Source of the DNA: a virus
Taxonomy: Duplodnaviria; Heunggongvirae; Uroviricota; Caudoviricetes
IMG/VR virus record: IMGVR_UViG_2799113015_000003
Coordinates: 1-64,000 of that record
Direction: 5' to 3' (one strand)
DNA: 64,000 nucleotides
Positions 1 through 64,000 of this stretch are shown here, in pieces; the first letter of the stretch is position 1, and every line of letters starts with the position of its first letter. The translations under genes and the position numbers were made by a program. The notes below the pieces were generated by a model. It had not been told where the DNA came from, did not search any database, and saw only the letters and a program-made list of their open reading frames with translations.

Positions 1-250
1 ATGAGTGAGCCTGAAGTGGTTGCTTACGAAATGCGTCCGTACGACAGATACTATGCGGGATGGATTCTGGCTATGTCGCGGTCACCACGGGTCACTGCCG
101 AGCGGATGCGGGAAGTGATCGCAGACGCGAAGGTAAGAATTGCCCGGTATCAACTAACCCATACCAACTAATAGAGAGGCACGTGAACCCATTGCGTGAC
201 TCACAGGAGCAATTCTGTGGGTTGCGTTGTGTGCTCACGACACACAATCC

Positions 251-267
251 ACACACGGAAGGGATTA
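251..267 (+). promoter_or_regulatory. start-associated conserved motif (ACACACGGAAGGGATTA) 3 nt upstream of ATG 271
   Basis: One of nine copies of the motif consensus CACACGGAAGGGATAC seen directly upstream of start codons; contains a purine-rich SD-like core GGAAGGGA. Confidence 0.6.
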
Positions 268-270
268 GAA

Positions 271-804
271 ATGGAATTCACAGAAGTTTACAACGAAAAC
301 GGTGTGGCCATTATCGCTGTAAATGATCGCGGCGTCAGTGGTAAAGCCACAGTATCGCTCTATGTTCATGTGCCTAGGCATGACAACGACAATGAGTTTG
401 TGACCCCTGCTGTCCATATTCGATTCAATGGACGCGTGACAATTAACAATAAGGACTACGACGCATGGCGGTGCAGCGCAGATTACGCGCCTGGCCGCTG
501 GGGCGGAACTGAACGCAAGGTGTTGACCGACAAGGGATTTAAGAAAGTCCACTACTCGCCCAGTGCGGGTGGGTCATTTCGCGAACTCACAGATAGCGCG
601 CGAAAGAAACTTGAACAGCTCGCAACCGTTGTAGCCGATCGATACCTAACGACCGAAGCGTCTAAGGCGGTGATCGTTGACGCGGCCAAGTACAAGGTAG
701 CGACCGCCATCAGCGAGAAAGAAAAGGCTGAGGTTGAAGTTCAAGAACGCGTTGCCGATTTGGACAGCGCGCGTGCCTATCTCGCACAAATGGAACAACT
801 CTAA
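271..804 (+). CDS. hypothetical protein (start set at the motif-associated ATG inside ORF 196..804)
   Basis: In-frame ATG at 271 (MEFTEVYNENG...) lies 3 nt after the conserved motif; the 178-aa ORF ends at 804. Confidence 0.5.
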   Translation: MEFTEVYNENGVAIIAVNDRGVSGKATVSLYVHVPRHDNDNEFVTPAVHIRFNGRVTINNKDYDAWRCSADYAPGRWGGTERKVLTDKGFKKVHYSPSAGGSFRELTDSARKKLEQLATVVADRYLTTEASKAVIVDAAKYKVATAISEKEKAEVEVQERVADLDSARAYLAQMEQL

Positions 805-877
805 GCGTATTGCTCGCTTCAGTCGGGCGCGGATTCTATCCGTGTCCGGTTGTGGCAATCAATCACGGGATTGCCTA

Positions 878-893
878 CACACGGAAGGGATAC
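878..893 (+). promoter_or_regulatory. start-associated conserved motif (CACACGGAAGGGATAC)
   Basis: Exact consensus copy; ATG at 896. Confidence 0.6.
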
Positions 894-895
894 GC

Positions 896-1480
896 ATGTC
901 AAAGAATCGGAAGTCTGACAGCCTCTCAGTTGACGAGATGGCCGATCGCCTCTATTCGATCTGGCAGAGCGCAGAACCGTGGCAGCACGATTCAGGTACT
1001 AAGTGGTATGACGCCGCCCGGCAGTGGGTTATTGAGGCTGCGGAACGTCACAACGTCAGTAATGAGGTGGTGGCCGGTGTTATCGCGGCCTACTCACCAC
1101 AGACCCGATGGGTAGACAACCTGCGGGATGCTGAGTATCACTTAGCGGGTTCTCCCCTGCGCTCTGGAGTGATGGGGGCGAACGTTCGTCGTGCCGCTGC
1201 TGTCATTGAGCAGGGACTAGATGGGCTAGGTAACGGACCCAAGGTTAAAGCGTTCGCGCGCAACATCCTTGGAGATACTGACGCTGTCACTGTAGATGTA
1301 TGGGCAGCACGGGCTGCATTCGGCACAATGGACAAAGCCGTTGCTGCACGAACGATTGCGTGGGTTGGTGCCTATGACAAGGTGGCCGACGCATACCGCA
1401 AGGCCGCTGCCAATGCTGGTGTTCCTGCCTCTGTTATGCAGGCAACCGTTTGGGTAGCCATTAGAGGCAAAGCCGAATAG
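896..1480 (+). CDS. hypothetical protein, 194 aa
   Basis: ATG at 896 (MSKNRKSDSLSV...) 2 nt after the motif, in frame with ORF 734..1480. Confidence 0.5.
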   Translation: MSKNRKSDSLSVDEMADRLYSIWQSAEPWQHDSGTKWYDAARQWVIEAAERHNVSNEVVAGVIAAYSPQTRWVDNLRDAEYHLAGSPLRSGVMGANVRRAAAVIEQGLDGLGNGPKVKAFARNILGDTDAVTVDVWAARAAFGTMDKAVAARTIAWVGAYDKVADAYRKAAANAGVPASVMQATVWVAIRGKAE

Positions 1481-1495
1481 TTCTAGATAGGCAGA

Positions 1496-1547
1496 GTGGG
1501 TCGCGAGTCTTTCTCGCGGCCCGCTTGGTGTATCTAGCACCAAAACA
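1496..1547 (+). repeat. conserved ~50-nt intergenic element (copy A) containing the imperfect hairpin GCGAGTCTTTCTCGC and the shared segment CGCGGCCCGC...TGTATCTAGC
   Basis: Aligns with copy B at 2744-2798 (GTCTTT(T)C(T)CGCGGCCCGC ... TGTAT(C/T)TAGC); both sit about 50 nt upstream of a start-associated motif. Confidence 0.45.
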
Positions 1548-1591
1548 TCCTATGACCTGCATCGATTGGGTGCGTGGTCGGATGGTTTCAC

Positions 1592-1607
1592 CACACGGAA
1601 GGGATAC
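1592..1607 (+). promoter_or_regulatory. start-associated conserved motif (CACACGGAAGGGATAC)
   Basis: Exact consensus; ATG at 1613. Confidence 0.6.
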
Positions 1608-1612
1608 AAACT

Positions 1613-2653
1613 ATGTCTGCTGAAATCGACAACGCAAACGGTGTCTACATGTACACCGACTCCCGTAATGATGCCTGGCATCAGCTGGGGCAGCGGGTCG
1701 GGCGCACTATGACAGCTGAGGAGGTTCTCAGCGCGTCGCACCTAGCTGGTTGGGACGTACGGAAGATGCCTATCAACATCCCGCAAGACCCAATCATCAA
1801 TATGGATGGGGTTACTACTCCACCTGCGATCGTCGTGCCCGACAGGTATGCAACAGTACGAACCAACCCGATTACCAAGGAGATTGACTACCTCGGGATT
1901 GTTGGCGATCGGTATGAGCCGGTGCAGAACGAGGCATCATGCGATCTGTTGAACGCCATTGTGGACGAGTCGGGTGCTCACTTCGAGACAGCCGGTGCGC
2001 TCTACAACGGTCGCCAAACGTTCGTAACCATGAAGCTACCCAAGGTGATGGATATCGCTGGTGCGAACGGTGTTACCGACCGTACCGAGTGGTATCTAGC
2101 ATCGCTCAACAGTCACGACGGCTCAAGTTCGGTGCGGGTGATCTTGACGGGTGTACGCATCGTGTGCGCCAATACTCAGCAGTGGGCGTTGAAGAGTGCA
2201 CGATCATCATTCTCTGTGCGCCACACCAAGAATGCTAAGGCGAACATTGCCGAAGCGCGGCGGCTGTTAGGTATCACCTGGCAGTCCATCGACAGTGTGG
2301 ACGCCGAGTTCCGGCGCATGGCTGAAGCTGAGATGTCCTTCATCGAAGCTGAGGAGTTTGTTCGTAAGCTGCTCAAGGCTGACGATGTTGAGCCAGGTAC
2401 GGCTGCGGCCACTCGTCGTGACAATGTCGCCAACAGCGTTCTCGATCTGTTCACCTCGTCGGAAACCATTGCGCCGGTGCGCGGTACACGTTATGCGTTG
2501 TACAACGCATTCACTGAGTATCAGGACCACTACGCAGCTGTTCGTGGAGCTGGTGGCCGGGATGCGGATGCGCGCGCACTGCGCACCATTCGCGACGCCG
2601 AGAGTGAGACCTCACTCAAGGCGCGTGCGTTCCGTGGCCTACAGCTGGTCTAA
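1613..2653 (+). CDS. hypothetical protein, 346 aa
   Basis: Long ORF; ATG 1613 (MSAEIDNANGVYMY...) 5 nt after the motif; no motif recognised with confidence. Confidence 0.55.
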   Translation: MSAEIDNANGVYMYTDSRNDAWHQLGQRVGRTMTAEEVLSASHLAGWDVRKMPINIPQDPIINMDGVTTPPAIVVPDRYATVRTNPITKEIDYLGIVGDRYEPVQNEASCDLLNAIVDESGAHFETAGALYNGRQTFVTMKLPKVMDIAGANGVTDRTEWYLASLNSHDGSSSVRVILTGVRIVCANTQQWALKSARSSFSVRHTKNAKANIAEARRLLGITWQSIDSVDAEFRRMAEAEMSFIEAEEFVRKLLKADDVEPGTAAATRRDNVANSVLDLFTSSETIAPVRGTRYALYNAFTEYQDHYAAVRGAGGRDADARALRTIRDAESETSLKARAFRGLQLV

Positions 2654-2743
2654 CGGAAATGCATATTGATGCGGGATGGGTGGTCGCGTGGCTTATCTGC
2701 GCGGCCATCTACCTAGTCCAGTACCGGAGAGCTAAATAGGGAG

Positions 2744-2798
2744 GGTGGGACGCGAAGGGGTGCAAGTCTTTTCGCGGCCCGCCCGCTGTATTTAGCAG
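2744..2798 (+). repeat. conserved ~50-nt intergenic element (copy B)
   Basis: GGGACGCGAAGGGGTGCAAGTCTTTTCGCGGCCCGCCCGCTGTATTTAGC aligns with copy A at 1496-1547. Confidence 0.45.
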
Positions 2799-2800
2799 CA

Positions 2801-2816
2801 CACACGGAAGGGATAC
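2801..2816 (+). promoter_or_regulatory. start-associated conserved motif (CACACGGAAGGGATAC)
   Basis: Exact consensus; ATG at 2819. Confidence 0.6.
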
Positions 2817-2818
2817 CA

Positions 2819-3061
2819 ATGACAACTATCGCGGCACGCCCGTTAAATGTGATCGCGGACGAGATTAAAAGGGATTGGATTAAACCGTTTTACGGCGCTG
2901 TCCCCTACTTGGATGCCATGGCTGCGCTCGGTGATATCGATGAGCGTTACGGGTGTGACTCTGCCGAGTCCATCGTTCTAGGCTTCCTGGCCAACTCTGG
3001 CAGCTGGCGCGGCAAGGTGGCGTGTCGGATCAAGAAGGAACTGACAGACATCCTGGGCTGA
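2819..3061 (+). CDS. hypothetical protein, 80 aa
   Basis: ORF begins 2 nt after the motif. Confidence 0.5.
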   Translation: MTTIAARPLNVIADEIKRDWIKPFYGAVPYLDAMAALGDIDERYGCDSAESIVLGFLANSGSWRGKVACRIKKELTDILG

Positions 3062-3100
3062 ACAGGGAGCTGTCGTACGTCTGCTGTATTCAGGCAGCAA

Positions 3101-3116
3101 TACACGGAAGGGGTAC
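3101..3116 (+). promoter_or_regulatory. start-associated conserved motif (TACACGGAAGGGGTAC variant)
   Basis: 14 of 16 nt match the consensus; ATG at 3119. Confidence 0.55.
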
Positions 3117-3118
3117 GA

Positions 3119-3325
3119 ATGCATACATCCAGCATTCTGGGGACCAAGGGTGAGGGCGTCATGTGGCAGGGCCCTGGCCGACTGAAGTATGACGAGGCCT
3201 ATAAGGAAGCCTCTGACCACGCTCTTTACTGGTTTGGCCGGAAGAGCGGTGAGGTGTCTGTGGACGAAACTAAGATCATCCACAACGGGGTTCACATTGC
3301 AAACATCCTGGTAGAGAGGATCTAG
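3119..3325 (+). CDS. hypothetical protein, 68 aa
   Basis: ORF begins 2 nt after the motif. Confidence 0.5.
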   Translation: MHTSSILGTKGEGVMWQGPGRLKYDEAYKEASDHALYWFGRKSGEVSVDETKIIHNGVHIANILVERI

Positions 3326-3362
3326 ACCATGGTAAATCGCACTGAAGAGCGGGTGACATTCC

Positions 3363-3686
3363 TTGGGGACATCTTGGACGAGGGCATGGCAGCGGCTCGG
3401 GGCACACGAGCAGTCGTGGCACGTGCGAGATGACGGTACTAATGTCGTTGAATTCCTACCCGAGGGTGAGTCACCCGCAGCCACTGTTGACATTGACGTG
3501 GTTGCGCGAGGGCTGCGCCTTATCTGCGACGGCAAGGTTGAGCACTTCAACGCCGGATATGACGGTGCCACTCGCAGTCGCATCGCGGCGTACAACCGAA
3601 CTAACGGGGATGAGGCTGACGCGGACGCAATCGACTACGACTGCATCATTCAAGCAGGTTTGTTCGGTGAGATTGTCTATAGCTAA
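3363..3686 (+). CDS. hypothetical protein, 107 aa
   Basis: ORF in the same orientation as the surrounding array of small genes; ATGA overlap with the next ORF. Confidence 0.4.
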   Translation: MGTSWTRAWQRLGAHEQSWHVRDDGTNVVEFLPEGESPAATVDIDVVARGLRLICDGKVEHFNAGYDGATRSRIAAYNRTNGDEADADAIDYDCIIQAGLFGEIVYS

Positions 3687-3943
3687 TGAGCCTGAGTAGG
3701 CAGTTTAATACGGTTGGGGAGTCAATGATCATCCCCGCTATCCTCATCGCAGGTAGCGTAATACTCACTCCCCCAACAGCTCCCGACTGTGCACGATACG
3801 ATGTGTGCAAGTATCAGCCGGGATATAACGGGCCCCTCATGCCCACCTGGAACACTCCAGGTACGTATGGGGGCTGGACAACCAACCCGGTCTTGTGTGA
3901 CCCGGTCGAGTATCAGTGTCAGCAAGTAGTACCAGGAAACTAG
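3686..3943 (+). CDS. small Cys-rich secreted or membrane protein (possible start at ATG 3725)
   Basis: Hydrophobic N-terminus IIPAILIAGSVILTPP followed by cysteines; GGGGAGTCAATG RBS-like context at 3725. Confidence 0.35.
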   Translation: MSLSRQFNTVGESMIIPAILIAGSVILTPPTAPDCARYDVCKYQPGYNGPLMPTWNTPGTYGGWTTNPVLCDPVEYQCQQVVPGN

Positions 3944-3955
3944 AAAGGGGATTCA

Positions 3956-4153
3956 ATGGTTGAGGTGTTGGCAGAAGATCAGCGCAAAGGCAAGGGGTGG
4001 CGGCTCAAACTTGCCGCAGTCCCTCGGGTTGCCGATAGTGTTCAGATTGAGGGTAAAGACGCGGAGGTGAAGAGCGTCGTTTGGATACCTCAGCCAGACG
4101 AGTTCGCTGCAGTAGTTCAGGTCAGTCTGCCAGTAAAGGGCAGGATGCTGTGA
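3956..4153 (+). CDS. hypothetical protein, 65 aa
   Basis: ORF with GAAAGGGGATTCA upstream RBS-like sequence. Confidence 0.4.
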   Translation: MVEVLAEDQRKGKGWRLKLAAVPRVADSVQIEGKDAEVKSVVWIPQPDEFAAVVQVSLPVKGRML

Positions 4154-4368
4154 GAACTAAGCAATACCGCATCACGCTGAAGATGGATGACGGATTCACG
4201 AATGAAGCTGAGGGGGAAGACCTTCCGCAGCTCGTCACCACCACCAACGCACTCGCGGCGAGACATGGCGGCGAAGACGTTCACGACTACTTAGACGAGA
4301 ACGGATCAATCATCTATACACGCAAGGGTAAGACAATCGGACGGGCTGACGTAACGCCAGTCATCTAA
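4150..4368 (+). CDS. hypothetical protein, ~72 aa (GTG start overlapping the preceding stop)
   Basis: In-frame GTG at 4150 in GTGA overlap with the stop of 3956..4153, preceded by AAGGGCAGGA. Confidence 0.35.
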   Translation: MRTKQYRITLKMDDGFTNEAEGEDLPQLVTTTNALAARHGGEDVHDYLDENGSIIYTRKGKTIGRADVTPVI

Positions 4369-4385
4369 CACATCTGAATACGGAG

Positions 4386-4432
4386 GAGCCGCAGCGGGAG
4401 TCATTCTCGTTGCGGCTCTGCTGTTTTCAGCA
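4386..4432 (+). terminator. putative intrinsic terminator
   Basis: Inverted repeat GAGCCGCAGCG...CGTTGCGGCTC followed by TGCTGTTTTCAG. Confidence 0.4.
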
Positions 4433-4475
4433 CACAGGGCATGGGACTCACGAACCCATGCCCTTTTTCTATGCC

Positions 4476-4490
4476 CAGAGGAAGGGAACG
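4476..4490 (+). promoter_or_regulatory. start-associated motif variant (CAGAGGAAGGGAACG)
   Basis: GGAAGGGA core retained; ATG at 4492. Confidence 0.45.
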
Positions 4491-4491
4491 C

Positions 4492-4959
4492 ATGTTATTG
4501 GAAGGTTGGACATCAACGCCGGTTGAATACGAACGCCTCACTCGCGCTGAGGTAGTCGAGCACGAGCGCTACTGGGCCGAGATGGTTCTCAAGGCGCGAA
4601 GCCTACGGCGCAAGTATGACCGCGCGGTATGGCTGAAGGACACAAAACGGGCTGAGAGCCTCGCAGAGGCCCTGAGATCCCTTGGCCCATCCATGTTGTA
4701 CGCCCACGGACGTTGGGAGCGTCACGGGCGCTGGAACCGGTACTACCAAGTACGTGGTGGCGCTGTACACACCACGCTGACATGCCGGTGCATCAACGGG
4801 GAGACGGTACTAAACCCGCTACCCCAATTCGCCGGTAGGTCAAGGAAGTTCATCGCAGATCGGTACAAGCTGTGCCGACACTGCGGGGACACCCACACGG
4901 GCGACATTCCTGCTGATCGAGCCTATCGGTCGTTCAAAGCCTACCTGCTCATTACCTAA
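4492..4959 (+). CDS. hypothetical protein with C-terminal Cys-rich (zinc-ribbon-like) region, 155 aa
   Basis: Start placed at the motif-associated ATG 4492 inside ORF 4441..4959; C-terminus carries CRCING...CRHCGDTH. Confidence 0.45.
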   Translation: MLLEGWTSTPVEYERLTRAEVVEHERYWAEMVLKARSLRRKYDRAVWLKDTKRAESLAEALRSLGPSMLYAHGRWERHGRWNRYYQVRGGAVHTTLTCRCINGETVLNPLPQFAGRSRKFIADRYKLCRHCGDTHTGDIPADRAYRSFKAYLLIT

Positions 4960-5004
4960 AGCGCGGTCTGACCTGCATTAAGTGGGTCGGGTTTACGTTC
5001 TGAA

Positions 5005-5023
5005 TACACGAAGGAAGGGATAC
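5005..5023 (+). promoter_or_regulatory. start-associated conserved motif (ACACGAAGGAAGGGATAC)
   Basis: Consensus with a 3-nt insertion; followed by ATG 5029 of a 26-codon mini-ORF. Confidence 0.5.
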
Positions 5024-5105
5024 CCAAAATGTTCGAAGAGGAAGAGATCGATTACGGCCCCGAGTGGTGGGGTGACTACCTCCAGGAGTCAGGGAGGTTG
5101 GCCCA

Positions 5106-5300
5106 GTGAAGTGCTCAATCAGCTACTGCTGGGAGGACTCCGTGTCCAAAGAGATGTGCGCACATCACTACCAGCAGAACTACAAGCGGGACACGCGAGG
5201 CGATCGACGCAACCGGTCACGGCTCGCTAAGCGTCTGGAGGCTAAGGGTTTCAAGGTCTCTCAGGAGTACTTAGAGCAGCGATTGGCTGGCCTACGGTGA
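5106..5300 (+). CDS. hypothetical protein, 64 aa (GTG start)
   Basis: ORF begins at a GTG overlapping the stop of the 26-codon mini-ORF 5029..5109. Confidence 0.35.
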   Translation: MKCSISYCWEDSVSKEMCAHHYQQNYKRDTRGDRRNRSRLAKRLEAKGFKVSQEYLEQRLAGLR

Positions 5301-5572
5301 GCGCGCCAGCCACTCGGGATGTGCGCTACTGGTACGAGCTTGGTAGACGCACCCTGAGTCCCGGGACAGAGGTGTCCATTAAGGGCAAGACTGGCCGGTT
5401 CCGGTTCCAGTACTGGCGGCACACCAGCTCTGGCATGGATGAACTCACGTTCGTCGGTGGGCCGCTACATGGACAGGGAGAGCGTTACGTCTCGGTCTAC
5501 CCCGAGCGTGTTACCCGGGTGCATCGAATCAACAAGACACTGACCAACATTCAGAAGGAGAAGCGCAAGTGA
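5297..5572 (+). CDS. hypothetical protein, 91 aa
   Basis: ORF with 4-nt overlap to the upstream gene. Confidence 0.4.
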   Translation: MSAPATRDVRYWYELGRRTLSPGTEVSIKGKTGRFRFQYWRHTSSGMDELTFVGGPLHGQGERYVSVYPERVTRVHRINKTLTNIQKEKRK

Positions 5573-5742
5573 GCGCCACGGTACTGGAGGCGCGGTGGCT
5601 CACGAAAGGCCACTACCTACCCGTGTATGCGGAATCGGTGGCTGAGGTGGTTCAGCTGGAGGACTTTGTCGTCGTGACGTTCGCCAGCGACCTGCCAGTG
5701 AAGGTCTTCCACGAAACCGACAAGGTCGAGGTGTGGGAATGA
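5569..5742 (+). CDS. hypothetical protein, 57 aa (GTG start)
   Basis: GTGA overlap with the upstream stop and ATGA overlap with the downstream start; not in the ORF track because it is shorter than 60 aa. Confidence 0.3.
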   Translation: MSATVLEARWLTKGHYLPVYAESVAEVVQLEDFVVVTFASDLPVKVFHETDKVEVWE

Positions 5743-5933
5743 GGTACTGCCCCACTCCCGACAAGAAGTCATATGTCAACAAAGGTGTAGCACTTCGAGC
5801 GGTTACCAGGATCCGCAAGAACAGTAGGACAAGGCACAACAAGAAGCGCTACATACCGGTGGAGCCGTACGTCTGCACATGCGGCGAATACCACCTCTGC
5901 ACTGCCGACAAAGCGAAGTTCAAACGCAAGTAG
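5739..5933 (+). CDS. small basic Cys-containing protein, 64 aa
   Basis: ATG 5739 preceded by GAGGTGTGGG; sequence MRYCPTPDKK...CTCGEYHLC; last gene before the integrase. Confidence 0.4.
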   Translation: MRYCPTPDKKSYVNKGVALRAVTRIRKNSRTRHNKKRYIPVEPYVCTCGEYHLCTADKAKFKRK

Positions 5934-5939
5934 AGAAGA

Positions 5940-5975
5940 GGGTCAGCCCACATGGGTTGGCCCTTTTCTTTTACC
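5940..5975 (+). terminator. putative intrinsic terminator
   Basis: GGGTCAGCCCACATGGGTTGGCCC stem-loop followed by TTTTCTTTT. Confidence 0.4.
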
Positions 5976-6037
5976 CAGATCGTTAGCAGACCTAACCAAA
6001 TACCCACCCAATCATTCAGTCTCCTGCGGTATCATCT

Positions 6038-7438
6038 ATGACTATGCGAGCTGCCGTCTACCTGCGCCAATCAATGGATAGAGAAGGTGACGGACTAGCC
6101 GTCGAACGTCAGCGCGAAGACTGCCTGAGGATCTGCCGTGAGCGCGGCTGGGAACCCACTCAGTACGTCGACAACGACACTAGCGCCAGCAAGGGCCGTC
6201 GACCGTCGTATGAGCGCATGCTCGCTGATATACGCAGTGGTCGCATTGATGCCGTAGTGGTGTGGGATCTTGACCGCCTACATCGTCAGCCCAAGGAGCT
6301 CGAGCAGTTCATTGAGTTGGCCGACGAGAAGCGGCTAGCGCTGGCCACTGTAGGCGGGGACGCTGATCTCTCCACCGATAACGGTCGGCTGTTCGCGCGC
6401 ATCAAAGGCGCGGTGGCCAGGGCTGAGGTGGAGCGGAAGTCAGCAAGGCAGAAGCGCGCATTTCTCCAGATGGCCCAATCTGGTAAAGGCTGGGGCCCGC
6501 GCGCATTCGGATACAACGGTGACCATGACAAGCCGAAGATCATCCTCAAGGAGGCTGAGGCCCTGAGGCGTGGCTACAAGATGCTCCTGTCGGGCGAAAC
6601 CCTCTATTCAGTTGCAAAACACTGGAATGACGCTGGCCTGAAGACCCCCCGGGGGAACCTGTTCAACGGAACCACGGTGCGCCGGATTCTTCAGAACCCG
6701 CGCTACGCAGCTGTGCGCACCTACCACGATGAAGTCGTGGGCGAGGGTAAGTGGCCTGCGATCATTGACGAGACCACCTGGCAGGCTGTGAATGCCCTCC
6801 TTAGCGACCCATCACGCCATCAGCCGCGCCAGGTTCGTAAGTACGTCCTCGGCGGCCTACTCACCTGCAGCGAGTGTGGCCACAAGATGTCTGTGGGCGT
6901 ACAGCACCGGAAAGAGGGGAATGTCCCCATCTACCGGTGCAAGCACGTCAGCTGCGGCAAGGTCACCCGACGTGTTGAGCGTATGGATGAATGGGTGAGG
7001 GAGATTGTCCTGCGCAGAATGTCGAGTCGGCATTGGGTTCCCGGCAATCAGGACAACCGGGAAAGGGCCCTCCAGCTACGGGAAGAGTTGGACACAATCA
7101 AGCAGCGAATGGACTCCCTCGCAATCGATTTCGCTGACGGAGAACTCACCGCAAGCCAGATGCGTATCGCTAATGAGCGCATGCAGGCGAAGCTGGATGA
7201 CGTTGAGGACAAGCTGCGTCGAACCAATGTGCGGCCAATCCCCGATGGGATTCTCACCGCGAAGGACCGTGGCAAGTTTTACGACGACCAGATGTCTCTG
7301 GATGCGAAACGAGCCCTCATTGAGGCCTTATGCAACTCGATTGTCGTGCATCCCCTTAACCTCAAGGGCCGCAGTGCTTCCCAGGCTCCGCTCGGGCATA
7401 ACATCGATGTCCACTGGCACAAGCCCAGTAATGGCTGA
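6038..7438 (+). CDS. int: large serine recombinase (serine integrase)
   Basis: N-terminal resolvase-type catalytic domain (AAVYLRQSMDREGDGLAVERQRE...); 466 aa with a Cys-rich zinc-ribbon and coiled-coil C-terminal region typical of phage serine integrases. Confidence 0.9.
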   Translation: MTMRAAVYLRQSMDREGDGLAVERQREDCLRICRERGWEPTQYVDNDTSASKGRRPSYERMLADIRSGRIDAVVVWDLDRLHRQPKELEQFIELADEKRLALATVGGDADLSTDNGRLFARIKGAVARAEVERKSARQKRAFLQMAQSGKGWGPRAFGYNGDHDKPKIILKEAEALRRGYKMLLSGETLYSVAKHWNDAGLKTPRGNLFNGTTVRRILQNPRYAAVRTYHDEVVGEGKWPAIIDETTWQAVNALLSDPSRHQPRQVRKYVLGGLLTCSECGHKMSVGVQHRKEGNVPIYRCKHVSCGKVTRRVERMDEWVREIVLRRMSSRHWVPGNQDNRERALQLREELDTIKQRMDSLAIDFADGELTASQMRIANERMQAKLDDVEDKLRRTNVRPIPDGILTAKDRGKFYDDQMSLDAKRALIEALCNSIVVHPLNLKGRSASQAPLGHNIDVHWHKPSNG

Positions 7439-7521
7439 GATCCGCGACAACTGCGACTGAGTGAGTGGCGGCGCATCGCCCAGGATCCTGGCGAAGATCG
7501 CCTCGTCTTCGTCTGACCATT

Positions 7522-7762
7522 TCATCGAGGTAGTGCCCCATCCACTCGCTTCATGACTTCAGCGACGAGCGCCCATGACCCATCCGAATATCGGTGGTGC
7601 AGCGTGCCTGACGCGCTGGCCTTCGGGATCTTCGTACCGTCAAGTAGTGTTGCCTCGCGCTGCTCCGCTTCCCATCGGTAGACGTATGCACTACCACGGT
7701 CTGGGTTGAACATCTCCTGGCGGGTGATGAAAACCTCCCCAATAACCCTGCTATTAAGCATT
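7522..7762 (-). CDS. hypothetical protein, ~80 aa
   Basis: ORF downstream of the phosphoesterase gene, start trimmed to an internal ATG to avoid overlap; weak RBS. Confidence 0.3.
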
Positions 7763-7772
7763 ATTGGAATGA

Positions 7773-8474
7773 CTAGCACTTTTGATCCTCCAGCTCCTGA
7801 ACGATCGCCACAATCTGATCGAGCGCCACGGGCCTGTAGTCCCACGCGTCGAGGCCGACGTGAATCTGATTGATACGTGCTGGTTTGTTGCGCAGCGCAG
7901 CGCCACGCCGCTTAGCCTCCCGGCCACCGATACTCAGCTTCTCCGGGCTATGCGTGTGGCCATGCAGGATGTAGTGCCCATAGTCCGGCAAACGCCACTC
8001 GGGATAGCGGTCCTCATCCGTGTGGTCGCCCGTGTACGGGAAGTGAGACAGCATCGCGGTTGTATGGCCATCTCTCAAGGGAATTCGAACTTTCGCGGCC
8101 AACTGCACACACTCGAATGGTGCAGGCCGGTCAGGTTGATCCTGGCCAAGATAGATGGGCAACCACTTATGCGAGTCGCGGTGCAAAGGATGTGTGCCAC
8201 AATGATTCCCTGGAATACCGCGCTTGCGGCCAGGGCGAGCACGTAGCCAATCTAGGGCCCTCAATTGCGCTGTCTTGGTACCGGACGAAATGTCACCCAA
8301 CACCCACACGACATCGTCAGGCGCAACCATACTGTCCCAGTTACGGGCCAGCTGCGAGTCATGAGAGTCGATCTCCGCGCCTACGTATCGTGGTAGCACC
8401 CATCCGCGAGTGCGTTCCCTGGCCACCTTCTCGTGGCCGATATGTAGGTCAGATGTGAACCACACCTTGCTCAT
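7773..8474 (-). CDS. calcineurin-like metallophosphoesterase
   Basis: Motifs DLHIGH, GDISSG, GNHC and GHTH, in the order characteristic of the metallophosphoesterase superfamily. Confidence 0.75.
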   Translation of the reverse strand: MSKVWFTSDLHIGHEKVARERTRGWVLPRYVGAEIDSHDSQLARNWDSMVAPDDVVWVLGDISSGTKTAQLRALDWLRARPGRKRGIPGNHCGTHPLHRDSHKWLPIYLGQDQPDRPAPFECVQLAAKVRIPLRDGHTTAMLSHFPYTGDHTDEDRYPEWRLPDYGHYILHGHTHSPEKLSIGGREAKRRGAALRNKPARINQIHVGLDAWDYRPVALDQIVAIVQELEDQKC

Positions 8475-9157
8475 TCGATCACCTCAGTGAATGGCCCGTC
8501 TACCCCTAGGCGGTCAACGACACGGGGTGTACGAGGCTTGGGTACGCAATTCGTACTCTCAGGAGATACGGAATGCGTAGTCGCCGGTTCCTGTTGTGGC
8601 TCCAGGTAGTCGTCCCTACGGGATACCCGCCCAGCGGCAAGGTCGTCCAGTCCACGCGCCAGAGACTTGCCCGGTTCCTGTTGCGCTTCCCCGGTCGCAT
8701 CACATGCGGCGCAATCCGTTTCCAGCCAGCCGCCTGGTACCTTCCCGTAGCCAACACCAGATCCGTTGCAGATCCGGCACGTCTCCGGTACCTGTTGTGC
8801 TGTTGGGTCAGGGTCGGGTCGTGTCACAAGCGGCTCTTCGCCAGGCGGAAACCAGTCCAACCCTGATTTGCCGGGCCACTGATCGGGGCGGATCTGCGGC
8901 CAAGAGTCGGCGTGGTCGCCGTCAGTATCGAGTCGAGGCTTTCGAACATCGAGGTAGAAGTACTCCCACCCCAGTTCATTCATGATGGCGATGTATCCAC
9001 CGTCTGGTCGTCGTGCGATGGTGCCAACAGGTGCACCCTCGGGGATGCTGTTAGCGATATCAAAGGCAATCTGCATTTCCCAGACCGCCATCCCGGCAGC
9101 TTTAGCGATTAATTCCAACTGTTCGGCAGTCGGTTCCAGCTTGCCCATCGGTTTCAC
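8471..9157 (-). CDS. hypothetical protein, 228 aa
   Basis: Long ORF with 4-nt overlaps on both sides; internal CxxC...CxxC segment. Confidence 0.5.
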   Translation of the reverse strand: MKPMGKLEPTAEQLELIAKAAGMAVWEMQIAFDIANSIPEGAPVGTIARRPDGGYIAIMNELGWEYFYLDVRKPRLDTDGDHADSWPQIRPDQWPGKSGLDWFPPGEEPLVTRPDPDPTAQQVPETCRICNGSGVGYGKVPGGWLETDCAACDATGEAQQEPGKSLARGLDDLAAGRVSRRDDYLEPQQEPATTHSVSPESTNCVPKPRTPRVVDRLGVDGPFTEVIE

Positions 9158-9339
9158 CAGCCTGCCGCCATTCCTCGTGTCATGTGTTTGTAGCCTTCGC
9201 CGTTTGGTATTCCTGACCCAGGCCGGAAGTAGCAGACCTCATTTGGCTCAGATCGACAGGTCGGGCATGCCACGTTCAAATCCGGGTCGCCCTCTGCAAT
9301 CGCTTTCCGCTGCGCTTTAGACGGATTCAACACGTTCAC
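9154..9339 (-). CDS. small zinc-finger-like protein, 61 aa
   Basis: CPTCRSEPNEVCYF motif; overlapping-stop arrangement. Confidence 0.35.
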   Translation of the reverse strand: MNVLNPSKAQRKAIAEGDPDLNVACPTCRSEPNEVCYFRPGSGIPNGEGYKHMTRGMAAGW

Positions 9340-10022
9340 CAGCCAAACTCCCTTGGTACATAGACTTGGTTCTGCGGTCGGATGAAGTCCGAATCCGCTG
9401 GCGGTTGGTCAGATTCAGTGATGCGGATTAGCAGACGCCATCCACGTTCAGTAGCCTGCGACGCCTGGTGGATATTCCACCAATCCCATGAGTGCCAAAC
9501 ATCCTCTTGCGCAGTCAGTTTCCGCAGAGTTGTGCATCCATCAATCCGGCGAGTTAATTCTGAGTAGAGCTGTTCGTCTTCGTCGTGCTCAATCGGCAGG
9601 TACAGTAATCCATCAATGAACACAGTTGGGCAGTCGTTTCCAACGTGCAGCGTGTGGTAGCGCGGGTAATAGCCCTCAAGGGAACGGTAATTCTGCAGCG
9701 GAAGGGACGGCGTGCCCCAATTCGCTGGGGTCACGGTCTCGTCTGCAGCGCTGTAGCGCGGAACCCCATCGGTATGCCACCCGGGAATCGCAGGCCACCA
9801 GCCAGGCATCAGCATAGAGACCTTAGTGTCCACGAAGATGTGCTTGTGGTCCCCAACAATTGGGGCTGACTGCAGGAGTCCGCGCAAGAGTGGACCTCCA
9901 TAGAGCACAGCATTCGACAGGCTCGCGCGGCGCAGGTTCGGTGTCCCCTCGATTAGCGCGTGGTCGGATTCCGCTCTGGGCCCGATCACCACAGGGTTGC
10001 GGTTAAACCAGTAGGCGGTCAC
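9336..10022 (-). CDS. hypothetical protein, 228 aa (possible 2OG-Fe(II) oxygenase-like HxD...H)
   Basis: WHTDG followed ~45 aa later by HTLHVG resembles the HxD...H iron-binding facial triad; assignment tentative. Confidence 0.45.
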   Translation of the reverse strand: MTAYWFNRNPVVIGPRAESDHALIEGTPNLRRASLSNAVLYGGPLLRGLLQSAPIVGDHKHIFVDTKVSMLMPGWWPAIPGWHTDGVPRYSAADETVTPANWGTPSLPLQNYRSLEGYYPRYHTLHVGNDCPTVFIDGLLYLPIEHDEDEQLYSELTRRIDGCTTLRKLTAQEDVWHSWDWWNIHQASQATERGWRLLIRITESDQPPADSDFIRPQNQVYVPREFGW

Positions 10023-10333
10023 ACCAACCCCAATGCCTTCATCTCGGCGTGCGCCTCTACCACCTCACGGTCGAACCGGTCGCGGGTGTACTCGCCGCCA
10101 AGGTGGGCGATGGTGTCCTCGACCATCCGAATCCACCATTCGGCCACGCCATCAAGGCCACCCATCGTGGCGGTTTCGCCCACAAGGATGAACCACGGGT
10201 GCGCGTTGGCTTCCAGGCACTCATCGCCATACGCCATAGAGATAGGTACACCAGGCACCGAACACACTCCGAGTGCGGGCTCCTTCCCGCAGACATCACA
10301 AATCAGTTCTGGCAGTGCAGGCTTCTCACTCAT
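10019..10333 (-). CDS. hypothetical Cys-containing protein, ~104 aa
   Basis: Start set at an internal ATG giving an ATGA overlap with the stop of the Pth2 gene. Confidence 0.4.
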   Translation of the reverse strand: MSEKPALPELICDVCGKEPALGVCSVPGVPISMAYGDECLEANAHPWFILVGETATMGGLDGVAEWWIRMVEDTIAHLGGEYTRDRFDREVVEAHAEMKALGLV

Positions 10334-10683
10334 AGCAGTTTCAGCTCCCCTGTAATCGGCGCGAGTTCGTCGGCGGTCGCTGGACCAATGGCACAACAGG
10401 TAGTTGTGAGCACGCCGTGGAACTCAGTCAATCCGTTGTCAGTAATCAATGAATTCGGGATTCCGGCCTTAATTGCCTTATCCCACAGCTCAATCAGCGC
10501 ATCCTCACTCTCGACACGCACACATACCTTGGTGAAACTCCCCTGCAGCCACTCTTCAACGCGCGGATCCGAGAGGTATTCGAGCGTCGCAGCCAGCGAT
10601 GCATGCGCGCCCTGTGCGACCATCTTGCCTGCACGCATACCAAGGTCTTTACGCATGACGATCATTTGCTTCAGCTCACTCAT
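10330..10683 (-). CDS. pth2: peptidyl-tRNA hydrolase, PTH2 family
   Basis: IVMRKDLGMRAGKMVAQGAHASLAA matches the conserved PTH2 core (e.g. human PTRH2 [21 protein letters not shown]). Confidence 0.7.
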   Translation of the reverse strand: MSELKQMIVMRKDLGMRAGKMVAQGAHASLAATLEYLSDPRVEEWLQGSFTKVCVRVESEDALIELWDKAIKAGIPNSLITDNGLTEFHGVLTTTCCAIGPATADELAPITGELKLL

Positions 10684-10756
10684 CGCCGTTCACCTCCCCC
10701 ATGATCTGAGCGCCGTCGTACACGGTCACCGGGTCGTAGTCGCATGCCGAATCGCG

Positions 10757-10767
10757 GTATCCCTTCC
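10757..10767 (-). promoter_or_regulatory. start-associated motif core on the minus strand (GGAAGGGATAC) upstream of the Pth2 gene
   Basis: Reverse complement GTATCCCTTCC on the top strand; followed on the minus strand by a 21-codon mini-ORF that ends at the Pth2 ATG. Confidence 0.35.
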
Positions 10768-10812
10768 CTGGGATTACCGGGTACTTCTCGAACCAGAACC
10801 CCTCACCGGGCA

Positions 10813-12051
10813 CTAGGTTCCCTTCACATTCAGCACCTGGCGAAGCTCCGTGACAACCTCAACCAGAGGGGCGGCGTCACTCATCACGACGTCGATTGGC
10901 TTGTAGCAGGAAGGGATCTCGTCAATCCATTCCTCGCCGTGGCGGTACTCGATGCCTTGCATCTGGTCGGCCAGGTCTTCAAGGGTGAAGAGTTCCTTCG
11001 CCTTGGTGCGAGAGAATCGCCTCCCGGCACCGTGCGGTGCAGAGAACAGGCCATCCTTGTTGCCCCGACCCCGGACCACATAGGAGCGTGTCCCCATCGA
11101 GCCGGGGATAAGTCCCAGCTTCCCCTCTGACGCATCGATAGCGCCCTTCCGGGTCAGCCATACCTTCCGCCCATCGATCTCAGTCTCAACCGTGTAGTTG
11201 TGGTGACAGTTCACGCGGTCGATCTCGACGCGCTGCGCCTGCACTCCAAGCCAATTCGCGAACACCTGGACGTAGCGGTCCATCATCTCGGCACGGTTCT
11301 CGTAGGCGAACTTTTGTGCCCACTGCAGATCCTTGATGTAGCGATCGAACTCAGCGGTCCCCTCAGTGAGGTAAGCAAGATCCCGATTCGGCAAACGAAA
11401 TTGAGGAGCGGCCTCGCCTGAGCACTTCTGTAGGTACTCATAGCGCGCAACGGCTACCTTAATGTGGCGCTGAGCGATCTTGTTGCCCACGCCCCTACTT
11501 CCCGAGTGCAGGAACAGCCACACAGTGTCTTCCAGGTCGACACACAGCTCGATGAAATGGTTACCGCCACCAAGTGAGCCCAACTGCTCCATCCACTTCG
11601 GGGAGTGAGACAGGTCTACATCCAGCTCGTTCTGAAGCCGGATCAGGCCCTCAATCCGATTACGTGTGAACGGGAACCGCTTAATGTCCGAGTTATAGTT
11701 GCCTGGCGACAACGGGATTGCACCCTCGATGGCCACGCGCAAATCGGGCAGGCGGGGCATATCAGCCAACAGGGCGTCATCCATGATGTTGGCCCACTCG
11801 TAGCGGGTCTTCACCGCGATCATGCCGCAGCCGATGTCCACGCCAACAGCCGCAGGAATCACAGCCCCCACGGTGGGGATGACCGTTCCAACAGCTGAAC
11901 CCTTGCCACTGTGCGCATCAGGCATCAGCGCCATGTGCGGGTAGATGAACGGCAGCGAGGCCGTCTCCTTAGCCTGATCGATCGTCGTGTAGTCGATCTC
12001 TGAGGCGAACGAGATGATGTTGTCACCAATGCGCTGGCTCAATTCCTTCAT
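10813..12051 (-). CDS. rtcB: RtcB-family RNA ligase (3'-phosphate/5'-hydroxyl RNA ligase)
   Basis: MPDAHSGKGSAVGTV, GVDIGCGM, GGGNHFIEL and SAPHGAGR are hallmark RtcB active-site motifs. Confidence 0.9.
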   Translation of the reverse strand: MKELSQRIGDNIISFASEIDYTTIDQAKETASLPFIYPHMALMPDAHSGKGSAVGTVIPTVGAVIPAAVGVDIGCGMIAVKTRYEWANIMDDALLADMPRLPDLRVAIEGAIPLSPGNYNSDIKRFPFTRNRIEGLIRLQNELDVDLSHSPKWMEQLGSLGGGNHFIELCVDLEDTVWLFLHSGSRGVGNKIAQRHIKVAVARYEYLQKCSGEAAPQFRLPNRDLAYLTEGTAEFDRYIKDLQWAQKFAYENRAEMMDRYVQVFANWLGVQAQRVEIDRVNCHHNYTVETEIDGRKVWLTRKGAIDASEGKLGLIPGSMGTRSYVVRGRGNKDGLFSAPHGAGRRFSRTKAKELFTLEDLADQMQGIEYRHGEEWIDEIPSCYKPIDVVMSDAAPLVEVVTELRQVLNVKGT

Positions 12052-12127
12052 ATACCAATGCTATTGAGCGATTACGGGTTCATGTGGGTACGAAAAAGCC
12101 CCCAGCTTTCGCTGAGGGCTCTTCGAG

Positions 12128-12198
12128 TAGTCCATGCGGGAATCAAACCCGCACCAACACCTTGAGAGGGTGGTGTGCTCTCACTACACCAATGGACC
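12128..12198 (-). tRNA. tRNA-Glu (anticodon CTC)
   Basis: T-arm GCGGG/AATCAAA/CCCGC (reverse complement); 7-bp acceptor with G1-U72; anticodon loop CTCTCAA. Confidence 0.7.
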
Positions 12199-12204
12199 TT
12201 AGGG

Positions 12205-12543
12205 CTATTGCTCAACCCACTTGCCGGATTCACGAACCTCTGTCTTGAGGTTAACCGGCCACATATCACGCTCCACTTGGGCACGTTGTAGGTCTTCGCG
12301 GCCCACCTGACGTTTCACCCATAGCTGGAACTTTGGTGAGCTCGCCATGCGCCTGAACGCGGCCTGCTTGTTCTGCAGCTGGCTACGCTCCTCGCGCGAC
12401 TCACCCACCGCGCCAGAAGGCTCATGCGTAATCCGCACGCCCGTCTCGCGCTTGTTCTGGTTTTGACCGCCTTTGCCCCCAGATCGGAATGTGTCCACAC
12501 GACAATCCGAGAGGGTGACAGACAGTACCCGTTCTCTACTCAC
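12205..12543 (-). CDS. ArfB-like peptidyl-tRNA hydrolase (class I release-factor GGQ domain protein)
   Basis: FRSGGKGGQNQNKRETGVRITHEPSG matches the RF-1/ArfB GGQ catalytic loop (E. coli ArfB [22 protein letters not shown]); ~110 aa with a basic C-terminal tail, as in ArfB. Confidence 0.65.
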   Translation of the reverse strand: MSRERVLSVTLSDCRVDTFRSGGKGGQNQNKRETGVRITHEPSGAVGESREERSQLQNKQAAFRRMASSPKFQLWVKRQVGREDLQRAQVERDMWPVNLKTEVRESGKWVEQ

Positions 12544-12544
12544 G

Positions 12545-12618
12545 TCAAGTCGACCGGATTTGAACCGGCGTCCCCCGCCGTGACAGGGCGGTGCTTTAGA
12601 CCTCTAAGCTACGACTCG
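12545..12618 (-). tRNA. tRNA-Asp (anticodon GTC)
   Basis: Acceptor pairs 12546-52 with 12612-18; anticodon arm CCGCC/GTGACAG/GGCGG. Confidence 0.7.
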
Positions 12619-12675
12619 AAAGAACGTTTGCCCCCAGTGGTTTTCGAGGCCACCGGGGCAGGTACGAACAACCTG

Positions 12676-12750
12676 AGCCAACTTTCTGGGAATCAAACCC
12701 TGGAGCTGCTTGGCCAAAACTCCCGTGGAGACGGTGCGAATTGAACGCGA
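12676..12750 (-). tRNA. tRNA-like sequence, isotype undetermined
   Basis: T-arm-like CTGGG/AATCAAA/CCCTG at 12686-12702, but acceptor and anticodon stems could not be paired by hand. Confidence 0.3.
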
Positions 12751-12800
12751 CCACACCAATCTTGCAAGGATCGGTCGCCACCTTGGAACATGCGCCCCCA
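12726..12800 (-). tRNA. possible tRNA-Ala (anticodon TGC), poorly folding
   Basis: Anticodon arm CAATC/TTGCAAG/GATCG gives loop CTTGCAA; T-arm GTGCG/AATTGAA/CGCGA is imperfect and the acceptor was not resolved. Confidence 0.3.
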
Positions 12801-12869
12801 AGGCCCCCGTTTTGACAAGACTGGGTCTGAACTTGGACGGTTACCTCAACGGAGCCGACAACCCTGTAG

Positions 12870-12943
12870 GGCCTCATCGAGGTCTCGAACCCCGCGCCTC
12901 TTCGTTACTAAGGAAGTGCTCTAGCCGGATGAGCTAATGAGGC
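12870..12943 (-). tRNA. tRNA with anticodon AGT (Thr?)
   Basis: Perfect 7-bp acceptor 12871-77/12937-43, D-stem GCTC/GAGC and a good T-arm; anticodon loop TTAGTAA gives the unusual A34 anticodon AGU. Confidence 0.55.
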
Positions 12944-12992
12944 CTGTTGCATAGGCGTTTTGAACAGGTGCCCTTGCAAGTGGCCTGTGGCG

Positions 12993-13065
12993 TACCCAGT
13001 CGAGGAATCGAACCCCGCTTGGCTGGATGTAAGCCAGCTTTCGTCCCAGACTAACCAGGCATGAG
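12993..13065 (-). tRNA. possible tRNA-Val (anticodon TAC)
   Basis: T-arm CGAGG/AATCGAA/CCCCG and a perfect anticodon arm GCTGG/ATGTAAG/CCAGC; acceptor pairing not confirmed. Confidence 0.45.
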
Positions 13066-13140
13066 AACGAGTGACCAGATTCGAACTGGCACGACCTGTT
13101 TGGAAGACAGGGATGCTAAACCGTTAAACATCACACTCGC
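13066..13140 (-). tRNA. tRNA-Gly (anticodon TCC)
   Basis: Acceptor 13067-73/13134-40; anticodon arm CCTGT/TTGGAAG/ACAGG. Confidence 0.7.
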
Positions 13141-13144
13141 ATGG

Positions 13145-13212
13145 AGCGGCAGAGGTGACTCGAACACCCTTGCAGCGGCTTAGGAGGCCACGCACTTTCC
13201 GGAACTACCGCT
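13145..13212 (-). tRNA. possible tRNA-Arg (anticodon CCT), short or atypical D region
   Basis: T-arm AGGTG/ACTCGAA/CACCC; anticodon arm GCGGC/TTAGGAG/GCCAC; only ~68 nt between the acceptor halves. Confidence 0.4.
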
Positions 13213-13215
13213 TGG

Positions 13216-13287
13216 TAGGTTCGCACAGAATTGAACTGCGATTGCCGACGTATCAGGTCGGTGTCCTTACCATTGGACGACGAACCA
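13216..13287 (-). tRNA. tRNA-Ile (anticodon GAT)
   Basis: Acceptor 13217-23/13281-87 (6 of 7 pairs); anticodon arm CCGAC/GTATCAG/GTCGG. Confidence 0.65.
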
Positions 13288-13288
13288 G

Positions 13289-13360
13289 TGGGAGCACCAG
13301 GGGTCGAACCTGGGATTCATGGGTAAGAGCCAAGAGTTATAACCGCTTAACTATACTCCC
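13289..13360 (-). tRNA. tRNA-Lys (anticodon CTT)
   Basis: Perfect T-stem CCAGG/CCTGG; acceptor 13290-96/13354-60; anticodon loop CTCTTAC. Confidence 0.6.
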
Positions 13361-13361
13361 C

Positions 13362-13433
13362 TAGGGCGCAAGGGATTTGAACCCTCAACTCGTAGATTAA
13401 AAGTCTAGGGTGATGCCGTTTCACCAACGCCCA
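13362..13433 (-). tRNA. tRNA-Lys (anticodon TTT)
   Basis: T-arm AAGGG/ATTTGAA/CCCTC; anticodon loop CTTTTAA. Confidence 0.6.
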
Positions 13434-13434
13434 G

Positions 13435-13509
13435 TAGTCGGCGCGAGGATCGAACTCGCACACACCGAGGTTTGAGCTCGGCGGCTTTGCCAGGTTTGCC
13501 TAGCCGACC
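13435..13509 (-). tRNA. tRNA with anticodon CAA (Leu codon UUG) but class-I length
   Basis: Perfect T-stem GCGAG/CTCGC, acceptor 13436-42/13503-09, perfect anticodon stem CCGAG/CTCGG with loop CTCAAAC; only a 5-nt variable region (75 nt total). Confidence 0.55.
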
Positions 13510-13567
13510 ATGCTCAGCATTTAACCGACCCAAGGCGGTTGGCACCCGTGAGGGCTGTTTGAACCGG

Positions 13568-13641
13568 TACTCCAAGAGGGATTCGAACCCACAACCTCCA
13601 GGGTCTAAGCCTGTCGCCTCTGCCAGTTGGGCTATTGGAGC
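13568..13641 (-). tRNA. tRNA with anticodon TAG (Leu codon CUA) but class-I length
   Basis: Acceptor 13569-75/13635-41; anticodon loop CTTAGAC; 74 nt with a short variable region. Confidence 0.5.
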
Positions 13642-13698
13642 TTGGTGCCGATATTGCCGCGTCGGCTTTACGGTGACTCCTACTCACCGCGCGCGTCG

Positions 13699-13770
13699 AG
13701 ACGAAGGCCGGGATCGAACCGGCGTGGGTCAGGGTTGCAGCCTGCCAGCTAGCCACTCACTCACTTCGCC
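13699..13770 (-). tRNA. tRNA-Cys (anticodon GCA)
   Basis: Perfect T-stem GCCGG/CCGGC; acceptor 13700-06/13764-70; anticodon loop CTGCAAC. Confidence 0.65.
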
Positions 13771-13778
13771 TTAAGCCG

Positions 13779-13943
13779 CTATTCTGCGGCGGGTGCTGCC
13801 TTCTTCGCGGGTGCCTTCTTGGCTACCGGCTTCTCTTCCACTGCGTAGTGGAAGTCCTCAAGGGCATCCATACGATCAATCAGGTCGTTTACCGCCTTGA
13901 CGATGTCGATATGGGCGATGCCCGTGCGCAGCTTGTCAGTCAT
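13779..13943 (-). CDS. small lysine/alanine-rich protein, 54 aa
   Basis: ORF MTDKLRTGIAHIDIVKAVNDL...KKAPAKKAAPAAE directly downstream of the HNH gene (ATGACTGA junction); below the ORF-track size cutoff. Confidence 0.25.
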   Translation of the reverse strand: MTDKLRTGIAHIDIVKAVNDLIDRMDALEDFHYAVEEKPVAKKAPAKKAAPAAE

Positions 13944-14337
13944 TGGTCGCCTCTGCTAGTCGTTTTCTGTAGTCGCGCTTACGATTTCTTGCTGCTAACC
14001 GACAGAGGCCGCAGCGGCACCCCCATCGGTCATACATTGTGCTTGTCCCATGGCGGGTTGGCCGCGTGCCATGCGTGAGCGGCATTTGGGCTGTGGTCTT
14101 GTCGCGATGACACCTCTTACAGAGGGGTTGACACTTCCTCAGCTCTGCCTGGAGTCGCGGCTCGGCCCAACTCCATATTCGGTGAGATGATTTCTCCATC
14201 GGATCGATGTGGTCGATCTCGAGTTGCTCAGTCGCACCGCAACTCACACACTTTCTGCCCTCAAAGTACCTAGCACGCCTTGCGGCCTGCCGTAGTCGTT
14301 CGTATTCTCGTCGGCGGACAGGATCTTTGATTGGCAT
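13936..14337 (-). CDS. HNH endonuclease (paralog 1) embedded in the tRNA array
   Basis: CVSCGATEQLEIDHIDP...CKRCH...GCRCGLCR HNH/zinc-finger motifs; start set at internal ATG 14337 (AGGGG RBS) because the longer ORF would overlap tRNA-Arg. Confidence 0.7.
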   Translation of the reverse strand: MPIKDPVRRREYERLRQAARRARYFEGRKCVSCGATEQLEIDHIDPMEKSSHRIWSWAEPRLQAELRKCQPLCKRCHRDKTTAQMPLTHGTRPTRHGTSTMYDRWGCRCGLCRLAARNRKRDYRKRLAEATND

Positions 14338-14432
14338 GTAACCCCTGTTTATATTGGGGTGACCGGACGGTACTGACCCGTCATCCTCGCGGTCACATCG
14401 CGAGATTCTCAACCTTTGAACTACGGTCACAG

Positions 14433-14507
14433 ACCCGTTGGCAGGATTCGAACCTGCATGCGTTGCGCCTTCGTAGGGCGGTGGGCGCTCCATTGCCCAA
14501 CAACGAG
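14433..14507 (-). tRNA. tRNA-Arg (anticodon ACG)
   Basis: Perfect T-stem GCAGG/CCTGC; acceptor 14434-40/14501-07; anticodon loop CTACGAA with A34, as expected for bacterial Arg-ACG. Confidence 0.7.
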
Positions 14508-14517
14508 AGCAGGCGGT

Positions 14518-14536
14518 TTAACGTGGAGTGCCCAGC
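14518..14536. repeat. 19-nt repeat TTAACGTGGAGTGCCCAGC (copy 1)
   Basis: Identical apart from one base to 14788-14806; lies 11 nt beyond the 5' end of tRNA-Arg on the tRNA strand. Confidence 0.5.
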
Positions 14537-14645
14537 ACGGAGCAGTTTTTCGTGATGTCTCAACACGGATGGTTCTTCCAGTTGTGAACCAACAACATTC
14601 ATGAGCCAGTTTCTACCCCAGCCGTGTACTGGCAACCCTCGTCCG

Positions 14646-14720
14646 TGGCGGGTACCGGATTTGAACCGGTGGTCTCAAGGTTATGAGCCTTGCGAGATGG
14701 CCGAGCTTCTCTAACCCGCT
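14646..14720 (-). tRNA. tRNA-Met (anticodon CAT)
   Basis: Perfect T-stem ACCGG/CCGGT and anticodon stem CAAGG/CCTTG with loop CTCATAA; 1-72 position is an A-C mismatch. Confidence 0.65.
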
Positions 14721-14787
14721 AAGTATGAGTGACTCATTCCGGCAGGACAGTTCGTCGCCTGCCGTATCCGCGCGAGTCAACGCGGCC

Positions 14788-14806
14788 TTTTACGTGGAGT
14801 GCCCAG
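14788..14806. repeat. 19-nt repeat TTTACGTGGAGTGCCCAGC (copy 2)
   Basis: Second copy, 68 nt beyond the 5' end of tRNA-Met. Confidence 0.5.
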
Positions 14807-14846
14807 CTTTTCACCAGTAGCTGTGGAACCTGGTTTCCCTTACACG

Positions 14847-14920
14847 CCGACTCTCCCCGAATCGAACGGGGGCGCACCGGGCTTCAACCGGTCGCTCTTA
14901 CCTAACTGAGCTAAGAGTCG
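14847..14920 (-). tRNA. tRNA-Phe (anticodon GAA)
   Basis: Perfect T-stem CCCCG/CGGGG, perfect acceptor 14848-54/14914-20 and anticodon stem ACCGG/CCGGT with loop TTGAAGC. Confidence 0.7.
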
Positions 14921-15214
14921 ATTGTTAGAGGCTGAGAGTACACCCGCTATCGAGAACCTTTCGCAGCATTATGGATTCGCTGCTTCTCCAGGCCATCCCT
15001 GACCTAGTTCTCACGCCTGGTCCGTTACCGTGAACCACTCGTTATGCCGAAAGCTACTCTGCGGCTTTCCCTTCGCGATGAGATGGCCGTCTCACTGCTG
15101 CAGTACTTGCCTACAAACCGCACTCACCTTGCGGGACTATTGTGCGGCCCAGATTCCCGAGGGTCTGGGATTAAGGCGCTTTTGCTCCTCGGCAGGGGAA
15201 GGACTTTTGCTTTT

Positions 15215-15290
15215 TATTGACGACGGGACTTGAACCCGCACATCCAGTTTCCAATAACTGGTGACCTACCGTTGGTCTACGCCATTCTCG
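15215..15290 (-). other. degenerate tRNA-like element
   Basis: Good T-arm ACGGG/ACTTGAA/CCCGC and an anticodon-like hairpin CCAGT/TTCCAATA/ACTGG with an 8-nt loop; no matching acceptor stem found. Confidence 0.25.
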
Positions 15291-15740
15291 CAGCGGAGAA
15301 TGATTTGACTAGAGACGTGCTTCCCCATGAAGTTCCGCACCCTTTTGGGGCACAGAATGCTTCACGCCTCTCGTGCTTTCGCCTGGCGGGGCTAATTACA
15401 CTCTCTCTCAACCGCATTGCGAGCCGTCGCCCGACGCGAGATCGATCATGGAACACGCCCTTGCTTGCGAGGCTCGGACTCAGTTCCTTCCGTTCCACAG
15501 GGCGCTTGTTCGATAGCCTTTTCACACGCACGTACGTGATGGTGTCCTCAGCACTTTGCCGTTGGACGGGGCGTAACTCGCAACCTGGCAGCCATCACTG
15601 ACTGCTCAAGGATTGGATTGCATGGATTGCCCTTGCGGGTGGTGGGTTGTCACCCCACCTTTCACCACCTTGCGGTGGCTTATGGGCCATGCCCCGAATG
15701 TCTTAACTATATCTCCCACAACAGAGTTCGTGTGGGTGAG

Positions 15741-15822
15741 CGGAGAGGCAGGTATTCGAAACCTACTGCGAACAGCGCTCCGGTTAGCAACCGGGCCTAG
15801 TCACCTAACTAGTTGCGCTCTC
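15741..15822 (-). tRNA. tRNA-Ser (anticodon GCT), class II
   Basis: T-arm CAGGT/ATTCGAA/ACCTA; anticodon loop TTGCTAA; ~13-nt variable arm; 82 nt. Confidence 0.55.
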
Positions 15823-15903
15823 CAAAATCCACCCCTTCGGCGTCGACACTGGACTCGACGCACCTGTATTCACTCTTAGCCATGGCCAGGCGGGTGGAGA
15901 ACG

Positions 15904-15988
15904 AGGAAGGTAGAGGAATCGAACCCCCGAGTTTTCAGGCTCGCCCCGGTATTCGACGCCGGTTGCCGACCATTCAGCGGTGCCTTCC
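15904..15988 (-). tRNA. tRNA-Ser (anticodon CGA), class II
   Basis: T-arm AGAGG/AATCGAA/CCCCC with G-U pairs; long variable arm; anticodon loop GTCGAAT; 85 nt. Confidence 0.5.
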
Positions 15989-16068
15989 ATATGCCCCATT
16001 TTGATAACGCAACTGGAGCGGCTGCGGGCAGTCAACTCATGGCAGGTACCTACCGGTTGACTCAAAAG

Positions 16069-16140
16069 CTGAAGACCCTGGATTCGAACCAAGAACTGCG
16101 ACGTTCAGAGCGTCGTGTGTTGCCGTTACACCAATCTTCA
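16069..16140 (-). tRNA. tRNA-Gln (anticodon CTG)
   Basis: Acceptor 16070-76/16134-40; anticodon arm CGACG/TTCAGAG/CGTCG. Confidence 0.7.
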
Positions 16141-16217
16141 AGGGCGATTTGACCGTATGCATCCGATCGGGAGCCGCAACCCAGCAGATCATTTGCCCCG
16201 GCCTGCCAGCGGAGTCG

Positions 16218-16299
16218 TACGGACTGATGGATTCGAACCACCACACTCGAAAGCTCTGATTTACAGTCAGAGATCCCTCGCCAATAGGAGAGAGTCCGC
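16218..16299 (-). tRNA. tRNA-Tyr (anticodon GTA), class II
   Basis: Acceptor 16219-25/16293-99; anticodon arm TCTGA/TTTACAG/TCAGA; 11-nt variable arm; 82 nt. Confidence 0.7.
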
Positions 16300-16302
16300 A
16301 TT

Positions 16303-16680
16303 TCACGATGCACGTTGTCGGCGCTTCGCGTTTCGGGCCCACAGGCGACACAGCCCGCATCGGCAGCCGTGTCGTTGGTACATTCTGCACGTGCCATGTC
16401 GGTAGGACTTGAAACCGATGGTGATCTCGGTTTGCGCGATAGTCTTCGCCTTGTGGCAGGCACGACACAGGGCTTGACACTTATCCAATTCTGCAATGCG
16501 TCTGCCTGCCGACCAGGACCAAATCGCGTTCGTAACCTTCACTGTTGGATCAATGTGATCCAGTTCAAGGTCACCCCCTGAACCGCAAGAGGCACATACC
16601 CTTCCGGCGAACCACTCGTCACGTCGACCTGCTCGCCACTCTCGTTGGTACCGGCGCTTCACTTCACCTGTAAGTGTCAT
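16303..16680 (-). CDS. HNH endonuclease (paralog 2) embedded in the tRNA array
   Basis: CASCGSGGDLELDHIDP...CRACH...YRHGTCRMYQRHGCRCGLCR aligns with the 13936..14337 product; the ORF is flanked tightly by tRNA-Tyr and tRNA-Asn. Confidence 0.75.
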   Translation of the reverse strand: MTLTGEVKRRYQREWRAGRRDEWFAGRVCASCGSGGDLELDHIDPTVKVTNAIWSWSAGRRIAELDKCQALCRACHKAKTIAQTEITIGFKSYRHGTCRMYQRHGCRCGLCRLWARNAKRRQRAS

Positions 16681-16684
16681 AACG

Positions 16685-16758
16685 CTGGCTTGGCAGGATT
16701 CGAACCTACACCTCGCGAGTTAACAGCTCGCTGCTCTACCAATTGAGCTACAGGCCAA
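16685..16758 (-). tRNA. tRNA-Asn (anticodon GTT)
   Basis: T-arm GCAGG/ATTCGAA/CCTAC; anticodon arm GCGAG/TTAACAG/CTCGC. Confidence 0.65.
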
Positions 16759-16876
16759 GAGCGAGGGTGGCCAGTGTCAGCGCGCTTTCTGACCTGTGCG
16801 ACCCTCTTGCCCGTCCTGCTTAGAGATGAGACGGAGCCGAAAACACCCGTACGGTCATCATACGTGATGACCAACG

Positions 16877-16951
16877 TCTGCCAGGCGCGATTTGAACACG
16901 CGATCTCCTGGACCCAAACCAGGCGGGATGGCCAAACTTCCCTACAAGCAG
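16877..16951 (-). tRNA. tRNA-Pro (anticodon TGG)
   Basis: T-arm GCGCG/ATTTGAA/CACGC; perfect anticodon stem CCTGG/CCAGG with loop TTTGGGT (G37); perfect D-stem GGGA/TCCC. Confidence 0.6.
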
Positions 16952-17194
16952 ATGATGGACGACACGGCCCAGGTACGGCACCTCAGGTCAGATCCTTTTT
17001 ATCGGAACCTACTGCGGGATTACCCTGCCATCCATATGGCCACCGGCATCCCGATGGCCGCGCGGAGATGTCTCTCCACATTCCCCGTACGACCGACGCT
17101 TTCCTGGAGCTACCTGTACTTGCGCATGTGGTCTGACAGCCGGGGCCACACTGACTAACGAGGATGTTCTCCCTTTGCACTACCGGCAGCCTAC

Positions 17195-17260
17195 GCCGCC
17201 AGTCGGGGCTCGAACCCGAATCTTCCTCTCGTGGAGCTGCCCGGAATTGAACCGGGATGT
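17195..17260 (-). other. two adjacent perfect T-arm-like hairpins (tRNA-like fragment or structured ncRNA)
   Basis: TCGGG/GCTCGAA/CCCGA at 17203-19 and CCCGG/AATTGAA/CCGGG at 17240-56, with no resolvable acceptor or anticodon arms. Confidence 0.2.
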
Positions 17261-17642
17261 TACGTGACTTGTCACAGTCTTCTACGTGCGTAGTCCACCG
17301 ATTGGGTCGGTTGGGGTGGACGCCTGTCCGAATCGAGACCTCAGACTCTCGACCGATCTTCCAGCACAGTTTGTCGCCTGAGAGCTGGTCATTGCGAGTT
17401 CCCCGTATTCGCGACGGTGAATTGGTACACGGAACGGGTAAACCGTTGTACCCCACCGGACTACGCAGCTAGGGCGTAGTCGGACTGAGCAGAAGCTGCA
17501 GTTATTGTGGTTGCACTGTTACGGGCGTTGCGGACCCGGCACGCTTCTCAGTAAGTTGACACGCAATCGAATACCTGTCAGCCCCATTGAAGTATCTATA
17601 TCTCTATGGAGTTTTCAAATGTCATGCCACACAGAGGCATTG

Positions 17643-17713
17643 CACGGGCGGAGAGAATCGAACTCCCACTAACGGGTTTGGAATCCGTTGTCCTGCCTTT
17701 GGACCACGCCCAT
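17643..17713 (-). tRNA. tRNA-Trp (anticodon CCA)
   Basis: T-arm GAGAG/AATCGAA/CTCCC; acceptor 17644-50/17707-13; anticodon loop TTCCAAA. Confidence 0.65.
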
Positions 17714-17843
17714 ATCACCGGAATTTCCGGCTCCGGTAACCGGTGTGAACTAAGTCTACGACCCACCCACATGAACCTCTAGCGAATAAAAACGGGCCCC
17801 GATCCACTGAGGAACCGGGGCCCAACGCCGAGAAAGCCTGCGC

Positions 17844-18023
17844 TTACTGCTTGGTTGGGAAGGCTCCGTCATCAGCCGGAATGGTGCCGTTCCACCATCC
17901 ATGGGCCTTCGCCTGGGACCACTTGTCGCGGTCAGCCGACCCATAAATGGCCTCGACTACCTGCGAGCGGAACAGGTCAGCCTGTGGGGTTCCCGCTACG
18001 GGCTTGTTGTTCTGATTCGCCAT
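17844..18023 (-). CDS. small hypothetical protein, 59 aa
   Basis: ORF MANQNNKPVAGTPQADLFRSQVVEAIYGSADRDKW... between the last tRNA and the HNH gene; below the ORF-track size cutoff. Confidence 0.25.
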   Translation of the reverse strand: MANQNNKPVAGTPQADLFRSQVVEAIYGSADRDKWSQAKAHGWWNGTIPADDGAFPTKQ

Positions 18024-18101
18024 GTGGTGAGTCCTTGCTTGAAAGTCTTTGATGCACAGACACTGTGCTTACATCTATATTCTAGCACGCGTTTGCTGTG
18101 A

Positions 18102-18419
18102 CTATTCCCGCCAGTTCCTTGACGTGGGATGTTTGACCTTCTTCTTCGCCTTCCCGCCTCGACGCTGATTGCAAACCAGGTGGCAGGGAACGAGATTCGA
18201 AACGTCGTAGCAGAGTGGGTCATCCCAGGCGAGATCTTTCACGGGGATGATGTGGTCTACGGTCGCGCTCATCGGGTCAGGCCATTTGAGGCTCAGGTCA
18301 ATGAACTCGTGGCATTCGTCGCAGATCTGGTTTGCACGCAGTACGCGGGCTTTCGCCTTATCGAACTTGACGCCAGTACGACCGAGAGAGCGCGGGCCGT
18401 TTTTCGATGAAGTCGGCAA
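18102..18419 (-). CDS. HNH endonuclease, 105 aa
   Basis: CDECHEFIDLSLKW...VDHIIPVKD...CHLVCNQRRG carries the H-N-H core and a zinc-binding Cys pair. Confidence 0.6.
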   Translation of the reverse strand: MPTSSKNGPRSLGRTGVKFDKAKARVLRANQICDECHEFIDLSLKWPDPMSATVDHIIPVKDLAWDDPLCYDVSNLVPCHLVCNQRRGGKAKKKVKHPTSRNWRE

Positions 18420-18440
18420 TGGGTTCCTCTACCCATTATC

Positions 18441-18656
18441 TCACGAGCTCTTGGCTTCGCTCTCTGCATCGCTGTAGCCCATGTCGTATCCCTCGTCATA
18501 ACCGGCGTCATAGCCTCGGCGGTAGTCTGCATTGCTTCTTGAGTCGCCCAGTCTGTGTGCCAAATCTTCCCAGCGAAGCTGCTCTTCGTGCTCCAGTTCG
18601 TACCAGTACTTCGAGCCGCATGGACGCCAGAGGTCGTATATCTCAGCGCCAGTCAT
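18441..18656 (-). CDS. hypothetical acidic protein with GYD repeats, 71 aa
   Basis: ORF; RGYDAGYDEGYDMGY repeats. Confidence 0.4.
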   Translation of the reverse strand: MTGAEIYDLWRPCGSKYWYELEHEEQLRWEDLAHRLGDSRSNADYRRGYDAGYDEGYDMGYSDAESEAKSS

Positions 18657-19059
18657 AGGTTAACTCCTTGTAGTCGTCCGGGTGATGAGTTCCGTTATTG
18701 CTCAAACGAATCCACCCGCGCCCCGGCCAAGTCACATCGAGGATGTCTAGGAAGTAGCGCTCTTTTACGATTTCGACAACGTCGAGCTTGATGGGATACC
18801 TATCTATTACAGACTTCATGGGTGTGACCCGATGGGCGTAGGGGAAGATCCAGTCATTGCGGCCATCGAAATATTCGATGCTCCCTGCCCACGGGTCCTT
18901 CAAGCCCGTTCCACCATCAACCGCTAGCCGAGTGATGCTGATGTAGTTAGTGCCCGCCTGCTCCTGCAGCTCATGACGCCACCAGCAGATGACGGTTGGC
19001 TTCTTTCGGGTGTCATCTGCCACCACTAGCAACCTGCTCACTGCGGCAACCCTGCCCAT
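18643..19059 (-). CDS. hypothetical protein, 138 aa
   Basis: ORF in an overlapping-stop arrangement. Confidence 0.45.
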   Translation of the reverse strand: MGRVAAVSRLLVVADDTRKKPTVICWWRHELQEQAGTNYISITRLAVDGGTGLKDPWAGSIEYFDGRNDWIFPYAHRVTPMKSVIDRYPIKLDVVEIVKERYFLDILDVTWPGRGWIRLSNNGTHHPDDYKELTYDWR

Positions 19060-19373
19060 CCTTCAAGGCGTGCCAGTCGGCGCTCAAGCTCATCCAGGCT
19101 TGCGTTCTGGGCCTTGTTAGCACTCTTGGTGGTTGCCCCAAATCCGGCCTTCACGAGAGCCTCTGCGGCTTCCTTTGCGGACAATGGGCTAATTCGATAC
19201 AACCCACTTACGACCTGCGCGTTCTTGAAGTTAGTGCGCCCATGCTTCTCGATGATCGCAGCCATCACATCAACGTCGGACACGTCCCCACCTACTTGGT
19301 GGGGACTGTCGGCATGACCGGCGTCGGCCAGCAGAGGAGCGCAATGCCCTTGTCCTTGGCGATGTCCAGACAC
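19038..19373 (-). CDS. hypothetical protein, 111 aa
   Basis: ORF; start position uncertain because it overlaps the SPFH gene end. Confidence 0.35.
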   Translation of the reverse strand: MSGHRQGQGHCAPLLADAGHADSPHQVGGDVSDVDVMAAIIEKHGRTNFKNAQVVSGLYRISPLSAKEAAEALVKAGFGATTKSANKAQNASLDELERRLARLEGWAGLPQ

Positions 19374-20152
19374 TTGGAGACCAGCACGTTGGGGTCGCGT
19401 GATACGGAGCTCGACAGAATCTCATTTGCGCGGGCCTGGGCCTCGGCAGTCTTCTGGTCCTGCAGGGCCACCGAGGTGGCAGCGCGGGACTGGTTGATTT
19501 GATTGATCTTCTGTTCGGTGCCCTCGTCGTAGTCGATCGTCGGGACAGCTACGTCCAAGATTTCGACTTGGGTGCCCACCTTGCTTGCAAGGATTTTGCG
19601 GGCCTGCTCCGACAGCTCTGGCAGTGGAGACTGGTCGAGATTCTTCGGGGCCAAAGGGTCGAACGTTGCGAACACCTCGTTCAATGCAACCTGCAGGTTT
19701 CGGGTGACCAGATTGGTTCGAACGTTGTCGAATGTCTTGTACTGGACGAATAGCTCTGGCGTGGCTTCCTGCTTAATCTGCCAACGAACTGACACATCCG
19801 CGTCTGCAGTGGAAGAGTTACCTAGACGAACCTTGATGCGGTTATCACCCTTGTGCTGGTCGATCTGGATCGCCCCGTCCATCTCAGTGACGTTCGCCCA
19901 CGGGGCCTTGAAGTGTAGGCCGTTGGACAGCGTTGAGCCATTCGGTCGCCCGAACGTGGTCTCGATACCAATCTGTCGAGTACCAACGGTGGTAATCGAA
20001 GCGAAGATACCGAAGATCAGCGCGAATACACCGGCACCGGCAGCGGTGAGGAGTGGGATGTATCGATCTTTGTGGGGCGCGATCGGAGTTGCAATAACGG
20101 CAATTCCGGCAACGATGAGCAGGATCAGGGTGATCCACATTGTGGGCGGCAT
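19292..20152 (-). CDS. SPFH/band-7 (stomatin-prohibitin-HflC/K) domain membrane protein
   Basis: N-terminal transmembrane helix ITLILLIVAGIAVIA followed by GIETTFGRPNGSTLSNGLHFKAPW, typical of SPFH domains. Confidence 0.55.
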   Translation of the reverse strand: MPPTMWITLILLIVAGIAVIATPIAPHKDRYIPLLTAAGAGVFALIFGIFASITTVGTRQIGIETTFGRPNGSTLSNGLHFKAPWANVTEMDGAIQIDQHKGDNRIKVRLGNSSTADADVSVRWQIKQEATPELFVQYKTFDNVRTNLVTRNLQVALNEVFATFDPLAPKNLDQSPLPELSEQARKILASKVGTQVEILDVAVPTIDYDEGTEQKINQINQSRAATSVALQDQKTAEAQARANEILSSSVSRDPNVLVSKCLDIAKDKGIALLCWPTPVMPTVPTK

Positions 20153-20256
20153 AGACGGCTCCTAGATTTCGGTGGTGAGTAATTCGGCTACGGTCACGGG
20201 GCGCTGAGACCCACGTCTGAAGTGAAATAGCCTGTGGTAGAGGTAGATGAGCTGCT

Positions 20257-20769
20257 TCACGCAACGTTTCCGAACAGGCGCTCCATCACGTTGTCGGTAG
20301 AGGCCCGGAACTCGGCAAGGTTCTTCGAGTGGTTGTCCACATCGCCTGGCTGAGTGCTGAGACGTGAACGCCACTCGAGGTTGTCGGCGTCGCAGTTTTG
20401 TGGATCACCGTCAATGTGGTGCACGCGCCACTTCTGCACTTCACGTTGATCAGCTCGGTTGTACGGCACGCCATGGAATGCAGAAGCGACTAGGGTGTCT
20501 ACCCGTAAGAGCAGACTCCAACTCGCAGTACGCCCGGATCCACGATGAATCGACACGTATAGATGGTCATCAGCTGGTCGGTTCTTACTGGCGTTCCGGC
20601 CAATTCGCCGCGACAGGTAGTAGCCGTTGTAGTTGCGTTTCCATGTCGTGCCGTCCTTGCGGGTGAATTCCCGGGTGAACGGCAACGATCGAACGATACC
20701 TGTGTTGGACACTTCATACCGCTGGTCCAGGAAAGGGATTGGCTTCCAGATCAGCTCAGGTGTCTCCAT
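20257..20769 (-). CDS. HNH homing endonuclease (NUMOD4 plus HNH_3-like)
   Basis: N-terminal IWKPIPFLDQRYEVSNTGIVRS (NUMOD4-like) and HHIDGDPQNCDADNLEW (HNH_3-like). Confidence 0.7.
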   Translation of the reverse strand: METPELIWKPIPFLDQRYEVSNTGIVRSLPFTREFTRKDGTTWKRNYNGYYLSRRIGRNASKNRPADDHLYVSIHRGSGRTASWSLLLRVDTLVASAFHGVPYNRADQREVQKWRVHHIDGDPQNCDADNLEWRSRLSTQPGDVDNHSKNLAEFRASTDNVMERLFGNVA

Positions 20770-20984
20770 CAGCGTCCCTCCTCGGCCCAGTAAGCCTCCA
20801 TCACTTTCGTGACGGCCTTGTACCAGTCAGGGCGTCCGCTCAGTTCGCCGTCAATGGCATCGAAATAGACCTCACCCGTTGCGGTTTCTTCGATCTCGCC
20901 GTCCAGATGCTGGCGGTCAAGCTCGCTGATGAGAACCTCTTCGAGCTGGCGGATAAGCACTGTGTCATCGGGGCGCAGGCTCAC
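20769..20984 (-). CDS. hypothetical acidic protein, 71 aa
   Basis: ORF with ATGA overlap to the HNH gene. Confidence 0.4.
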   Translation of the reverse strand: MSLRPDDTVLIRQLEEVLISELDRQHLDGEIEETATGEVYFDAIDGELSGRPDWYKAVTKVMEAYWAEEGR

Positions 20985-21197
20985 CTAGATCTGCTCCAGG
21001 GCTTGGATTACCTCATCTGGAAATACGCCAGATTCCTTGACCGCCGCGATAAAAGAGTTGGTGAGGGCTATGAGCCCCGCAGCGGTGCCCAGCCATGCGA
21101 AGAACTCGCCTACCTGATCGATGGGAATGCCGTTGAAACCAATGTCAACGGTGTCGTTGCTGTTGATCTTGAAAGTGTTTTCGATTTGGTTCTTCAT
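20985..21197 (-). CDS. hypothetical small protein, ~70 aa
   Basis: Start set at an internal ATG with an AGGAA RBS, 3 nt downstream of the 21200..22006 stop; the longer track ORF would overlap that gene. Confidence 0.35.
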   Translation of the reverse strand: MKNQIENTFKINSNDTVDIGFNGIPIDQVGEFFAWLGTAAGLIALTNSFIAAVKESGVFPDEVIQALEQI

Positions 21198-21199
21198 AG

Positions 21200-22006
21200 T
21201 CAGATTCCTGTCACGTTGGTGGATGCAATGCAATGGGTGTCTTTCAGCCACTTGCCGCAGTCCTGGCACTGGAAGCGCGTGTAAACACGAGTGGCGTTCT
21301 TGCGAGTGCCCTGCTTGGTGATGTGCGTGGAATTGCAGTTTGGACAATGCATCTCGCCGTCCTCGGTCCACAACCCGAGGTTCATGCCACGCAGCCACGG
21401 ACGGGTGTCGTAGTAGAGCTCCACCGTCTGATCGACGTCGCGCATGTTGTAGCTCTTCATTGACCGACGAGCACGGCGTAGCACATCGCCCTGGCCGAAG
21501 CGCAGTGTGCGCCAAAGGCCATTCTCAGTGTTCTCCTTGCCCTCCATCGCCTTTGCCTTTGCGACGTAGCGCATTGACTTGGCGTATGGGTTGAAGTTTC
21601 GCGAGATTTCCTTCATGAGGTCAATGTCCACATGAGGAGCTGGCGGCGTTAGGTCGTAATACCAGAACGCAGTATTGAGGTGCTTGACGTCGAAGTTCTT
21701 GCTGTTGTACCCAACGACGTAGTCCGCTGCCGACAGGAGGTCCCAAGCCTGCTCCACCATGTTCTGATGTCCACCACCCGGGGTGTGAGACTGGTTGTCC
21801 TGCGGGAGGTTCCCATCCCATTCGGCAACGAACTTGGTCTTGTGGTTGGGGTCGTCAATCCACCGGTAGGCGAAGCAGATGGTGCGAGGAGGCTCGATAA
21901 CGCGTTCGGGGGCAATCCAACTGCCGTACTGCTTGCCTTCCCACACCCCGTCAACCAGAGCCGACTGGCGCTCGATATCGATTGCCAGGATCTTCGCATC
22001 CGTCAT
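21200..22006 (-). CDS. putative DnaQ-like 3'-5' exonuclease with C-terminal zinc ribbon
   Basis: N-terminal ILAIDIE (Exo I D-x-E-like) and C-terminal CPNCNST...CQDCGKW; assignment tentative. Confidence 0.45.
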   Translation of the reverse strand: MTDAKILAIDIERQSALVDGVWEGKQYGSWIAPERVIEPPRTICFAYRWIDDPNHKTKFVAEWDGNLPQDNQSHTPGGGHQNMVEQAWDLLSAADYVVGYNSKNFDVKHLNTAFWYYDLTPPAPHVDIDLMKEISRNFNPYAKSMRYVAKAKAMEGKENTENGLWRTLRFGQGDVLRRARRSMKSYNMRDVDQTVELYYDTRPWLRGMNLGLWTEDGEMHCPNCNSTHITKQGTRKNATRVYTRFQCQDCGKWLKDTHCIASTNVTGI

Positions 22007-22019
22007 ATGTCTGCCTATC

Positions 22020-22253
22020 TCAGTTCTGGAACTGTTCTTCGAGCTTCGCGGTGGTGAGCTTGTCCCAATGGGCGATGAATTCTTCTGTCATGACATGCAA
22101 TTGCTCACCGGACACGAGAAAGGCATGTGGCTCACCGCTCTTATGGGTGAGCACCTGAATGAAGATGTTCTCAGTGACCCGGACGGTCACGCCCATGTCT
22201 GTCTCAATGGCTTCGAGCTGACCGAGATGCTCGAACTCGCCCGTAGCGCTCAC
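22020..22253 (-). CDS. hypothetical protein, 77 aa
   Basis: ORF. Confidence 0.4.
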   Translation of the reverse strand: MSATGEFEHLGQLEAIETDMGVTVRVTENIFIQVLTHKSGEPHAFLVSGEQLHVMTEEFIAHWDKLTTAKLEEQFQN

Positions 22254-22519
22254 TCGGGGGCCGCGAAGCAGTCGAGGGTCGTACCAGCGAGAAAGGCCGC
22301 GAACAGCCTGTCAGCCATCTCGCCCCGCTCTTCAACGGTCTGCACCCAGACGCTCTTTGGAGACGCTACGAGCGTGTCGGGGCCTGCGACGATTAGGAGG
22401 TAGCGCCCATCCTCCAGTGCAACAGTGAGGTGTCCGTTGGAGTAGTGGAATGGGAGCCGCGTCCCAGGTGTTTTCAAAGTTTCCATGTGTCCCAGTCTAT
22501 TTCGGTAAAATGGGATCAT
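22250..22519 (-). CDS. hypothetical protein, 89 aa
   Basis: ORF with a 4-nt overlap. Confidence 0.4.
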   Translation of the reverse strand: MIPFYRNRLGHMETLKTPGTRLPFHYSNGHLTVALEDGRYLLIVAGPDTLVASPKSVWVQTVEERGEMADRLFAAFLAGTTLDCFAAPE

Positions 22520-22527
22520 GTGGGTAG

Positions 22528-22749
22528 CTATTTTCGGCCGAAACCCGTGTACGGATCGACCTTCTCACTCAGGTAGTTCAGGAGATGGAGACCCGTAATA
22601 GCCACTGCGGCATGACAAATAGCCCAACCAAGACGAGAGCTCAGCCACCTATCAAACTGGTGACTGAGCTTCTCATCTTCGGGCGCAAAGTATTCAACGG
22701 CGGCGATGTACACCACCAGGCCGATCCAGCCCTTTTCTGAATAGCGCAT
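22528..22749 (-). CDS. small membrane protein, 73 aa
   Basis: Two hydrophobic helices (GLVVYIAAVEYF; WAICHAAVAITGLHLL). Confidence 0.4.
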   Translation of the reverse strand: MRYSEKGWIGLVVYIAAVEYFAPEDEKLSHQFDRWLSSRLGWAICHAAVAITGLHLLNYLSEKVDPYTGFGRK

Positions 22750-23120
22750 TAGTCGCGGAACTTCTCCAACCCCTTCGGGCCCTTGAAACGATCATCGAAC
22801 TCGGGGAAGTTCTTGCGGAAGTACATCAATGCCAGGGCATGGAAGATCACGGCGGTGAGGTGCTCCAAGCCGGTTCCGCCCTCGCCGTTGTCAAACTCTT
22901 CGCCATTCCACCACGCCATAGCGTGACGCATCATGGCGTCGTACGACTTAGACCACTCATAGCCCTTGGCCCAGTTATGGTCTGAGTACTTCTTCGCGCC
23001 CTTGCCGTACAGCTCCGCAACCTCTAGGAGCTCACGCACCGGGAGCAGGGACATGCGGACGTCGTTGCCCGCCTTCTGCCCTCCCGTGGAGGAGGTGGTC
23101 ATCACTTCCCCGACACTCAC
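22749..23120 (-). CDS. dATP/dGTP diphosphohydrolase-like (MazG-like) protein
   Basis: LYGKGAKKYSDHNWAKGYEWSKSYDAMMRHAMAW resembles the small nucleotide pyrophosphohydrolase domain common in actinophages; tentative. Confidence 0.4.
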   Translation of the reverse strand: MSVGEVMTTSSTGGQKAGNDVRMSLLPVRELLEVAELYGKGAKKYSDHNWAKGYEWSKSYDAMMRHAMAWWNGEEFDNGEGGTGLEHLTAVIFHALALMYFRKNFPEFDDRFKGPKGLEKFRD

Positions 23121-23314
23121 GCGCCAAGCTCCCTTGCTGCTTCGTTCAGAAAATCGTTGGCCCGGTCGTGGATCCCACGCAGGACGTCCTTGTCAACCTC
23201 GATAAGTTCATCGCGCTCATACACAGAGCTGAACTCGATTCCGTCTTCGAGGTGTTCGATTGCGATCCGGCGCGCGACCTCAGTGATCGCTTCTGGGGTC
23301 ACTTCTTCACCCAC
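23117..23314 (-). CDS. hypothetical acidic protein, 65 aa
   Basis: ORF. Confidence 0.4.
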   Translation of the reverse strand: MGEEVTPEAITEVARRIAIEHLEDGIEFSSVYERDELIEVDKDVLRGIHDRANDFLNEAARELGA

Positions 23315-23727
23315 ACTGTGATGGTCTTCTCCTGTGAGACAACCTCTTCAGTGGGTCCGTCGTAGTAGCCACCATTGAAGGAGGCATACCACCCATCACG
23401 ACGGAAGTAGCGAACCTCGCCATTATCGTCGGTAATCTTGAAGACAAACCAGTACTGGTCGCCTTGCCCTTCGCCTCCGAAGGTATCCTCAAGCTCGATA
23501 CGCCCGAAGCCTTCGAAGTACTTGTAATCAATCTCCGACTCGGGGATCGGAGCGAATTTGCGGGTGTCCGGGTTCCACCGCTCCTTGCTCACCCCGATGT
23601 ATTCCTCGAACTCGTGCCAGCCGGTGATGTGCTCAGTCTTCGGCTCGGTCTCTTTGTACGGAATGTAGGTCACATCCCAGCCGGTATCCTGTACCAGCTC
23701 TTCGATGTCCTCGACGGTGTAGCTCAC
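23299..23727 (-). CDS. MSYT-family paralog 1 (unknown function)
   Basis: Shares GGEGxGDxxWxxFKxTxxxGxxRxFRRxGxYASFxGGxYDGPTxEV with the next two genes. Confidence 0.5.
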   Translation of the reverse strand: MSYTVEDIEELVQDTGWDVTYIPYKETEPKTEHITGWHEFEEYIGVSKERWNPDTRKFAPIPESEIDYKYFEGFGRIELEDTFGGEGQGDQYWFVFKITDDNGEVRYFRRDGWYASFNGGYYDGPTEEVVSQEKTITVWVKK

Positions 23728-24059
23728 TTGATCTCCTCATATACGTTCATAAGCTTCTGCGTGACCCTTACTTCCCTTGTAGGGCCGTCATAGTCGCCGC
23801 CCACGAAGGATGCGTAGTAGCCACTGCGTCGGAAGTGGCGCTCAGTGCCATCAAGGCTGGTGACCTTGAAGATCATCCAAAGGTCTTCACCCTTTCCTTC
23901 GCCGCCGTACTGATCGATAAAGGTCGCTCGCCCAATGCCAGGGATGACTACCTCTTCATCCCCGTACTCGAGCAGATCTTCGAACTCGAACCAGTTACCG
24001 GACCACTCGTTTTCTTCGTCTTCGATCGCCTTGTTGAGTTCCTTGATTGTGTAGCTCAT
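23724..24059 (-). CDS. MSYT-family paralog 2 (unknown function)
   Basis: N-terminal MSYTIKEL and the same C-terminal motif block; ATGA overlaps with its neighbours. Confidence 0.5.
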   Translation of the reverse strand: MSYTIKELNKAIEDEENEWSGNWFEFEDLLEYGDEEVVIPGIGRATFIDQYGGEGKGEDLWMIFKVTSLDGTERHFRRSGYYASFVGGDYDGPTREVRVTQKLMNVYEEIK

Positions 24060-24391
24060 CAGATAGACCTCCAGTCAGCCTTCTTTACGTGCGCGGCCTC
24101 TACCTCGAATGTGTCTCCACCCCAGTGGATTCCGTCATAGGAAGTGGCATAACCACTGTGCTTGAAATGGCGAATGCCCGAGAAACTCCTCACCTCGAAA
24201 ACGAAGTACACCTGTGTACTCACGCCCTGTTCCTTCTCTGGGGTGTGGGCCTCAACAAGGGTGGCTATGCCGATGCCCGGAAGACCTACAGAGGCACCCA
24301 TCTGCAGAAGGTTGTAGAGCCCTTCCCAGGCGATCCCGGGTGCTACGAAGGTCGTAGCGAGATCGGTGATGTCGTCAACGGTGTAACTCAT
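24059..24391 (-). CDS. MSYT-family paralog 3 (divergent)
   Basis: N-terminal MSYTVDDI and conserved HFKHSGYATSYDGIHWGGDTFEV. Confidence 0.45.
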   Translation of the reverse strand: MSYTVDDITDLATTFVAPGIAWEGLYNLLQMGASVGLPGIGIATLVEAHTPEKEQGVSTQVYFVFEVRSFSGIRHFKHSGYATSYDGIHWGGDTFEVEAAHVKKADWRSI

Positions 24392-25194
24392 ACGGTTTCC
24401 AATCGCTTCAGAAAGTGGCTGTTGTCTTTGTGCCGCTGCACGTAATCGAGATCCGGTTTACGGAACTCGTCAAAGTGGCTGACGATGAACTGAGCGCTCC
24501 TCCCCTTCGTCAGGGAGGTGATCGTGCGGCGCAGGGCCCACTGGTATGCCGCACCCGGTGAGTACTTGTAGTCGTTGGGGATCACCAACCGCTCCAGTGC
24601 GGTCACGTAGATCTCCTCGCGGAACATCTGCACAATGCGCTCGTGAGGCATCGCCCAGACCTTCGCCATGTCCATCTGGACCGTCTTGCCGTCCTTCAGG
24701 CACTCGTCATAGATGGGCTTCCCGGGCGTGTAGGCCACGGAGTGGTGGATGGAGTCATGGTCGTAGCTGCGCTTCACCGCGTCGGTGAAGAACGCATCGG
24801 ACTCCTGGGTGAGATCCACCTGCTTCTTGCCATGGTGGTCTTCCCACACCCTGTAGAGCACGTCATGCCATTCGGGGATGAGCTTGGCTCCCCTGCGCTC
24901 GAGGTCCAGCAGGTCGGCCATGTGCTTACCCCAGGAGTTGTTCTTCAGCTCCCAGTAGGCGTGCGAGTGCTTGATTGTGTACAGCTGATCTGGGCTTGCG
25001 AATACGGACGTCTTGTCCGTCAACTCCAGAATCTCGTACAACCGGGGATCCCAGAATGCGTCGCCTCGGATAGATGGGTCCGCGAGCGAGGTGTTTGGCT
25101 CGTTCGTGAAGAGGTCGACATCCTTCGGTTCCCGCCAGTCGGGAAACCAGTGCTTCGCGGCTACCGAGCCGACGATGAGCGTGGTCAAATCCAT
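24388..25194 (-). CDS. nucleotidyltransferase-fold protein (Pol-beta superfamily-like)
   Basis: N-terminal LIVGSVAAKHWFPDWREPKDVDLFT fits the hG[GS]x9-13Dh[DE]h minimal NTase motif. Confidence 0.4.
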   Translation of the reverse strand: MDLTTLIVGSVAAKHWFPDWREPKDVDLFTNEPNTSLADPSIRGDAFWDPRLYEILELTDKTSVFASPDQLYTIKHSHAYWELKNNSWGKHMADLLDLERRGAKLIPEWHDVLYRVWEDHHGKKQVDLTQESDAFFTDAVKRSYDHDSIHHSVAYTPGKPIYDECLKDGKTVQMDMAKVWAMPHERIVQMFREEIYVTALERLVIPNDYKYSPGAAYQWALRRTITSLTKGRSAQFIVSHFDEFRKPDLDYVQRHKDNSHFLKRLETV

Positions 25195-25382
25195 GCCTTC
25201 TGTCGTCGGATGCGATGGATGCGACGGCGCACGCGGGACCGCCTCGGGTTGTAGTCGCCGCGACCCATAGCGAGGCTGCGCTTCAGCGCGCGGCCCGGGA
25301 TGCGAGACCAGCGTTCTGGCGCATCCTCTGAGTCGGCTGGAACCATCGGATTCTCTGGCGTTTCCACAGTCTCGTCACTCAC
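25185..25382 (-). CDS. hypothetical basic protein, 65 aa
   Basis: ORF. Confidence 0.3.
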   Translation of the reverse strand: MSDETVETPENPMVPADSEDAPERWSRIPGRALKRSLAMGRGDYNPRRSRVRRRIHRIRRQKAWI

Positions 25383-25858
25383 TTTGCCTTCATCCCCGCA
25401 TTCAAATAACCCTGGACCTCGCCGGGGTGAACGACCTTCATTCCCAGCGCTGTTGCGACATGGTGCTCAAGCTGAGCACCCCGTGACTTGTTCCAACCTG
25501 GCAGCAGGACAATGTGCGTGCACTCAACCAACTCGCGCAGATCGCGGCGTAGATACCAGTCCCAAGAGACACTGGGATCTGCCGGGTGAAGCTCGTGCGG
25601 GGAAACAACATTGAGGCCCGCATCACGGAACCGTTTGGCAATCTCAGCGAAGGCTGGGTAGTTGTACTCGGGGTAACCGGTCATCGGTCCCGCGATATAG
25701 AACCGCTTATGCTCGGGCTTCTCCGATAGCGCCCGAATCGTATCCCGCTGTGTCGCAATGATTTCCGCCATCGTCTGAATGCTGCCATTCAGCGATGCCG
25801 TTGCGCCCCAGTCGTTTCCATCCATGAAAATAATCGTATCGACGGGATTCGGGTTCAT
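25379..25858 (-). CDS. nucleoside 2-deoxyribosyltransferase-like protein
   Basis: FYIAGPMTGYPEYNYPAFAEIAKRF matches the NDT/DNPH1 nucleoside-binding signature. Confidence 0.5.
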   Translation of the reverse strand: MNPNPVDTIIFMDGNDWGATASLNGSIQTMAEIIATQRDTIRALSEKPEHKRFYIAGPMTGYPEYNYPAFAEIAKRFRDAGLNVVSPHELHPADPSVSWDWYLRRDLRELVECTHIVLLPGWNKSRGAQLEHHVATALGMKVVHPGEVQGYLNAGMKAK

Positions 25859-25994
25859 GTGGGTGAGAAAAAGTAGAGCCCCGGTCGGCGGCGCGTGAGA
25901 GGGCGTCTAGATACATCGACCGGGGCGACTACTGGAGCGTAGCTCTACAGCAGCTACTTACATTATATAGCTATGGCGTGCACGTCTTGGTTTG

Positions 25995-26636
25995 CTACAG
26001 GCCCAGTTCGCGACATACCAAGCTAAAGAGCTGGCTGAAGAAGTTCGATGACTTCCCAATGCGTGCAGCCAGATCCGTGGTTGGAACGGAAGGGTTGGCA
26101 ATGATCGCGTTCAACACGTCCAAGCATGCTGTGCGATTCTGGTGCCCGACACGGCGATGGAACACAGCGAAGTCGGGACGAGCTGTCACCAGCTCATGAG
26201 CCGCACGCGCCTTTTCCAGGCGGTTGCGGTAGCGAGTATCCACACCGTTGTGAGCGTGGAGAGCTTCGCCAGTCAGGGCCTCTACCGGCATGGTGATCTG
26301 CTTGATGTCAGGCCACTCGGGGCGCATCGCTGCGCGTTCAGCTGGAGTGGTCCCACCCCAGATACCGAATTCCTCGCCATTATCCAGGGCCCAAGTACGG
26401 CATTTGTCCAAAACGGGGCAGCGTGAGCACGTGGCCTTTGCGCGCTGCTCGGCGTAGGCCACCATTTCGGTAGCCAACTCCTGAGTGACTCCATCCTCGA
26501 CCAGCTCTTCCACGGTGAGAAAGTGCGACTCCTGGTCGTCAGGATCGCATACAGCTTTGCTGCGCCAATCAAGATCCAGGTCGCTGGCCGTAGGTGGGCG
26601 CTCAATCATAGCGGTCATTTGGTTGTATCCCTTCAA
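25995..26636 (-). CDS. WhiB-like transcription factor with ~100-aa C-terminal extension
   Basis: Four Cys (AVCDPDD...ATCSRCPVLDKC) and G[IV]WGG (FGIWGG), diagnostic of WhiB Fe-S regulators. Confidence 0.7.
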   Translation of the reverse strand: MKGYNQMTAMIERPPTASDLDLDWRSKAVCDPDDQESHFLTVEELVEDGVTQELATEMVAYAEQRAKATCSRCPVLDKCRTWALDNGEEFGIWGGTTPAERAAMRPEWPDIKQITMPVEALTGEALHAHNGVDTRYRNRLEKARAAHELVTARPDFAVFHRRVGHQNRTACLDVLNAIIANPSVPTTDLAARIGKSSNFFSQLFSLVCRELGL

Positions 26637-27011
26637 TCAATCCCGGTCGTGTACCGGAATCTTTGTTGCAAGTGCGACAAGCTCGGCCAGGGTGCAGCTA
26701 ACCCACTGTTTCATGGGATCAGTTGTGCCCTTGCGCTTGTGAACGAAGAACCCGGCAAGAGCTCCCGCGTTCTTGGCCTCTACTTTAGCCTCCCCAACCC
26801 CTTCGGGAAGGCTTAATGCAGCTACGTCCTTAGTTTCGATAACGATGTCGTGCCCGTCAATACGGAAGTTGACAACATCGCCCTTGTCAACACTCCCCCA
26901 GCTCGGTGCAACCTGAATGTTGGGGTCCTGCAATGCTTCTCGCAGCCCATCAACAATGAGGCGATTGAACGTCGCCCCTGCGGCTTTCGCCGACTTCCGG
27001 TTCCTACTCAA
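26637..27011 (-). CDS. putative PD-(D/E)xK-type nuclease or Holliday-junction-resolvase-like protein
   Basis: Start set at a TTG with AAAGGTAGCGGG RBS; GDVVNFRIDGHDIVIETKD resembles a D...E-x-K nuclease core; tentative. Confidence 0.3.
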   Translation of the reverse strand: MSRNRKSAKAAGATFNRLIVDGLREALQDPNIQVAPSWGSVDKGDVVNFRIDGHDIVIETKDVAALSLPEGVGEAKVEAKNAGALAGFFVHKRKGTTDPMKQWVSCTLAELVALATKIPVHDRD

Positions 27012-27259
27012 CGACCCGCTACCTTTACGTCCGAACCTGTTTACGCGACAGACCCTCAACCTCCCCGGCTGACTGTCCGTCAGTGGAATGACCATACAGA
27101 GAGGGTATGACAACCGGCACCCACATGAACTGCAAACGCCTCCCCGCCGATGCACAGATACCCTCCCAAGTCTCGTTTGGCAGACTGTAACCCTGGTCAC
27201 ACGGGGTCTGCATCTGGGGACTCAGCTTTACCAGACAACTGACTGGTTGGGTTTGCCGC

Positions 27260-27583
27260 CTAGCGGATGAAGTCAGGCCGGTCATCCTCTTCCTCAGGGA
27301 TTCTGCGGGCCATGGCCGCATAGAACTCCGCACGCCGCGCCTTCGCTTTGGGGGTCTTCCCGAACATCTCGGGAATCCATTCACCAGCCACCCAAACCGT
27401 ACTCTCCTGGCGGTCAACGCAATTCGCCTTCAAGCACTCGGGACGTACCGGGCATTCGCCACAGATGCTCTGGACCTCGGCAGTATCCTTCTCGCCAAGT
27501 TCGTTGGGGTCCTTGATGAAACGAATATCTCCACCGCACTGGATGTACTGATACCACTCCTGGTTTGAATTCCAGAGCTTCAT
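27260..27583 (-). CDS. second WhiB-like protein
   Basis: C-x24-C-x2-C-x5-C (QCGG...ICGECPVRPEC) and VWVAGEW. Confidence 0.45.
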   Translation of the reverse strand: MKLWNSNQEWYQYIQCGGDIRFIKDPNELGEKDTAEVQSICGECPVRPECLKANCVDRQESTVWVAGEWIPEMFGKTPKAKARRAEFYAAMARRIPEEEDDRPDFIR

Positions 27584-28875
27584 GCTGCGAACCGCATCTG
27601 GTCGAAACGTTCAGCAAGGATCACGACATCCTCAGGACCCTGTCGGTTCTTCACGAAGCACGCGTTCATCAGTGGCATGCCCTGGTCTTCGTCATCTCCA
27701 TGGGACGTAGGTGGACGGGACAGGATGACAGCGACGTCAGCCGTCTGCTCAATGCCGCCTGATTCGCGAAAGTCCGACTTGTTCGGAAGGCGAGGCTTGC
27801 CATTGTGCTGCTCGAGGCTGCGATTCAACTGTGCTGCAACGAGAACCGCGCAGTCCAGTCGGCGCGCAATGCTGCGAGCCATGGTCGCGATGTAGTCAAC
27901 CTCAAGTACACGTGAGTCAAATCGCTTGGCAGACTTGACCAGCTGCAGGTAGTCAATGAATACGAAGTCCAGACCGAACCGCTGCTTGTGCACCCGGCAC
28001 CTCTGCGCGATTTCCTCAATGGTGAGGTCTGGCTCATCATCGATCGTGAAACGGATCTCCGCATTTTCAGCGGCCCATCGGCTGATCTTCTCCTGCTGAG
28101 ATGGATCCATCTTGCGCCGGAAGATCGGCTTGTAAGGGGTCTCGGTGCCACATGCAGCAAGACGGCCCATTAGGTCGTCCTTGGAGAGCTCCAGCGAGAA
28201 CACCAGCGTCTCGTACCCCTGCTTGGCGATATGCCACGACACCTGCGTGCCGAAGATCGTCTTGCCGCAACCGGGGCGTGCGCCCGTCACGTACAGGCGC
28301 TGACTCTGATATCCCCCGCCGAGCTGGTCATTGACGTTCATCCAGGGTGTAGGCAAGAAGGGACGATCATCCTCCTGCGCCGTAGACCACTGGTCATACA
28401 GGTCGCGGAACCCTAGGGAGTAGATCTCCTGCATGTCATCCAGCTGGTCAAGGAAGGATCGCGCGGCCTCCAATGCCTCGGGAATCTCGCCCGGATCGTC
28501 ATGCAGCGCCTGGAACCTCTGCCCCAGGCTGTTGACGGTGCGGATCTTCCACTGCTCTGTGACGATCTGTGCGTAGTAACCAACGTTCCCCGGCACATTG
28601 CAGTGCTCCATGCAGGTCTGCAGGTACGGGGCTCCACCAGACTTGCGCAGATCCTTACTTCGGCGCAAGCGGTCGAACACCGTCATGGCGTCAATAGGCA
28701 CAGCCTCCGCATACATGCCCTGAATGCACGTGAAGAGGAGCTCGTTGGTTGGGTGGTAGAAGTGATCAGCCCTCAGGCCCTCCAGCTTGGAGAACACGTC
28801 AGGGTTCAGGAGGAGCGCTCCGATTACACCTTGCTCGGCTCGGAGGTCGTGGGCTGGCTCTCGGTCTCCTGACAC
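27580..28875 (-). CDS. dnaB: DnaB-like replicative DNA helicase
   Basis: DnaB N-terminal region EQGVIGALLLNPDVF and Walker A GARPGCGKT; 431 aa. Confidence 0.85.
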   Translation of the reverse strand: MSGDREPAHDLRAEQGVIGALLLNPDVFSKLEGLRADHFYHPTNELLFTCIQGMYAEAVPIDAMTVFDRLRRSKDLRKSGGAPYLQTCMEHCNVPGNVGYYAQIVTEQWKIRTVNSLGQRFQALHDDPGEIPEALEAARSFLDQLDDMQEIYSLGFRDLYDQWSTAQEDDRPFLPTPWMNVNDQLGGGYQSQRLYVTGARPGCGKTIFGTQVSWHIAKQGYETLVFSLELSKDDLMGRLAACGTETPYKPIFRRKMDPSQQEKISRWAAENAEIRFTIDDEPDLTIEEIAQRCRVHKQRFGLDFVFIDYLQLVKSAKRFDSRVLEVDYIATMARSIARRLDCAVLVAAQLNRSLEQHNGKPRLPNKSDFRESGGIEQTADVAVILSRPPTSHGDDEDQGMPLMNACFVKNRQGPEDVVILAERFDQMRFAA

Positions 28876-29345
28876 TCGACCCTCTCTCTATAAATCTGGG
28901 TGATCCATGCCCGCGAAATCTCCCTGTGCCAGAAGCGGATAGCTTCTGGGTCAGTCATATCGTCGGGTGGATACTGCTTGGGCATCTTGATGCCGAATCG
29001 GTTCTCCACAGCTTTTACGTTCGTGGTCTTCCACTGCTGCTTCATCCAATTCCGTTGGGCTGCACGCTCGTCTGCGAAAAGATCGACGTCGTCGTACCGG
29101 CCCTGCTTTAGCCAGGAATGCGCTGCTGGAACGTAGGTCAAGTCGTCCGGGTCACATGACATCGCAAAGTTACGCGCGGACTCAATGAGCTTGGCCGGAT
29201 CTTGCCCCTTGTTTTCGACCAGGTCAGCGAAAACACGCTCGGCCTCACTGATGGCAGTGTGTTTGGGATAGGCATCCCAAAACTGCCTGAAAGACCGAGC
29301 GTGTTTCTTACGCGCCTCGCCGGGGGTTAGCTTTTCGCTCACCAA
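28824..29345 (-). CDS. hypothetical protein, 173 aa
   Basis: ORF lying between the SSB and DnaB genes. Confidence 0.45.
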   Translation of the reverse strand: MVSEKLTPGEARKKHARSFRQFWDAYPKHTAISEAERVFADLVENKGQDPAKLIESARNFAMSCDPDDLTYVPAAHSWLKQGRYDDVDLFADERAAQRNWMKQQWKTTNVKAVENRFGIKMPKQYPPDDMTDPEAIRFWHREISRAWITQIYRERVECQETESQPTTSEPSKV

Positions 29346-29773
29346 TCCGGTTCATCGTTGTTGGCGTCGCCGCCCCATGCATCATCAGCGGGCTTCTGAC
29401 GTGCACCTCCACCGCCCTTCTGCGGAGCTGCAGTGGCAAAGCGAAGGTCGGGGCCGAAGGAATCGAACTCAACTTCCAGCACAGAGCGCTTCTCTCCTTC
29501 GCGGGTCTCGAAGGAGCGCTGCTTGATCTGGCCGTGGCCGATAACGCGGTCTCCGCGCGATAGGCTCTCGGCTACGTTCTCCGCGAACACATCCCAGATG
29601 GTTCCGTTCAGGAACGTGGTGTCACCGTCGACCCAGTTGCCACCCGGGTCCTTCTTCCGGGTGTTCGTCGCCACCGACACATTGACCACGGCCTTACCGC
29701 CGCCAGTAAAACGGACCTCGGGATCACGAGTCAGTGTGCCAACAACAGTGACTTCAGGAAGGGTGATGCTCAT
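29339..29773 (-). CDS. ssb: single-stranded DNA-binding protein
   Basis: OB-fold signature VTVVGTLTRDPEVRFTGGGKAVVNVSVATN, Gly-rich linker and acidic C-terminal tail DDAWGGDANNDEPDW. Confidence 0.85.
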   Translation of the reverse strand: MSITLPEVTVVGTLTRDPEVRFTGGGKAVVNVSVATNTRKKDPGGNWVDGDTTFLNGTIWDVFAENVAESLSRGDRVIGHGQIKQRSFETREGEKRSVLEVEFDSFGPDLRFATAAPQKGGGGARQKPADDAWGGDANNDEPDW

Positions 29774-29794
29774 ATGCTCTCAATTCGTTCGGGA

Positions 29795-30148
29795 TCAGTT
29801 GCTGGACCATGGGTCTCGTAGATCGATGTCTCTATGATATTCGGCCCCCAGTAGGTTCATGTGGGTGAACTTTCCCAGGTGGTGCTGGTATATAGGGATG
29901 GAAGCTGGCTCTTCCCAAGGCCTTACGTGATAGCCCTCAGAGTGTGCTGCGTTGGGGTTGTGTTCAATCCACCCATGGCAACCGACCGTTCCGTGTCCGC
30001 ACACGTGGACGATGTTGTCAAGGCTCCACACGCCTCCCTGAGACCTCTTCTTGCGGTGGTGCATAGACAGTCCACCACCGATGCCGCAACGCTCGCATAG
30101 GCCACCTGAGCGGCGTGGGACCTCTACGCGGCACTGCTTCTCGGTCAT
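29795..30148 (-). CDS. HNH endonuclease, ~117 aa
   Basis: CERCG...HHRKKRSQGG...CGHGTVGCH; start set at an internal ATG that overlaps the stop of the upstream small ORF. Confidence 0.6.
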   Translation of the reverse strand: MTEKQCRVEVPRRSGGLCERCGIGGGLSMHHRKKRSQGGVWSLDNIVHVCGHGTVGCHGWIEHNPNAAHSEGYHVRPWEEPASIPIYQHHLGKFTHMNLLGAEYHRDIDLRDPWSSN

Positions 30149-30303
30149 CAAATGGGGAGGAGGATCCGCGCAAGCTGACGAAGCAACTCCCGCTGCCACG
30201 GAATGACGATCTCACCGAGCATCGCCTCAAGCTGCTGAATGAAGTTGGGTGCAGGCCTTACAAACTCGCGCAGCTCAGCGTCCAATGCGTCGAAGTCAGC
30301 CAT
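30148..30303 (-). CDS. hypothetical small protein, 51 aa
   Basis: ORF coupled to its neighbours by overlapping start and stop codons; below the ORF-track size cutoff. Confidence 0.3.
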   Translation of the reverse strand: MADFDALDAELREFVRPAPNFIQQLEAMLGEIVIPWQRELLRQLARILLPI

Positions 30304-30474
30304 TGCGTGTCCTTCTCTTCAGTTCCTCGCGCTGGTGGGTCTGCAAGCTCTTCAAAACCTTCGTGAACGGCCACGTCTTGCCATCGTGAATCAGCTTGCC
30401 GTCGCGGTCATACGCGGGCCGCTGGTCAGGGAGCTTGTTCGGCAACGCGGGGGCGTGAAAATGCGATGGGCGCA

Positions 30475-30780
30475 TCAGGATCCGAGTCCTCTCATCTGTA
30501 CGTCAGTCCCAGCTAGCTGGCTGTACAGCGTCCAGCGGGATGGGAAGTTGAAACCGAGATCCTCGAACCAGTCTCGATCCCATTCGGGAGTCTCTGTAGC
30601 CCAGATGAATTCATCATTGGACAGCTCAATGACTGCTGATCTCACCGTCTTCTCTTCGGGGTGTGCGAAGAGGTAGTCGCCCATGTAGTAGCACAGCCAA
30701 GCGCCCGGGGTAAGGTCTGGCTCCTTCAGTTCGCCGGAGAAATTCTGGAAAAGCCGACGCAACGAGCTGAGCAGCTTCAC
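30475..30780 (-). CDS. hypothetical protein, 101 aa
   Basis: ORF. Confidence 0.4.
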   Translation of the reverse strand: MKLLSSLRRLFQNFSGELKEPDLTPGAWLCYYMGDYLFAHPEEKTVRSAVIELSNDEFIWATETPEWDRDWFEDLGFNFPSRWTLYSQLAGTDVQMRGLGS

Positions 30781-30980
30781 AGCACGTTCTCCTTGAATTC
30801 CAAAGTGAGCCAGAGGCCATCATGTTCTTTTGTGATTCGCACCGTTTGTGCGTCCCCGCCAGGGATTGTCAGTAACGCAGCGCCGTGAGTGAGGGTGAGG
30901 GCGACCTGATAATCCGTACGAGGGTGGTTGCGGATGGCCTGCGCGATGCGGCTCTCTAGTCGAACGCGGACGGAGTTCAC
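30777..30980 (-). CDS. hypothetical protein, ~67 aa (GTG start)
   Basis: GTG with GGGGAGAT RBS in a GTGA overlap with the stop of 30977..31480. Confidence 0.35.
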   Translation of the reverse strand: MNSVRVRLESRIAQAIRNHPRTDYQVALTLTHGAALLTIPGGDAQTVRITKEHDGLWLTLEFKENVL

Positions 30981-31480
30981 ATCTCCCCCAGGTACTTTGT
31001 TTCGGTGTAGCTTTGGGACTGACTGGGCGGATCCATGACGGCCTCCCAGTCGTGGAAGTTCCTCACGCAGAAGCGGAGGTTGGTTTCCTCGTTCGGCTTG
31101 TCCCACCAGACAACGTCGTCATCGAGAACTCGATACTCGACATAGCCGTTGGTGGCATCACAACGCAGGATGGTGAATCCGAAGGGCGACTGAAGTTCGG
31201 TAAGCCGATCCTTTTGGCAGCGAGTGGGATCCAGATCTTTGGCGATCAACGCAAACTCATCAGCCGCAGTAATCACTGGGCGGTCAGTAGCGTCGCGATC
31301 GATGCGGAATCGTCCAACCTCGCCGTGACCTTCAGCGATTAGCGTGGAGTTGAAGAACTCCTCTCCGGTCTCCGGGTCCTGCCATCCCTCATCGGGATAC
31401 TTTCCGACAAGCCGAAGTACGATCTCACTCAAGGCCCAACTCCCTCGCCCACTCCTGGAAGTGCTCTGTCGAGTTCTCAT
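30977..31480 (-). CDS. hypothetical protein, 167 aa
   Basis: ORF. Confidence 0.4.
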   Translation of the reverse strand: MRTRQSTSRSGRGSWALSEIVLRLVGKYPDEGWQDPETGEEFFNSTLIAEGHGEVGRFRIDRDATDRPVITAADEFALIAKDLDPTRCQKDRLTELQSPFGFTILRCDATNGYVEYRVLDDDVVWWDKPNEETNLRFCVRNFHDWEAVMDPPSQSQSYTETKYLGEM

Positions 31481-31772
31481 CCCGCAACGCCTTGCTGTCG
31501 AGCCACTTTGCGAGGCCTTCCGCTGACTGCGCTGTGTAGCGCTTCACTGCAACCTCCGAGATGCCGCGCGACTGAAGAAGCTTCGTGCGGTCATGGTCAT
31601 AGGAGGCGAGCACTACACGGATGTTCGCGGCCATACCATGCGGGTATTCACCGCGCTCCTCGAGATAGTCGAGGACGTGCGAAAGTGCTACGTACAGAAC
31701 CTCTCCGTAGGAGATGGGGATCTGGGCGCTACTCATCGCGCATCTCGTCTTCAAGCCGGTTGAAGAACTCAC
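31425..31772 (-). CDS. hypothetical protein, 115 aa
   Basis: ORF. Confidence 0.4.
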   Translation of the reverse strand: MSSSTGLKTRCAMSSAQIPISYGEVLYVALSHVLDYLEERGEYPHGMAANIRVVLASYDHDRTKLLQSRGISEVAVKRYTAQSAEGLAKWLDSKALRDENSTEHFQEWARELGLE

Positions 31773-32088
31773 CTTCAGCCTCTTTGTACTGCTCGGTGAT
31801 TGCCGCCAGGAAGTGTTCGCCTACCTCACGAGCGATAGCGTCTCCAGCCACCAAACCAGCAGGACCGTAGTTGGCGTGAAGATACTCTGCGACTAGCTCG
31901 TTGTATCCGAGCAGCCAGTCCGCGATCTTGTCGCGGTACGCCTTTGGGATATTCGTATGCAAGGCTAGGAAGTTGATAAACGTACGCGGTGCCTCCGCGA
32001 TGGTGAACGGCAGCGAGAGGTTCATTGAATCGACCCGCTTGGGCTGGGCAGGAAGCTTGATGGGGTCAGGGATTGGCTTACGGGCCAT
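31729..32088 (-). CDS. hypothetical protein, 119 aa
   Basis: ORF. Confidence 0.4.
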   Translation of the reverse strand: MARKPIPDPIKLPAQPKRVDSMNLSLPFTIAEAPRTFINFLALHTNIPKAYRDKIADWLLGYNELVAEYLHANYGPAGLVAGDAIAREVGEHFLAAITEQYKEAEGEFFNRLEDEMRDE

Positions 32089-32480
32089 CAGAAGTTTCCT
32101 CCACCAGTTCCGAATACTTGTGCCAGCAGTTTGGAGCGCATACCGATCGCAATCAGCTCTTTCTCAAGCGCTGACAACCGGCGTTCGCAGAGACCAAGCT
32201 GGGCATTGGCGATATCGAGGTCAATGCGCTCCTGCTCAGTCTCCTTGGCCGCGTGAGCCTTTGCCTTGCCAACAGCGCCAGTGAACGCCATCATCTGACG
32301 GGCCTCGGCTACGGCGAATCGAGTTGCGCGCCAATCCTTCTGTGCCCTATGCCAGGCAAGAATCTTGTTCCACTTCGTGATAAGGAAGTTGACCTTATCT
32401 AGCTCGCGGTCGATATGGTCGGGCGTGAGATCCGTGTATGTGTAGTCAACCAGCTCGTCACTCATTCGACCTCGTACCAC
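32088..32480 (-). CDS. hypothetical coiled-coil protein, 130 aa
   Basis: ORF. Confidence 0.45.
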   Translation of the reverse strand: MVRGRMSDELVDYTYTDLTPDHIDRELDKVNFLITKWNKILAWHRAQKDWRATRFAVAEARQMMAFTGAVGKAKAHAAKETEQERIDLDIANAQLGLCERRLSALEKELIAIGMRSKLLAQVFGTGGGNF

Positions 32481-32671
32481 TCAGTGACGGTGCGCTGCAG
32501 CAATTTCAGCTCGGGATCCTTACCTACATAAGCACGCGCCTGGGCCTCAGTGAGCTCGCCAACCTCGTCGCGGCAGGCAACCTCTCCGCATGGGTACGAA
32601 AAGCTCCACTCTACGTAGCACCTCGGCAGCGGCTTGTTCTGCGCTTCGAGCTGCTCCTGCACGCTACTCAT
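32462..32671 (-). CDS. hypothetical protein, 69 aa
   Basis: ORF with Cys pairs. Confidence 0.35.
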   Translation of the reverse strand: MSSVQEQLEAQNKPLPRCYVEWSFSYPCGEVACRDEVGELTEAQARAYVGKDPELKLLQRTVTEWYEVE

Positions 32672-41598: not shown

Positions 41599-41850
41599 CT
41601 ACACCACCAATGCGTGGTAGTCCGCAATCAGCTCCTTCAGCTCCTCGGAAGCGAAGCCCTCCCAGACATTGTCGTCATCGATCAGCACAACAGGTGCGTT
41701 CATGAACCCGTGAGACGTCACGCGCTCATGCCATGTCGCGTCCTCGTCCAGACGGATCTCCTTGAAAGGGATCTCGTTCTTCTTCAGCTGGTTCTTCACC
41801 AACGTGCAGCGGTGGCAGGACGGTCCGGTTGAAAAGACAGTGATGGTCAA
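41599..41850 (-). CDS. nrdH: NrdH-like glutaredoxin (thioredoxin fold, CxxC)
   Basis: TVFSTGPSCHRCTLVK CxxC redox motif in an 83-aa protein. Confidence 0.65.
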   Translation of the reverse strand: MTITVFSTGPSCHRCTLVKNQLKKNEIPFKEIRLDEDATWHERVTSHGFMNAPVVLIDDDNVWEGFASEELKELIADYHALVV

Positions 41851-41858
41851 GAGATTCC

Positions 41859-42824
41859 TTAAAGAGAACGCAGGTATGCCACTGCGGGTTCGATGTCGTA
41901 ATTGATATGAGGAAGGGTTGGTGGCGACTGCGCGATGAACTGCCCACCGTAGATGATTGCCCGGAACACTGCGAAGATCTCCACAGGTGGATTGCGGATG
42001 ATCTGCCCTACCTGCTCTAGTAGAGAGTCAGCCCCGATGAAGGCGTTCTTCAACTCCTGAACCACACGGTAGACGGCGGTCATCATCTCGCCGGTCTTGT
42101 CGTCCGGGGTGTCGGTGTAGATATCGCGGCCCCACACGCTGTTGGCCCCGTGGGCGTAGTCGTACCACCATGCCGGGGTGTTGGCCAGGCGATCGTCGCC
42201 AATTCCGCGACCTGCCGGAATTGGCCAACCTGCGGCGCGGTTTCCGTTCGCCACGCCGACCTCACGACATGGGTTGCCATAAGTGACTGCACCGATAATG
42301 CGATCCTCAAGGTCAGTGCCCACGATGTAGCGCTTCCACACCATCGAGGTGACAATGGCTCCCTGCGAGTAGCCGACCAGGACGAACTTCGCGGCCGGGA
42401 ATCGGTCCAACCGCAGCTTCATCTGCCTCAGCAGTTCCGCGATACCAGCGTCCACCGAAGACCCCATCGGGAATGCGGCAGCGGGATAGCCAATCCCCTG
42501 CCAGCGGAACAAGTCGAGAACTTCACGTGCCAGGTCAGCCGGATAGCCAGCGTCCCAGCCCGCTCCCGTGCCAGCGACAGTGAACAACCACGGCTTCAAC
42601 GCCTCAGGAACACCCAAGGCCTTCTGAGTGGCGAAGTCTAGAACGCCATCAGTACGCAAACCACCCTTGTTGCGCTGGAACGTTTTCACGGCAGCTGTGA
42701 GCTCAGGAGTGAACTTTTCAGTCAGCGCGAGCGACTTACCGTATGAGAACTTCGCACGCAGCTCACCAACAGCCGCGAGAACAGGCAGGCCTTCCATGCC
42801 TTCCTGCCAGCCAATCCATGCCAT
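41859..42824 (-). CDS. lysB: lysin B (mycolyl-arabinogalactan esterase, cutinase-like)
   Basis: N-terminal peptidoglycan-binding repeat (AVKTFQRNKGGLRTDGVLDFATQKAL) and the G-x-S-x-G lipase motif GYSQG. Confidence 0.8.
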   Translation of the reverse strand: MAWIGWQEGMEGLPVLAAVGELRAKFSYGKSLALTEKFTPELTAAVKTFQRNKGGLRTDGVLDFATQKALGVPEALKPWLFTVAGTGAGWDAGYPADLAREVLDLFRWQGIGYPAAAFPMGSSVDAGIAELLRQMKLRLDRFPAAKFVLVGYSQGAIVTSMVWKRYIVGTDLEDRIIGAVTYGNPCREVGVANGNRAAGWPIPAGRGIGDDRLANTPAWWYDYAHGANSVWGRDIYTDTPDDKTGEMMTAVYRVVQELKNAFIGADSLLEQVGQIIRNPPVEIFAVFRAIIYGGQFIAQSPPTLPHINYDIEPAVAYLRSL

Positions 42825-42887
42825 GAGTACTTCTTTCGGAGATGACGAACGGACCCACCAATAGCGGTGAGCCCGTCGCGTTTTGGG

Positions 42888-43202
42888 TTAGTGAGAGGTG
42901 CGGTACTGGTCGATCAATTCCTGAACCAACTCTGGGTTGGCCTTCACCACAGCCTCGACGTGAACGGGGTCAGTCGAGCCCTCATGGAGGATCTTCTCCA
43001 CCAAGTCCACGGCGGTCTTGTTCTTCTTCAGGAACGTCAAAACCGCAGTAACGCCTGCAAATCCGACCATGAGTCCATGAACCCAGTTGGGCGGCAGACC
43101 ATCAGCGATGGCAAGAACAGTTCCTTCCTGAGCGGCGAGCGCGCCGAGGAAGGCTACAAGGGCCTTGTAGATCTCAGGTAGGCGACGTAGGAGATCCATC
43201 AC
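42888..43202 (-). CDS. putative holin (two transmembrane segments)
   Basis: 104 aa between lysA and lysB; YKALVAFLGALAAQEGTVLAIA and VHGLMVGFAGVTAVLTFL. Confidence 0.55.
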   Translation of the reverse strand: MMDLLRRLPEIYKALVAFLGALAAQEGTVLAIADGLPPNWVHGLMVGFAGVTAVLTFLKKNKTAVDLVEKILHEGSTDPVHVEAVVKANPELVQELIDQYRTSH

Positions 43203-43408
43203 TTACCTCCGAACAACTTTCCGATTGGTCCGAGAAACTGCTCTACAGCGTTCCCAACCGTCTTCTCGATGCAGTCGGGAAGCATCTCCCAGGCTTCGTT
43301 CTTGGCCTGCTGGATCTCCTCGCGGATGATCTTCTCGATCACCGGCTTGAGCTCGCGAACAATCGGCGAAACAAACGCCTCCCCAACAAACTTCGCTACA
43401 GCACTCAC
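43199..43408 (-). CDS. small lysis-cassette protein, 69 aa
   Basis: ORF overlapping lysA and the holin; amphipathic, no clear transmembrane segment. Confidence 0.35.
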   Translation of the reverse strand: MSAVAKFVGEAFVSPIVRELKPVIEKIIREEIQQAKNEAWEMLPDCIEKTVGNAVEQFLGPIGKLFGGK

Positions 43409-44799
43409 TTCGCGGCCTCCTTGTAGGCCTCGAGAATCTCCTTCGGCACACTGGCGAGAATCTTCTTGGCACGTGCGATATTGCCCTTGTCGGTAACAGC
43501 GCCTTCACCTGCAGCAGTGCGGATTACGCGCTGTAGTGCATCCTCATCCCCCAGAACCGCAAGTCGCTCGATGAGCTCGGCGTGCTCCATGCCATCGTCG
43601 TTCAACAGCATTCCGGCCAACGTATCCACGGGGCCCTCACCCGGGGCGCGGTAAATCGAACGAGACTCCCAGCGATTGGTCAGCTCGAAGTAGATGCGGT
43701 TCAGCTTCAGCCGATCGTCATCAGTGAACATGTCATCCTCTCCAGCCTGAGCTGAGAATTCGAGTAGGTAGTTGTTGAAGACGTCCCACGGAAAGTTCGG
43801 CCCCACGTCGGTGTGGTTGCCGATACCAAGGCCGACAGTGATTCCGTTGTGGTCGGTAATTCCGTCAGTGGTAGGAAGCTGCGAATACTTGTTACCCACA
43901 AGGATCTGGACCGGAATCCCGTACTTCACACAGTCCTGCACAGCCAAGTAAGCAGAGACTCGAATTGCTTTGTCGTACTTCTGAAGCCATTCGATGCGGC
44001 TCATTGAGGCGTAAGATCCTGCGAACACCTGATTGATCGTGTATCCATTGGCATCCAACACAGACCATGAAGCGTCGTCGGTGTCAACGAGATCCAACGT
44101 CTTCCCGTCTGGATCAATCACGTAGTGGTAAGAGACACCCGCACCGGCCATATAGTTGACCAGGTCCATACCGAGTGCGTTGCCCTCTTCGGTGTGGAGA
44201 ACGATCAGGCGCGGCTTTCGACCATTGCGCGACTGCCAATTTGGAGCCCACTGCCCGATAATGTTCCCTTCTTCAAAGAACCTCGGCGGCAGAACAATCC
44301 CAGTGGTCAGTCGGTTGAAGTACTCAACAGCCACTCCCATTGCCTGGTCGTAACGATCGGGGAACGCGGAGCGCTGTACTTTCTGGGCACACTGGCCCGG
44401 GGTAAGCCCAGGATCGTTGTAATCGAACGCTTTAAGCCCAAACTTGCGAGGGTTCGCCAGATGGTCATAAAACATGGCAGCAGCCTTGTAAGGGTCCATG
44501 CGATCATCGAGCGAACCCCACTCAGGAAAGTTCTGCTGCTGAAACTCATTAACGGACGTACCGTCCGATCCCACCGCGTCATACTTGAACCTCTTGTCAA
44601 GGGACTCTGGGTAATTCGAGTTTGCGTACATCACGAACTTCGACTCCACCCACGCGGTGGCCAGCGCAATGTGGATGCCGCGTGAAGTGATGCCGAGATC
44701 CTGCCCGCAACGAATGACGATCCGTGCGATGTCGTCCTTGGTGTAGAACATGAAGCCCTTAAGGGGTGTCAGCGATGATGATGTCGGAGATCTCCACAC
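43405..44799 (-). CDS. lysA: lysin A (endolysin with amidase-2/PGRP-type domain)
   Basis: Multi-domain 464-aa protein; central segment (GNHTDVGPNFPWDVF, HYVIDPDGKT, DDASWS) resembles the N-acetylmuramoyl-L-alanine amidase family; sits upstream of the holin and lysB. Confidence 0.75.
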   Translation of the reverse strand: MWRSPTSSSLTPLKGFMFYTKDDIARIVIRCGQDLGITSRGIHIALATAWVESKFVMYANSNYPESLDKRFKYDAVGSDGTSVNEFQQQNFPEWGSLDDRMDPYKAAAMFYDHLANPRKFGLKAFDYNDPGLTPGQCAQKVQRSAFPDRYDQAMGVAVEYFNRLTTGIVLPPRFFEEGNIIGQWAPNWQSRNGRKPRLIVLHTEEGNALGMDLVNYMAGAGVSYHYVIDPDGKTLDLVDTDDASWSVLDANGYTINQVFAGSYASMSRIEWLQKYDKAIRVSAYLAVQDCVKYGIPVQILVGNKYSQLPTTDGITDHNGITVGLGIGNHTDVGPNFPWDVFNNYLLEFSAQAGEDDMFTDDDRLKLNRIYFELTNRWESRSIYRAPGEGPVDTLAGMLLNDDGMEHAELIERLAVLGDEDALQRVIRTAAGEGAVTDKGNIARAKKILASVPKEILEAYKEAAK

Positions 44800-45763
44800 C
44801 TGGTGTCAGGAGATCCGACTTAAATCCGAGGCCGAAATAGCGCTCGCCCTCACCGTGGTTCACGATCTGCGTTGTGTCTGTCCAGCTGACAATCGGCGTC
44901 AACGAGGTACCGACGTACAGTGAGTACGCATTGGTGAGTGGGTTGTATTCGGCGGTGTAGTTCTGGTTAGTGGCAGTGGTGTACTGCACCGGAGTGACGC
45001 GACTCTGCGTGGTAACTGGGCCCGTCCCGGTAACAACCTCGACAGTGTCGTGCTGCCACAGGCCATTCAGAAAGACGCCGTTGTGCTTCAGTGCCGCGTA
45101 GTTGGTCATGTCGTAGTTCGAACAGATCGCAATCCACGCGGTGCCGGAACCAAATCGAATCGTGTTGTAGGTCAGGCGAATCGCATCGGTTTTCAAGGGC
45201 GCGTAGTACAGCATGGCGACGTCGTCAAACAACGTAGGTCCACCACCAGCGCCATCGGTAATCGATGCTGCTGCGACCGCATTTGGAAGGCTGCGGTACG
45301 CGTTGTCGTAGACGCGCGGCTTGCCATTCATAATGCGCCACGCAGGATCCACCACGAAGCCGGGAGTGCCGAAGCTGTAGCGGTACTGCACACCATCGAA
45401 CTCGCCAGACTGAGGCGGTGCATCCGGGAATGGAGCTTCGCTTCGAATCACAGTTCCCTGTAGCTCGAGCCGGGGCTCATCCAACTCCGGGGTCTGAATA
45501 TGCAGAGTCCACGAAGCGCCGCGCGGCAAGGCATTCGAAATAGCCTTGGCCTCAAGGAAGGTCACTGTAGAACCAGCGACAATGCCTTCAAATGTGGCGA
45601 GCGTCTGGCTATAAGTGTTTTTGATCGTCAGGAATGCTGTAGTTCCAGATGGGAACTTCTTACCACCACTGAGCGTGTACTTATAGTGAAGCGGATTGTC
45701 GCGATTCAGCTCAAGAGGCTGGTTGCTGAGAACCCGAGTCGAAGGCGTCCAAATCGCCATCAA
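44759..45763 (-). CDS. minor tail protein
   Basis: Position at the distal end of the tail gene block. Confidence 0.5.
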   Translation of the reverse strand: MMAIWTPSTRVLSNQPLELNRDNPLHYKYTLSGGKKFPSGTTAFLTIKNTYSQTLATFEGIVAGSTVTFLEAKAISNALPRGASWTLHIQTPELDEPRLELQGTVIRSEAPFPDAPPQSGEFDGVQYRYSFGTPGFVVDPAWRIMNGKPRVYDNAYRSLPNAVAAASITDGAGGGPTLFDDVAMLYYAPLKTDAIRLTYNTIRFGSGTAWIAICSNYDMTNYAALKHNGVFLNGLWQHDTVEVVTGTGPVTTQSRVTPVQYTTATNQNYTAEYNPLTNAYSLYVGTSLTPIVSWTDTTQIVNHGEGERYFGLGFKSDLLTPGVEISDIIIADTP

Positions 45764-45782
45764 AACTCTCTCTTTCAGTGTA

Positions 45783-46139
45783 TCAGGAGACGCGCTTCGC
45801 GAGATTGATCTTGCGGCGCAATGCGATACGCTCTTCTTCGTTCAGTCCGGTAATCTTCGGGAACAGGTCATCCAGGATGTCCGTAAGCCCGGTGACCGCG
45901 CCCACCAGCTGATCCAACCGGTCGCGAAGTTCCGCATTCTCCTTGCGCACTTCCTCGCGGATTGCGGTGGAGATAGCCGAAAGTACTTGCGCTTCATCGA
46001 CCTTGCGCTTACGTCGACCTGTTGCGAGCTCAATAATCTTGCTCAGCACACCACCAGCGGCCAGGGCCCCAAACAGGGAGACCACTGTCTCGGCGTCAAG
46101 ATCAATGAGCTCGTCCACCAGGCTCACAACTCGGCCCAA
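45783..46139 (-). CDS. hypothetical coiled-coil protein in the tail block
   Basis: ORF. Confidence 0.4.
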   Translation of the reverse strand: MGRVVSLVDELIDLDAETVVSLFGALAAGGVLSKIIELATGRRKRKVDEAQVLSAISTAIREEVRKENAELRDRLDQLVGAVTGLTDILDDLFPKITGLNEEERIALRRKINLAKRVS

Positions 46140-46284
46140 TCTGCTACCTCAGCTTCGGGGGCGTAGTGCCCACCAACTTCTGAGTGCATCACCGCCCACT
46201 TGCCATCGGTGCGCTGAATGGCTACGGCCAGTCGGTCCGGGGACACGCGAATCACTGGATTCGTGTTGTCAGTCAATGTGTTTC

Positions 46285-47871
46285 CTATACAGATGCGGTG
46301 TTGTCGTGTCCTGGGACATCGACGTCACGTGCCGCCTCAACAACGGAGAGCCCTCTGTCCTCCGGGGAAACGACACCAAGACGATCAACCGCCGCGATAC
46401 TCATAGCCCGCTCGGTCTCACCCACAGTTGCGCTGCGTTCGCTTTCATTTACCGCGATATCGCGTTCAGTTTGAGGAACATTGACGGATCGATCGACTGG
46501 ATCGATATATACGATCTCGCGGATGGATCCGAACCATGCCCACATCGATGCGTTTACCGACAAGTCGGCATCGGCAGTGAACTTCGCCCCGACCGTTCCG
46601 GTTCCAAGAACCTCTACCGCCAAGCTGGCAGCTGCCGCGTAGTTCACCTGCGCTGCTGCGGTCATAGCCGCGATCAGATCTAGGTTGGTATCTGCGACAT
46701 TTCCACCAGTCGAATCTGGAGTACTGTCGAACTCTATTCCCAGCGCTGCTTCTGCGCTGACGGTCTTGTATGCCTCTGCGGTGATAAAGGCCATCGCCAC
46801 TAGGTTCGCGGCCAGGCTTCCCTGATACTTCAGTCCAGCTTCAAGGCCAGCACCAACGCCGAGTGCGCCCCCAATGGCTTGCCCGCGTGCTGCCACTGCA
46901 GTCACAGCGGTAACCAGATTCAGGGCGCTCGCGACACCGAGGTCTACATTCGCACCTGCCAGCAACGCAGCTGTCAGGGCGAGATTTACGTCCCCTACCC
47001 CGTACTCGGTGGCTGCAGCTGAGGTGGACGTGTTTACCGCCAGCGAGGCTGCCCCGTTCAATACCTTGACGATCGCACCGACTGGCGTAGACGAGAGAAA
47101 CAGGCTCGACTGAACCTTGGCGTCATACCGATTGATACCAACAGGTGTGGCCGCAGCGGAAAGATTCGCACCCATGGACTGGCCCCGAGAGCCGGTCACG
47201 GATGACGTGGCGGTTACTGCTAAGGCTGCACCCACGACAGCGCTGTTAGTCAGTCGTGCGGTGGGCGATGCGATAGCCGAAAGATTGGCGTCAGCTGTCC
47301 AAGCGACTGGCTCGTACCAGGCGAAGAACCAGATCTGACCAGCACCACCAGGCCGTCCTGGTTTCACGCCGATCGTGAAGAATCCGCCCGTGCCTGGACC
47401 ACCACCGCCGCCCGGGGCTACTCCATCATTGTTGGCAGCGGCTGTACCGCCACCTGCGTACGCATTGCCGTTATAGGTGATACTTCCGGGCGACTCTCCA
47501 GGAGTGTTCTTGCCGTTTCCCGCATAGGCACCAGCACCGCCAGCGCCACCGGCAGCAGTCGTGGTTGAGCCATTGAATGTCGCGGATGATCCGCCCCCAG
47601 CTCCACCGGCCTTCTCAATCGGGCCTGCAGAACCGCTGGCTCCAACCGACCAATCAACGTAGGGCGCGGCCCAAGAAGCCCCGGGCGAACGAGTAAGCGT
47701 GAAGGTCTGCCATGACCCCTTCTTGCCACCCTCGCCTGTGGTGTTCTGGCCACCGTCACCGCCACCGCCACCACCGCCAGCTCCAAGGAGGATTACATCT
47801 ACACGATTCGCTTCGGGTGGTAGCGCGTAAGAACCGGAGCCTGACGTATACGTAGTCGACCCCAGCGCCAT
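46285..47871 (-). CDS. glycine-rich minor tail protein (fiber-like)
   Basis: 528 aa with long GGxGG/GAGG tracts in the N-terminal third. Confidence 0.55.
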   Translation of the reverse strand: MALGSTTYTSGSGSYALPPEANRVDVILLGAGGGGGGGDGGQNTTGEGGKKGSWQTFTLTRSPGASWAAPYVDWSVGASGSAGPIEKAGGAGGGSSATFNGSTTTAAGGAGGAGAYAGNGKNTPGESPGSITYNGNAYAGGGTAAANNDGVAPGGGGGPGTGGFFTIGVKPGRPGGAGQIWFFAWYEPVAWTADANLSAIASPTARLTNSAVVGAALAVTATSSVTGSRGQSMGANLSAAATPVGINRYDAKVQSSLFLSSTPVGAIVKVLNGAASLAVNTSTSAAATEYGVGDVNLALTAALLAGANVDLGVASALNLVTAVTAVAARGQAIGGALGVGAGLEAGLKYQGSLAANLVAMAFITAEAYKTVSAEAALGIEFDSTPDSTGGNVADTNLDLIAAMTAAAQVNYAAAASLAVEVLGTGTVGAKFTADADLSVNASMWAWFGSIREIVYIDPVDRSVNVPQTERDIAVNESERSATVGETERAMSIAAVDRLGVVSPEDRGLSVVEAARDVDVPGHDNTASV

Positions 47872-48261
47872 TTACGCCGCCAGAGGGCCCAGGGACAAGC
47901 CGCAGTTAGTCAGGGTCAAGGTGTCACCCGACTGAACACTCTTCGGGACAGACAGAACAGCCGACCACTGAAAGTTGCCTCCGGTAGAAGCGTCCCAGAT
48001 CGAAATATGGGTGATGGTTTCAGTGGCGGTCATTGACCAGGACGGGTTCGTTCCGGTCAGTGCGATTGCACCAGATGCAGCCGCAGCGAATGCTGCCTGA
48101 CTCCTCGCGGATACAGCCGATCCTGCAGCGGTGCCAGCCGCGCCCGGGTCTGCGGTGTGAAGCCGTACCCATAGGCCACCAGGCTGAGCCCAGGCGGTTC
48201 CACCACGTAGGTGGTCAAGAATCTTATTGGCAAGATTGGCAGTGTGAAGACCAACGGTCAT
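47872..48261 (-). CDS. minor tail protein
   Basis: ORF abutting the glycine-rich gene. Confidence 0.45.
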   Translation of the reverse strand: MTVGLHTANLANKILDHLRGGTAWAQPGGLWVRLHTADPGAAGTAAGSAVSARSQAAFAAAASGAIALTGTNPSWSMTATETITHISIWDASTGGNFQWSAVLSVPKSVQSGDTLTLTNCGLSLGPLAA

Positions 48262-48347
48262 TCCGAATCCTTTGAATCACTTGGTCGCTCAACCTCGGCG
48301 TCTGCCCACGCCGTTAGAGCGAAAACGATCTCAGTAGGTTCGTTCAC

Positions 48348-48629
48348 CTACATCTCCTTGATTTCGACCGTGAAAGTTCGGTCATCCTCACGACCACCGT
48401 TGGTAATCACGTGAACGGTGACGTCGTACTTACTTCCGGCTGCACCGGCAGAGACCCAAACAGTCACTGCGTCAACCGTGTTTGAAACAGTTCCGACAGT
48501 CAGGCCACCAGTTGGGGACACCGTCGCCGTTGCCGACGTGATCGTGTCGCCAGGGGCAAGCCAGTCAGCCCAATTAAGGGTGTAGTCGAGAACCGCATCA
48601 GGATCCTGCTTAAATGTCCTGAGCGACAA
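48348..48629 (-). CDS. hypothetical tail-region protein, 93 aa
   Basis: ORF. Confidence 0.4.
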   Translation of the reverse strand: MSLRTFKQDPDAVLDYTLNWADWLAPGDTITSATATVSPTGGLTVGTVSNTVDAVTVWVSAGAAGSKYDVTVHVITNGGREDDRTFTVEIKEM

Positions 48630-48638
48630 AGTAACTCC

Positions 48639-48989
48639 CTAAGACTTAGGAATGGGTTCGTAACCCATAGCCGAAAGCGCAGCATCATGTGACGAGCACT
48701 CCTCAATCCGGCACAGCGGAGTCAGCCCATTGGCTGGGTTGAAGTCCGCGTCAAGAACCACCGCGTTCTCGTCTGACAGGAAGACGTCAACTGTCTTCGG
48801 CAGGTGGAGCATGTTCACCGGAATGCCAAGCAGATTGCCCAGGGATTCAGCGGACGCAACAGTGATCAGTAGGTACCACGTTGTGTCACCATCCGAGCAG
48901 CGATAGTGATTAGTTTTCGGGCAGAACTGCGGTAGAAATTCCGAAATCAGTTCGGCTGTATGCATTAACCCTCTTTCCAGAACACCCAC
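48639..48989 (-). CDS. hypothetical tail-region protein, 116 aa
   Basis: ORF. Confidence 0.4.
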   Translation of the reverse strand: MGVLERGLMHTAELISEFLPQFCPKTNHYRCSDGDTTWYLLITVASAESLGNLLGIPVNMLHLPKTVDVFLSDENAVVLDADFNPANGLTPLCRIEECSSHDAALSAMGYEPIPKS

Positions 48990-50635
48990 AGCACACCACT
49001 GGCCCCGGGGCCTCCTGTACCGCCCGATCCTTTACTTCCGGTGTCGTAGCCAGCGCCACCACCACCGCCGCCCCCGCCACCACCGGGGTATCCGCCAGCG
49101 CCACCATTCCCGCCCTTGGCCTGAGCCAAAGTGCCGGTTGGGTTTCCACCGCCACCGCCACCGCCACCGCCACCACCGCATTTGGTGTCGACCCCAGCGG
49201 ATACTGACTCTCCAGCCGTCCCATTTGTTGCCGGTAGTGCGCTAGGCGATCCACCAGTTCCGCCTCCCGCAGATGCGGACGCGACTCCGGTTCGACCTGT
49301 GGTTCCATAGTTGGCCGATGTTCCGGCTTTATAACCACCGGTGCCACCTGCCCCGCCACTGCCAGGTGTGGACGACGTTGCCAGGAAGGCGAATTCGCTC
49401 TTGCTTTGGATACCGCCAGCACCAGCGACAGTCGTCAAATAGGACCCAAACGATGTCTCGTTGCCATTCGTTCCGATTGTTACGTCGACCGGCCAAGTAA
49501 TGGCAGACGGGTCGAGCCCTAGCTTCAGGAACCCGCCGTTCAGACCACCAGAACCGGCAGCCCCACCAGCTGACGTGGTTCCGCTAGATCCACCAAACCC
49601 GTTACTACCAGCGCCAATTCCGATAACGAAAACTTCGCTAAGATTTGCAGCCGGTTTCTCGTAGGACTGCGATGAAACGATTGTGTCCACGGTGTAGCCA
49701 TTGATTACGGCTTGCTTGATCGCCTCGATAGTCGTCCTGACTTCAGCTGGCGAGCCTGTCGCGGACGATCCACCGAACCAGCCATTGGTGATCGCCTGAA
49801 AGCCCCCGACAACGACGTTTCCGAGATCTACCAGGCCCTCAACAGCACTCTTCGCCACCTCACCAACCAGCTTGGAGGCGTCATAGCCACCTTCGCCATT
49901 TAGGTGAGACGTCTTGCCAGTGATCGCATTCCACCAGTCCTTGACATCCTGGAGAGCCTGGTTGATTGGCGTGACCAATACACCACGGAAGATGTCAATG
50001 ACCTGGTTGATCATGGAGTTGATGCCGTTAAGCACTCCCCCGAGGCCCGCGATCATATCCTGCGCAAACTGGCCGGAAACGATCTTCGAAGCGTCGAGGC
50101 CGGGAATCACACTGCCCGACAGCAGGCCACCGATCAGTGTGGCGAGCTTTCCCACCGGGGCGAGGATCATGTCAATGAAGTCAGCCGCAGCCGCAAGCGG
50201 ATTGAACGACGGCGAGTTGAAGTCGATGTGCGCGAGGAACTTCTTCAGATTGTCGAACCAGAGCTTCAGCTCAGCGATTCCGCCATCCGCGATACCGGTG
50301 ATCCACTTGACGATGTCACCGAGAAGCGGAACTTCCTTGAGACTGTTGAGGAATGCCTCCATTCCCTCGTCAAGATTGATATTCAACCCGGGGAACAGAC
50401 GATTTACCAACGCCTCGAGGATCGCAAGAGGCAGTCCCAGCGCCGCATTCAATCCATGGAAGATCGCATCAGACGCGTTATTCAGTGAACTGGTGTTCTG
50501 AACGCGCTGCTTGAGCATCTCCTCAATGGGCCCACGCGTTCGACCAGCTAGATTGCCAAGCCCCGCACCAACAACGCCACCGTCATGTCCAGATAGGTCA
50601 TACCCACTCGGATCGCTGCCAGTCGGCATCGTCAT
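48965..50635 (-). CDS. minor tail protein with collagen-like glycine-rich C-terminus
   Basis: 556 aa; C-terminal GGGGGGGGGNPTG...GGNGGAGGYPGGGGGGGGGGAGYDTGSKGSGGTGGPG. Confidence 0.55.
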   Translation of the reverse strand: MTMPTGSDPSGYDLSGHDGGVVGAGLGNLAGRTRGPIEEMLKQRVQNTSSLNNASDAIFHGLNAALGLPLAILEALVNRLFPGLNINLDEGMEAFLNSLKEVPLLGDIVKWITGIADGGIAELKLWFDNLKKFLAHIDFNSPSFNPLAAAADFIDMILAPVGKLATLIGGLLSGSVIPGLDASKIVSGQFAQDMIAGLGGVLNGINSMINQVIDIFRGVLVTPINQALQDVKDWWNAITGKTSHLNGEGGYDASKLVGEVAKSAVEGLVDLGNVVVGGFQAITNGWFGGSSATGSPAEVRTTIEAIKQAVINGYTVDTIVSSQSYEKPAANLSEVFVIGIGAGSNGFGGSSGTTSAGGAAGSGGLNGGFLKLGLDPSAITWPVDVTIGTNGNETSFGSYLTTVAGAGGIQSKSEFAFLATSSTPGSGGAGGTGGYKAGTSANYGTTGRTGVASASAGGGTGGSPSALPATNGTAGESVSAGVDTKCGGGGGGGGGGGNPTGTLAQAKGGNGGAGGYPGGGGGGGGGGAGYDTGSKGSGGTGGPGASGVLWVFWKEG

Positions 50636-50638
50636 GGG

Positions 50639-51094
50639 TTACTCCTTGGATTTGATGTACTCAGTGAGCAGGATCAATTTCTTGATCTCGGACTCGAACT
50701 GTTTGGAGATCTTGGCACGCTCCTCATCGGAACCAGCCGCCTTGATCTTCTTGAGAAGTTCCGCATACTCGGGATGTTCTTCAGCGATATACCCAAGAAC
50801 CTCTTCGGCTTTAGCCTTCAGGTCGTTGGACTTACCGAAGTCTTCTGGCTTCTCATCCACAATGTCCGCGACGGCGAACTGGCCCCCACCTACAGCCCAC
50901 TTCGTGGCAAGCTCTGGGTGCCAACGCAATCCGAGTTTCCACCACAGTTCAGATGTGGGTTCCCAGGACTGAACGATCGCCATAACCTGGTTCGGATTCG
51001 CACCTGGTCGCGGATCAACCATGCCTACGCCAAGGACCCAGGCCATTCCTTTAGGGTGCTCTGGATCGGGCGGATGAACATTAACCGGAGGCAT
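50639..51094 (-). CDS. hypothetical tail-region protein, 151 aa
   Basis: ORF. Confidence 0.45.
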   Translation of the reverse strand: MPPVNVHPPDPEHPKGMAWVLGVGMVDPRPGANPNQVMAIVQSWEPTSELWWKLGLRWHPELATKWAVGGGQFAVADIVDEKPEDFGKSNDLKAKAEEVLGYIAEEHPEYAELLKKIKAAGSDEERAKISKQFESEIKKLILLTEYIKSKE

Positions 51095-51139
51095 CTGCTC
51101 CTACCTCTATTGTCTCACGAATTAGCCTGCAGGCCAGCA

Positions 51140-52909
51140 CTAACTAATGAGGTGGACACCGATGTTCTGGAGGATGTCCTTGATCTTCTTAGTTAGCCGA
51201 GCGAGACGTTCACCGACCGACATTGCGGCCTTGTTCTGCCCGATCTTCACCTGGACGCTGAGTGGCGTATTGGACGCGTTATCCCATGAAGGAATGATCT
51301 CCTCGACCTGGGAAACGAAAATTCGGTCACCGTATCCACGGCTAGTGGAACCGACACGGGAACCAATTGCGAAGTGTGCACCCGGAATAATCCACGAGTT
51401 ACCCCTCAATGACAGTGTATGCGAGGTCTCAGACTTCGACGCCAGGAAACCACCACGTAGAGCAGCCAGCGCAGACAGCGACCACGAGTTGTTCTCCGCA
51501 CCCTGCTGGTACAGCTCCCAAAGGTGCACCCACCCAAGGTTCTTCGCCCGGCCAGTGTTCTTCCACTCCAACCACGCGGCGATCGTGCCAACCAGGAATG
51601 GCATGATCACGTCAGCTGCGATGGTTCCCGCCGACGAGAATCCGCCAAGTAGGAAGTATCCCAGGATATTTCCGGTGGTTTCGATGATCAAACGTGCGAT
51701 GGCATCTGCTGCCGGGTTGTCACCACCAACCACCACAGACACTGCAGTGGCGGGGCTCCACGTGAGCTCGCTGGTCTCGACTGGAGACCAGCTCGAATCT
51801 CTGATGACCAACCACGGCATTTGCGCCAAGGTGGCAAGCCACCCACTCCCGTAGTACTCGTCAGGGTGGTAAGTCTCATCATCTGCGATGACTGACGCGG
51901 TGTCCTCAATGAAGCCACCGACATACTGCACCACCGAACGGACCATGCCATCTGCGATCGTTCCGCCGAGGAAGGTTCCGCCCAGGATTGGGTTGTAATA
52001 ACCGCTGTCGTCAACGATCTCGAAGATCAAAGCGCCATTCGCTGGTGTTTCAACGAACAGAATGCCGTTCTCAGTCTCGCCCTCATCGGAGAAGCAGCGC
52101 CTCCACCTGATGGTCAGCTGCGCATCCTCCAAGGCGTCCGCGATTACCGAATCGATCGGGTTCATGCGGGTACCGAGGACGGTCCACAGGGACGAATCAT
52201 CAAGCGGGAGTGGATTGGCCTTGATGTGACACTGCCAGTTTTCCCACTCGGTAGGCAATAGCCCTAGCCACTGACTCAAATCGAATGGATCATCTGGCAG
52301 GTGATAAATCGGTGCCTGTACTCGAATCAGGTTGATCAGGATCATGATCGAGCAGGCCCATTTCGCAGGGCCCAGGATGGGCAGCACCCTTGGCCACTGG
52401 AATACTGGGATGGGCAGGGCCGGATTCGGTGGGCCCAAAAGGAACTGGAGGAACTGCAGGTCGTCGTTAAACGTTAGTTCCATGTACGCCATGCCATCTC
52501 GCATCTTCTTGGCATGGTGATGGAGCAATCCCGTCCAACGGAGCTTGCCACCGAAGAAGTCGATACGGATGACAACGTTCTTGCGCGCGTGAGGATCATC
52601 AGGAATGGAGCGCATCCACTCCGAGATGTAGTGATCGAAACGCAGCTCAAGCACACCCTGAGTGGAGGTGTTCTTCTTGAACGGGAACGAGGCCTTGATA
52701 GTGTCGCGGTAATCGACACGTCCGTAGTACTCCAGGCCTGGCGATCCGTCTTCCTTGTTGCGCCAGAAGGAGATCACCGGCTTTGCCATGCGAAGCCACA
52801 TCAGCTCCTGGCGATATGCCTCGACAGACTCATTGATGCCCGAGATCTCCTCGAGCGTCCTTAGACTCATACAGCCCCCACCGGACGGCTCCAGGGGCGC
52901 GAGTACCAC
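51140..52909 (-). CDS. minor tail protein, 589 aa
   Basis: Second gene after the tape measure, the usual position of a tail-tip component. Confidence 0.55.
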   Translation of the reverse strand: MVLAPLEPSGGGCMSLRTLEEISGINESVEAYRQELMWLRMAKPVISFWRNKEDGSPGLEYYGRVDYRDTIKASFPFKKNTSTQGVLELRFDHYISEWMRSIPDDPHARKNVVIRIDFFGGKLRWTGLLHHHAKKMRDGMAYMELTFNDDLQFLQFLLGPPNPALPIPVFQWPRVLPILGPAKWACSIMILINLIRVQAPIYHLPDDPFDLSQWLGLLPTEWENWQCHIKANPLPLDDSSLWTVLGTRMNPIDSVIADALEDAQLTIRWRRCFSDEGETENGILFVETPANGALIFEIVDDSGYYNPILGGTFLGGTIADGMVRSVVQYVGGFIEDTASVIADDETYHPDEYYGSGWLATLAQMPWLVIRDSSWSPVETSELTWSPATAVSVVVGGDNPAADAIARLIIETTGNILGYFLLGGFSSAGTIAADVIMPFLVGTIAAWLEWKNTGRAKNLGWVHLWELYQQGAENNSWSLSALAALRGGFLASKSETSHTLSLRGNSWIIPGAHFAIGSRVGSTSRGYGDRIFVSQVEEIIPSWDNASNTPLSVQVKIGQNKAAMSVGERLARLTKKIKDILQNIGVHLIS

Positions 52910-53781
52910 TTGGGCACCTCAAGCTGGAGGCGATAGCCACCAACAGCGTCCTTTACCTGAACCGGGAGGCGGCTATAAGTCCCGCCAGCAATCGGGTACA
53001 GAAGATCCTTACCCTTCCAGAGTCCCTGAAGATGAATACGGTTGGCTGCCATTAGGGTTTGCACTCGCGGGTCTGAGTTCGCAACACAGCCAGCGCCCTT
53101 GGGCAGGTACGGGAGTTCGACGGTTCTACCCGAGTCCTGGATGCCTCGCCCATACTCTTCGTTGCCAAAGGAGAAGTCGGGCAGACGCCAGCGCGCCTGG
53201 TCGGTGAGAGTCCACTTTGGCCAGACGGGAACGTCACAGTCCACTTCAAGCTTGAAAGTGGTCCGGCCACTGGAAGTGTCGCCGTCCCACTCGTAGAAGT
53301 CCGAGGGTCCAACAAAGAACGGCAGCTCAGCAGCAACTGTCATCACGACAGTGCTGCAGGCATACAGCGCGGGGTCCTTGCCCTCCCAGGGACCGTCCTC
53401 GTATGCCCGAGGCTCTTCGAGAAGACGAACCCTCAAATCGCGATAACCGTCCGAGGTGGTGAAGCGAATGGTCGCTTCCTTCACGTAGTCAAACGCGAAG
53501 CGCCACTTGGAGTCGACCGTGCGCCAAACCTCAGGGTCTCCTCCGTCATCAAAGATGTTGACGGTGAATACGACGTCCCTTCGCTCCCATCGGAAGTCAA
53601 CAAACGTCTGTCCGTACGCTCCCGGAAGCCACATCGACTTGACCGGCGCATCGATCATCCCCTTGAGCTTGGGCATGAGCTCCACGCCCTGCTCACCCTT
53701 ACCGGGCCCGGAGATGCAGAAGTACTCTCCGTGCACGCCGAAGATCTCAATCTTCGCGGTGTAATCGATTGTGTCCATCAC
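52867..53781 (-). CDS. minor tail protein (distal-tail-protein position)
   Basis: First gene downstream of the tape measure. Confidence 0.5.
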   Translation of the reverse strand: MMDTIDYTAKIEIFGVHGEYFCISGPGKGEQGVELMPKLKGMIDAPVKSMWLPGAYGQTFVDFRWERRDVVFTVNIFDDGGDPEVWRTVDSKWRFAFDYVKEATIRFTTSDGYRDLRVRLLEEPRAYEDGPWEGKDPALYACSTVVMTVAAELPFFVGPSDFYEWDGDTSSGRTTFKLEVDCDVPVWPKWTLTDQARWRLPDFSFGNEEYGRGIQDSGRTVELPYLPKGAGCVANSDPRVQTLMAANRIHLQGLWKGKDLLYPIAGGTYSRLPVQVKDAVGGYRLQLEVPKWYSRPWSRPVGAV

Positions 53782-53826
53782 AAGTTTCCGTAGAATGGAA
53801 ATGAAATACGCAGCCGCCGTGCGTGT

Positions 53827-56800
53827 TTAGCCGTACTTGGAGATGTAAGGCATTGCCGCCTGTGCGTCCGAGGTCGCCTGAACCCTCTTGAATTCATCAA
53901 GGTTCGTGACGTGGTACTGACGGTTGTCGTTCACCAACTTCGGAACGCCGGTCTGCTGCGGCTGACGAGAAGGCAGCATTGGGATACCCGAGGCAGACTG
54001 AGTGGATCCACCAGTGGCGGTACCAACCAATAGCGACGACAGGATGTTCACGGCACCAGAGATGGCCTGGCCACCCATCTGGAAACCGGCCTGAATCCCC
54101 TGCCCTGCGGCACCACCAGCGCCAGGCGCGGCGGTGTTGATGCCCATGGAGGCAGCCATCGCTGCTAGGCCACCAATAGCCCCTGCAGCACCCTTAATCG
54201 CACCGGAGACACTGGGGTTGTTGTGCTCCTGGGAGGTAGGTGCAGCACCCAGGGTCGCGCGCATGTCTGGCTGATCGGTAGGAGATGCGCCAGGCTGTGC
54301 ACCTGGATCACCCGCCTGTGGACCGGCACCCATAGCGGCACCAGCTCCACCAACCTCAGTCAAAGCGTCATTGACCTGGGGAAGAGCGCCAGGGTCAGGA
54401 GCGGGAGCAGTCGCCCCGGGCCCCGGCGCACCTCCGGTCGAAGGGACCGCACCAGCTGCGCCAATAGATGGCACCTGAACAGTGGGAGCAGGCTGCTGCT
54501 CGGGCTGATCTAGGTCTAGCGGTCCAGGGGTCTGGCCACCAGCTCCAGGAGCAGGAGGAGGCGGAATGAAGAGCGGGAATCCACCGTCAGCGAATCCCTT
54601 GGCGACGTTGCGTGGAACCTTCTTGCTATTGAGCGCATCGAACAGCGCGGGCCCATAGAACTTGGTCGCGTCTCCGCTGGTGCGATACTCACCGGTCGAC
54701 AGCCATGCCAAGTCGTTGGCCCAGCCACCATCGGCAAAACCGACACCGCGCCCGATCTGGTTTGGCGATCCGTCCTTGTTAACGCCCCATCGCTTGATGG
54801 TGTAGTTGATGGCAGCGGCGATCTGGGATACCGGGTCGTTGATACTTCCCGACCCAATGTTTTCGACCTTGTAGGAGTCGAAAGTGGTTGGCAGGAAGTT
54901 AAATAGACCCTGGACGGTTTGCCTTCCGCCCTTGCCATCCGTGTCATTAGGATTGATCGAGAACGGATCACCCTTCGACTCAGTCCAGATCTGCTCCTCA
55001 AGGGGCTTCTGCCACAAGGAGGGATCCACGCCCATTGCCGCACAGATCTGTGCGATGAGCGCTCCATAGCGCGCGTGGATCTGCTCCTTCGTGGTCGACT
55101 GTCCGAGACCACTCGTAGGAGCCCCACCCTTGCCCGAGCTGTATGCACTCGGATCGAACGACATCCCATTGGCCGCTAGCTTCTGCTGCAACTGAGGGCT
55201 CAAGCCCGCGACACCGCTTGAGTAGTCGGACATAGCCTGGTCGGCCACATCAGCGCCAGAGTTGGATCCGTTGGATCCGTTGAGTGCGCCCATGAACTTG
55301 TCGAGCGGGTTGGAATTCTTCTTAGGCTCGTCGCTCAGGTAGTAGTTGCCGATCTGCTGGGCTGCCTGGACATATGACAAGTCAAGGCCGAAGATTCCGG
55401 CCAACGCCTGCAGACCGACCTGGCCGACCTGCTTTGCGATCGACACTGGCTGAATGTTGTCAGGCAGAGTCTTCAAGGCTGCCAAAAGGTTTGGCGTACC
55501 CGATCCACCGCCCTGCTGGTAGATATTCGGCAGCATCGATCGCCCACCAGGCAATGGAATAGACCAGCTCTGACGGGTGTGAACGTGGTCGGTATGTCCA
55601 CCCCAGTCGTCGCGGTAGTAGTCCTCAATCGACTGGTTAGCGCCACGATCACCTGGATCAACGCCGATCTTGGTTCCGTCACGCGGATCCATGAAGATGA
55701 CCTGCTCCATGCCGGGAACAGACTTCACGTACTCCGCGAAAGCACGAAGGTTCTCGGGAGGACCAGTCCAGTCGATGCCCTTGTTCAGGCCACTCTTTTC
55801 CTGGTGTCCCGGATAAGTGGATGCCTTCAGCCCGAAGGCTGAGCCGAGCTGGTTGACCCAGTCGGGGAACTTGACTCCCTGGCCGCCGAATCCTTCACTA
55901 TTGGATCCGACCGCAATGCCGTATGGCTCGCGGATATCAGGCACCCCGCCACCCAGTGCAATGTCCGCACCCGGGATGCTGAAATCAGCTCCAGGGCCTG
56001 GTGTTACAGGCGTATCGCCAAGATGAGGGGCTGGCTTACCGATCGAAGGTGCTGCACCACCAGGGTTTAGCGTCTGCTTCGGGCCAATCGGAGGAAGATC
56101 GGGCGCAGGAGCAGGACGTGGTGGAGGTGCAGGAAGCGGCGCAGGGACAGGCGCAGGCGCTGGAGCGGGTGCTGCTGGCTCGGGCATGAATCCAGGCGCG
56201 ACAGCGGGCATTGGCGCGATACCCCCACCACCGCCAATGGGGCCGATAGGGCTCGGCACCGGCATAGGAGGCTGCTGTGGGATATCGAACGGGAATCCGC
56301 CGCCGAAGTGGCGAGGAATCCTCTTGTTGTTCAGGTCGTCAAATAGCTTGACGCCGTAGTAACTAACGGCATCCGCATTGGTGATGTGCTCGTATGGCGA
56401 GACGCGAACCAGGTTCATGTCATCGCGCGGGCCACCGATTCCCCGAACGAGACCGCCGTCCTTGAACTTCTGGACATCTAGAAGCTGAGCAGTGGCATCA
56501 GCAGTCAGGTGAGTCTCGTACTGGCCGTCGCGAACCTTTGTGGTCGAACCGATCGTCTCATCAACGTTCGGATCACGGTCGGTAGTGATTACACCGTTAC
56601 CGTCCTGACCGATCGCAATGTGCGAGGAGTCATTCAGGCCACCGAAGGGCCCGAAGATCGCAGCACCACGGCCACCAGGCTTGAAGCGCCCCTGTCCGTT
56701 AGATGCCTCGTTGACCTGTCGCTTGTCCGCACCATGCTGGCCCAGCGAGCTCGGGATGTCGCTAAGACCGATCAGCGGGGCCGCGAGATCGATGGTCCCA

Positions 56801-59577
56801 GTGGACTTCAGTACCGAGGTGAAATCGTGCGGGATAGCTCCAGTGGCCTGTCCAGCAGAAATGCGAGGCGTGTTAACAGCGGCAGGCATCCATGGAAAGA
56901 TGTTGTGGCTCTGGAGAATATCGTTATATGCCTTGTCAACCTTCTCCTTGGCCTTCTGGTCACCACGCAGACCGGCCACGAAAGTGTCAAGGTCAATGCC
57001 GCGCTCGTTCCACAGGTCAGCGTCACCACGCCAGACCGCGCTCGAACCGATAATCGACTTCAGCTGCTCCTGGCCAGCGCCAAGGAGCTGACTGCGCTGT
57101 GCGTCGTTACCAGGGAGCATCGCCGCAAGAAGCTGTGCATCGCTCTGAACCAAGTTGGAGCGACGAGCATCCTCAAAGAGGTTCCTATCCCCCAGGCCGG
57201 GGATGGCGTACTTCTGGGCGCTCTTGGCGGTCTCGGTTACACCCTGCGCGTTGAGGTTGCCAGTGACGTCGTCAATAGCACCCTTCAGGCCATCGAGGGC
57301 AACCCTCTGCCTATCAGCGTCTTCGGCAGCCTTGCGGTGAGACTCTCCGAGCTTATCGATGGCAATGATCGCGCCGCCTACGGCAGCGGTGAGTGCCAGC
57401 GGTCCGAATAGGGCCCCGGCGAGCGCACCAACACGGGTGAGCATCGAAGCCCTACCGGCCCCACCGATCTTCTCCCCCGCACGCGTGGCAGCATCACCAA
57501 CATCGTTGATGCCCTTGCGGGCGTTGCCTGCCGCAGTAGTAGTCGCCGTGAGCTTGGGCTCAACCTCTTTAACCTTGCGACCGAAAGCGTCGTACCGGTT
57601 ACCTGCGCGGTCTACAGCTTCACCGAAGCGCAGGGCCTCCTCACGCGCCTGACGGCTCGAGAGACCAGGAAGCTCCTCGCCCTTGGCAACACGAAGGTTG
57701 CGCGCCGTAGCCTGAACGCCAGGGATGTTGCGAGTCCCCTCGAAACGTGCAGCGGCCTCAACAACCTTGTTGTAGTTCTTCCACGCCCCAGTGAGCCCCT
57801 CAAGAATGGGCTTGACCGTGCGGTACGTCAGATAGACCTTCAGCAGGGTGGAGAGCGCATGCGTGTGCTGCTCGATCCACCTCGCGGAGCTGATGAATAC
57901 GCCGAGGGCTCCAAGCATCGCTGCCGACCACTCGCGCGCAGCCTCTACCGCATCTCCGATTCCCCCCTTGACACGCTTCAACGCATCCCAGAGGCGATCA
58001 ATGAAGTCGCGAGCCTCACCGAAGTACTTCGCCAACATGTTCTGGCCGCGTGTGGACTTCAGGAAGTCGTCAAGCTTCTTCGTTCCATCGGCCAACGAGG
58101 AGATGAATCCGCCCTTATGACCGGAAGCCTTATCGAAGGCAGCGGCCACCGACGAGACGATCCCGCCGATGTTCAACAGCGAGTTGCCAAGATCACCGAT
58201 GGCCTTCAGGCCTGAGTCAATCCAGCGGTCGAGCGAACCGTCAGTGGAAACTCGCTTGGTGAACCGATCGAAGCGGTCGAAGACCGAAGAGAACGCATTA
58301 CCAATGCGTGGCAGGAAGTCTGAGGACTCCTTGGTCAACCGGGTGAAGCCACTGATCAGTGGGTCCATTCCCCGGGCCATGTTGCGCCAGAAGATGTCAG
58401 TGTTACCGAAGATCGCGGACATTAATCCCTGGTTGGCGTTGCCTCCAACGGAGGACAGCGCGCTCCTTAGGGCAGCGTTAATTCCGCTTGCGGTGCGGCG
58501 GATTCCGATGGACAGTCCTGGCAGGGCCTTCTGGCCTAGCTCCGTAATCGCTACATCGAGGCCCTCGCTAAGAGCGTCCTGAGAGCTCTGCTGAAGTTCA
58601 TGCCATGCACCCGATAGCCCATGGACCGCCTCGACGGTCTTGCGCATATTCGGCGACAGCTGGCCGAGCGCCTTGTCTACCTCTGAGATCTTCGAGGCGC
58701 TGAGAGCCTCTGTGTTCTTCGCAATCTGGTCGAGGGCATCAAGTACCCGATCCGCGCCTTCTACGCCCTGAGCGTTCGCGTCAGCGGCATCCTGCGCAGT
58801 CCTTTGCGCCTTGGTCTGAACCTCCTGCAGGTGATCCAGCGCCTGCAGGTACGAAAGCTGGTCACGCTTCAACTCAGTAAGCGAACGCTGACCACCCTCA
58901 CGGATACGGTCAGCAGCCTCCTGCACCGACAGAACGGCATCCGCCACATTTAGAGACGAACGACGATTCTCCGCGTTCAGGTCCTGAATCTCGCGGATAG
59001 TGTCGCGAACAGCCATGCGATACGAGCGATACGAGCTCTCCACATTGCGGTTCGCAGTGGCGATCTCACGCGCACGAGTCGTTGCGTCCTTGGAGTCTGC
59101 CGAGTAGGCCTTGAAAGCAGCTCCAACACCATTGAGTCCAACAGCAAGCGCGCCAACCGATGCCAGTGCACCGCCAAGTAGGCCAGGAAGAGCAAAGGCG
59201 CTCTTAGCCAACGCGTCTAGGCCCGACGTGGCGCTACCAGCCGCATACGCAAGAGCCGGTAGGGCGTCGAGCCCAATTACCTTGATATTTAGGCGAAGTG
59301 CCTTAGAAAGAGAGTTCCGCTTGAAGATGTGCTCAACCTGCGAAAGGTCGCGACGGAACGTCTGAAGATCTGCCCGGACGGGGATCGAAACCGCATTCAG
59401 TTCCTGGCGCTGACGCCAAGCCTGCACTTCTGCCTCGGCCTTGCCGAGCTGCGGGTCAAATTCGATCTTGATGTGATCGAACTTCATTGCGTTAAGGCGG
59501 CGATCCGCCTCAGTCTTGAACCCACGCAGAGTAGGGACAATGCGGATTGCGGCCTCACCCACTAGGGTGGCAGCCAT
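53827..59577 (-). CDS. tmp: tape measure protein, 1916 aa
   Basis: Longest ORF; lies between the chaperone pair and the minor tail genes; N-terminal coiled-coil, Pro-rich spacers and an internal lytic-transglycosylase-like segment (EQIWTESKGDPFSINPNDTDGKGGRQTVQGLFNFLPTTFDSY). Confidence 0.9.
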   Translation of the reverse strand: MAATLVGEAAIRIVPTLRGFKTEADRRLNAMKFDHIKIEFDPQLGKAEAEVQAWRQRQELNAVSIPVRADLQTFRRDLSQVEHIFKRNSLSKALRLNIKVIGLDALPALAYAAGSATSGLDALAKSAFALPGLLGGALASVGALAVGLNGVGAAFKAYSADSKDATTRAREIATANRNVESSYRSYRMAVRDTIREIQDLNAENRRSSLNVADAVLSVQEAADRIREGGQRSLTELKRDQLSYLQALDHLQEVQTKAQRTAQDAADANAQGVEGADRVLDALDQIAKNTEALSASKISEVDKALGQLSPNMRKTVEAVHGLSGAWHELQQSSQDALSEGLDVAITELGQKALPGLSIGIRRTASGINAALRSALSSVGGNANQGLMSAIFGNTDIFWRNMARGMDPLISGFTRLTKESSDFLPRIGNAFSSVFDRFDRFTKRVSTDGSLDRWIDSGLKAIGDLGNSLLNIGGIVSSVAAAFDKASGHKGGFISSLADGTKKLDDFLKSTRGQNMLAKYFGEARDFIDRLWDALKRVKGGIGDAVEAAREWSAAMLGALGVFISSARWIEQHTHALSTLLKVYLTYRTVKPILEGLTGAWKNYNKVVEAAARFEGTRNIPGVQATARNLRVAKGEELPGLSSRQAREEALRFGEAVDRAGNRYDAFGRKVKEVEPKLTATTTAAGNARKGINDVGDAATRAGEKIGGAGRASMLTRVGALAGALFGPLALTAAVGGAIIAIDKLGESHRKAAEDADRQRVALDGLKGAIDDVTGNLNAQGVTETAKSAQKYAIPGLGDRNLFEDARRSNLVQSDAQLLAAMLPGNDAQRSQLLGAGQEQLKSIIGSSAVWRGDADLWNERGIDLDTFVAGLRGDQKAKEKVDKAYNDILQSHNIFPWMPAAVNTPRISAGQATGAIPHDFTSVLKSTGTIDLAAPLIGLSDIPSSLGQHGADKRQVNEASNGQGRFKPGGRGAAIFGPFGGLNDSSHIAIGQDGNGVITTDRDPNVDETIGSTTKVRDGQYETHLTADATAQLLDVQKFKDGGLVRGIGGPRDDMNLVRVSPYEHITNADAVSYYGVKLFDDLNNKRIPRHFGGGFPFDIPQQPPMPVPSPIGPIGGGGGIAPMPAVAPGFMPEPAAPAPAPAPVPAPLPAPPPRPAPAPDLPPIGPKQTLNPGGAAPSIGKPAPHLGDTPVTPGPGADFSIPGADIALGGGVPDIREPYGIAVGSNSEGFGGQGVKFPDWVNQLGSAFGLKASTYPGHQEKSGLNKGIDWTGPPENLRAFAEYVKSVPGMEQVIFMDPRDGTKIGVDPGDRGANQSIEDYYRDDWGGHTDHVHTRQSWSIPLPGGRSMLPNIYQQGGGSGTPNLLAALKTLPDNIQPVSIAKQVGQVGLQALAGIFGLDLSYVQAAQQIGNYYLSDEPKKNSNPLDKFMGALNGSNGSNSGADVADQAMSDYSSGVAGLSPQLQQKLAANGMSFDPSAYSSGKGGAPTSGLGQSTTKEQIHARYGALIAQICAAMGVDPSLWQKPLEEQIWTESKGDPFSINPNDTDGKGGRQTVQGLFNFLPTTFDSYKVENIGSGSINDPVSQIAAAINYTIKRWGVNKDGSPNQIGRGVGFADGGWANDLAWLSTGEYRTSGDATKFYGPALFDALNSKKVPRNVAKGFADGGFPLFIPPPPAPGAGGQTPGPLDLDQPEQQPAPTVQVPSIGAAGAVPSTGGAPGPGATAPAPDPGALPQVNDALTEVGGAGAAMGAGPQAGDPGAQPGASPTDQPDMRATLGAAPTSQEHNNPSVSGAIKGAAGAIGGLAAMAASMGINTAAPGAGGAAGQGIQAGFQMGGQAISGAVNILSSLLVGTATGGSTQSASGIPMLPSRQPQQTGVPKLVNDNRQYHVTNLDEFKRVQATSDAQAAMPYISKYG

Positions 59578-59590
59578 TTAGTCTCCTGGA

Positions 59591-60055
59591 CTATTGACGC
59601 TGTGTCCGTTCGCGATTGCGCTGCTGCGCGCGCTCGACAGCGTTCTTGGTTTTGATCAACTTCCGCTGGAGACGCAATTCGAGGCCCGGAATGACAGGAC
59701 CCGGCAAGGACTTGCCGATCTGCACCTCAACGAGGCGCTTCAACCACGCGATATCTTCGGTGTGCCCGAAGATGCGTACCTTGTTGGGACCGTCATCGCT
59801 GTCCATACGAGACCCCATCCATTCGATAGTTTCCGGGTCGTTGAGAACAGCCTCATTGGTCAGAGTGCCCTGGATATTCATCAGGGTGTCAAAGAATCCG
59901 AGTAGCTCATCAATGGGCCGCTTGCGTCGCCATCGGCCATCGCCAACCGGCTCCCACTGGAAGTACTCGTATGCAGAGAAATGAAGAAGGTGCTGGCAAT
60001 CCCAGCAGATCGCTGACCAGTAGCGGTCAACGATCGTGATTAGTCTTTTAGGCCC
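59591..60055 (-). CDS. tail assembly chaperone, -1 frame extension (T part of a G-T fusion; made by frameshifting)
   Basis: The -1 frame relative to the upstream chaperone gene stays open from 60055 to 59591. Confidence 0.4.
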   Translation of the reverse strand, partial: GPKRLITIVDRYWSAICWDCQHLLHFSAYEYFQWEPVGDGRWRRKRPIDELLGFFDTLMNIQGTLTNEAVLNDPETIEWMGSRMDSDDGPNKVRIFGHTEDIAWLKRLVEVQIGKSLPGPVIPGLELRLQRKLIKTKNAVERAQQRNRERTQRQ

Positions 60056-60330
60056 TCATCACCCGGCGCTCCGAAGAAGTGGCGCAGGTAGAGGGTGTTG
60101 AAGTTCTCCCACACGTGCTTTGGCAGCGGGTCGAACAGCTCATGGACGGCGTCGTACAGATCACCAAACAAGGCGCGCTCACCGGCCTCAATCGTTGGGG
60201 CGGAACGCCACGCGTTCACCTGCGCCTGAGTTGGCTCAAGGAACTTTAGTCCCTGGAACTCCAGCGGAGGGATAGCATTTTCAGTCTGAAGCTTCTCCCA
60301 GACTGAATCGGTGTTCTTTGCAGTAGCCAC
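60040..60330 (-). CDS. tail assembly chaperone (G-like)
   Basis: 96-aa ORF between the major tail and tape measure genes. Confidence 0.5.
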   Translation of the reverse strand: MATAKNTDSVWEKLQTENAIPPLEFQGLKFLEPTQAQVNAWRSAPTIEAGERALFGDLYDAVHELFDPLPKHVWENFNTLYLRHFFGAPGDEGLKD

Positions 60331-60424
60331 TTGATCTGCTCCTATCGAAAGTGGTTGTTACAGAGGTAATCCCCAGCCCCGCAGCGCTGCCGCAGGGCCG
60401 GGGAAAGTCATTGAATTGCCAGGA

Positions 60425-61318
60425 TTAGCTGACGGTGATACTCACCGTCGAGGTCTTGCCCTGGTAGGTCGCGGTAATAGTTGCACTACCGGTTGCGACA
60501 CCAGTGACCTTGCCGTGCTTATCAACCGACGCCTTGGTAGGTGCCGAGCTGGTGTACTTGGCGATCGGGGTGTAGTTGATCCCGTTATCACCGGTCACGG
60601 TGATCTGCGAGTTGGCAGCCACGGCCACAGTCGCAGTCGAAGGAGTCGCAGTGATCGAAGCGATCGGAGCCACGAAGCCGGTCTTATCAACCAGGCGTAG
60701 CCAGCCAGGTCCGCACCAACCCTGAAGGACCGAGAAGCCCATTTCCTTGTCGCGGAAGGCCTGGAACGTCATCTTGTAGGTGACTGCTCCATCGTCCTTG
60801 CTGTCCTGGTTGTCGACCTTCACCAGCTTGGTACGCGGCATGATGTAGTAGGCGAAGAGGTCCTCACCGTTCACATCATCGCTGGCAACCAGGTAGGCGC
60901 GGTAGAAGATGTTGCGCGGCAGAGTGGGAGCCTTCAGGGTCACACCACCACCGGGCGAAACCTCGAGGTTGGTGCTATCGAAGACAGTTCCCCAGAACTT
61001 CTCCAGCACAACCTTCTTGGTCTCAAGGAACTCAGCCTCGAACTGAACGGTGCGCTTGGAGATGATGGTGCGCGCAGGCTCCGCGTCACCGTAGGACTCG
61101 ATGTCAGTCGAATCGATGTTGTGGGTGATCGAGACACCGGCCTTCTTCTCGATCATGCCTGCAGACTCGGCGGTCGCGGGCACGTCAAGGTCGCCGGTAA
61201 CTAGATCCTCGAGAGTCGCGACGGCGGGGTTATCCATGTCATCGAACAGGATCGCGAAGTGCATGTTCGCACGGATGAGATCGTTGTTCGCGTCGCGAAT
61301 GGTCTCAAAATCAGCCAT
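60425..61318 (-). CDS. major tail subunit with C-terminal Ig-like (Big_2) domain
   Basis: Position just upstream of the chaperones; C-terminus SVDKHGKVTGVATGSATITATYQGKTSTVSITVS is a Big_2-type Ig fold. Confidence 0.7.
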   Translation of the reverse strand: MADFETIRDANNDLIRANMHFAILFDDMDNPAVATLEDLVTGDLDVPATAESAGMIEKKAGVSITHNIDSTDIESYGDAEPARTIISKRTVQFEAEFLETKKVVLEKFWGTVFDSTNLEVSPGGGVTLKAPTLPRNIFYRAYLVASDDVNGEDLFAYYIMPRTKLVKVDNQDSKDDGAVTYKMTFQAFRDKEMGFSVLQGWCGPGWLRLVDKTGFVAPIASITATPSTATVAVAANSQITVTGDNGINYTPIAKYTSSAPTKASVDKHGKVTGVATGSATITATYQGKTSTVSITVS

Positions 61319-61336
61319 GAGCTAGAGATGTCCTTG

Positions 61337-61846
61337 TTAGGGAAGCGATTTGATGATCTGCCGGTACTTCGGCAGCCCTTCGGGCTCGCGGAGCGAGATC
61401 TTGAAGGAGATGGGGATGAACTTCTCGTCCACGTACTCCTCAGGTACGAGCTGTGGACCGAGCCACTCCTCCGACTTGCGGATCGTGGTTGTATCGCCAT
61501 CTGGCAGGGTGATCGGAAGTCCCGTCACCACTTCGTCATCCATCATTCGACGGACGAAACGGATTAGTTTCCAAGACTCTTTGCGAGTCGGCGTAATAGC
61601 GGCGATCTGGATCACTGCCTGATCCATGCGAAGTGAGGGATCAAACCGTCCAGGCTGTCGCCATACCCGCAGAGTGGGCTGCGTACCACCAACTTCCTCA
61701 CCTGGAGAAAGGCTGTACCAACCTGGCGGAAGCCAAGTACACACTTTGACCTTGTCTCCAAGGAGCCGCGAAAGATAGCTCATAACAAGCACTTCCGCGT
61801 CGGTATCATCGTCCTCGTACCAGTCGGGAAGTTCCAACATGGTCAT
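61337..61846 (-). CDS. head-tail connector or tail terminator protein
   Basis: One of four small genes between the capsid and major tail genes. Confidence 0.45.
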   Translation of the reverse strand: MTMLELPDWYEDDDTDAEVLVMSYLSRLLGDKVKVCTWLPPGWYSLSPGEEVGGTQPTLRVWRQPGRFDPSLRMDQAVIQIAAITPTRKESWKLIRFVRRMMDDEVVTGLPITLPDGDTTTIRKSEEWLGPQLVPEEYVDEKFIPISFKISLREPEGLPKYRQIIKSLP

Positions 61847-62265
61847 AGAGGCGGCAATTCTGCGTAGAGGGCTGAGCGAAGCGCTCCCGAACCCTGATAA
61901 ATGGATCCGTGCTGGCCCTCAGATGGGTTCTTACGACCCATCTCATCTGCGAGCGCGTAACGCACTCCAACAGTGATTTGGCCAATCCAGCGGTCAGTCT
62001 TGTATCCACCAATGAACACTTCGGCAGAAACAGCACCAGCCATCGCGCCCGGGTGACGGTCGCTCTGCTGCTTGGGTCGGGCCTCGAGACTGGTCACGTA
62101 GTTGACGGCGACCTTGGCGGTGTACTCGCCGGTTAGCGCGTGAAGTCGCGTCCCTACAAGGATTTGCGCGAGAGCCGGGTTCGGATCCTTGTAAAAGTAG
62201 GCAAGCCCACCCTCTGCGTGACGTTCGAGCGGGTAGCCCTTGTCAGCGTCAGTTGATGGTGGCAT
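61843..62265 (-). CDS. head-tail connector protein
   Basis: Position; overlapping-stop arrangement. Confidence 0.45.
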   Translation of the reverse strand: MPPSTDADKGYPLERHAEGGLAYFYKDPNPALAQILVGTRLHALTGEYTAKVAVNYVTSLEARPKQQSDRHPGAMAGAVSAEVFIGGYKTDRWIGQITVGVRYALADEMGRKNPSEGQHGSIYQGSGALRSALYAELPPL

Positions 62266-62656
62266 CTACAGTTACCCAGTGGTATTCAGGTGGGGTACTG
62301 GTCATCAGCTGGGGGTAGTCCCACATGCCAGTCGAAGTGACCTTGTACTTCACTTCATTGATCACTAGACGGTCACCGAACTTGACCTTGATGGCGTTTT
62401 TGTTCGGGATCCCAATCTGGCCAGTGGTATTCGAAGACTCTTGGCGATCCAGGGAGGAGAATGGAGCCTGTCCACCCATGATCAATCCGTAGACGGTTCC
62501 GATACACCCAACGCCGCCTTCAAGGCGAATAACATTGCCGTGCTCGTCAATCGGATCTCCGTGCTCATCACGGCTATGTACTGCCCGGTAGACCTTCGCT
62601 GACAGCGAGCCGCGCCGAATCACAGATGCTCGCTCTCCATCCACCCCGGATCCCAA
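62249..62656 (-). CDS. head-tail connector protein
   Basis: Position. Confidence 0.45.
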   Translation of the reverse strand: MGSGVDGERASVIRRGSLSAKVYRAVHSRDEHGDPIDEHGNVIRLEGGVGCIGTVYGLIMGGQAPFSSLDRQESSNTTGQIGIPNKNAIKVKFGDRLVINEVKYKVTSTGMWDYPQLMTSTPPEYHWVTVDATIN

Positions 62657-63099
62657 GGGTTGAAATAAGGAAGTGGCTTGTCGAAACCGAGGATTCGCAC
62701 GTAACCGAGAACCATGTCCATGTCATCTCGACAAGTCCCCTGTACCCAGAGCTGTCCGCTAGGGCGGTACTTCTGGAGAAAGGCCCTCTCAGCGTCTGTA
62801 AAGAACCCGTTCGGGTATGCGAGACGGTCGTACGAGGCAGACTCGGGGCCCTTGACCTCGTAGGTGACGTGGCGGGGGTTTTCGAACTCCCTGCGCGCAG
62901 CTGCGGCGACAATGCCGCGAACTGTCACAGAAACCGTGTCACGATCCGGCCAGAGCTTGCCCGAGATCATTCGAGCCCACCCGGAGGCCACGCGGAGGAT
63001 GAACCTCGCGCGGGCCTTGTCGTCGTCATCGAAGACGACGCCCATCCAGGTGGCTAGCTCATCTGCGGTGGCAAGCTGGTCGGGAAAATCGTCGGCCAT
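62620..63099 (-). CDS. head-tail adaptor protein
   Basis: Position immediately downstream of the putative capsid gene. Confidence 0.45.
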   Translation of the reverse strand: MADDFPDQLATADELATWMGVVFDDDDKARARFILRVASGWARMISGKLWPDRDTVSVTVRGIVAAAARREFENPRHVTYEVKGPESASYDRLAYPNGFFTDAERAFLQKYRPSGQLWVQGTCRDDMDMVLGYVRILGFDKPLPYFNPWDPGWMESEHL

Positions 63100-63111
63100 C
63101 TTGCCTCCCGA

Positions 63112-64000
63112 TCAGGCGACAGTGATGGTGTAGTTGTCCGTAACCGAACCGATAGTCGCGGTGATCTTGGCGGTACCTGCTGCCACACCAGTCACGACGC
63201 CGTTCGCGTCAACGGTCGCCTTGGCAGGGGTGTCCGAGACCCAAGTGACCATCGAGTCACCGGCACGGTTGTCCAGGTTGGAATCAACCAACGACAGCGC
63301 GCGAGTCGCACCTACAGCCACATCGCCCTTGTTGCCGATGGCAACCGACGTTGCGGCGAGCTGGATACGAGCTGCGCGGACAAACCCAGGATCGGGATCA
63401 ACCACGGCCTTGTATCCGGCCCAGGTGTCGACCAACGAACGGTCAGTAGTGATCTGCGAGTCGTAGTCGCCCAGCCAACGCAGGCCAATTCCATTCTCGG
63501 AACCAACAGTCGATACAGCGACGTTGTTGGAGAACGGCTTACCAGGTGCGCGGGTAACCAGCACGAAGGCAGTTGGGTGGAACAGGAACGCCGCACCATG
63601 AGGGATGGTGTCCACCACAACCACGTCATATCCGGCCAGACGACCGATACGGGCGTTGGTCAGGCGGTCAGCGCCAGCCTGTCCTGCCGAGTCGTAGCGC
63701 ACGAAACGGTCATCAAGAAGCAGGGCCTCTTCGACAGCCGATCCGACAAGAAGGACGCGTCCCTCACGGGGAACGAAAGCGTCATTAAGCTGACGACGGG
63801 CATGGATCACCGCGTTGTAGATCGCATCCACAGCAGCGGTGTGCACCTGCTGATACGGGGCGTCGACAATGGTGGTCGCGACACCGGCCTCGAGCTTCTC
63901 GCTAACAGAGCGAACCTGACGCGGCAGAACGTCCACAGCGAAGCTGCGAACGTCAAGCTCGCGCTCCTCATCGGTCAGAGCGATCAGGTTGTACACCACG
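63112..64000 (-). CDS. putative major capsid protein, 3' portion (gene continues beyond the window) with C-terminal Ig-like domain
   Basis: The ORF runs off the window end; C-terminus VTWVSDTPAKATVDANGVVTGVAAGTAKITATIGSVTDNYTITVA is a Big_2-type Ig fold; precedes the connector genes. Confidence 0.45.
   Translation of the reverse strand, partial: VVYNLIALTDEERELDVRSFAVDVLPRQVRSVSEKLEAGVATTIVDAPYQQVHTAAVDAIYNAVIHARRQLNDAFVPREGRVLLVGSAVEEALLLDDRFVRYDSAGQAGADRLTNARIGRLAGYDVVVVDTIPHGAAFLFHPTAFVLVTRAPGKPFSNNVAVSTVGSENGIGLRWLGDYDSQITTDRSLVDTWAGYKAVVDPDPGFVRAARIQLAATSVAIGNKGDVAVGATRALSLVDSNLDNRAGDSMVTWVSDTPAKATVDANGVVTGVAAGTAKITATIGSVTDNYTITVA

Follow-up and report, generated by a model that had tools for sequence, protein, structure and literature searches.

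The length of the gene encoding the tape measure protein (TMP) is proportional to tail length, at ~0.15 nm per residue, and TMPs that bear hydrolases have been described in mycobacteriophages from 2003-2006 onwards. For instance, TM4 gp17 carries an embedded hydrolase, Mt3, that is dispensable for assembly and aids infection of stationary-phase cells (Piuri & Hatfull 2006, PMC1796659; also Pedulla 2003). A peptidase matched by Mt3, VldE (Spr1875) from Streptococcus pneumoniae (PDB 9flh), is a proven L,D-endopeptidase in which residues H301, D308, H370, D372, H373 and H375 are each essential (PMC11667670). A biophysical study has been devoted to the lytic transglycosylase domain of the TMP of corynephage BFK20 (gp15), according to its citation in a later article (Papayova 2025, cited in PMC13232314). 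In JBD30, a 'hook' of gp46 made of two helices and a beta-hairpin is predicted, by analogy with T5, to anchor the TMP in the opened baseplate (PMC11445458, PMC10038345). In Douge, JBD30, T5 and lambda, the final 33-42 residues of the TMP form a trimer within the hub.

The TMP described here is an ordinary member of this known class, and what is new is some useful anatomical detail. Since hydrolase-bearing TMPs have long been known and the gene is already annotated as TMP in near-identical prophages of Mycobacterium abscessus, the original prediction, as it was worded, adds little. The detail concerns two putative wall enzymes and the pair of conserved modules that bracket them.

Identification of the tape measure gene

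The window (a stretch of 64,000 nucleotides of phage DNA) contains the predicted open reading frame of 1916 residues, for which no strand had been given and which lies on the minus strand (Table 1). The identification of its product as a tape measure protein was right: PHROG 3547 ('tail length tape measure protein') matches residues 1-1915 with E=0, and gene 44 of prophi86-1, annotated 'tape measure protein', shows 98.0% nucleotide identity across 100% of the gene. Synteny also agrees, with a major tail protein, two tail assembly chaperone ORFs, the TMP and then minor tail proteins of PHROGs 106 and 110, all on the minus strand. The gene is the largest of the tail module, with the tail assembly chaperones on one side and, on the other, the genes of the distal tail (Dit, 52867-53781) and hub (51140-52909) proteins. 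Homology and gene order identify its product as the tail TMP of an M. abscessus prophage, whose genome type is cluster MabI (cluster M-like). A tail of ~287 nm is predicted from the 1916 residues. Scans of the whole TMP against Pfam and NCBIfam returned nothing useful, and every peptide string quoted in the original prediction is present in the translation.

Table 1. Features of the tape measure gene and of its predicted product
Feature	Residues	Coordinates	Strand	Basis or remark
Tape measure protein gene	1916 aa + stop	53827..59577	-	ORF list, translation
N-terminal 'ruler' part	1-1035	56473..59577	-	TMP PHROG matches, hydropathy/composition scan
Module copy 1, QKFKDGGLVRGIGGPRDDMNLVRVSPYEHITNADAVSYYGVKLFDDLNNKRIPRHFGGG	1036-1094	56296..56472	-	Iterated HMM, E=1.3e-21
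Pro-rich spacer 1, including PAAPAPAPAPVPAPLPAPPPRPAPAP	1095-1215	55933..56295	-	Pro content
His-cluster domain D	1216-1354	55516..55932	-	Probable Zn-dependent peptidoglycan peptidase, LAS-fold/MT3-like
Hydrophobic linker element, ...LAGIFGLDLSYVQ...	~1380-1410	55348..55440	-	Between peptidase and transglycosylase; read from sequences
SLT-like lytic transglycosylase domain S	1496-1614	54736..55092	-	Predicted catalytic E1533-S1534
Module copy 2	1613-1661	54595..54741	-	HMM E=2e-13; alignment to copy 1
Pro-rich spacer 2	1662-1790	54208..54594	-	Pro content
Gly/Ala-rich hydrophobic region	1791-1866	53980..54207	-	Composition/hydropathy
Presumed baseplate-hub plug	C-terminal ~50 aa	53830..53979	-	Analogy

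A lytic transglycosylase-type domain

An embedded SLT domain had been proposed at 55.07-55.30 kb, ~200 nt away from its actual position: the motif WTESKGDPF...TTFDSY covers residues 1531-1569 (nt 54871-54987). The proposal was to be abandoned if no SLT hit exceeded the Pfam threshold. Scanning the whole TMP with PF01464 gave 0 matches, and segments of it scored 17.9 and 19.8 bits, below the gathering score of 21.3. By that rule the domain would have been discarded. However, the evidence from its family, from profiles and from structure indicates that this test on a single protein was too strict. Of 47 aligned relatives of the S domain, 42 match PF01464 (best E=5.6e-15). Furthermore, the profile of the S family matches MltC (E=0.006) and pairs the ES motif with TES of MltC, and the AF2 model of the domain (pLDDT 94.6) has a lysozyme-like fold. 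E1533-S1534 is invariant within the family, and the GLMQ motif reads GLFN in this protein as in the TMPs most closely related to it. A word-indexed search with a 125-aa SLT segment gave 0 matches and one with TM4 Mt3 only two, the index being evidently sparse for such sequences; an exhaustive search of representatives was therefore used instead and recovered 548 relatives of S. Taken together, sequence family and modeled fold argue that S is a real SLT-like domain, which would act as a lytic transglycosylase.

A probable zinc peptidase

The original prediction also pointed to a metallopeptidase-like histidine cluster, consisting of GHQEKSGLNKGID (residues 1257-1269) and HTDHVH (residues 1328-1333), with M23 as the family to compare. 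The cluster does belong to a probable metallopeptidase, but not to M23, which was rejected on the lack of both a PF01551 match and a structural match. The candidate metal ligands in this domain, D, are H1258, D1269, H1328, D1330, H1331 and H1333. The columns H, D, H, H and H are invariant across 27 sequences, and the pattern of ligands matches that of the six essential residues of VldE and the HMDHVH string of TM4. Moreover, D takes the place of the N-terminal peptidase in PHROG-700 endolysins, and this domain of ~140 aa occurs in about 400 sequenced actinophage genomes, every one of the matches listed being annotated as a TMP.

Other comparisons leave room for a different function, with D as a structural, metal-binding or wall-binding domain that shares HxDHxH with MT3 and SLT as the sole enzyme. 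D has no Pfam or NCBIfam family, its profile matched no chain among PDB sequences, and a Foldseek search of its AF2 model (pLDDT 86) against the PDB gave nothing significant and did not recover VldE. Similarity to TM4 Mt3 by BLASTP is limited to the histidine string; hhalign against an alignment of four Mt3 sequences gave P=9e-4 over 63 collinear columns, with a probability of 22%, Mt3 itself matching VldE with E=8e-13. Finally, the His-Asp spacing is non-canonical, with 10 residues in this D, 21 in its relatives and 6 in VldE and TM4. We nevertheless consider a non-enzymatic D unlikely. The LAS-fold MT3 domain is the best structural and signature match, and D is probably a Zn-dependent peptidoglycan peptidase of this LAS-fold/MT3-like type, as judged from its conserved residues and from the analogy with VldE. 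We also considered whether D or S could correspond to the 'motif 2' of Pedulla; this was rejected, the TMPs of Cjw1 and Rosebush having neither domain but an NlpC/P60-like one.

Two copies of an old tape measure motif

The duplicated module of ~35 aa that had been recognized around YYGVKLFDDLNNKRIPR (residues 1073-1089, nt 56311-56361) and FYGPALFDALNSKKVPR (residues 1640-1656, nt 54610-54660) does consist of two significantly similar copies, as direct pairwise comparison gives a BLASTP E=8e-13 with 31% identity over the extended region; its full length is ~59 aa. Self-BLASTP of the whole TMP did not report the pair, and neither the module nor its consensus matched a Pfam family. The consensus has a Gly-x-Gly...SD loop that is missing from copy 2, which abuts the SLT domain. 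The module profile retrieves 1328 phage records, nearly all of them TMPs. Among structurally studied TMPs, it matches Douge gp16 twice (E=3.7e-46), JBD30 gp46 at residues 1018-1077 (E=3.3e-18) and, weakly, lambda gpH at residues 733-782 (E=0.0046); it was not detected in T5 pb2. The motif is conserved among siphophage TMPs as far apart as those of Actinobacteria and Proteobacteria, as judged from profile matches. None of the deposited structures that we found resolves it. In JBD30 gp46, it coincides with the published 'hook' (residues 1022-1066). By this analogy, the module may be an anchor that holds the TMP in the opened baseplate and lies beside a cleavage site, both as predicted by the authors of the JBD30 study.

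The pair had been taken to suggest modular length evolution, in which a recent duplication within the protein would have made the tape measure, and with it the tail, longer. The two segments are indeed significantly similar, and the mean similarity of copies from one protein exceeds that of pairs drawn at random across proteins (0.475 vs 0.347, permutation p<2e-4). However, copy 1 resembles copy 1 of another TMP (72% identity) more than copy 2 of the same protein (43%), a pattern that holds for 35 of the 38 two-copy TMPs. In addition, the DNA of the copies is ~53% identical and without long repeat, what lies between them is two unrelated enzyme domains rather than repeated ruler sequence, and the bracketed layout is common to Rosebush, Douge and BFK20. 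These data contradict a recent duplication, which we regard as highly improbable, and leave the idea of length evolution unsupported. The comparisons indicate instead that the modules are old positional orthologues, copies of a widespread TMP motif. A DNA repeat able to mediate deletion of the cassette was sought in the gene and not found.

A bracketed and exchangeable cassette

The layout in which two modules (M) enclose hydrolases recurs in 38 or more of the TMP-sized proteins that were collected, in addition to Rosebush, Douge and BFK20. The architectures are M-S-M (n=13), M-D-S-M (n=10), M-N-S-M (n=6) and M-T-S-M (n=8, two with an extra M). The set is made up mostly of representatives of 50%-identity clusters, and these frequencies are biased since its members were selected for resembling the SLT or D domain of this TMP. 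In sister TMPs, the peptidase slot is occupied by classical Mt3 or NlpC/P60 in place of D. The distance between copy 2 and the C-terminus is ~210-315 aa in most two-copy proteins irrespective of total length, with a few outliers at 60 and 446-465 aa. Dozens of divergent TMPs have one module on either side of a hydrolase cassette, which is exchangeable.

We tentatively extend this observation to a broader scheme, possible rather than probable at present. The module would be a universal docking, perhaps cleavage, element of siphophage TMPs, and its two copies in actinophages would be the 'bookends' of a slot where peptidases are swapped (D, classical Mt3, NlpC/P60 or none) beside a fixed lytic transglycosylase. 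D would be a previously unnamed MT3/LAS branch of zinc peptidases found in both endolysins and TMPs. Bookends that act as docking or cut sites could allow two-step anchoring or the release of a free bifunctional hydrolase.

Ruler, spacers and C-terminal end

According to the hydropathy and composition scan, the ruler is charged, is rich in Ala and contains hydrophobic stretches at residues 126-156 and 715-745; its residues 100-600 match several TMP PHROGs. Both modules are followed by Pro-rich stretches, as had been predicted, the literal PAPAPAP being found in the first linker only and the second containing PPPPAP and APAPDP. Proline reaches 45% in residues 1121-1160 and 20-23% in residues 1641-1720, and it is enriched after modules family-wide (16% vs 6% overall). 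Strings of the FFGLDLS type occur at the place of the hydrophobic linker element in sister TMPs, Douge gp16 and TM4 gp17, as recognized by eye.

Residues 1801-1840 contain 28% Gly, 28% Ala and zero charged residues, with hydrophobic windows at residues 1790-1808 and 1838-1856. By analogy with T5 pb2 and JBD30, the Gly/Ala-rich region is a candidate membrane-inserting segment. The last ~50 residues are presumed, by analogy too, to be a plug inside the baseplate hub.

Proposed mechanism

We consider it likely that the TMP of this MabI prophage combines an N-terminal ruler with a C-terminal part that leaves the tail first and carries two wall enzymes bracketed by conserved modules. The N-terminal ~1035 residues would set tail length. 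At infection, the tail tip would open and the C-terminal ~880 residues would be expelled first into the envelope. From the C-terminus, the successive elements would be the hub plug, the Gly/Ala-rich hydrophobic segment, a Pro-rich spacer, module copy 2 and the family-1 lytic transglycosylase, and then a linker, the MT3-like LAS-fold zinc peptidase, the second Pro-rich spacer and module copy 1. The transglycosylase would cut the glycan strand and the MT3-like peptidase would probably cut the stem peptide, the analogy with VldE pointing to the L-Ala-D-iGlu/iGln bond. Both enzymes would thereby open the peptidoglycan locally and let the DNA conduit pass. By analogy with TM4 Mt3, this opening may matter most on stationary-phase cells; the aid to stationary-phase infection that the original prediction ascribed to such motifs does correspond to the finding of Piuri & Hatfull 2006 for TM4 Mt3.

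The modules could alternatively be proteolytic sites. A cut near ...GGG/FPFDIP and ...DGG/FPLFIP (the slash marking the cut) would free a hydrolase of ~570 aa (spacer-D-SLT-module 2) and a C-terminal membrane/plug fragment of ~250 aa, like pb2* and pb2C of T5. Both copies do end in GGFP(F/L)xIP. In T5, pb2 is cut after R1127, between the hydrophobic stretch and the peptidase, the 43 residues before the cut being the anchor; for JBD30, the authors predict a cut at residue 1066, which is the C-terminal edge of the motif that we mapped. The weak match in lambda gpH (853 residues) lies near the site of the processing of gpH to gpH*, which was reportedly described by Tsui and Hendrix in 1983, and BFK20 gp15 is annotated with two products. 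Against cleavage, the OE33PA preprint argues that proteolysis is not behind the shortened TMP subunits of OE33PA and Douge. We find cleavage at the modules conceivable but doubtful. It is compatible with expulsion of a C-terminal part bearing two wall enzymes, and does not exclude it.

Several practical consequences may follow. D, a domain without a Pfam or NCBIfam model, can be tied tentatively to the structurally characterized VldE/MT3 L,D-endopeptidase and to endolysins. The coincidence of the module with the predicted JBD30 hook makes it a target for mutagenesis in phages related to the therapeutic ones used against M. abscessus. Furthermore, the exchangeable peptidase slot suggests a site for engineering TMPs with other wall-degrading activities.

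Comparison with known systems

The closest sequences come from MabI prophages, which carry the same gene in the same genome type with no substantive difference (nucleotide identity of 98% for prophiGD86-1 and prophiT49-2 and 83% for prophiGD54-2). In cluster M, the TMPs of PegLeg and Reindeer both have a D domain 64% identical and an SLT domain 43% identical to those described here, and two module places are recorded in the TMP of Bongo. Corynephage BFK20 gp15 belongs to the same SLT subfamily (family HMM E=1.6e-36; tblastn match of 33.7% identity over 57% of a 161-aa query) and shares the layout module - peptidase - SLT - (weak module). It differs by the NlpC/P60-like domain in its peptidase slot and by a canonical GLMQ where GLFN is found here.

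Like TM4 gp17, the protein is a siphophage TMP that carries a peptidoglycan hydrolase (here putative) within its sequence, and the H-x-D-H-V-H string of Mt3 is also found in D. Unlike it, TM4 gp17 has a single hydrolase, no SLT and a single module (residues 703-766), just upstream of Mt3, and the overall similarity of the two TMPs is negligible. VldE, which resembles D in its ligands, differs in being a cellular LysM-anchored enzyme, with a His-Asp spacing of 6 vs 10. Finally, JBD30 and lambda lack enzyme domains and carry a single module, which lies 75-120 aa before the C-terminus, whereas the TMP of this prophage has two copies that bracket ~520 aa of putative enzymes.

The tape measure gene and its surroundings

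The product of the ORF at 53827-59577 is a tail tape measure protein (TMP). PHROG 3547 ('tail length tape measure protein') matches it end to end (E=0). Over its full length, the DNA of its gene shares 98% identity with the annotated TMP genes of two M. abscessus prophages, prophi86-1 and prophiT49-2; the identity to the prophiGD54-2 gene is 83%. The neighbouring genes follow the canonical order: major tail protein, two tail-assembly-chaperone ORFs and minor tail proteins. The ORF of the original prediction is present with its 1916 codons, its strand being minus, and all the peptide strings quoted were found in its translation (see the table). A tail length of ~287 nm is predicted from 0.15 nm per residue.

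The three prophages have been assigned to cluster MabI, which is organised like cluster M mycobacteriophages (Dedrick et al.). The tRNA array of the window fits this placement: ARAGORN found 21 tRNA genes (20 with a normal anticodon and an odd one) and a tmRNA with the tag AASAQSDYALAA, such a large translational set being usual in cluster M/MabI phages. The odd tRNA-like gene has a two-base 'anticodon' (tRNA-???, tg) and may be a degenerate or unusual tRNA.

Two 96-aa ORFs both match the chaperone family phrog_2624 (270 aa), one covering its N-terminal half (6-106) and the other its C-terminal half (161-265). A G/GT frameshift pair would give this pattern, although the ORFs are ~158 nt apart. 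In a near-identical prophage, the second of two chaperone-like ORFs is annotated merely as hypothetical. Among the minor tail genes, one ORF is the positional equivalent of prophi86-1 gene 54, which bears the annotation 'delta-like endotoxin'.

Features of the TMP and of its genomic surroundings
Feature	TMP residues (aa)	Window position (nt)	Strand	Located by
TMP ORF		53827-59577	minus	
Module copy 1	1036-1094		minus	
Core of module copy 1	1073-1089	56311-56361	minus	translation
His strings	1257-1269 and 1328-1333		minus	translation
Hydrophobic element	~1380-1410	~55348-55440		
SLT-like string	1531-1569	54871-54987	minus	translation
Module copy 2	1613-1661		minus	
Core of module copy 2	1640-1656	54610-54660	minus	translation
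tRNA genes and tmRNA		12127-17713	minus	ARAGORN
Odd tRNA-like gene		15215-15286	minus	ARAGORN
Equivalent of prophi86-1 gene 54		45783-46139	minus	
Chaperone-like ORF		59591-59881	minus	
Chaperone-like ORF		60040-60330	minus	

Putative enzyme domains of the TMP

The C-terminal 880 aa of the TMP contain a conserved His/Asp domain and a lytic transglycosylase fold, with a copy of a pan-siphophage TMP motif on either side of the pair.

The SLT-like string of the original prediction is present, ~200 nt away from the expected 55.07-55.30 kb. A Pfam scan of the whole TMP gave no match and isolated segments scored 17.9 and 19.8 bits against SLT (PF01464), under the gathering score of 21.3 bits; formally, this is the outcome that was to count against an embedded SLT domain. 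The domain is nevertheless real according to its relatives, a profile match and a structural model. A HMMER search run exhaustively on 1.84 billion representatives (E<=1e-3) gave 548 relatives, mostly TMP-sized proteins with some small ones. Among 47 aligned relatives, 42 matched SLT singly (best E=5.6e-15) and E41-S42 of the alignment (E1533-S1534 of the TMP) is invariant. Furthermore, the family profile matches MltC (E=0.006), the TES of MltC falling opposite the E-S motif, and the AlphaFold2 model is confident (pLDDT 94.6, pTM 0.89). With tblastn, the domain was found in 127 phage records, nearly all TMP-annotated among the matches listed, including Enterococcus, Bacillus and Lactobacillus phages and corynephage BFK20. 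The same subfamily includes the domain of BFK20 gp15 (E=1.6e-36), which was studied biophysically as a lytic transglycosylase domain (Papayova 2025, as cited in PMC13232314). Since the GLMQ motif is replaced by GLFN in the TMP and its closest TMP relatives, the activity is considered putative.

The His-cluster domain (aa 1216-1354, nt 55516-55932) is better conserved than the SLT domain, and has no model in Pfam or NCBIfam. All 35 homologues retrieved with the C-terminal 877 aa aligned to aa ~1216-1345 (42-59% identity). A tblastn search with the domain gave 398 phage records, 246 of them for Gordonia and 150 for Mycobacterium; the 60 matches listed all carry a TMP annotation. In the alignment, H54, D65, H124, H127 and H129 (model numbering; H1258, D1269, H1328, H1331 and H1333 of the TMP) are invariant, and the AlphaFold2 model has a pLDDT of 86.3. 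The M23 type, against which a scan was originally suggested, is rejected, as neither a PF01551 match nor an M23 structural match was found.

The string H-T-D-H-V-H rather recalls H-M-D-H-V-H of Mt3 (motif 3 of TM4 gp17; Piuri & Hatfull 2006), which itself matches VldE, an MT3-domain L,D-endopeptidase of S. pneumoniae (E=8e-13; PDB 9flh). Comparison of the family profile with a small Mt3 alignment gave 63 collinear columns (P=9e-4, with a probability of just 22%), pairing IDW with LDxM, AEY with xxY and EQVIW with EYxIW besides the His string. The His string was the sole similarity in BLASTP against Mt3, a Foldseek search gave nothing significant, and the His-Asp spacing is 10 residues vs 6 in VldE and TM4 Mt3. 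In sister TMPs, the same slot is occupied by a classical Mt3 or an NlpC/P60 domain. Moreover, the domain is the N-terminal module of ~500-aa metagenomic PHROG-700 endolysins with an Amidase_2 core (P0023, P0030-P0034), a position where mycobacteriophage LysA proteins usually have a peptidase; this combination is absent among the sequenced-phage matches listed, which are all TMPs. The slot contents and the endolysins raise our confidence that the domain is a wall peptidase.

The duplicated module

Both module cores lie where originally predicted and their similarity is significant (E=8e-13), each copy extending over ~59 aa instead of ~35. The consensus, obtained by iterated HMM, is QGFASGGLIPGPGTGTSDSILARLSPGEHVLNADAVRAYGQALLDALNAGALPGFAAGG. 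Of the 187 collected proteins, 93 contain it, 40 of them in two copies and 2 in three. With tblastn, it matches 1328 phage records, nearly all TMPs, including Vibrio, Pseudomonas, Burkholderia and Marinitoga viruses; Pfam scans gave no family covering it. The proline-rich spacer predicted after each copy is conserved: the 80 aa downstream average 16% Pro (25% after copy 2), vs 6% overall and 6% before the module, indicating that module and spacer form a composite unit.

Against PDB sequences, the module profile matches Douge gp16 twice (E=3.7e-46), JBD30 gp46 aa 1018-1077 (E=3.3e-18) and, weakly but collinearly, lambda gpH aa 733-782 (PDB 8iyk chain H, E=0.0046). This last segment is near what we take to be the site of gpH processing to gpH*. 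Residues 1022-1066 of JBD30 gp46 are a predicted hook (two helices and a beta-hairpin), proposed, by analogy with T5, to anchor the TMP in the opened baseplate after cleavage at residue 1066 has removed the C-terminal domain; in T5, pb2 is cleaved behind R1127, and the 43 residues ahead of the cut lodge between hub subunits (PMC11445458, PMC10038345). Since the module is unresolved in all structures found and has no sequence match in T5 pb2, the hook role is a lead rather than a demonstration.

The duplication had been read as modular length evolution. The DNA of the two copies is ~53% identical, no long direct repeat was found in the gene, and copy 1 shares 72% identity with its counterpart in another TMP vs 43% with copy 2 of its own protein. 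A closer copy 1 exists elsewhere for 35 of the 38 two-copy proteins. The duplication is therefore older than the divergence of these TMPs and, as enzymes rather than ruler separate the copies, that reading does not hold. Copies within a protein are more alike than random pairings (0.475 vs 0.347, p<2e-4), the own copy 2 ranking first in 9 of 38, which could result from co-evolution with a shared partner, gene conversion or rate heterogeneity.

Layout across TMPs

HMMs of the module (M), His-cluster domain (D), SLT-like domain (S), Mt3 (T) and NlpC/P60 (N) were mapped on all TMP-sized proteins collected. The recurrent layouts are M-S-M (13 proteins), M-D-S-M (10, query included), M-N-S-M (6) and M-T-S-M (6, and 2 with an extra M), proportions that are biased since the set was chosen by similarity to the query. 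In single phages, Rosebush has M-N-M, TM4 M-T and BFK20 M-N-S-(weak M). The recurrence of the bracketed layout across proteins <50% identical to each other is real. The modules are 286 to 1024 aa apart, and copy 2 lies ~210-315 aa from the C-terminus in most two-copy proteins (a few are outside), irrespective of total length (1251-2414 aa).

Many TMPs, including some that differ in their peptidase, have a short hydrophobic element, (F/L)(F/L)G(L/I)D(L/P)S..., located after the peptidase slot and ahead of the following domain; TM4 gp17 (aa 1058-1078) and Douge gp16 (aa ~1213-1240) are examples. The TMPs from which Pedulla's 'motif 2' was defined, Cjw1 gp22 and Rosebush gp29, have the signature of an NlpC/P60-like cysteine peptidase (G.PY.WG....G.DCSG), and the homologous segment of a collected protein (P0053) is above the Pfam NLPC_P60 cut-off. 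Hence, 'motif 2' appears to be an NlpC/P60 relative.

Proposed mechanism and comparison with known systems

Downstream of copy 2 come a Pro-rich spacer, a Gly/Ala hydrophobic stretch free of charged residues and a short tail at the C-terminus. By analogy with T5, JBD30, Douge and lambda, the C-terminus would plug the hub and leave first, the Gly/Ala stretch would engage a membrane, and the enzymes would next attack peptidoglycan, with glycan strands as the target of the transglycosylase and stem peptides as that of the MT3-like peptidase. As in TM4, the benefit would probably be largest on stationary-phase cells. More speculatively, the modules may be docking elements for the opened tip, markers of cleavage sites or both, and the Pro-rich stretches may be extended spacers across the thick mycobacterial envelope.

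Hydrolase motifs embedded in mycobacteriophage TMPs are textbook knowledge and this TMP gene was already annotated. Possibly new, if modest, are the unannotated His-cluster family linked to MT3/LAS enzymes and endolysins, the exchangeable peptidase slot bracketed by two module copies, and the equation of the module with the 'hook' motif of JBD30, lambda gpH matching it less strongly.
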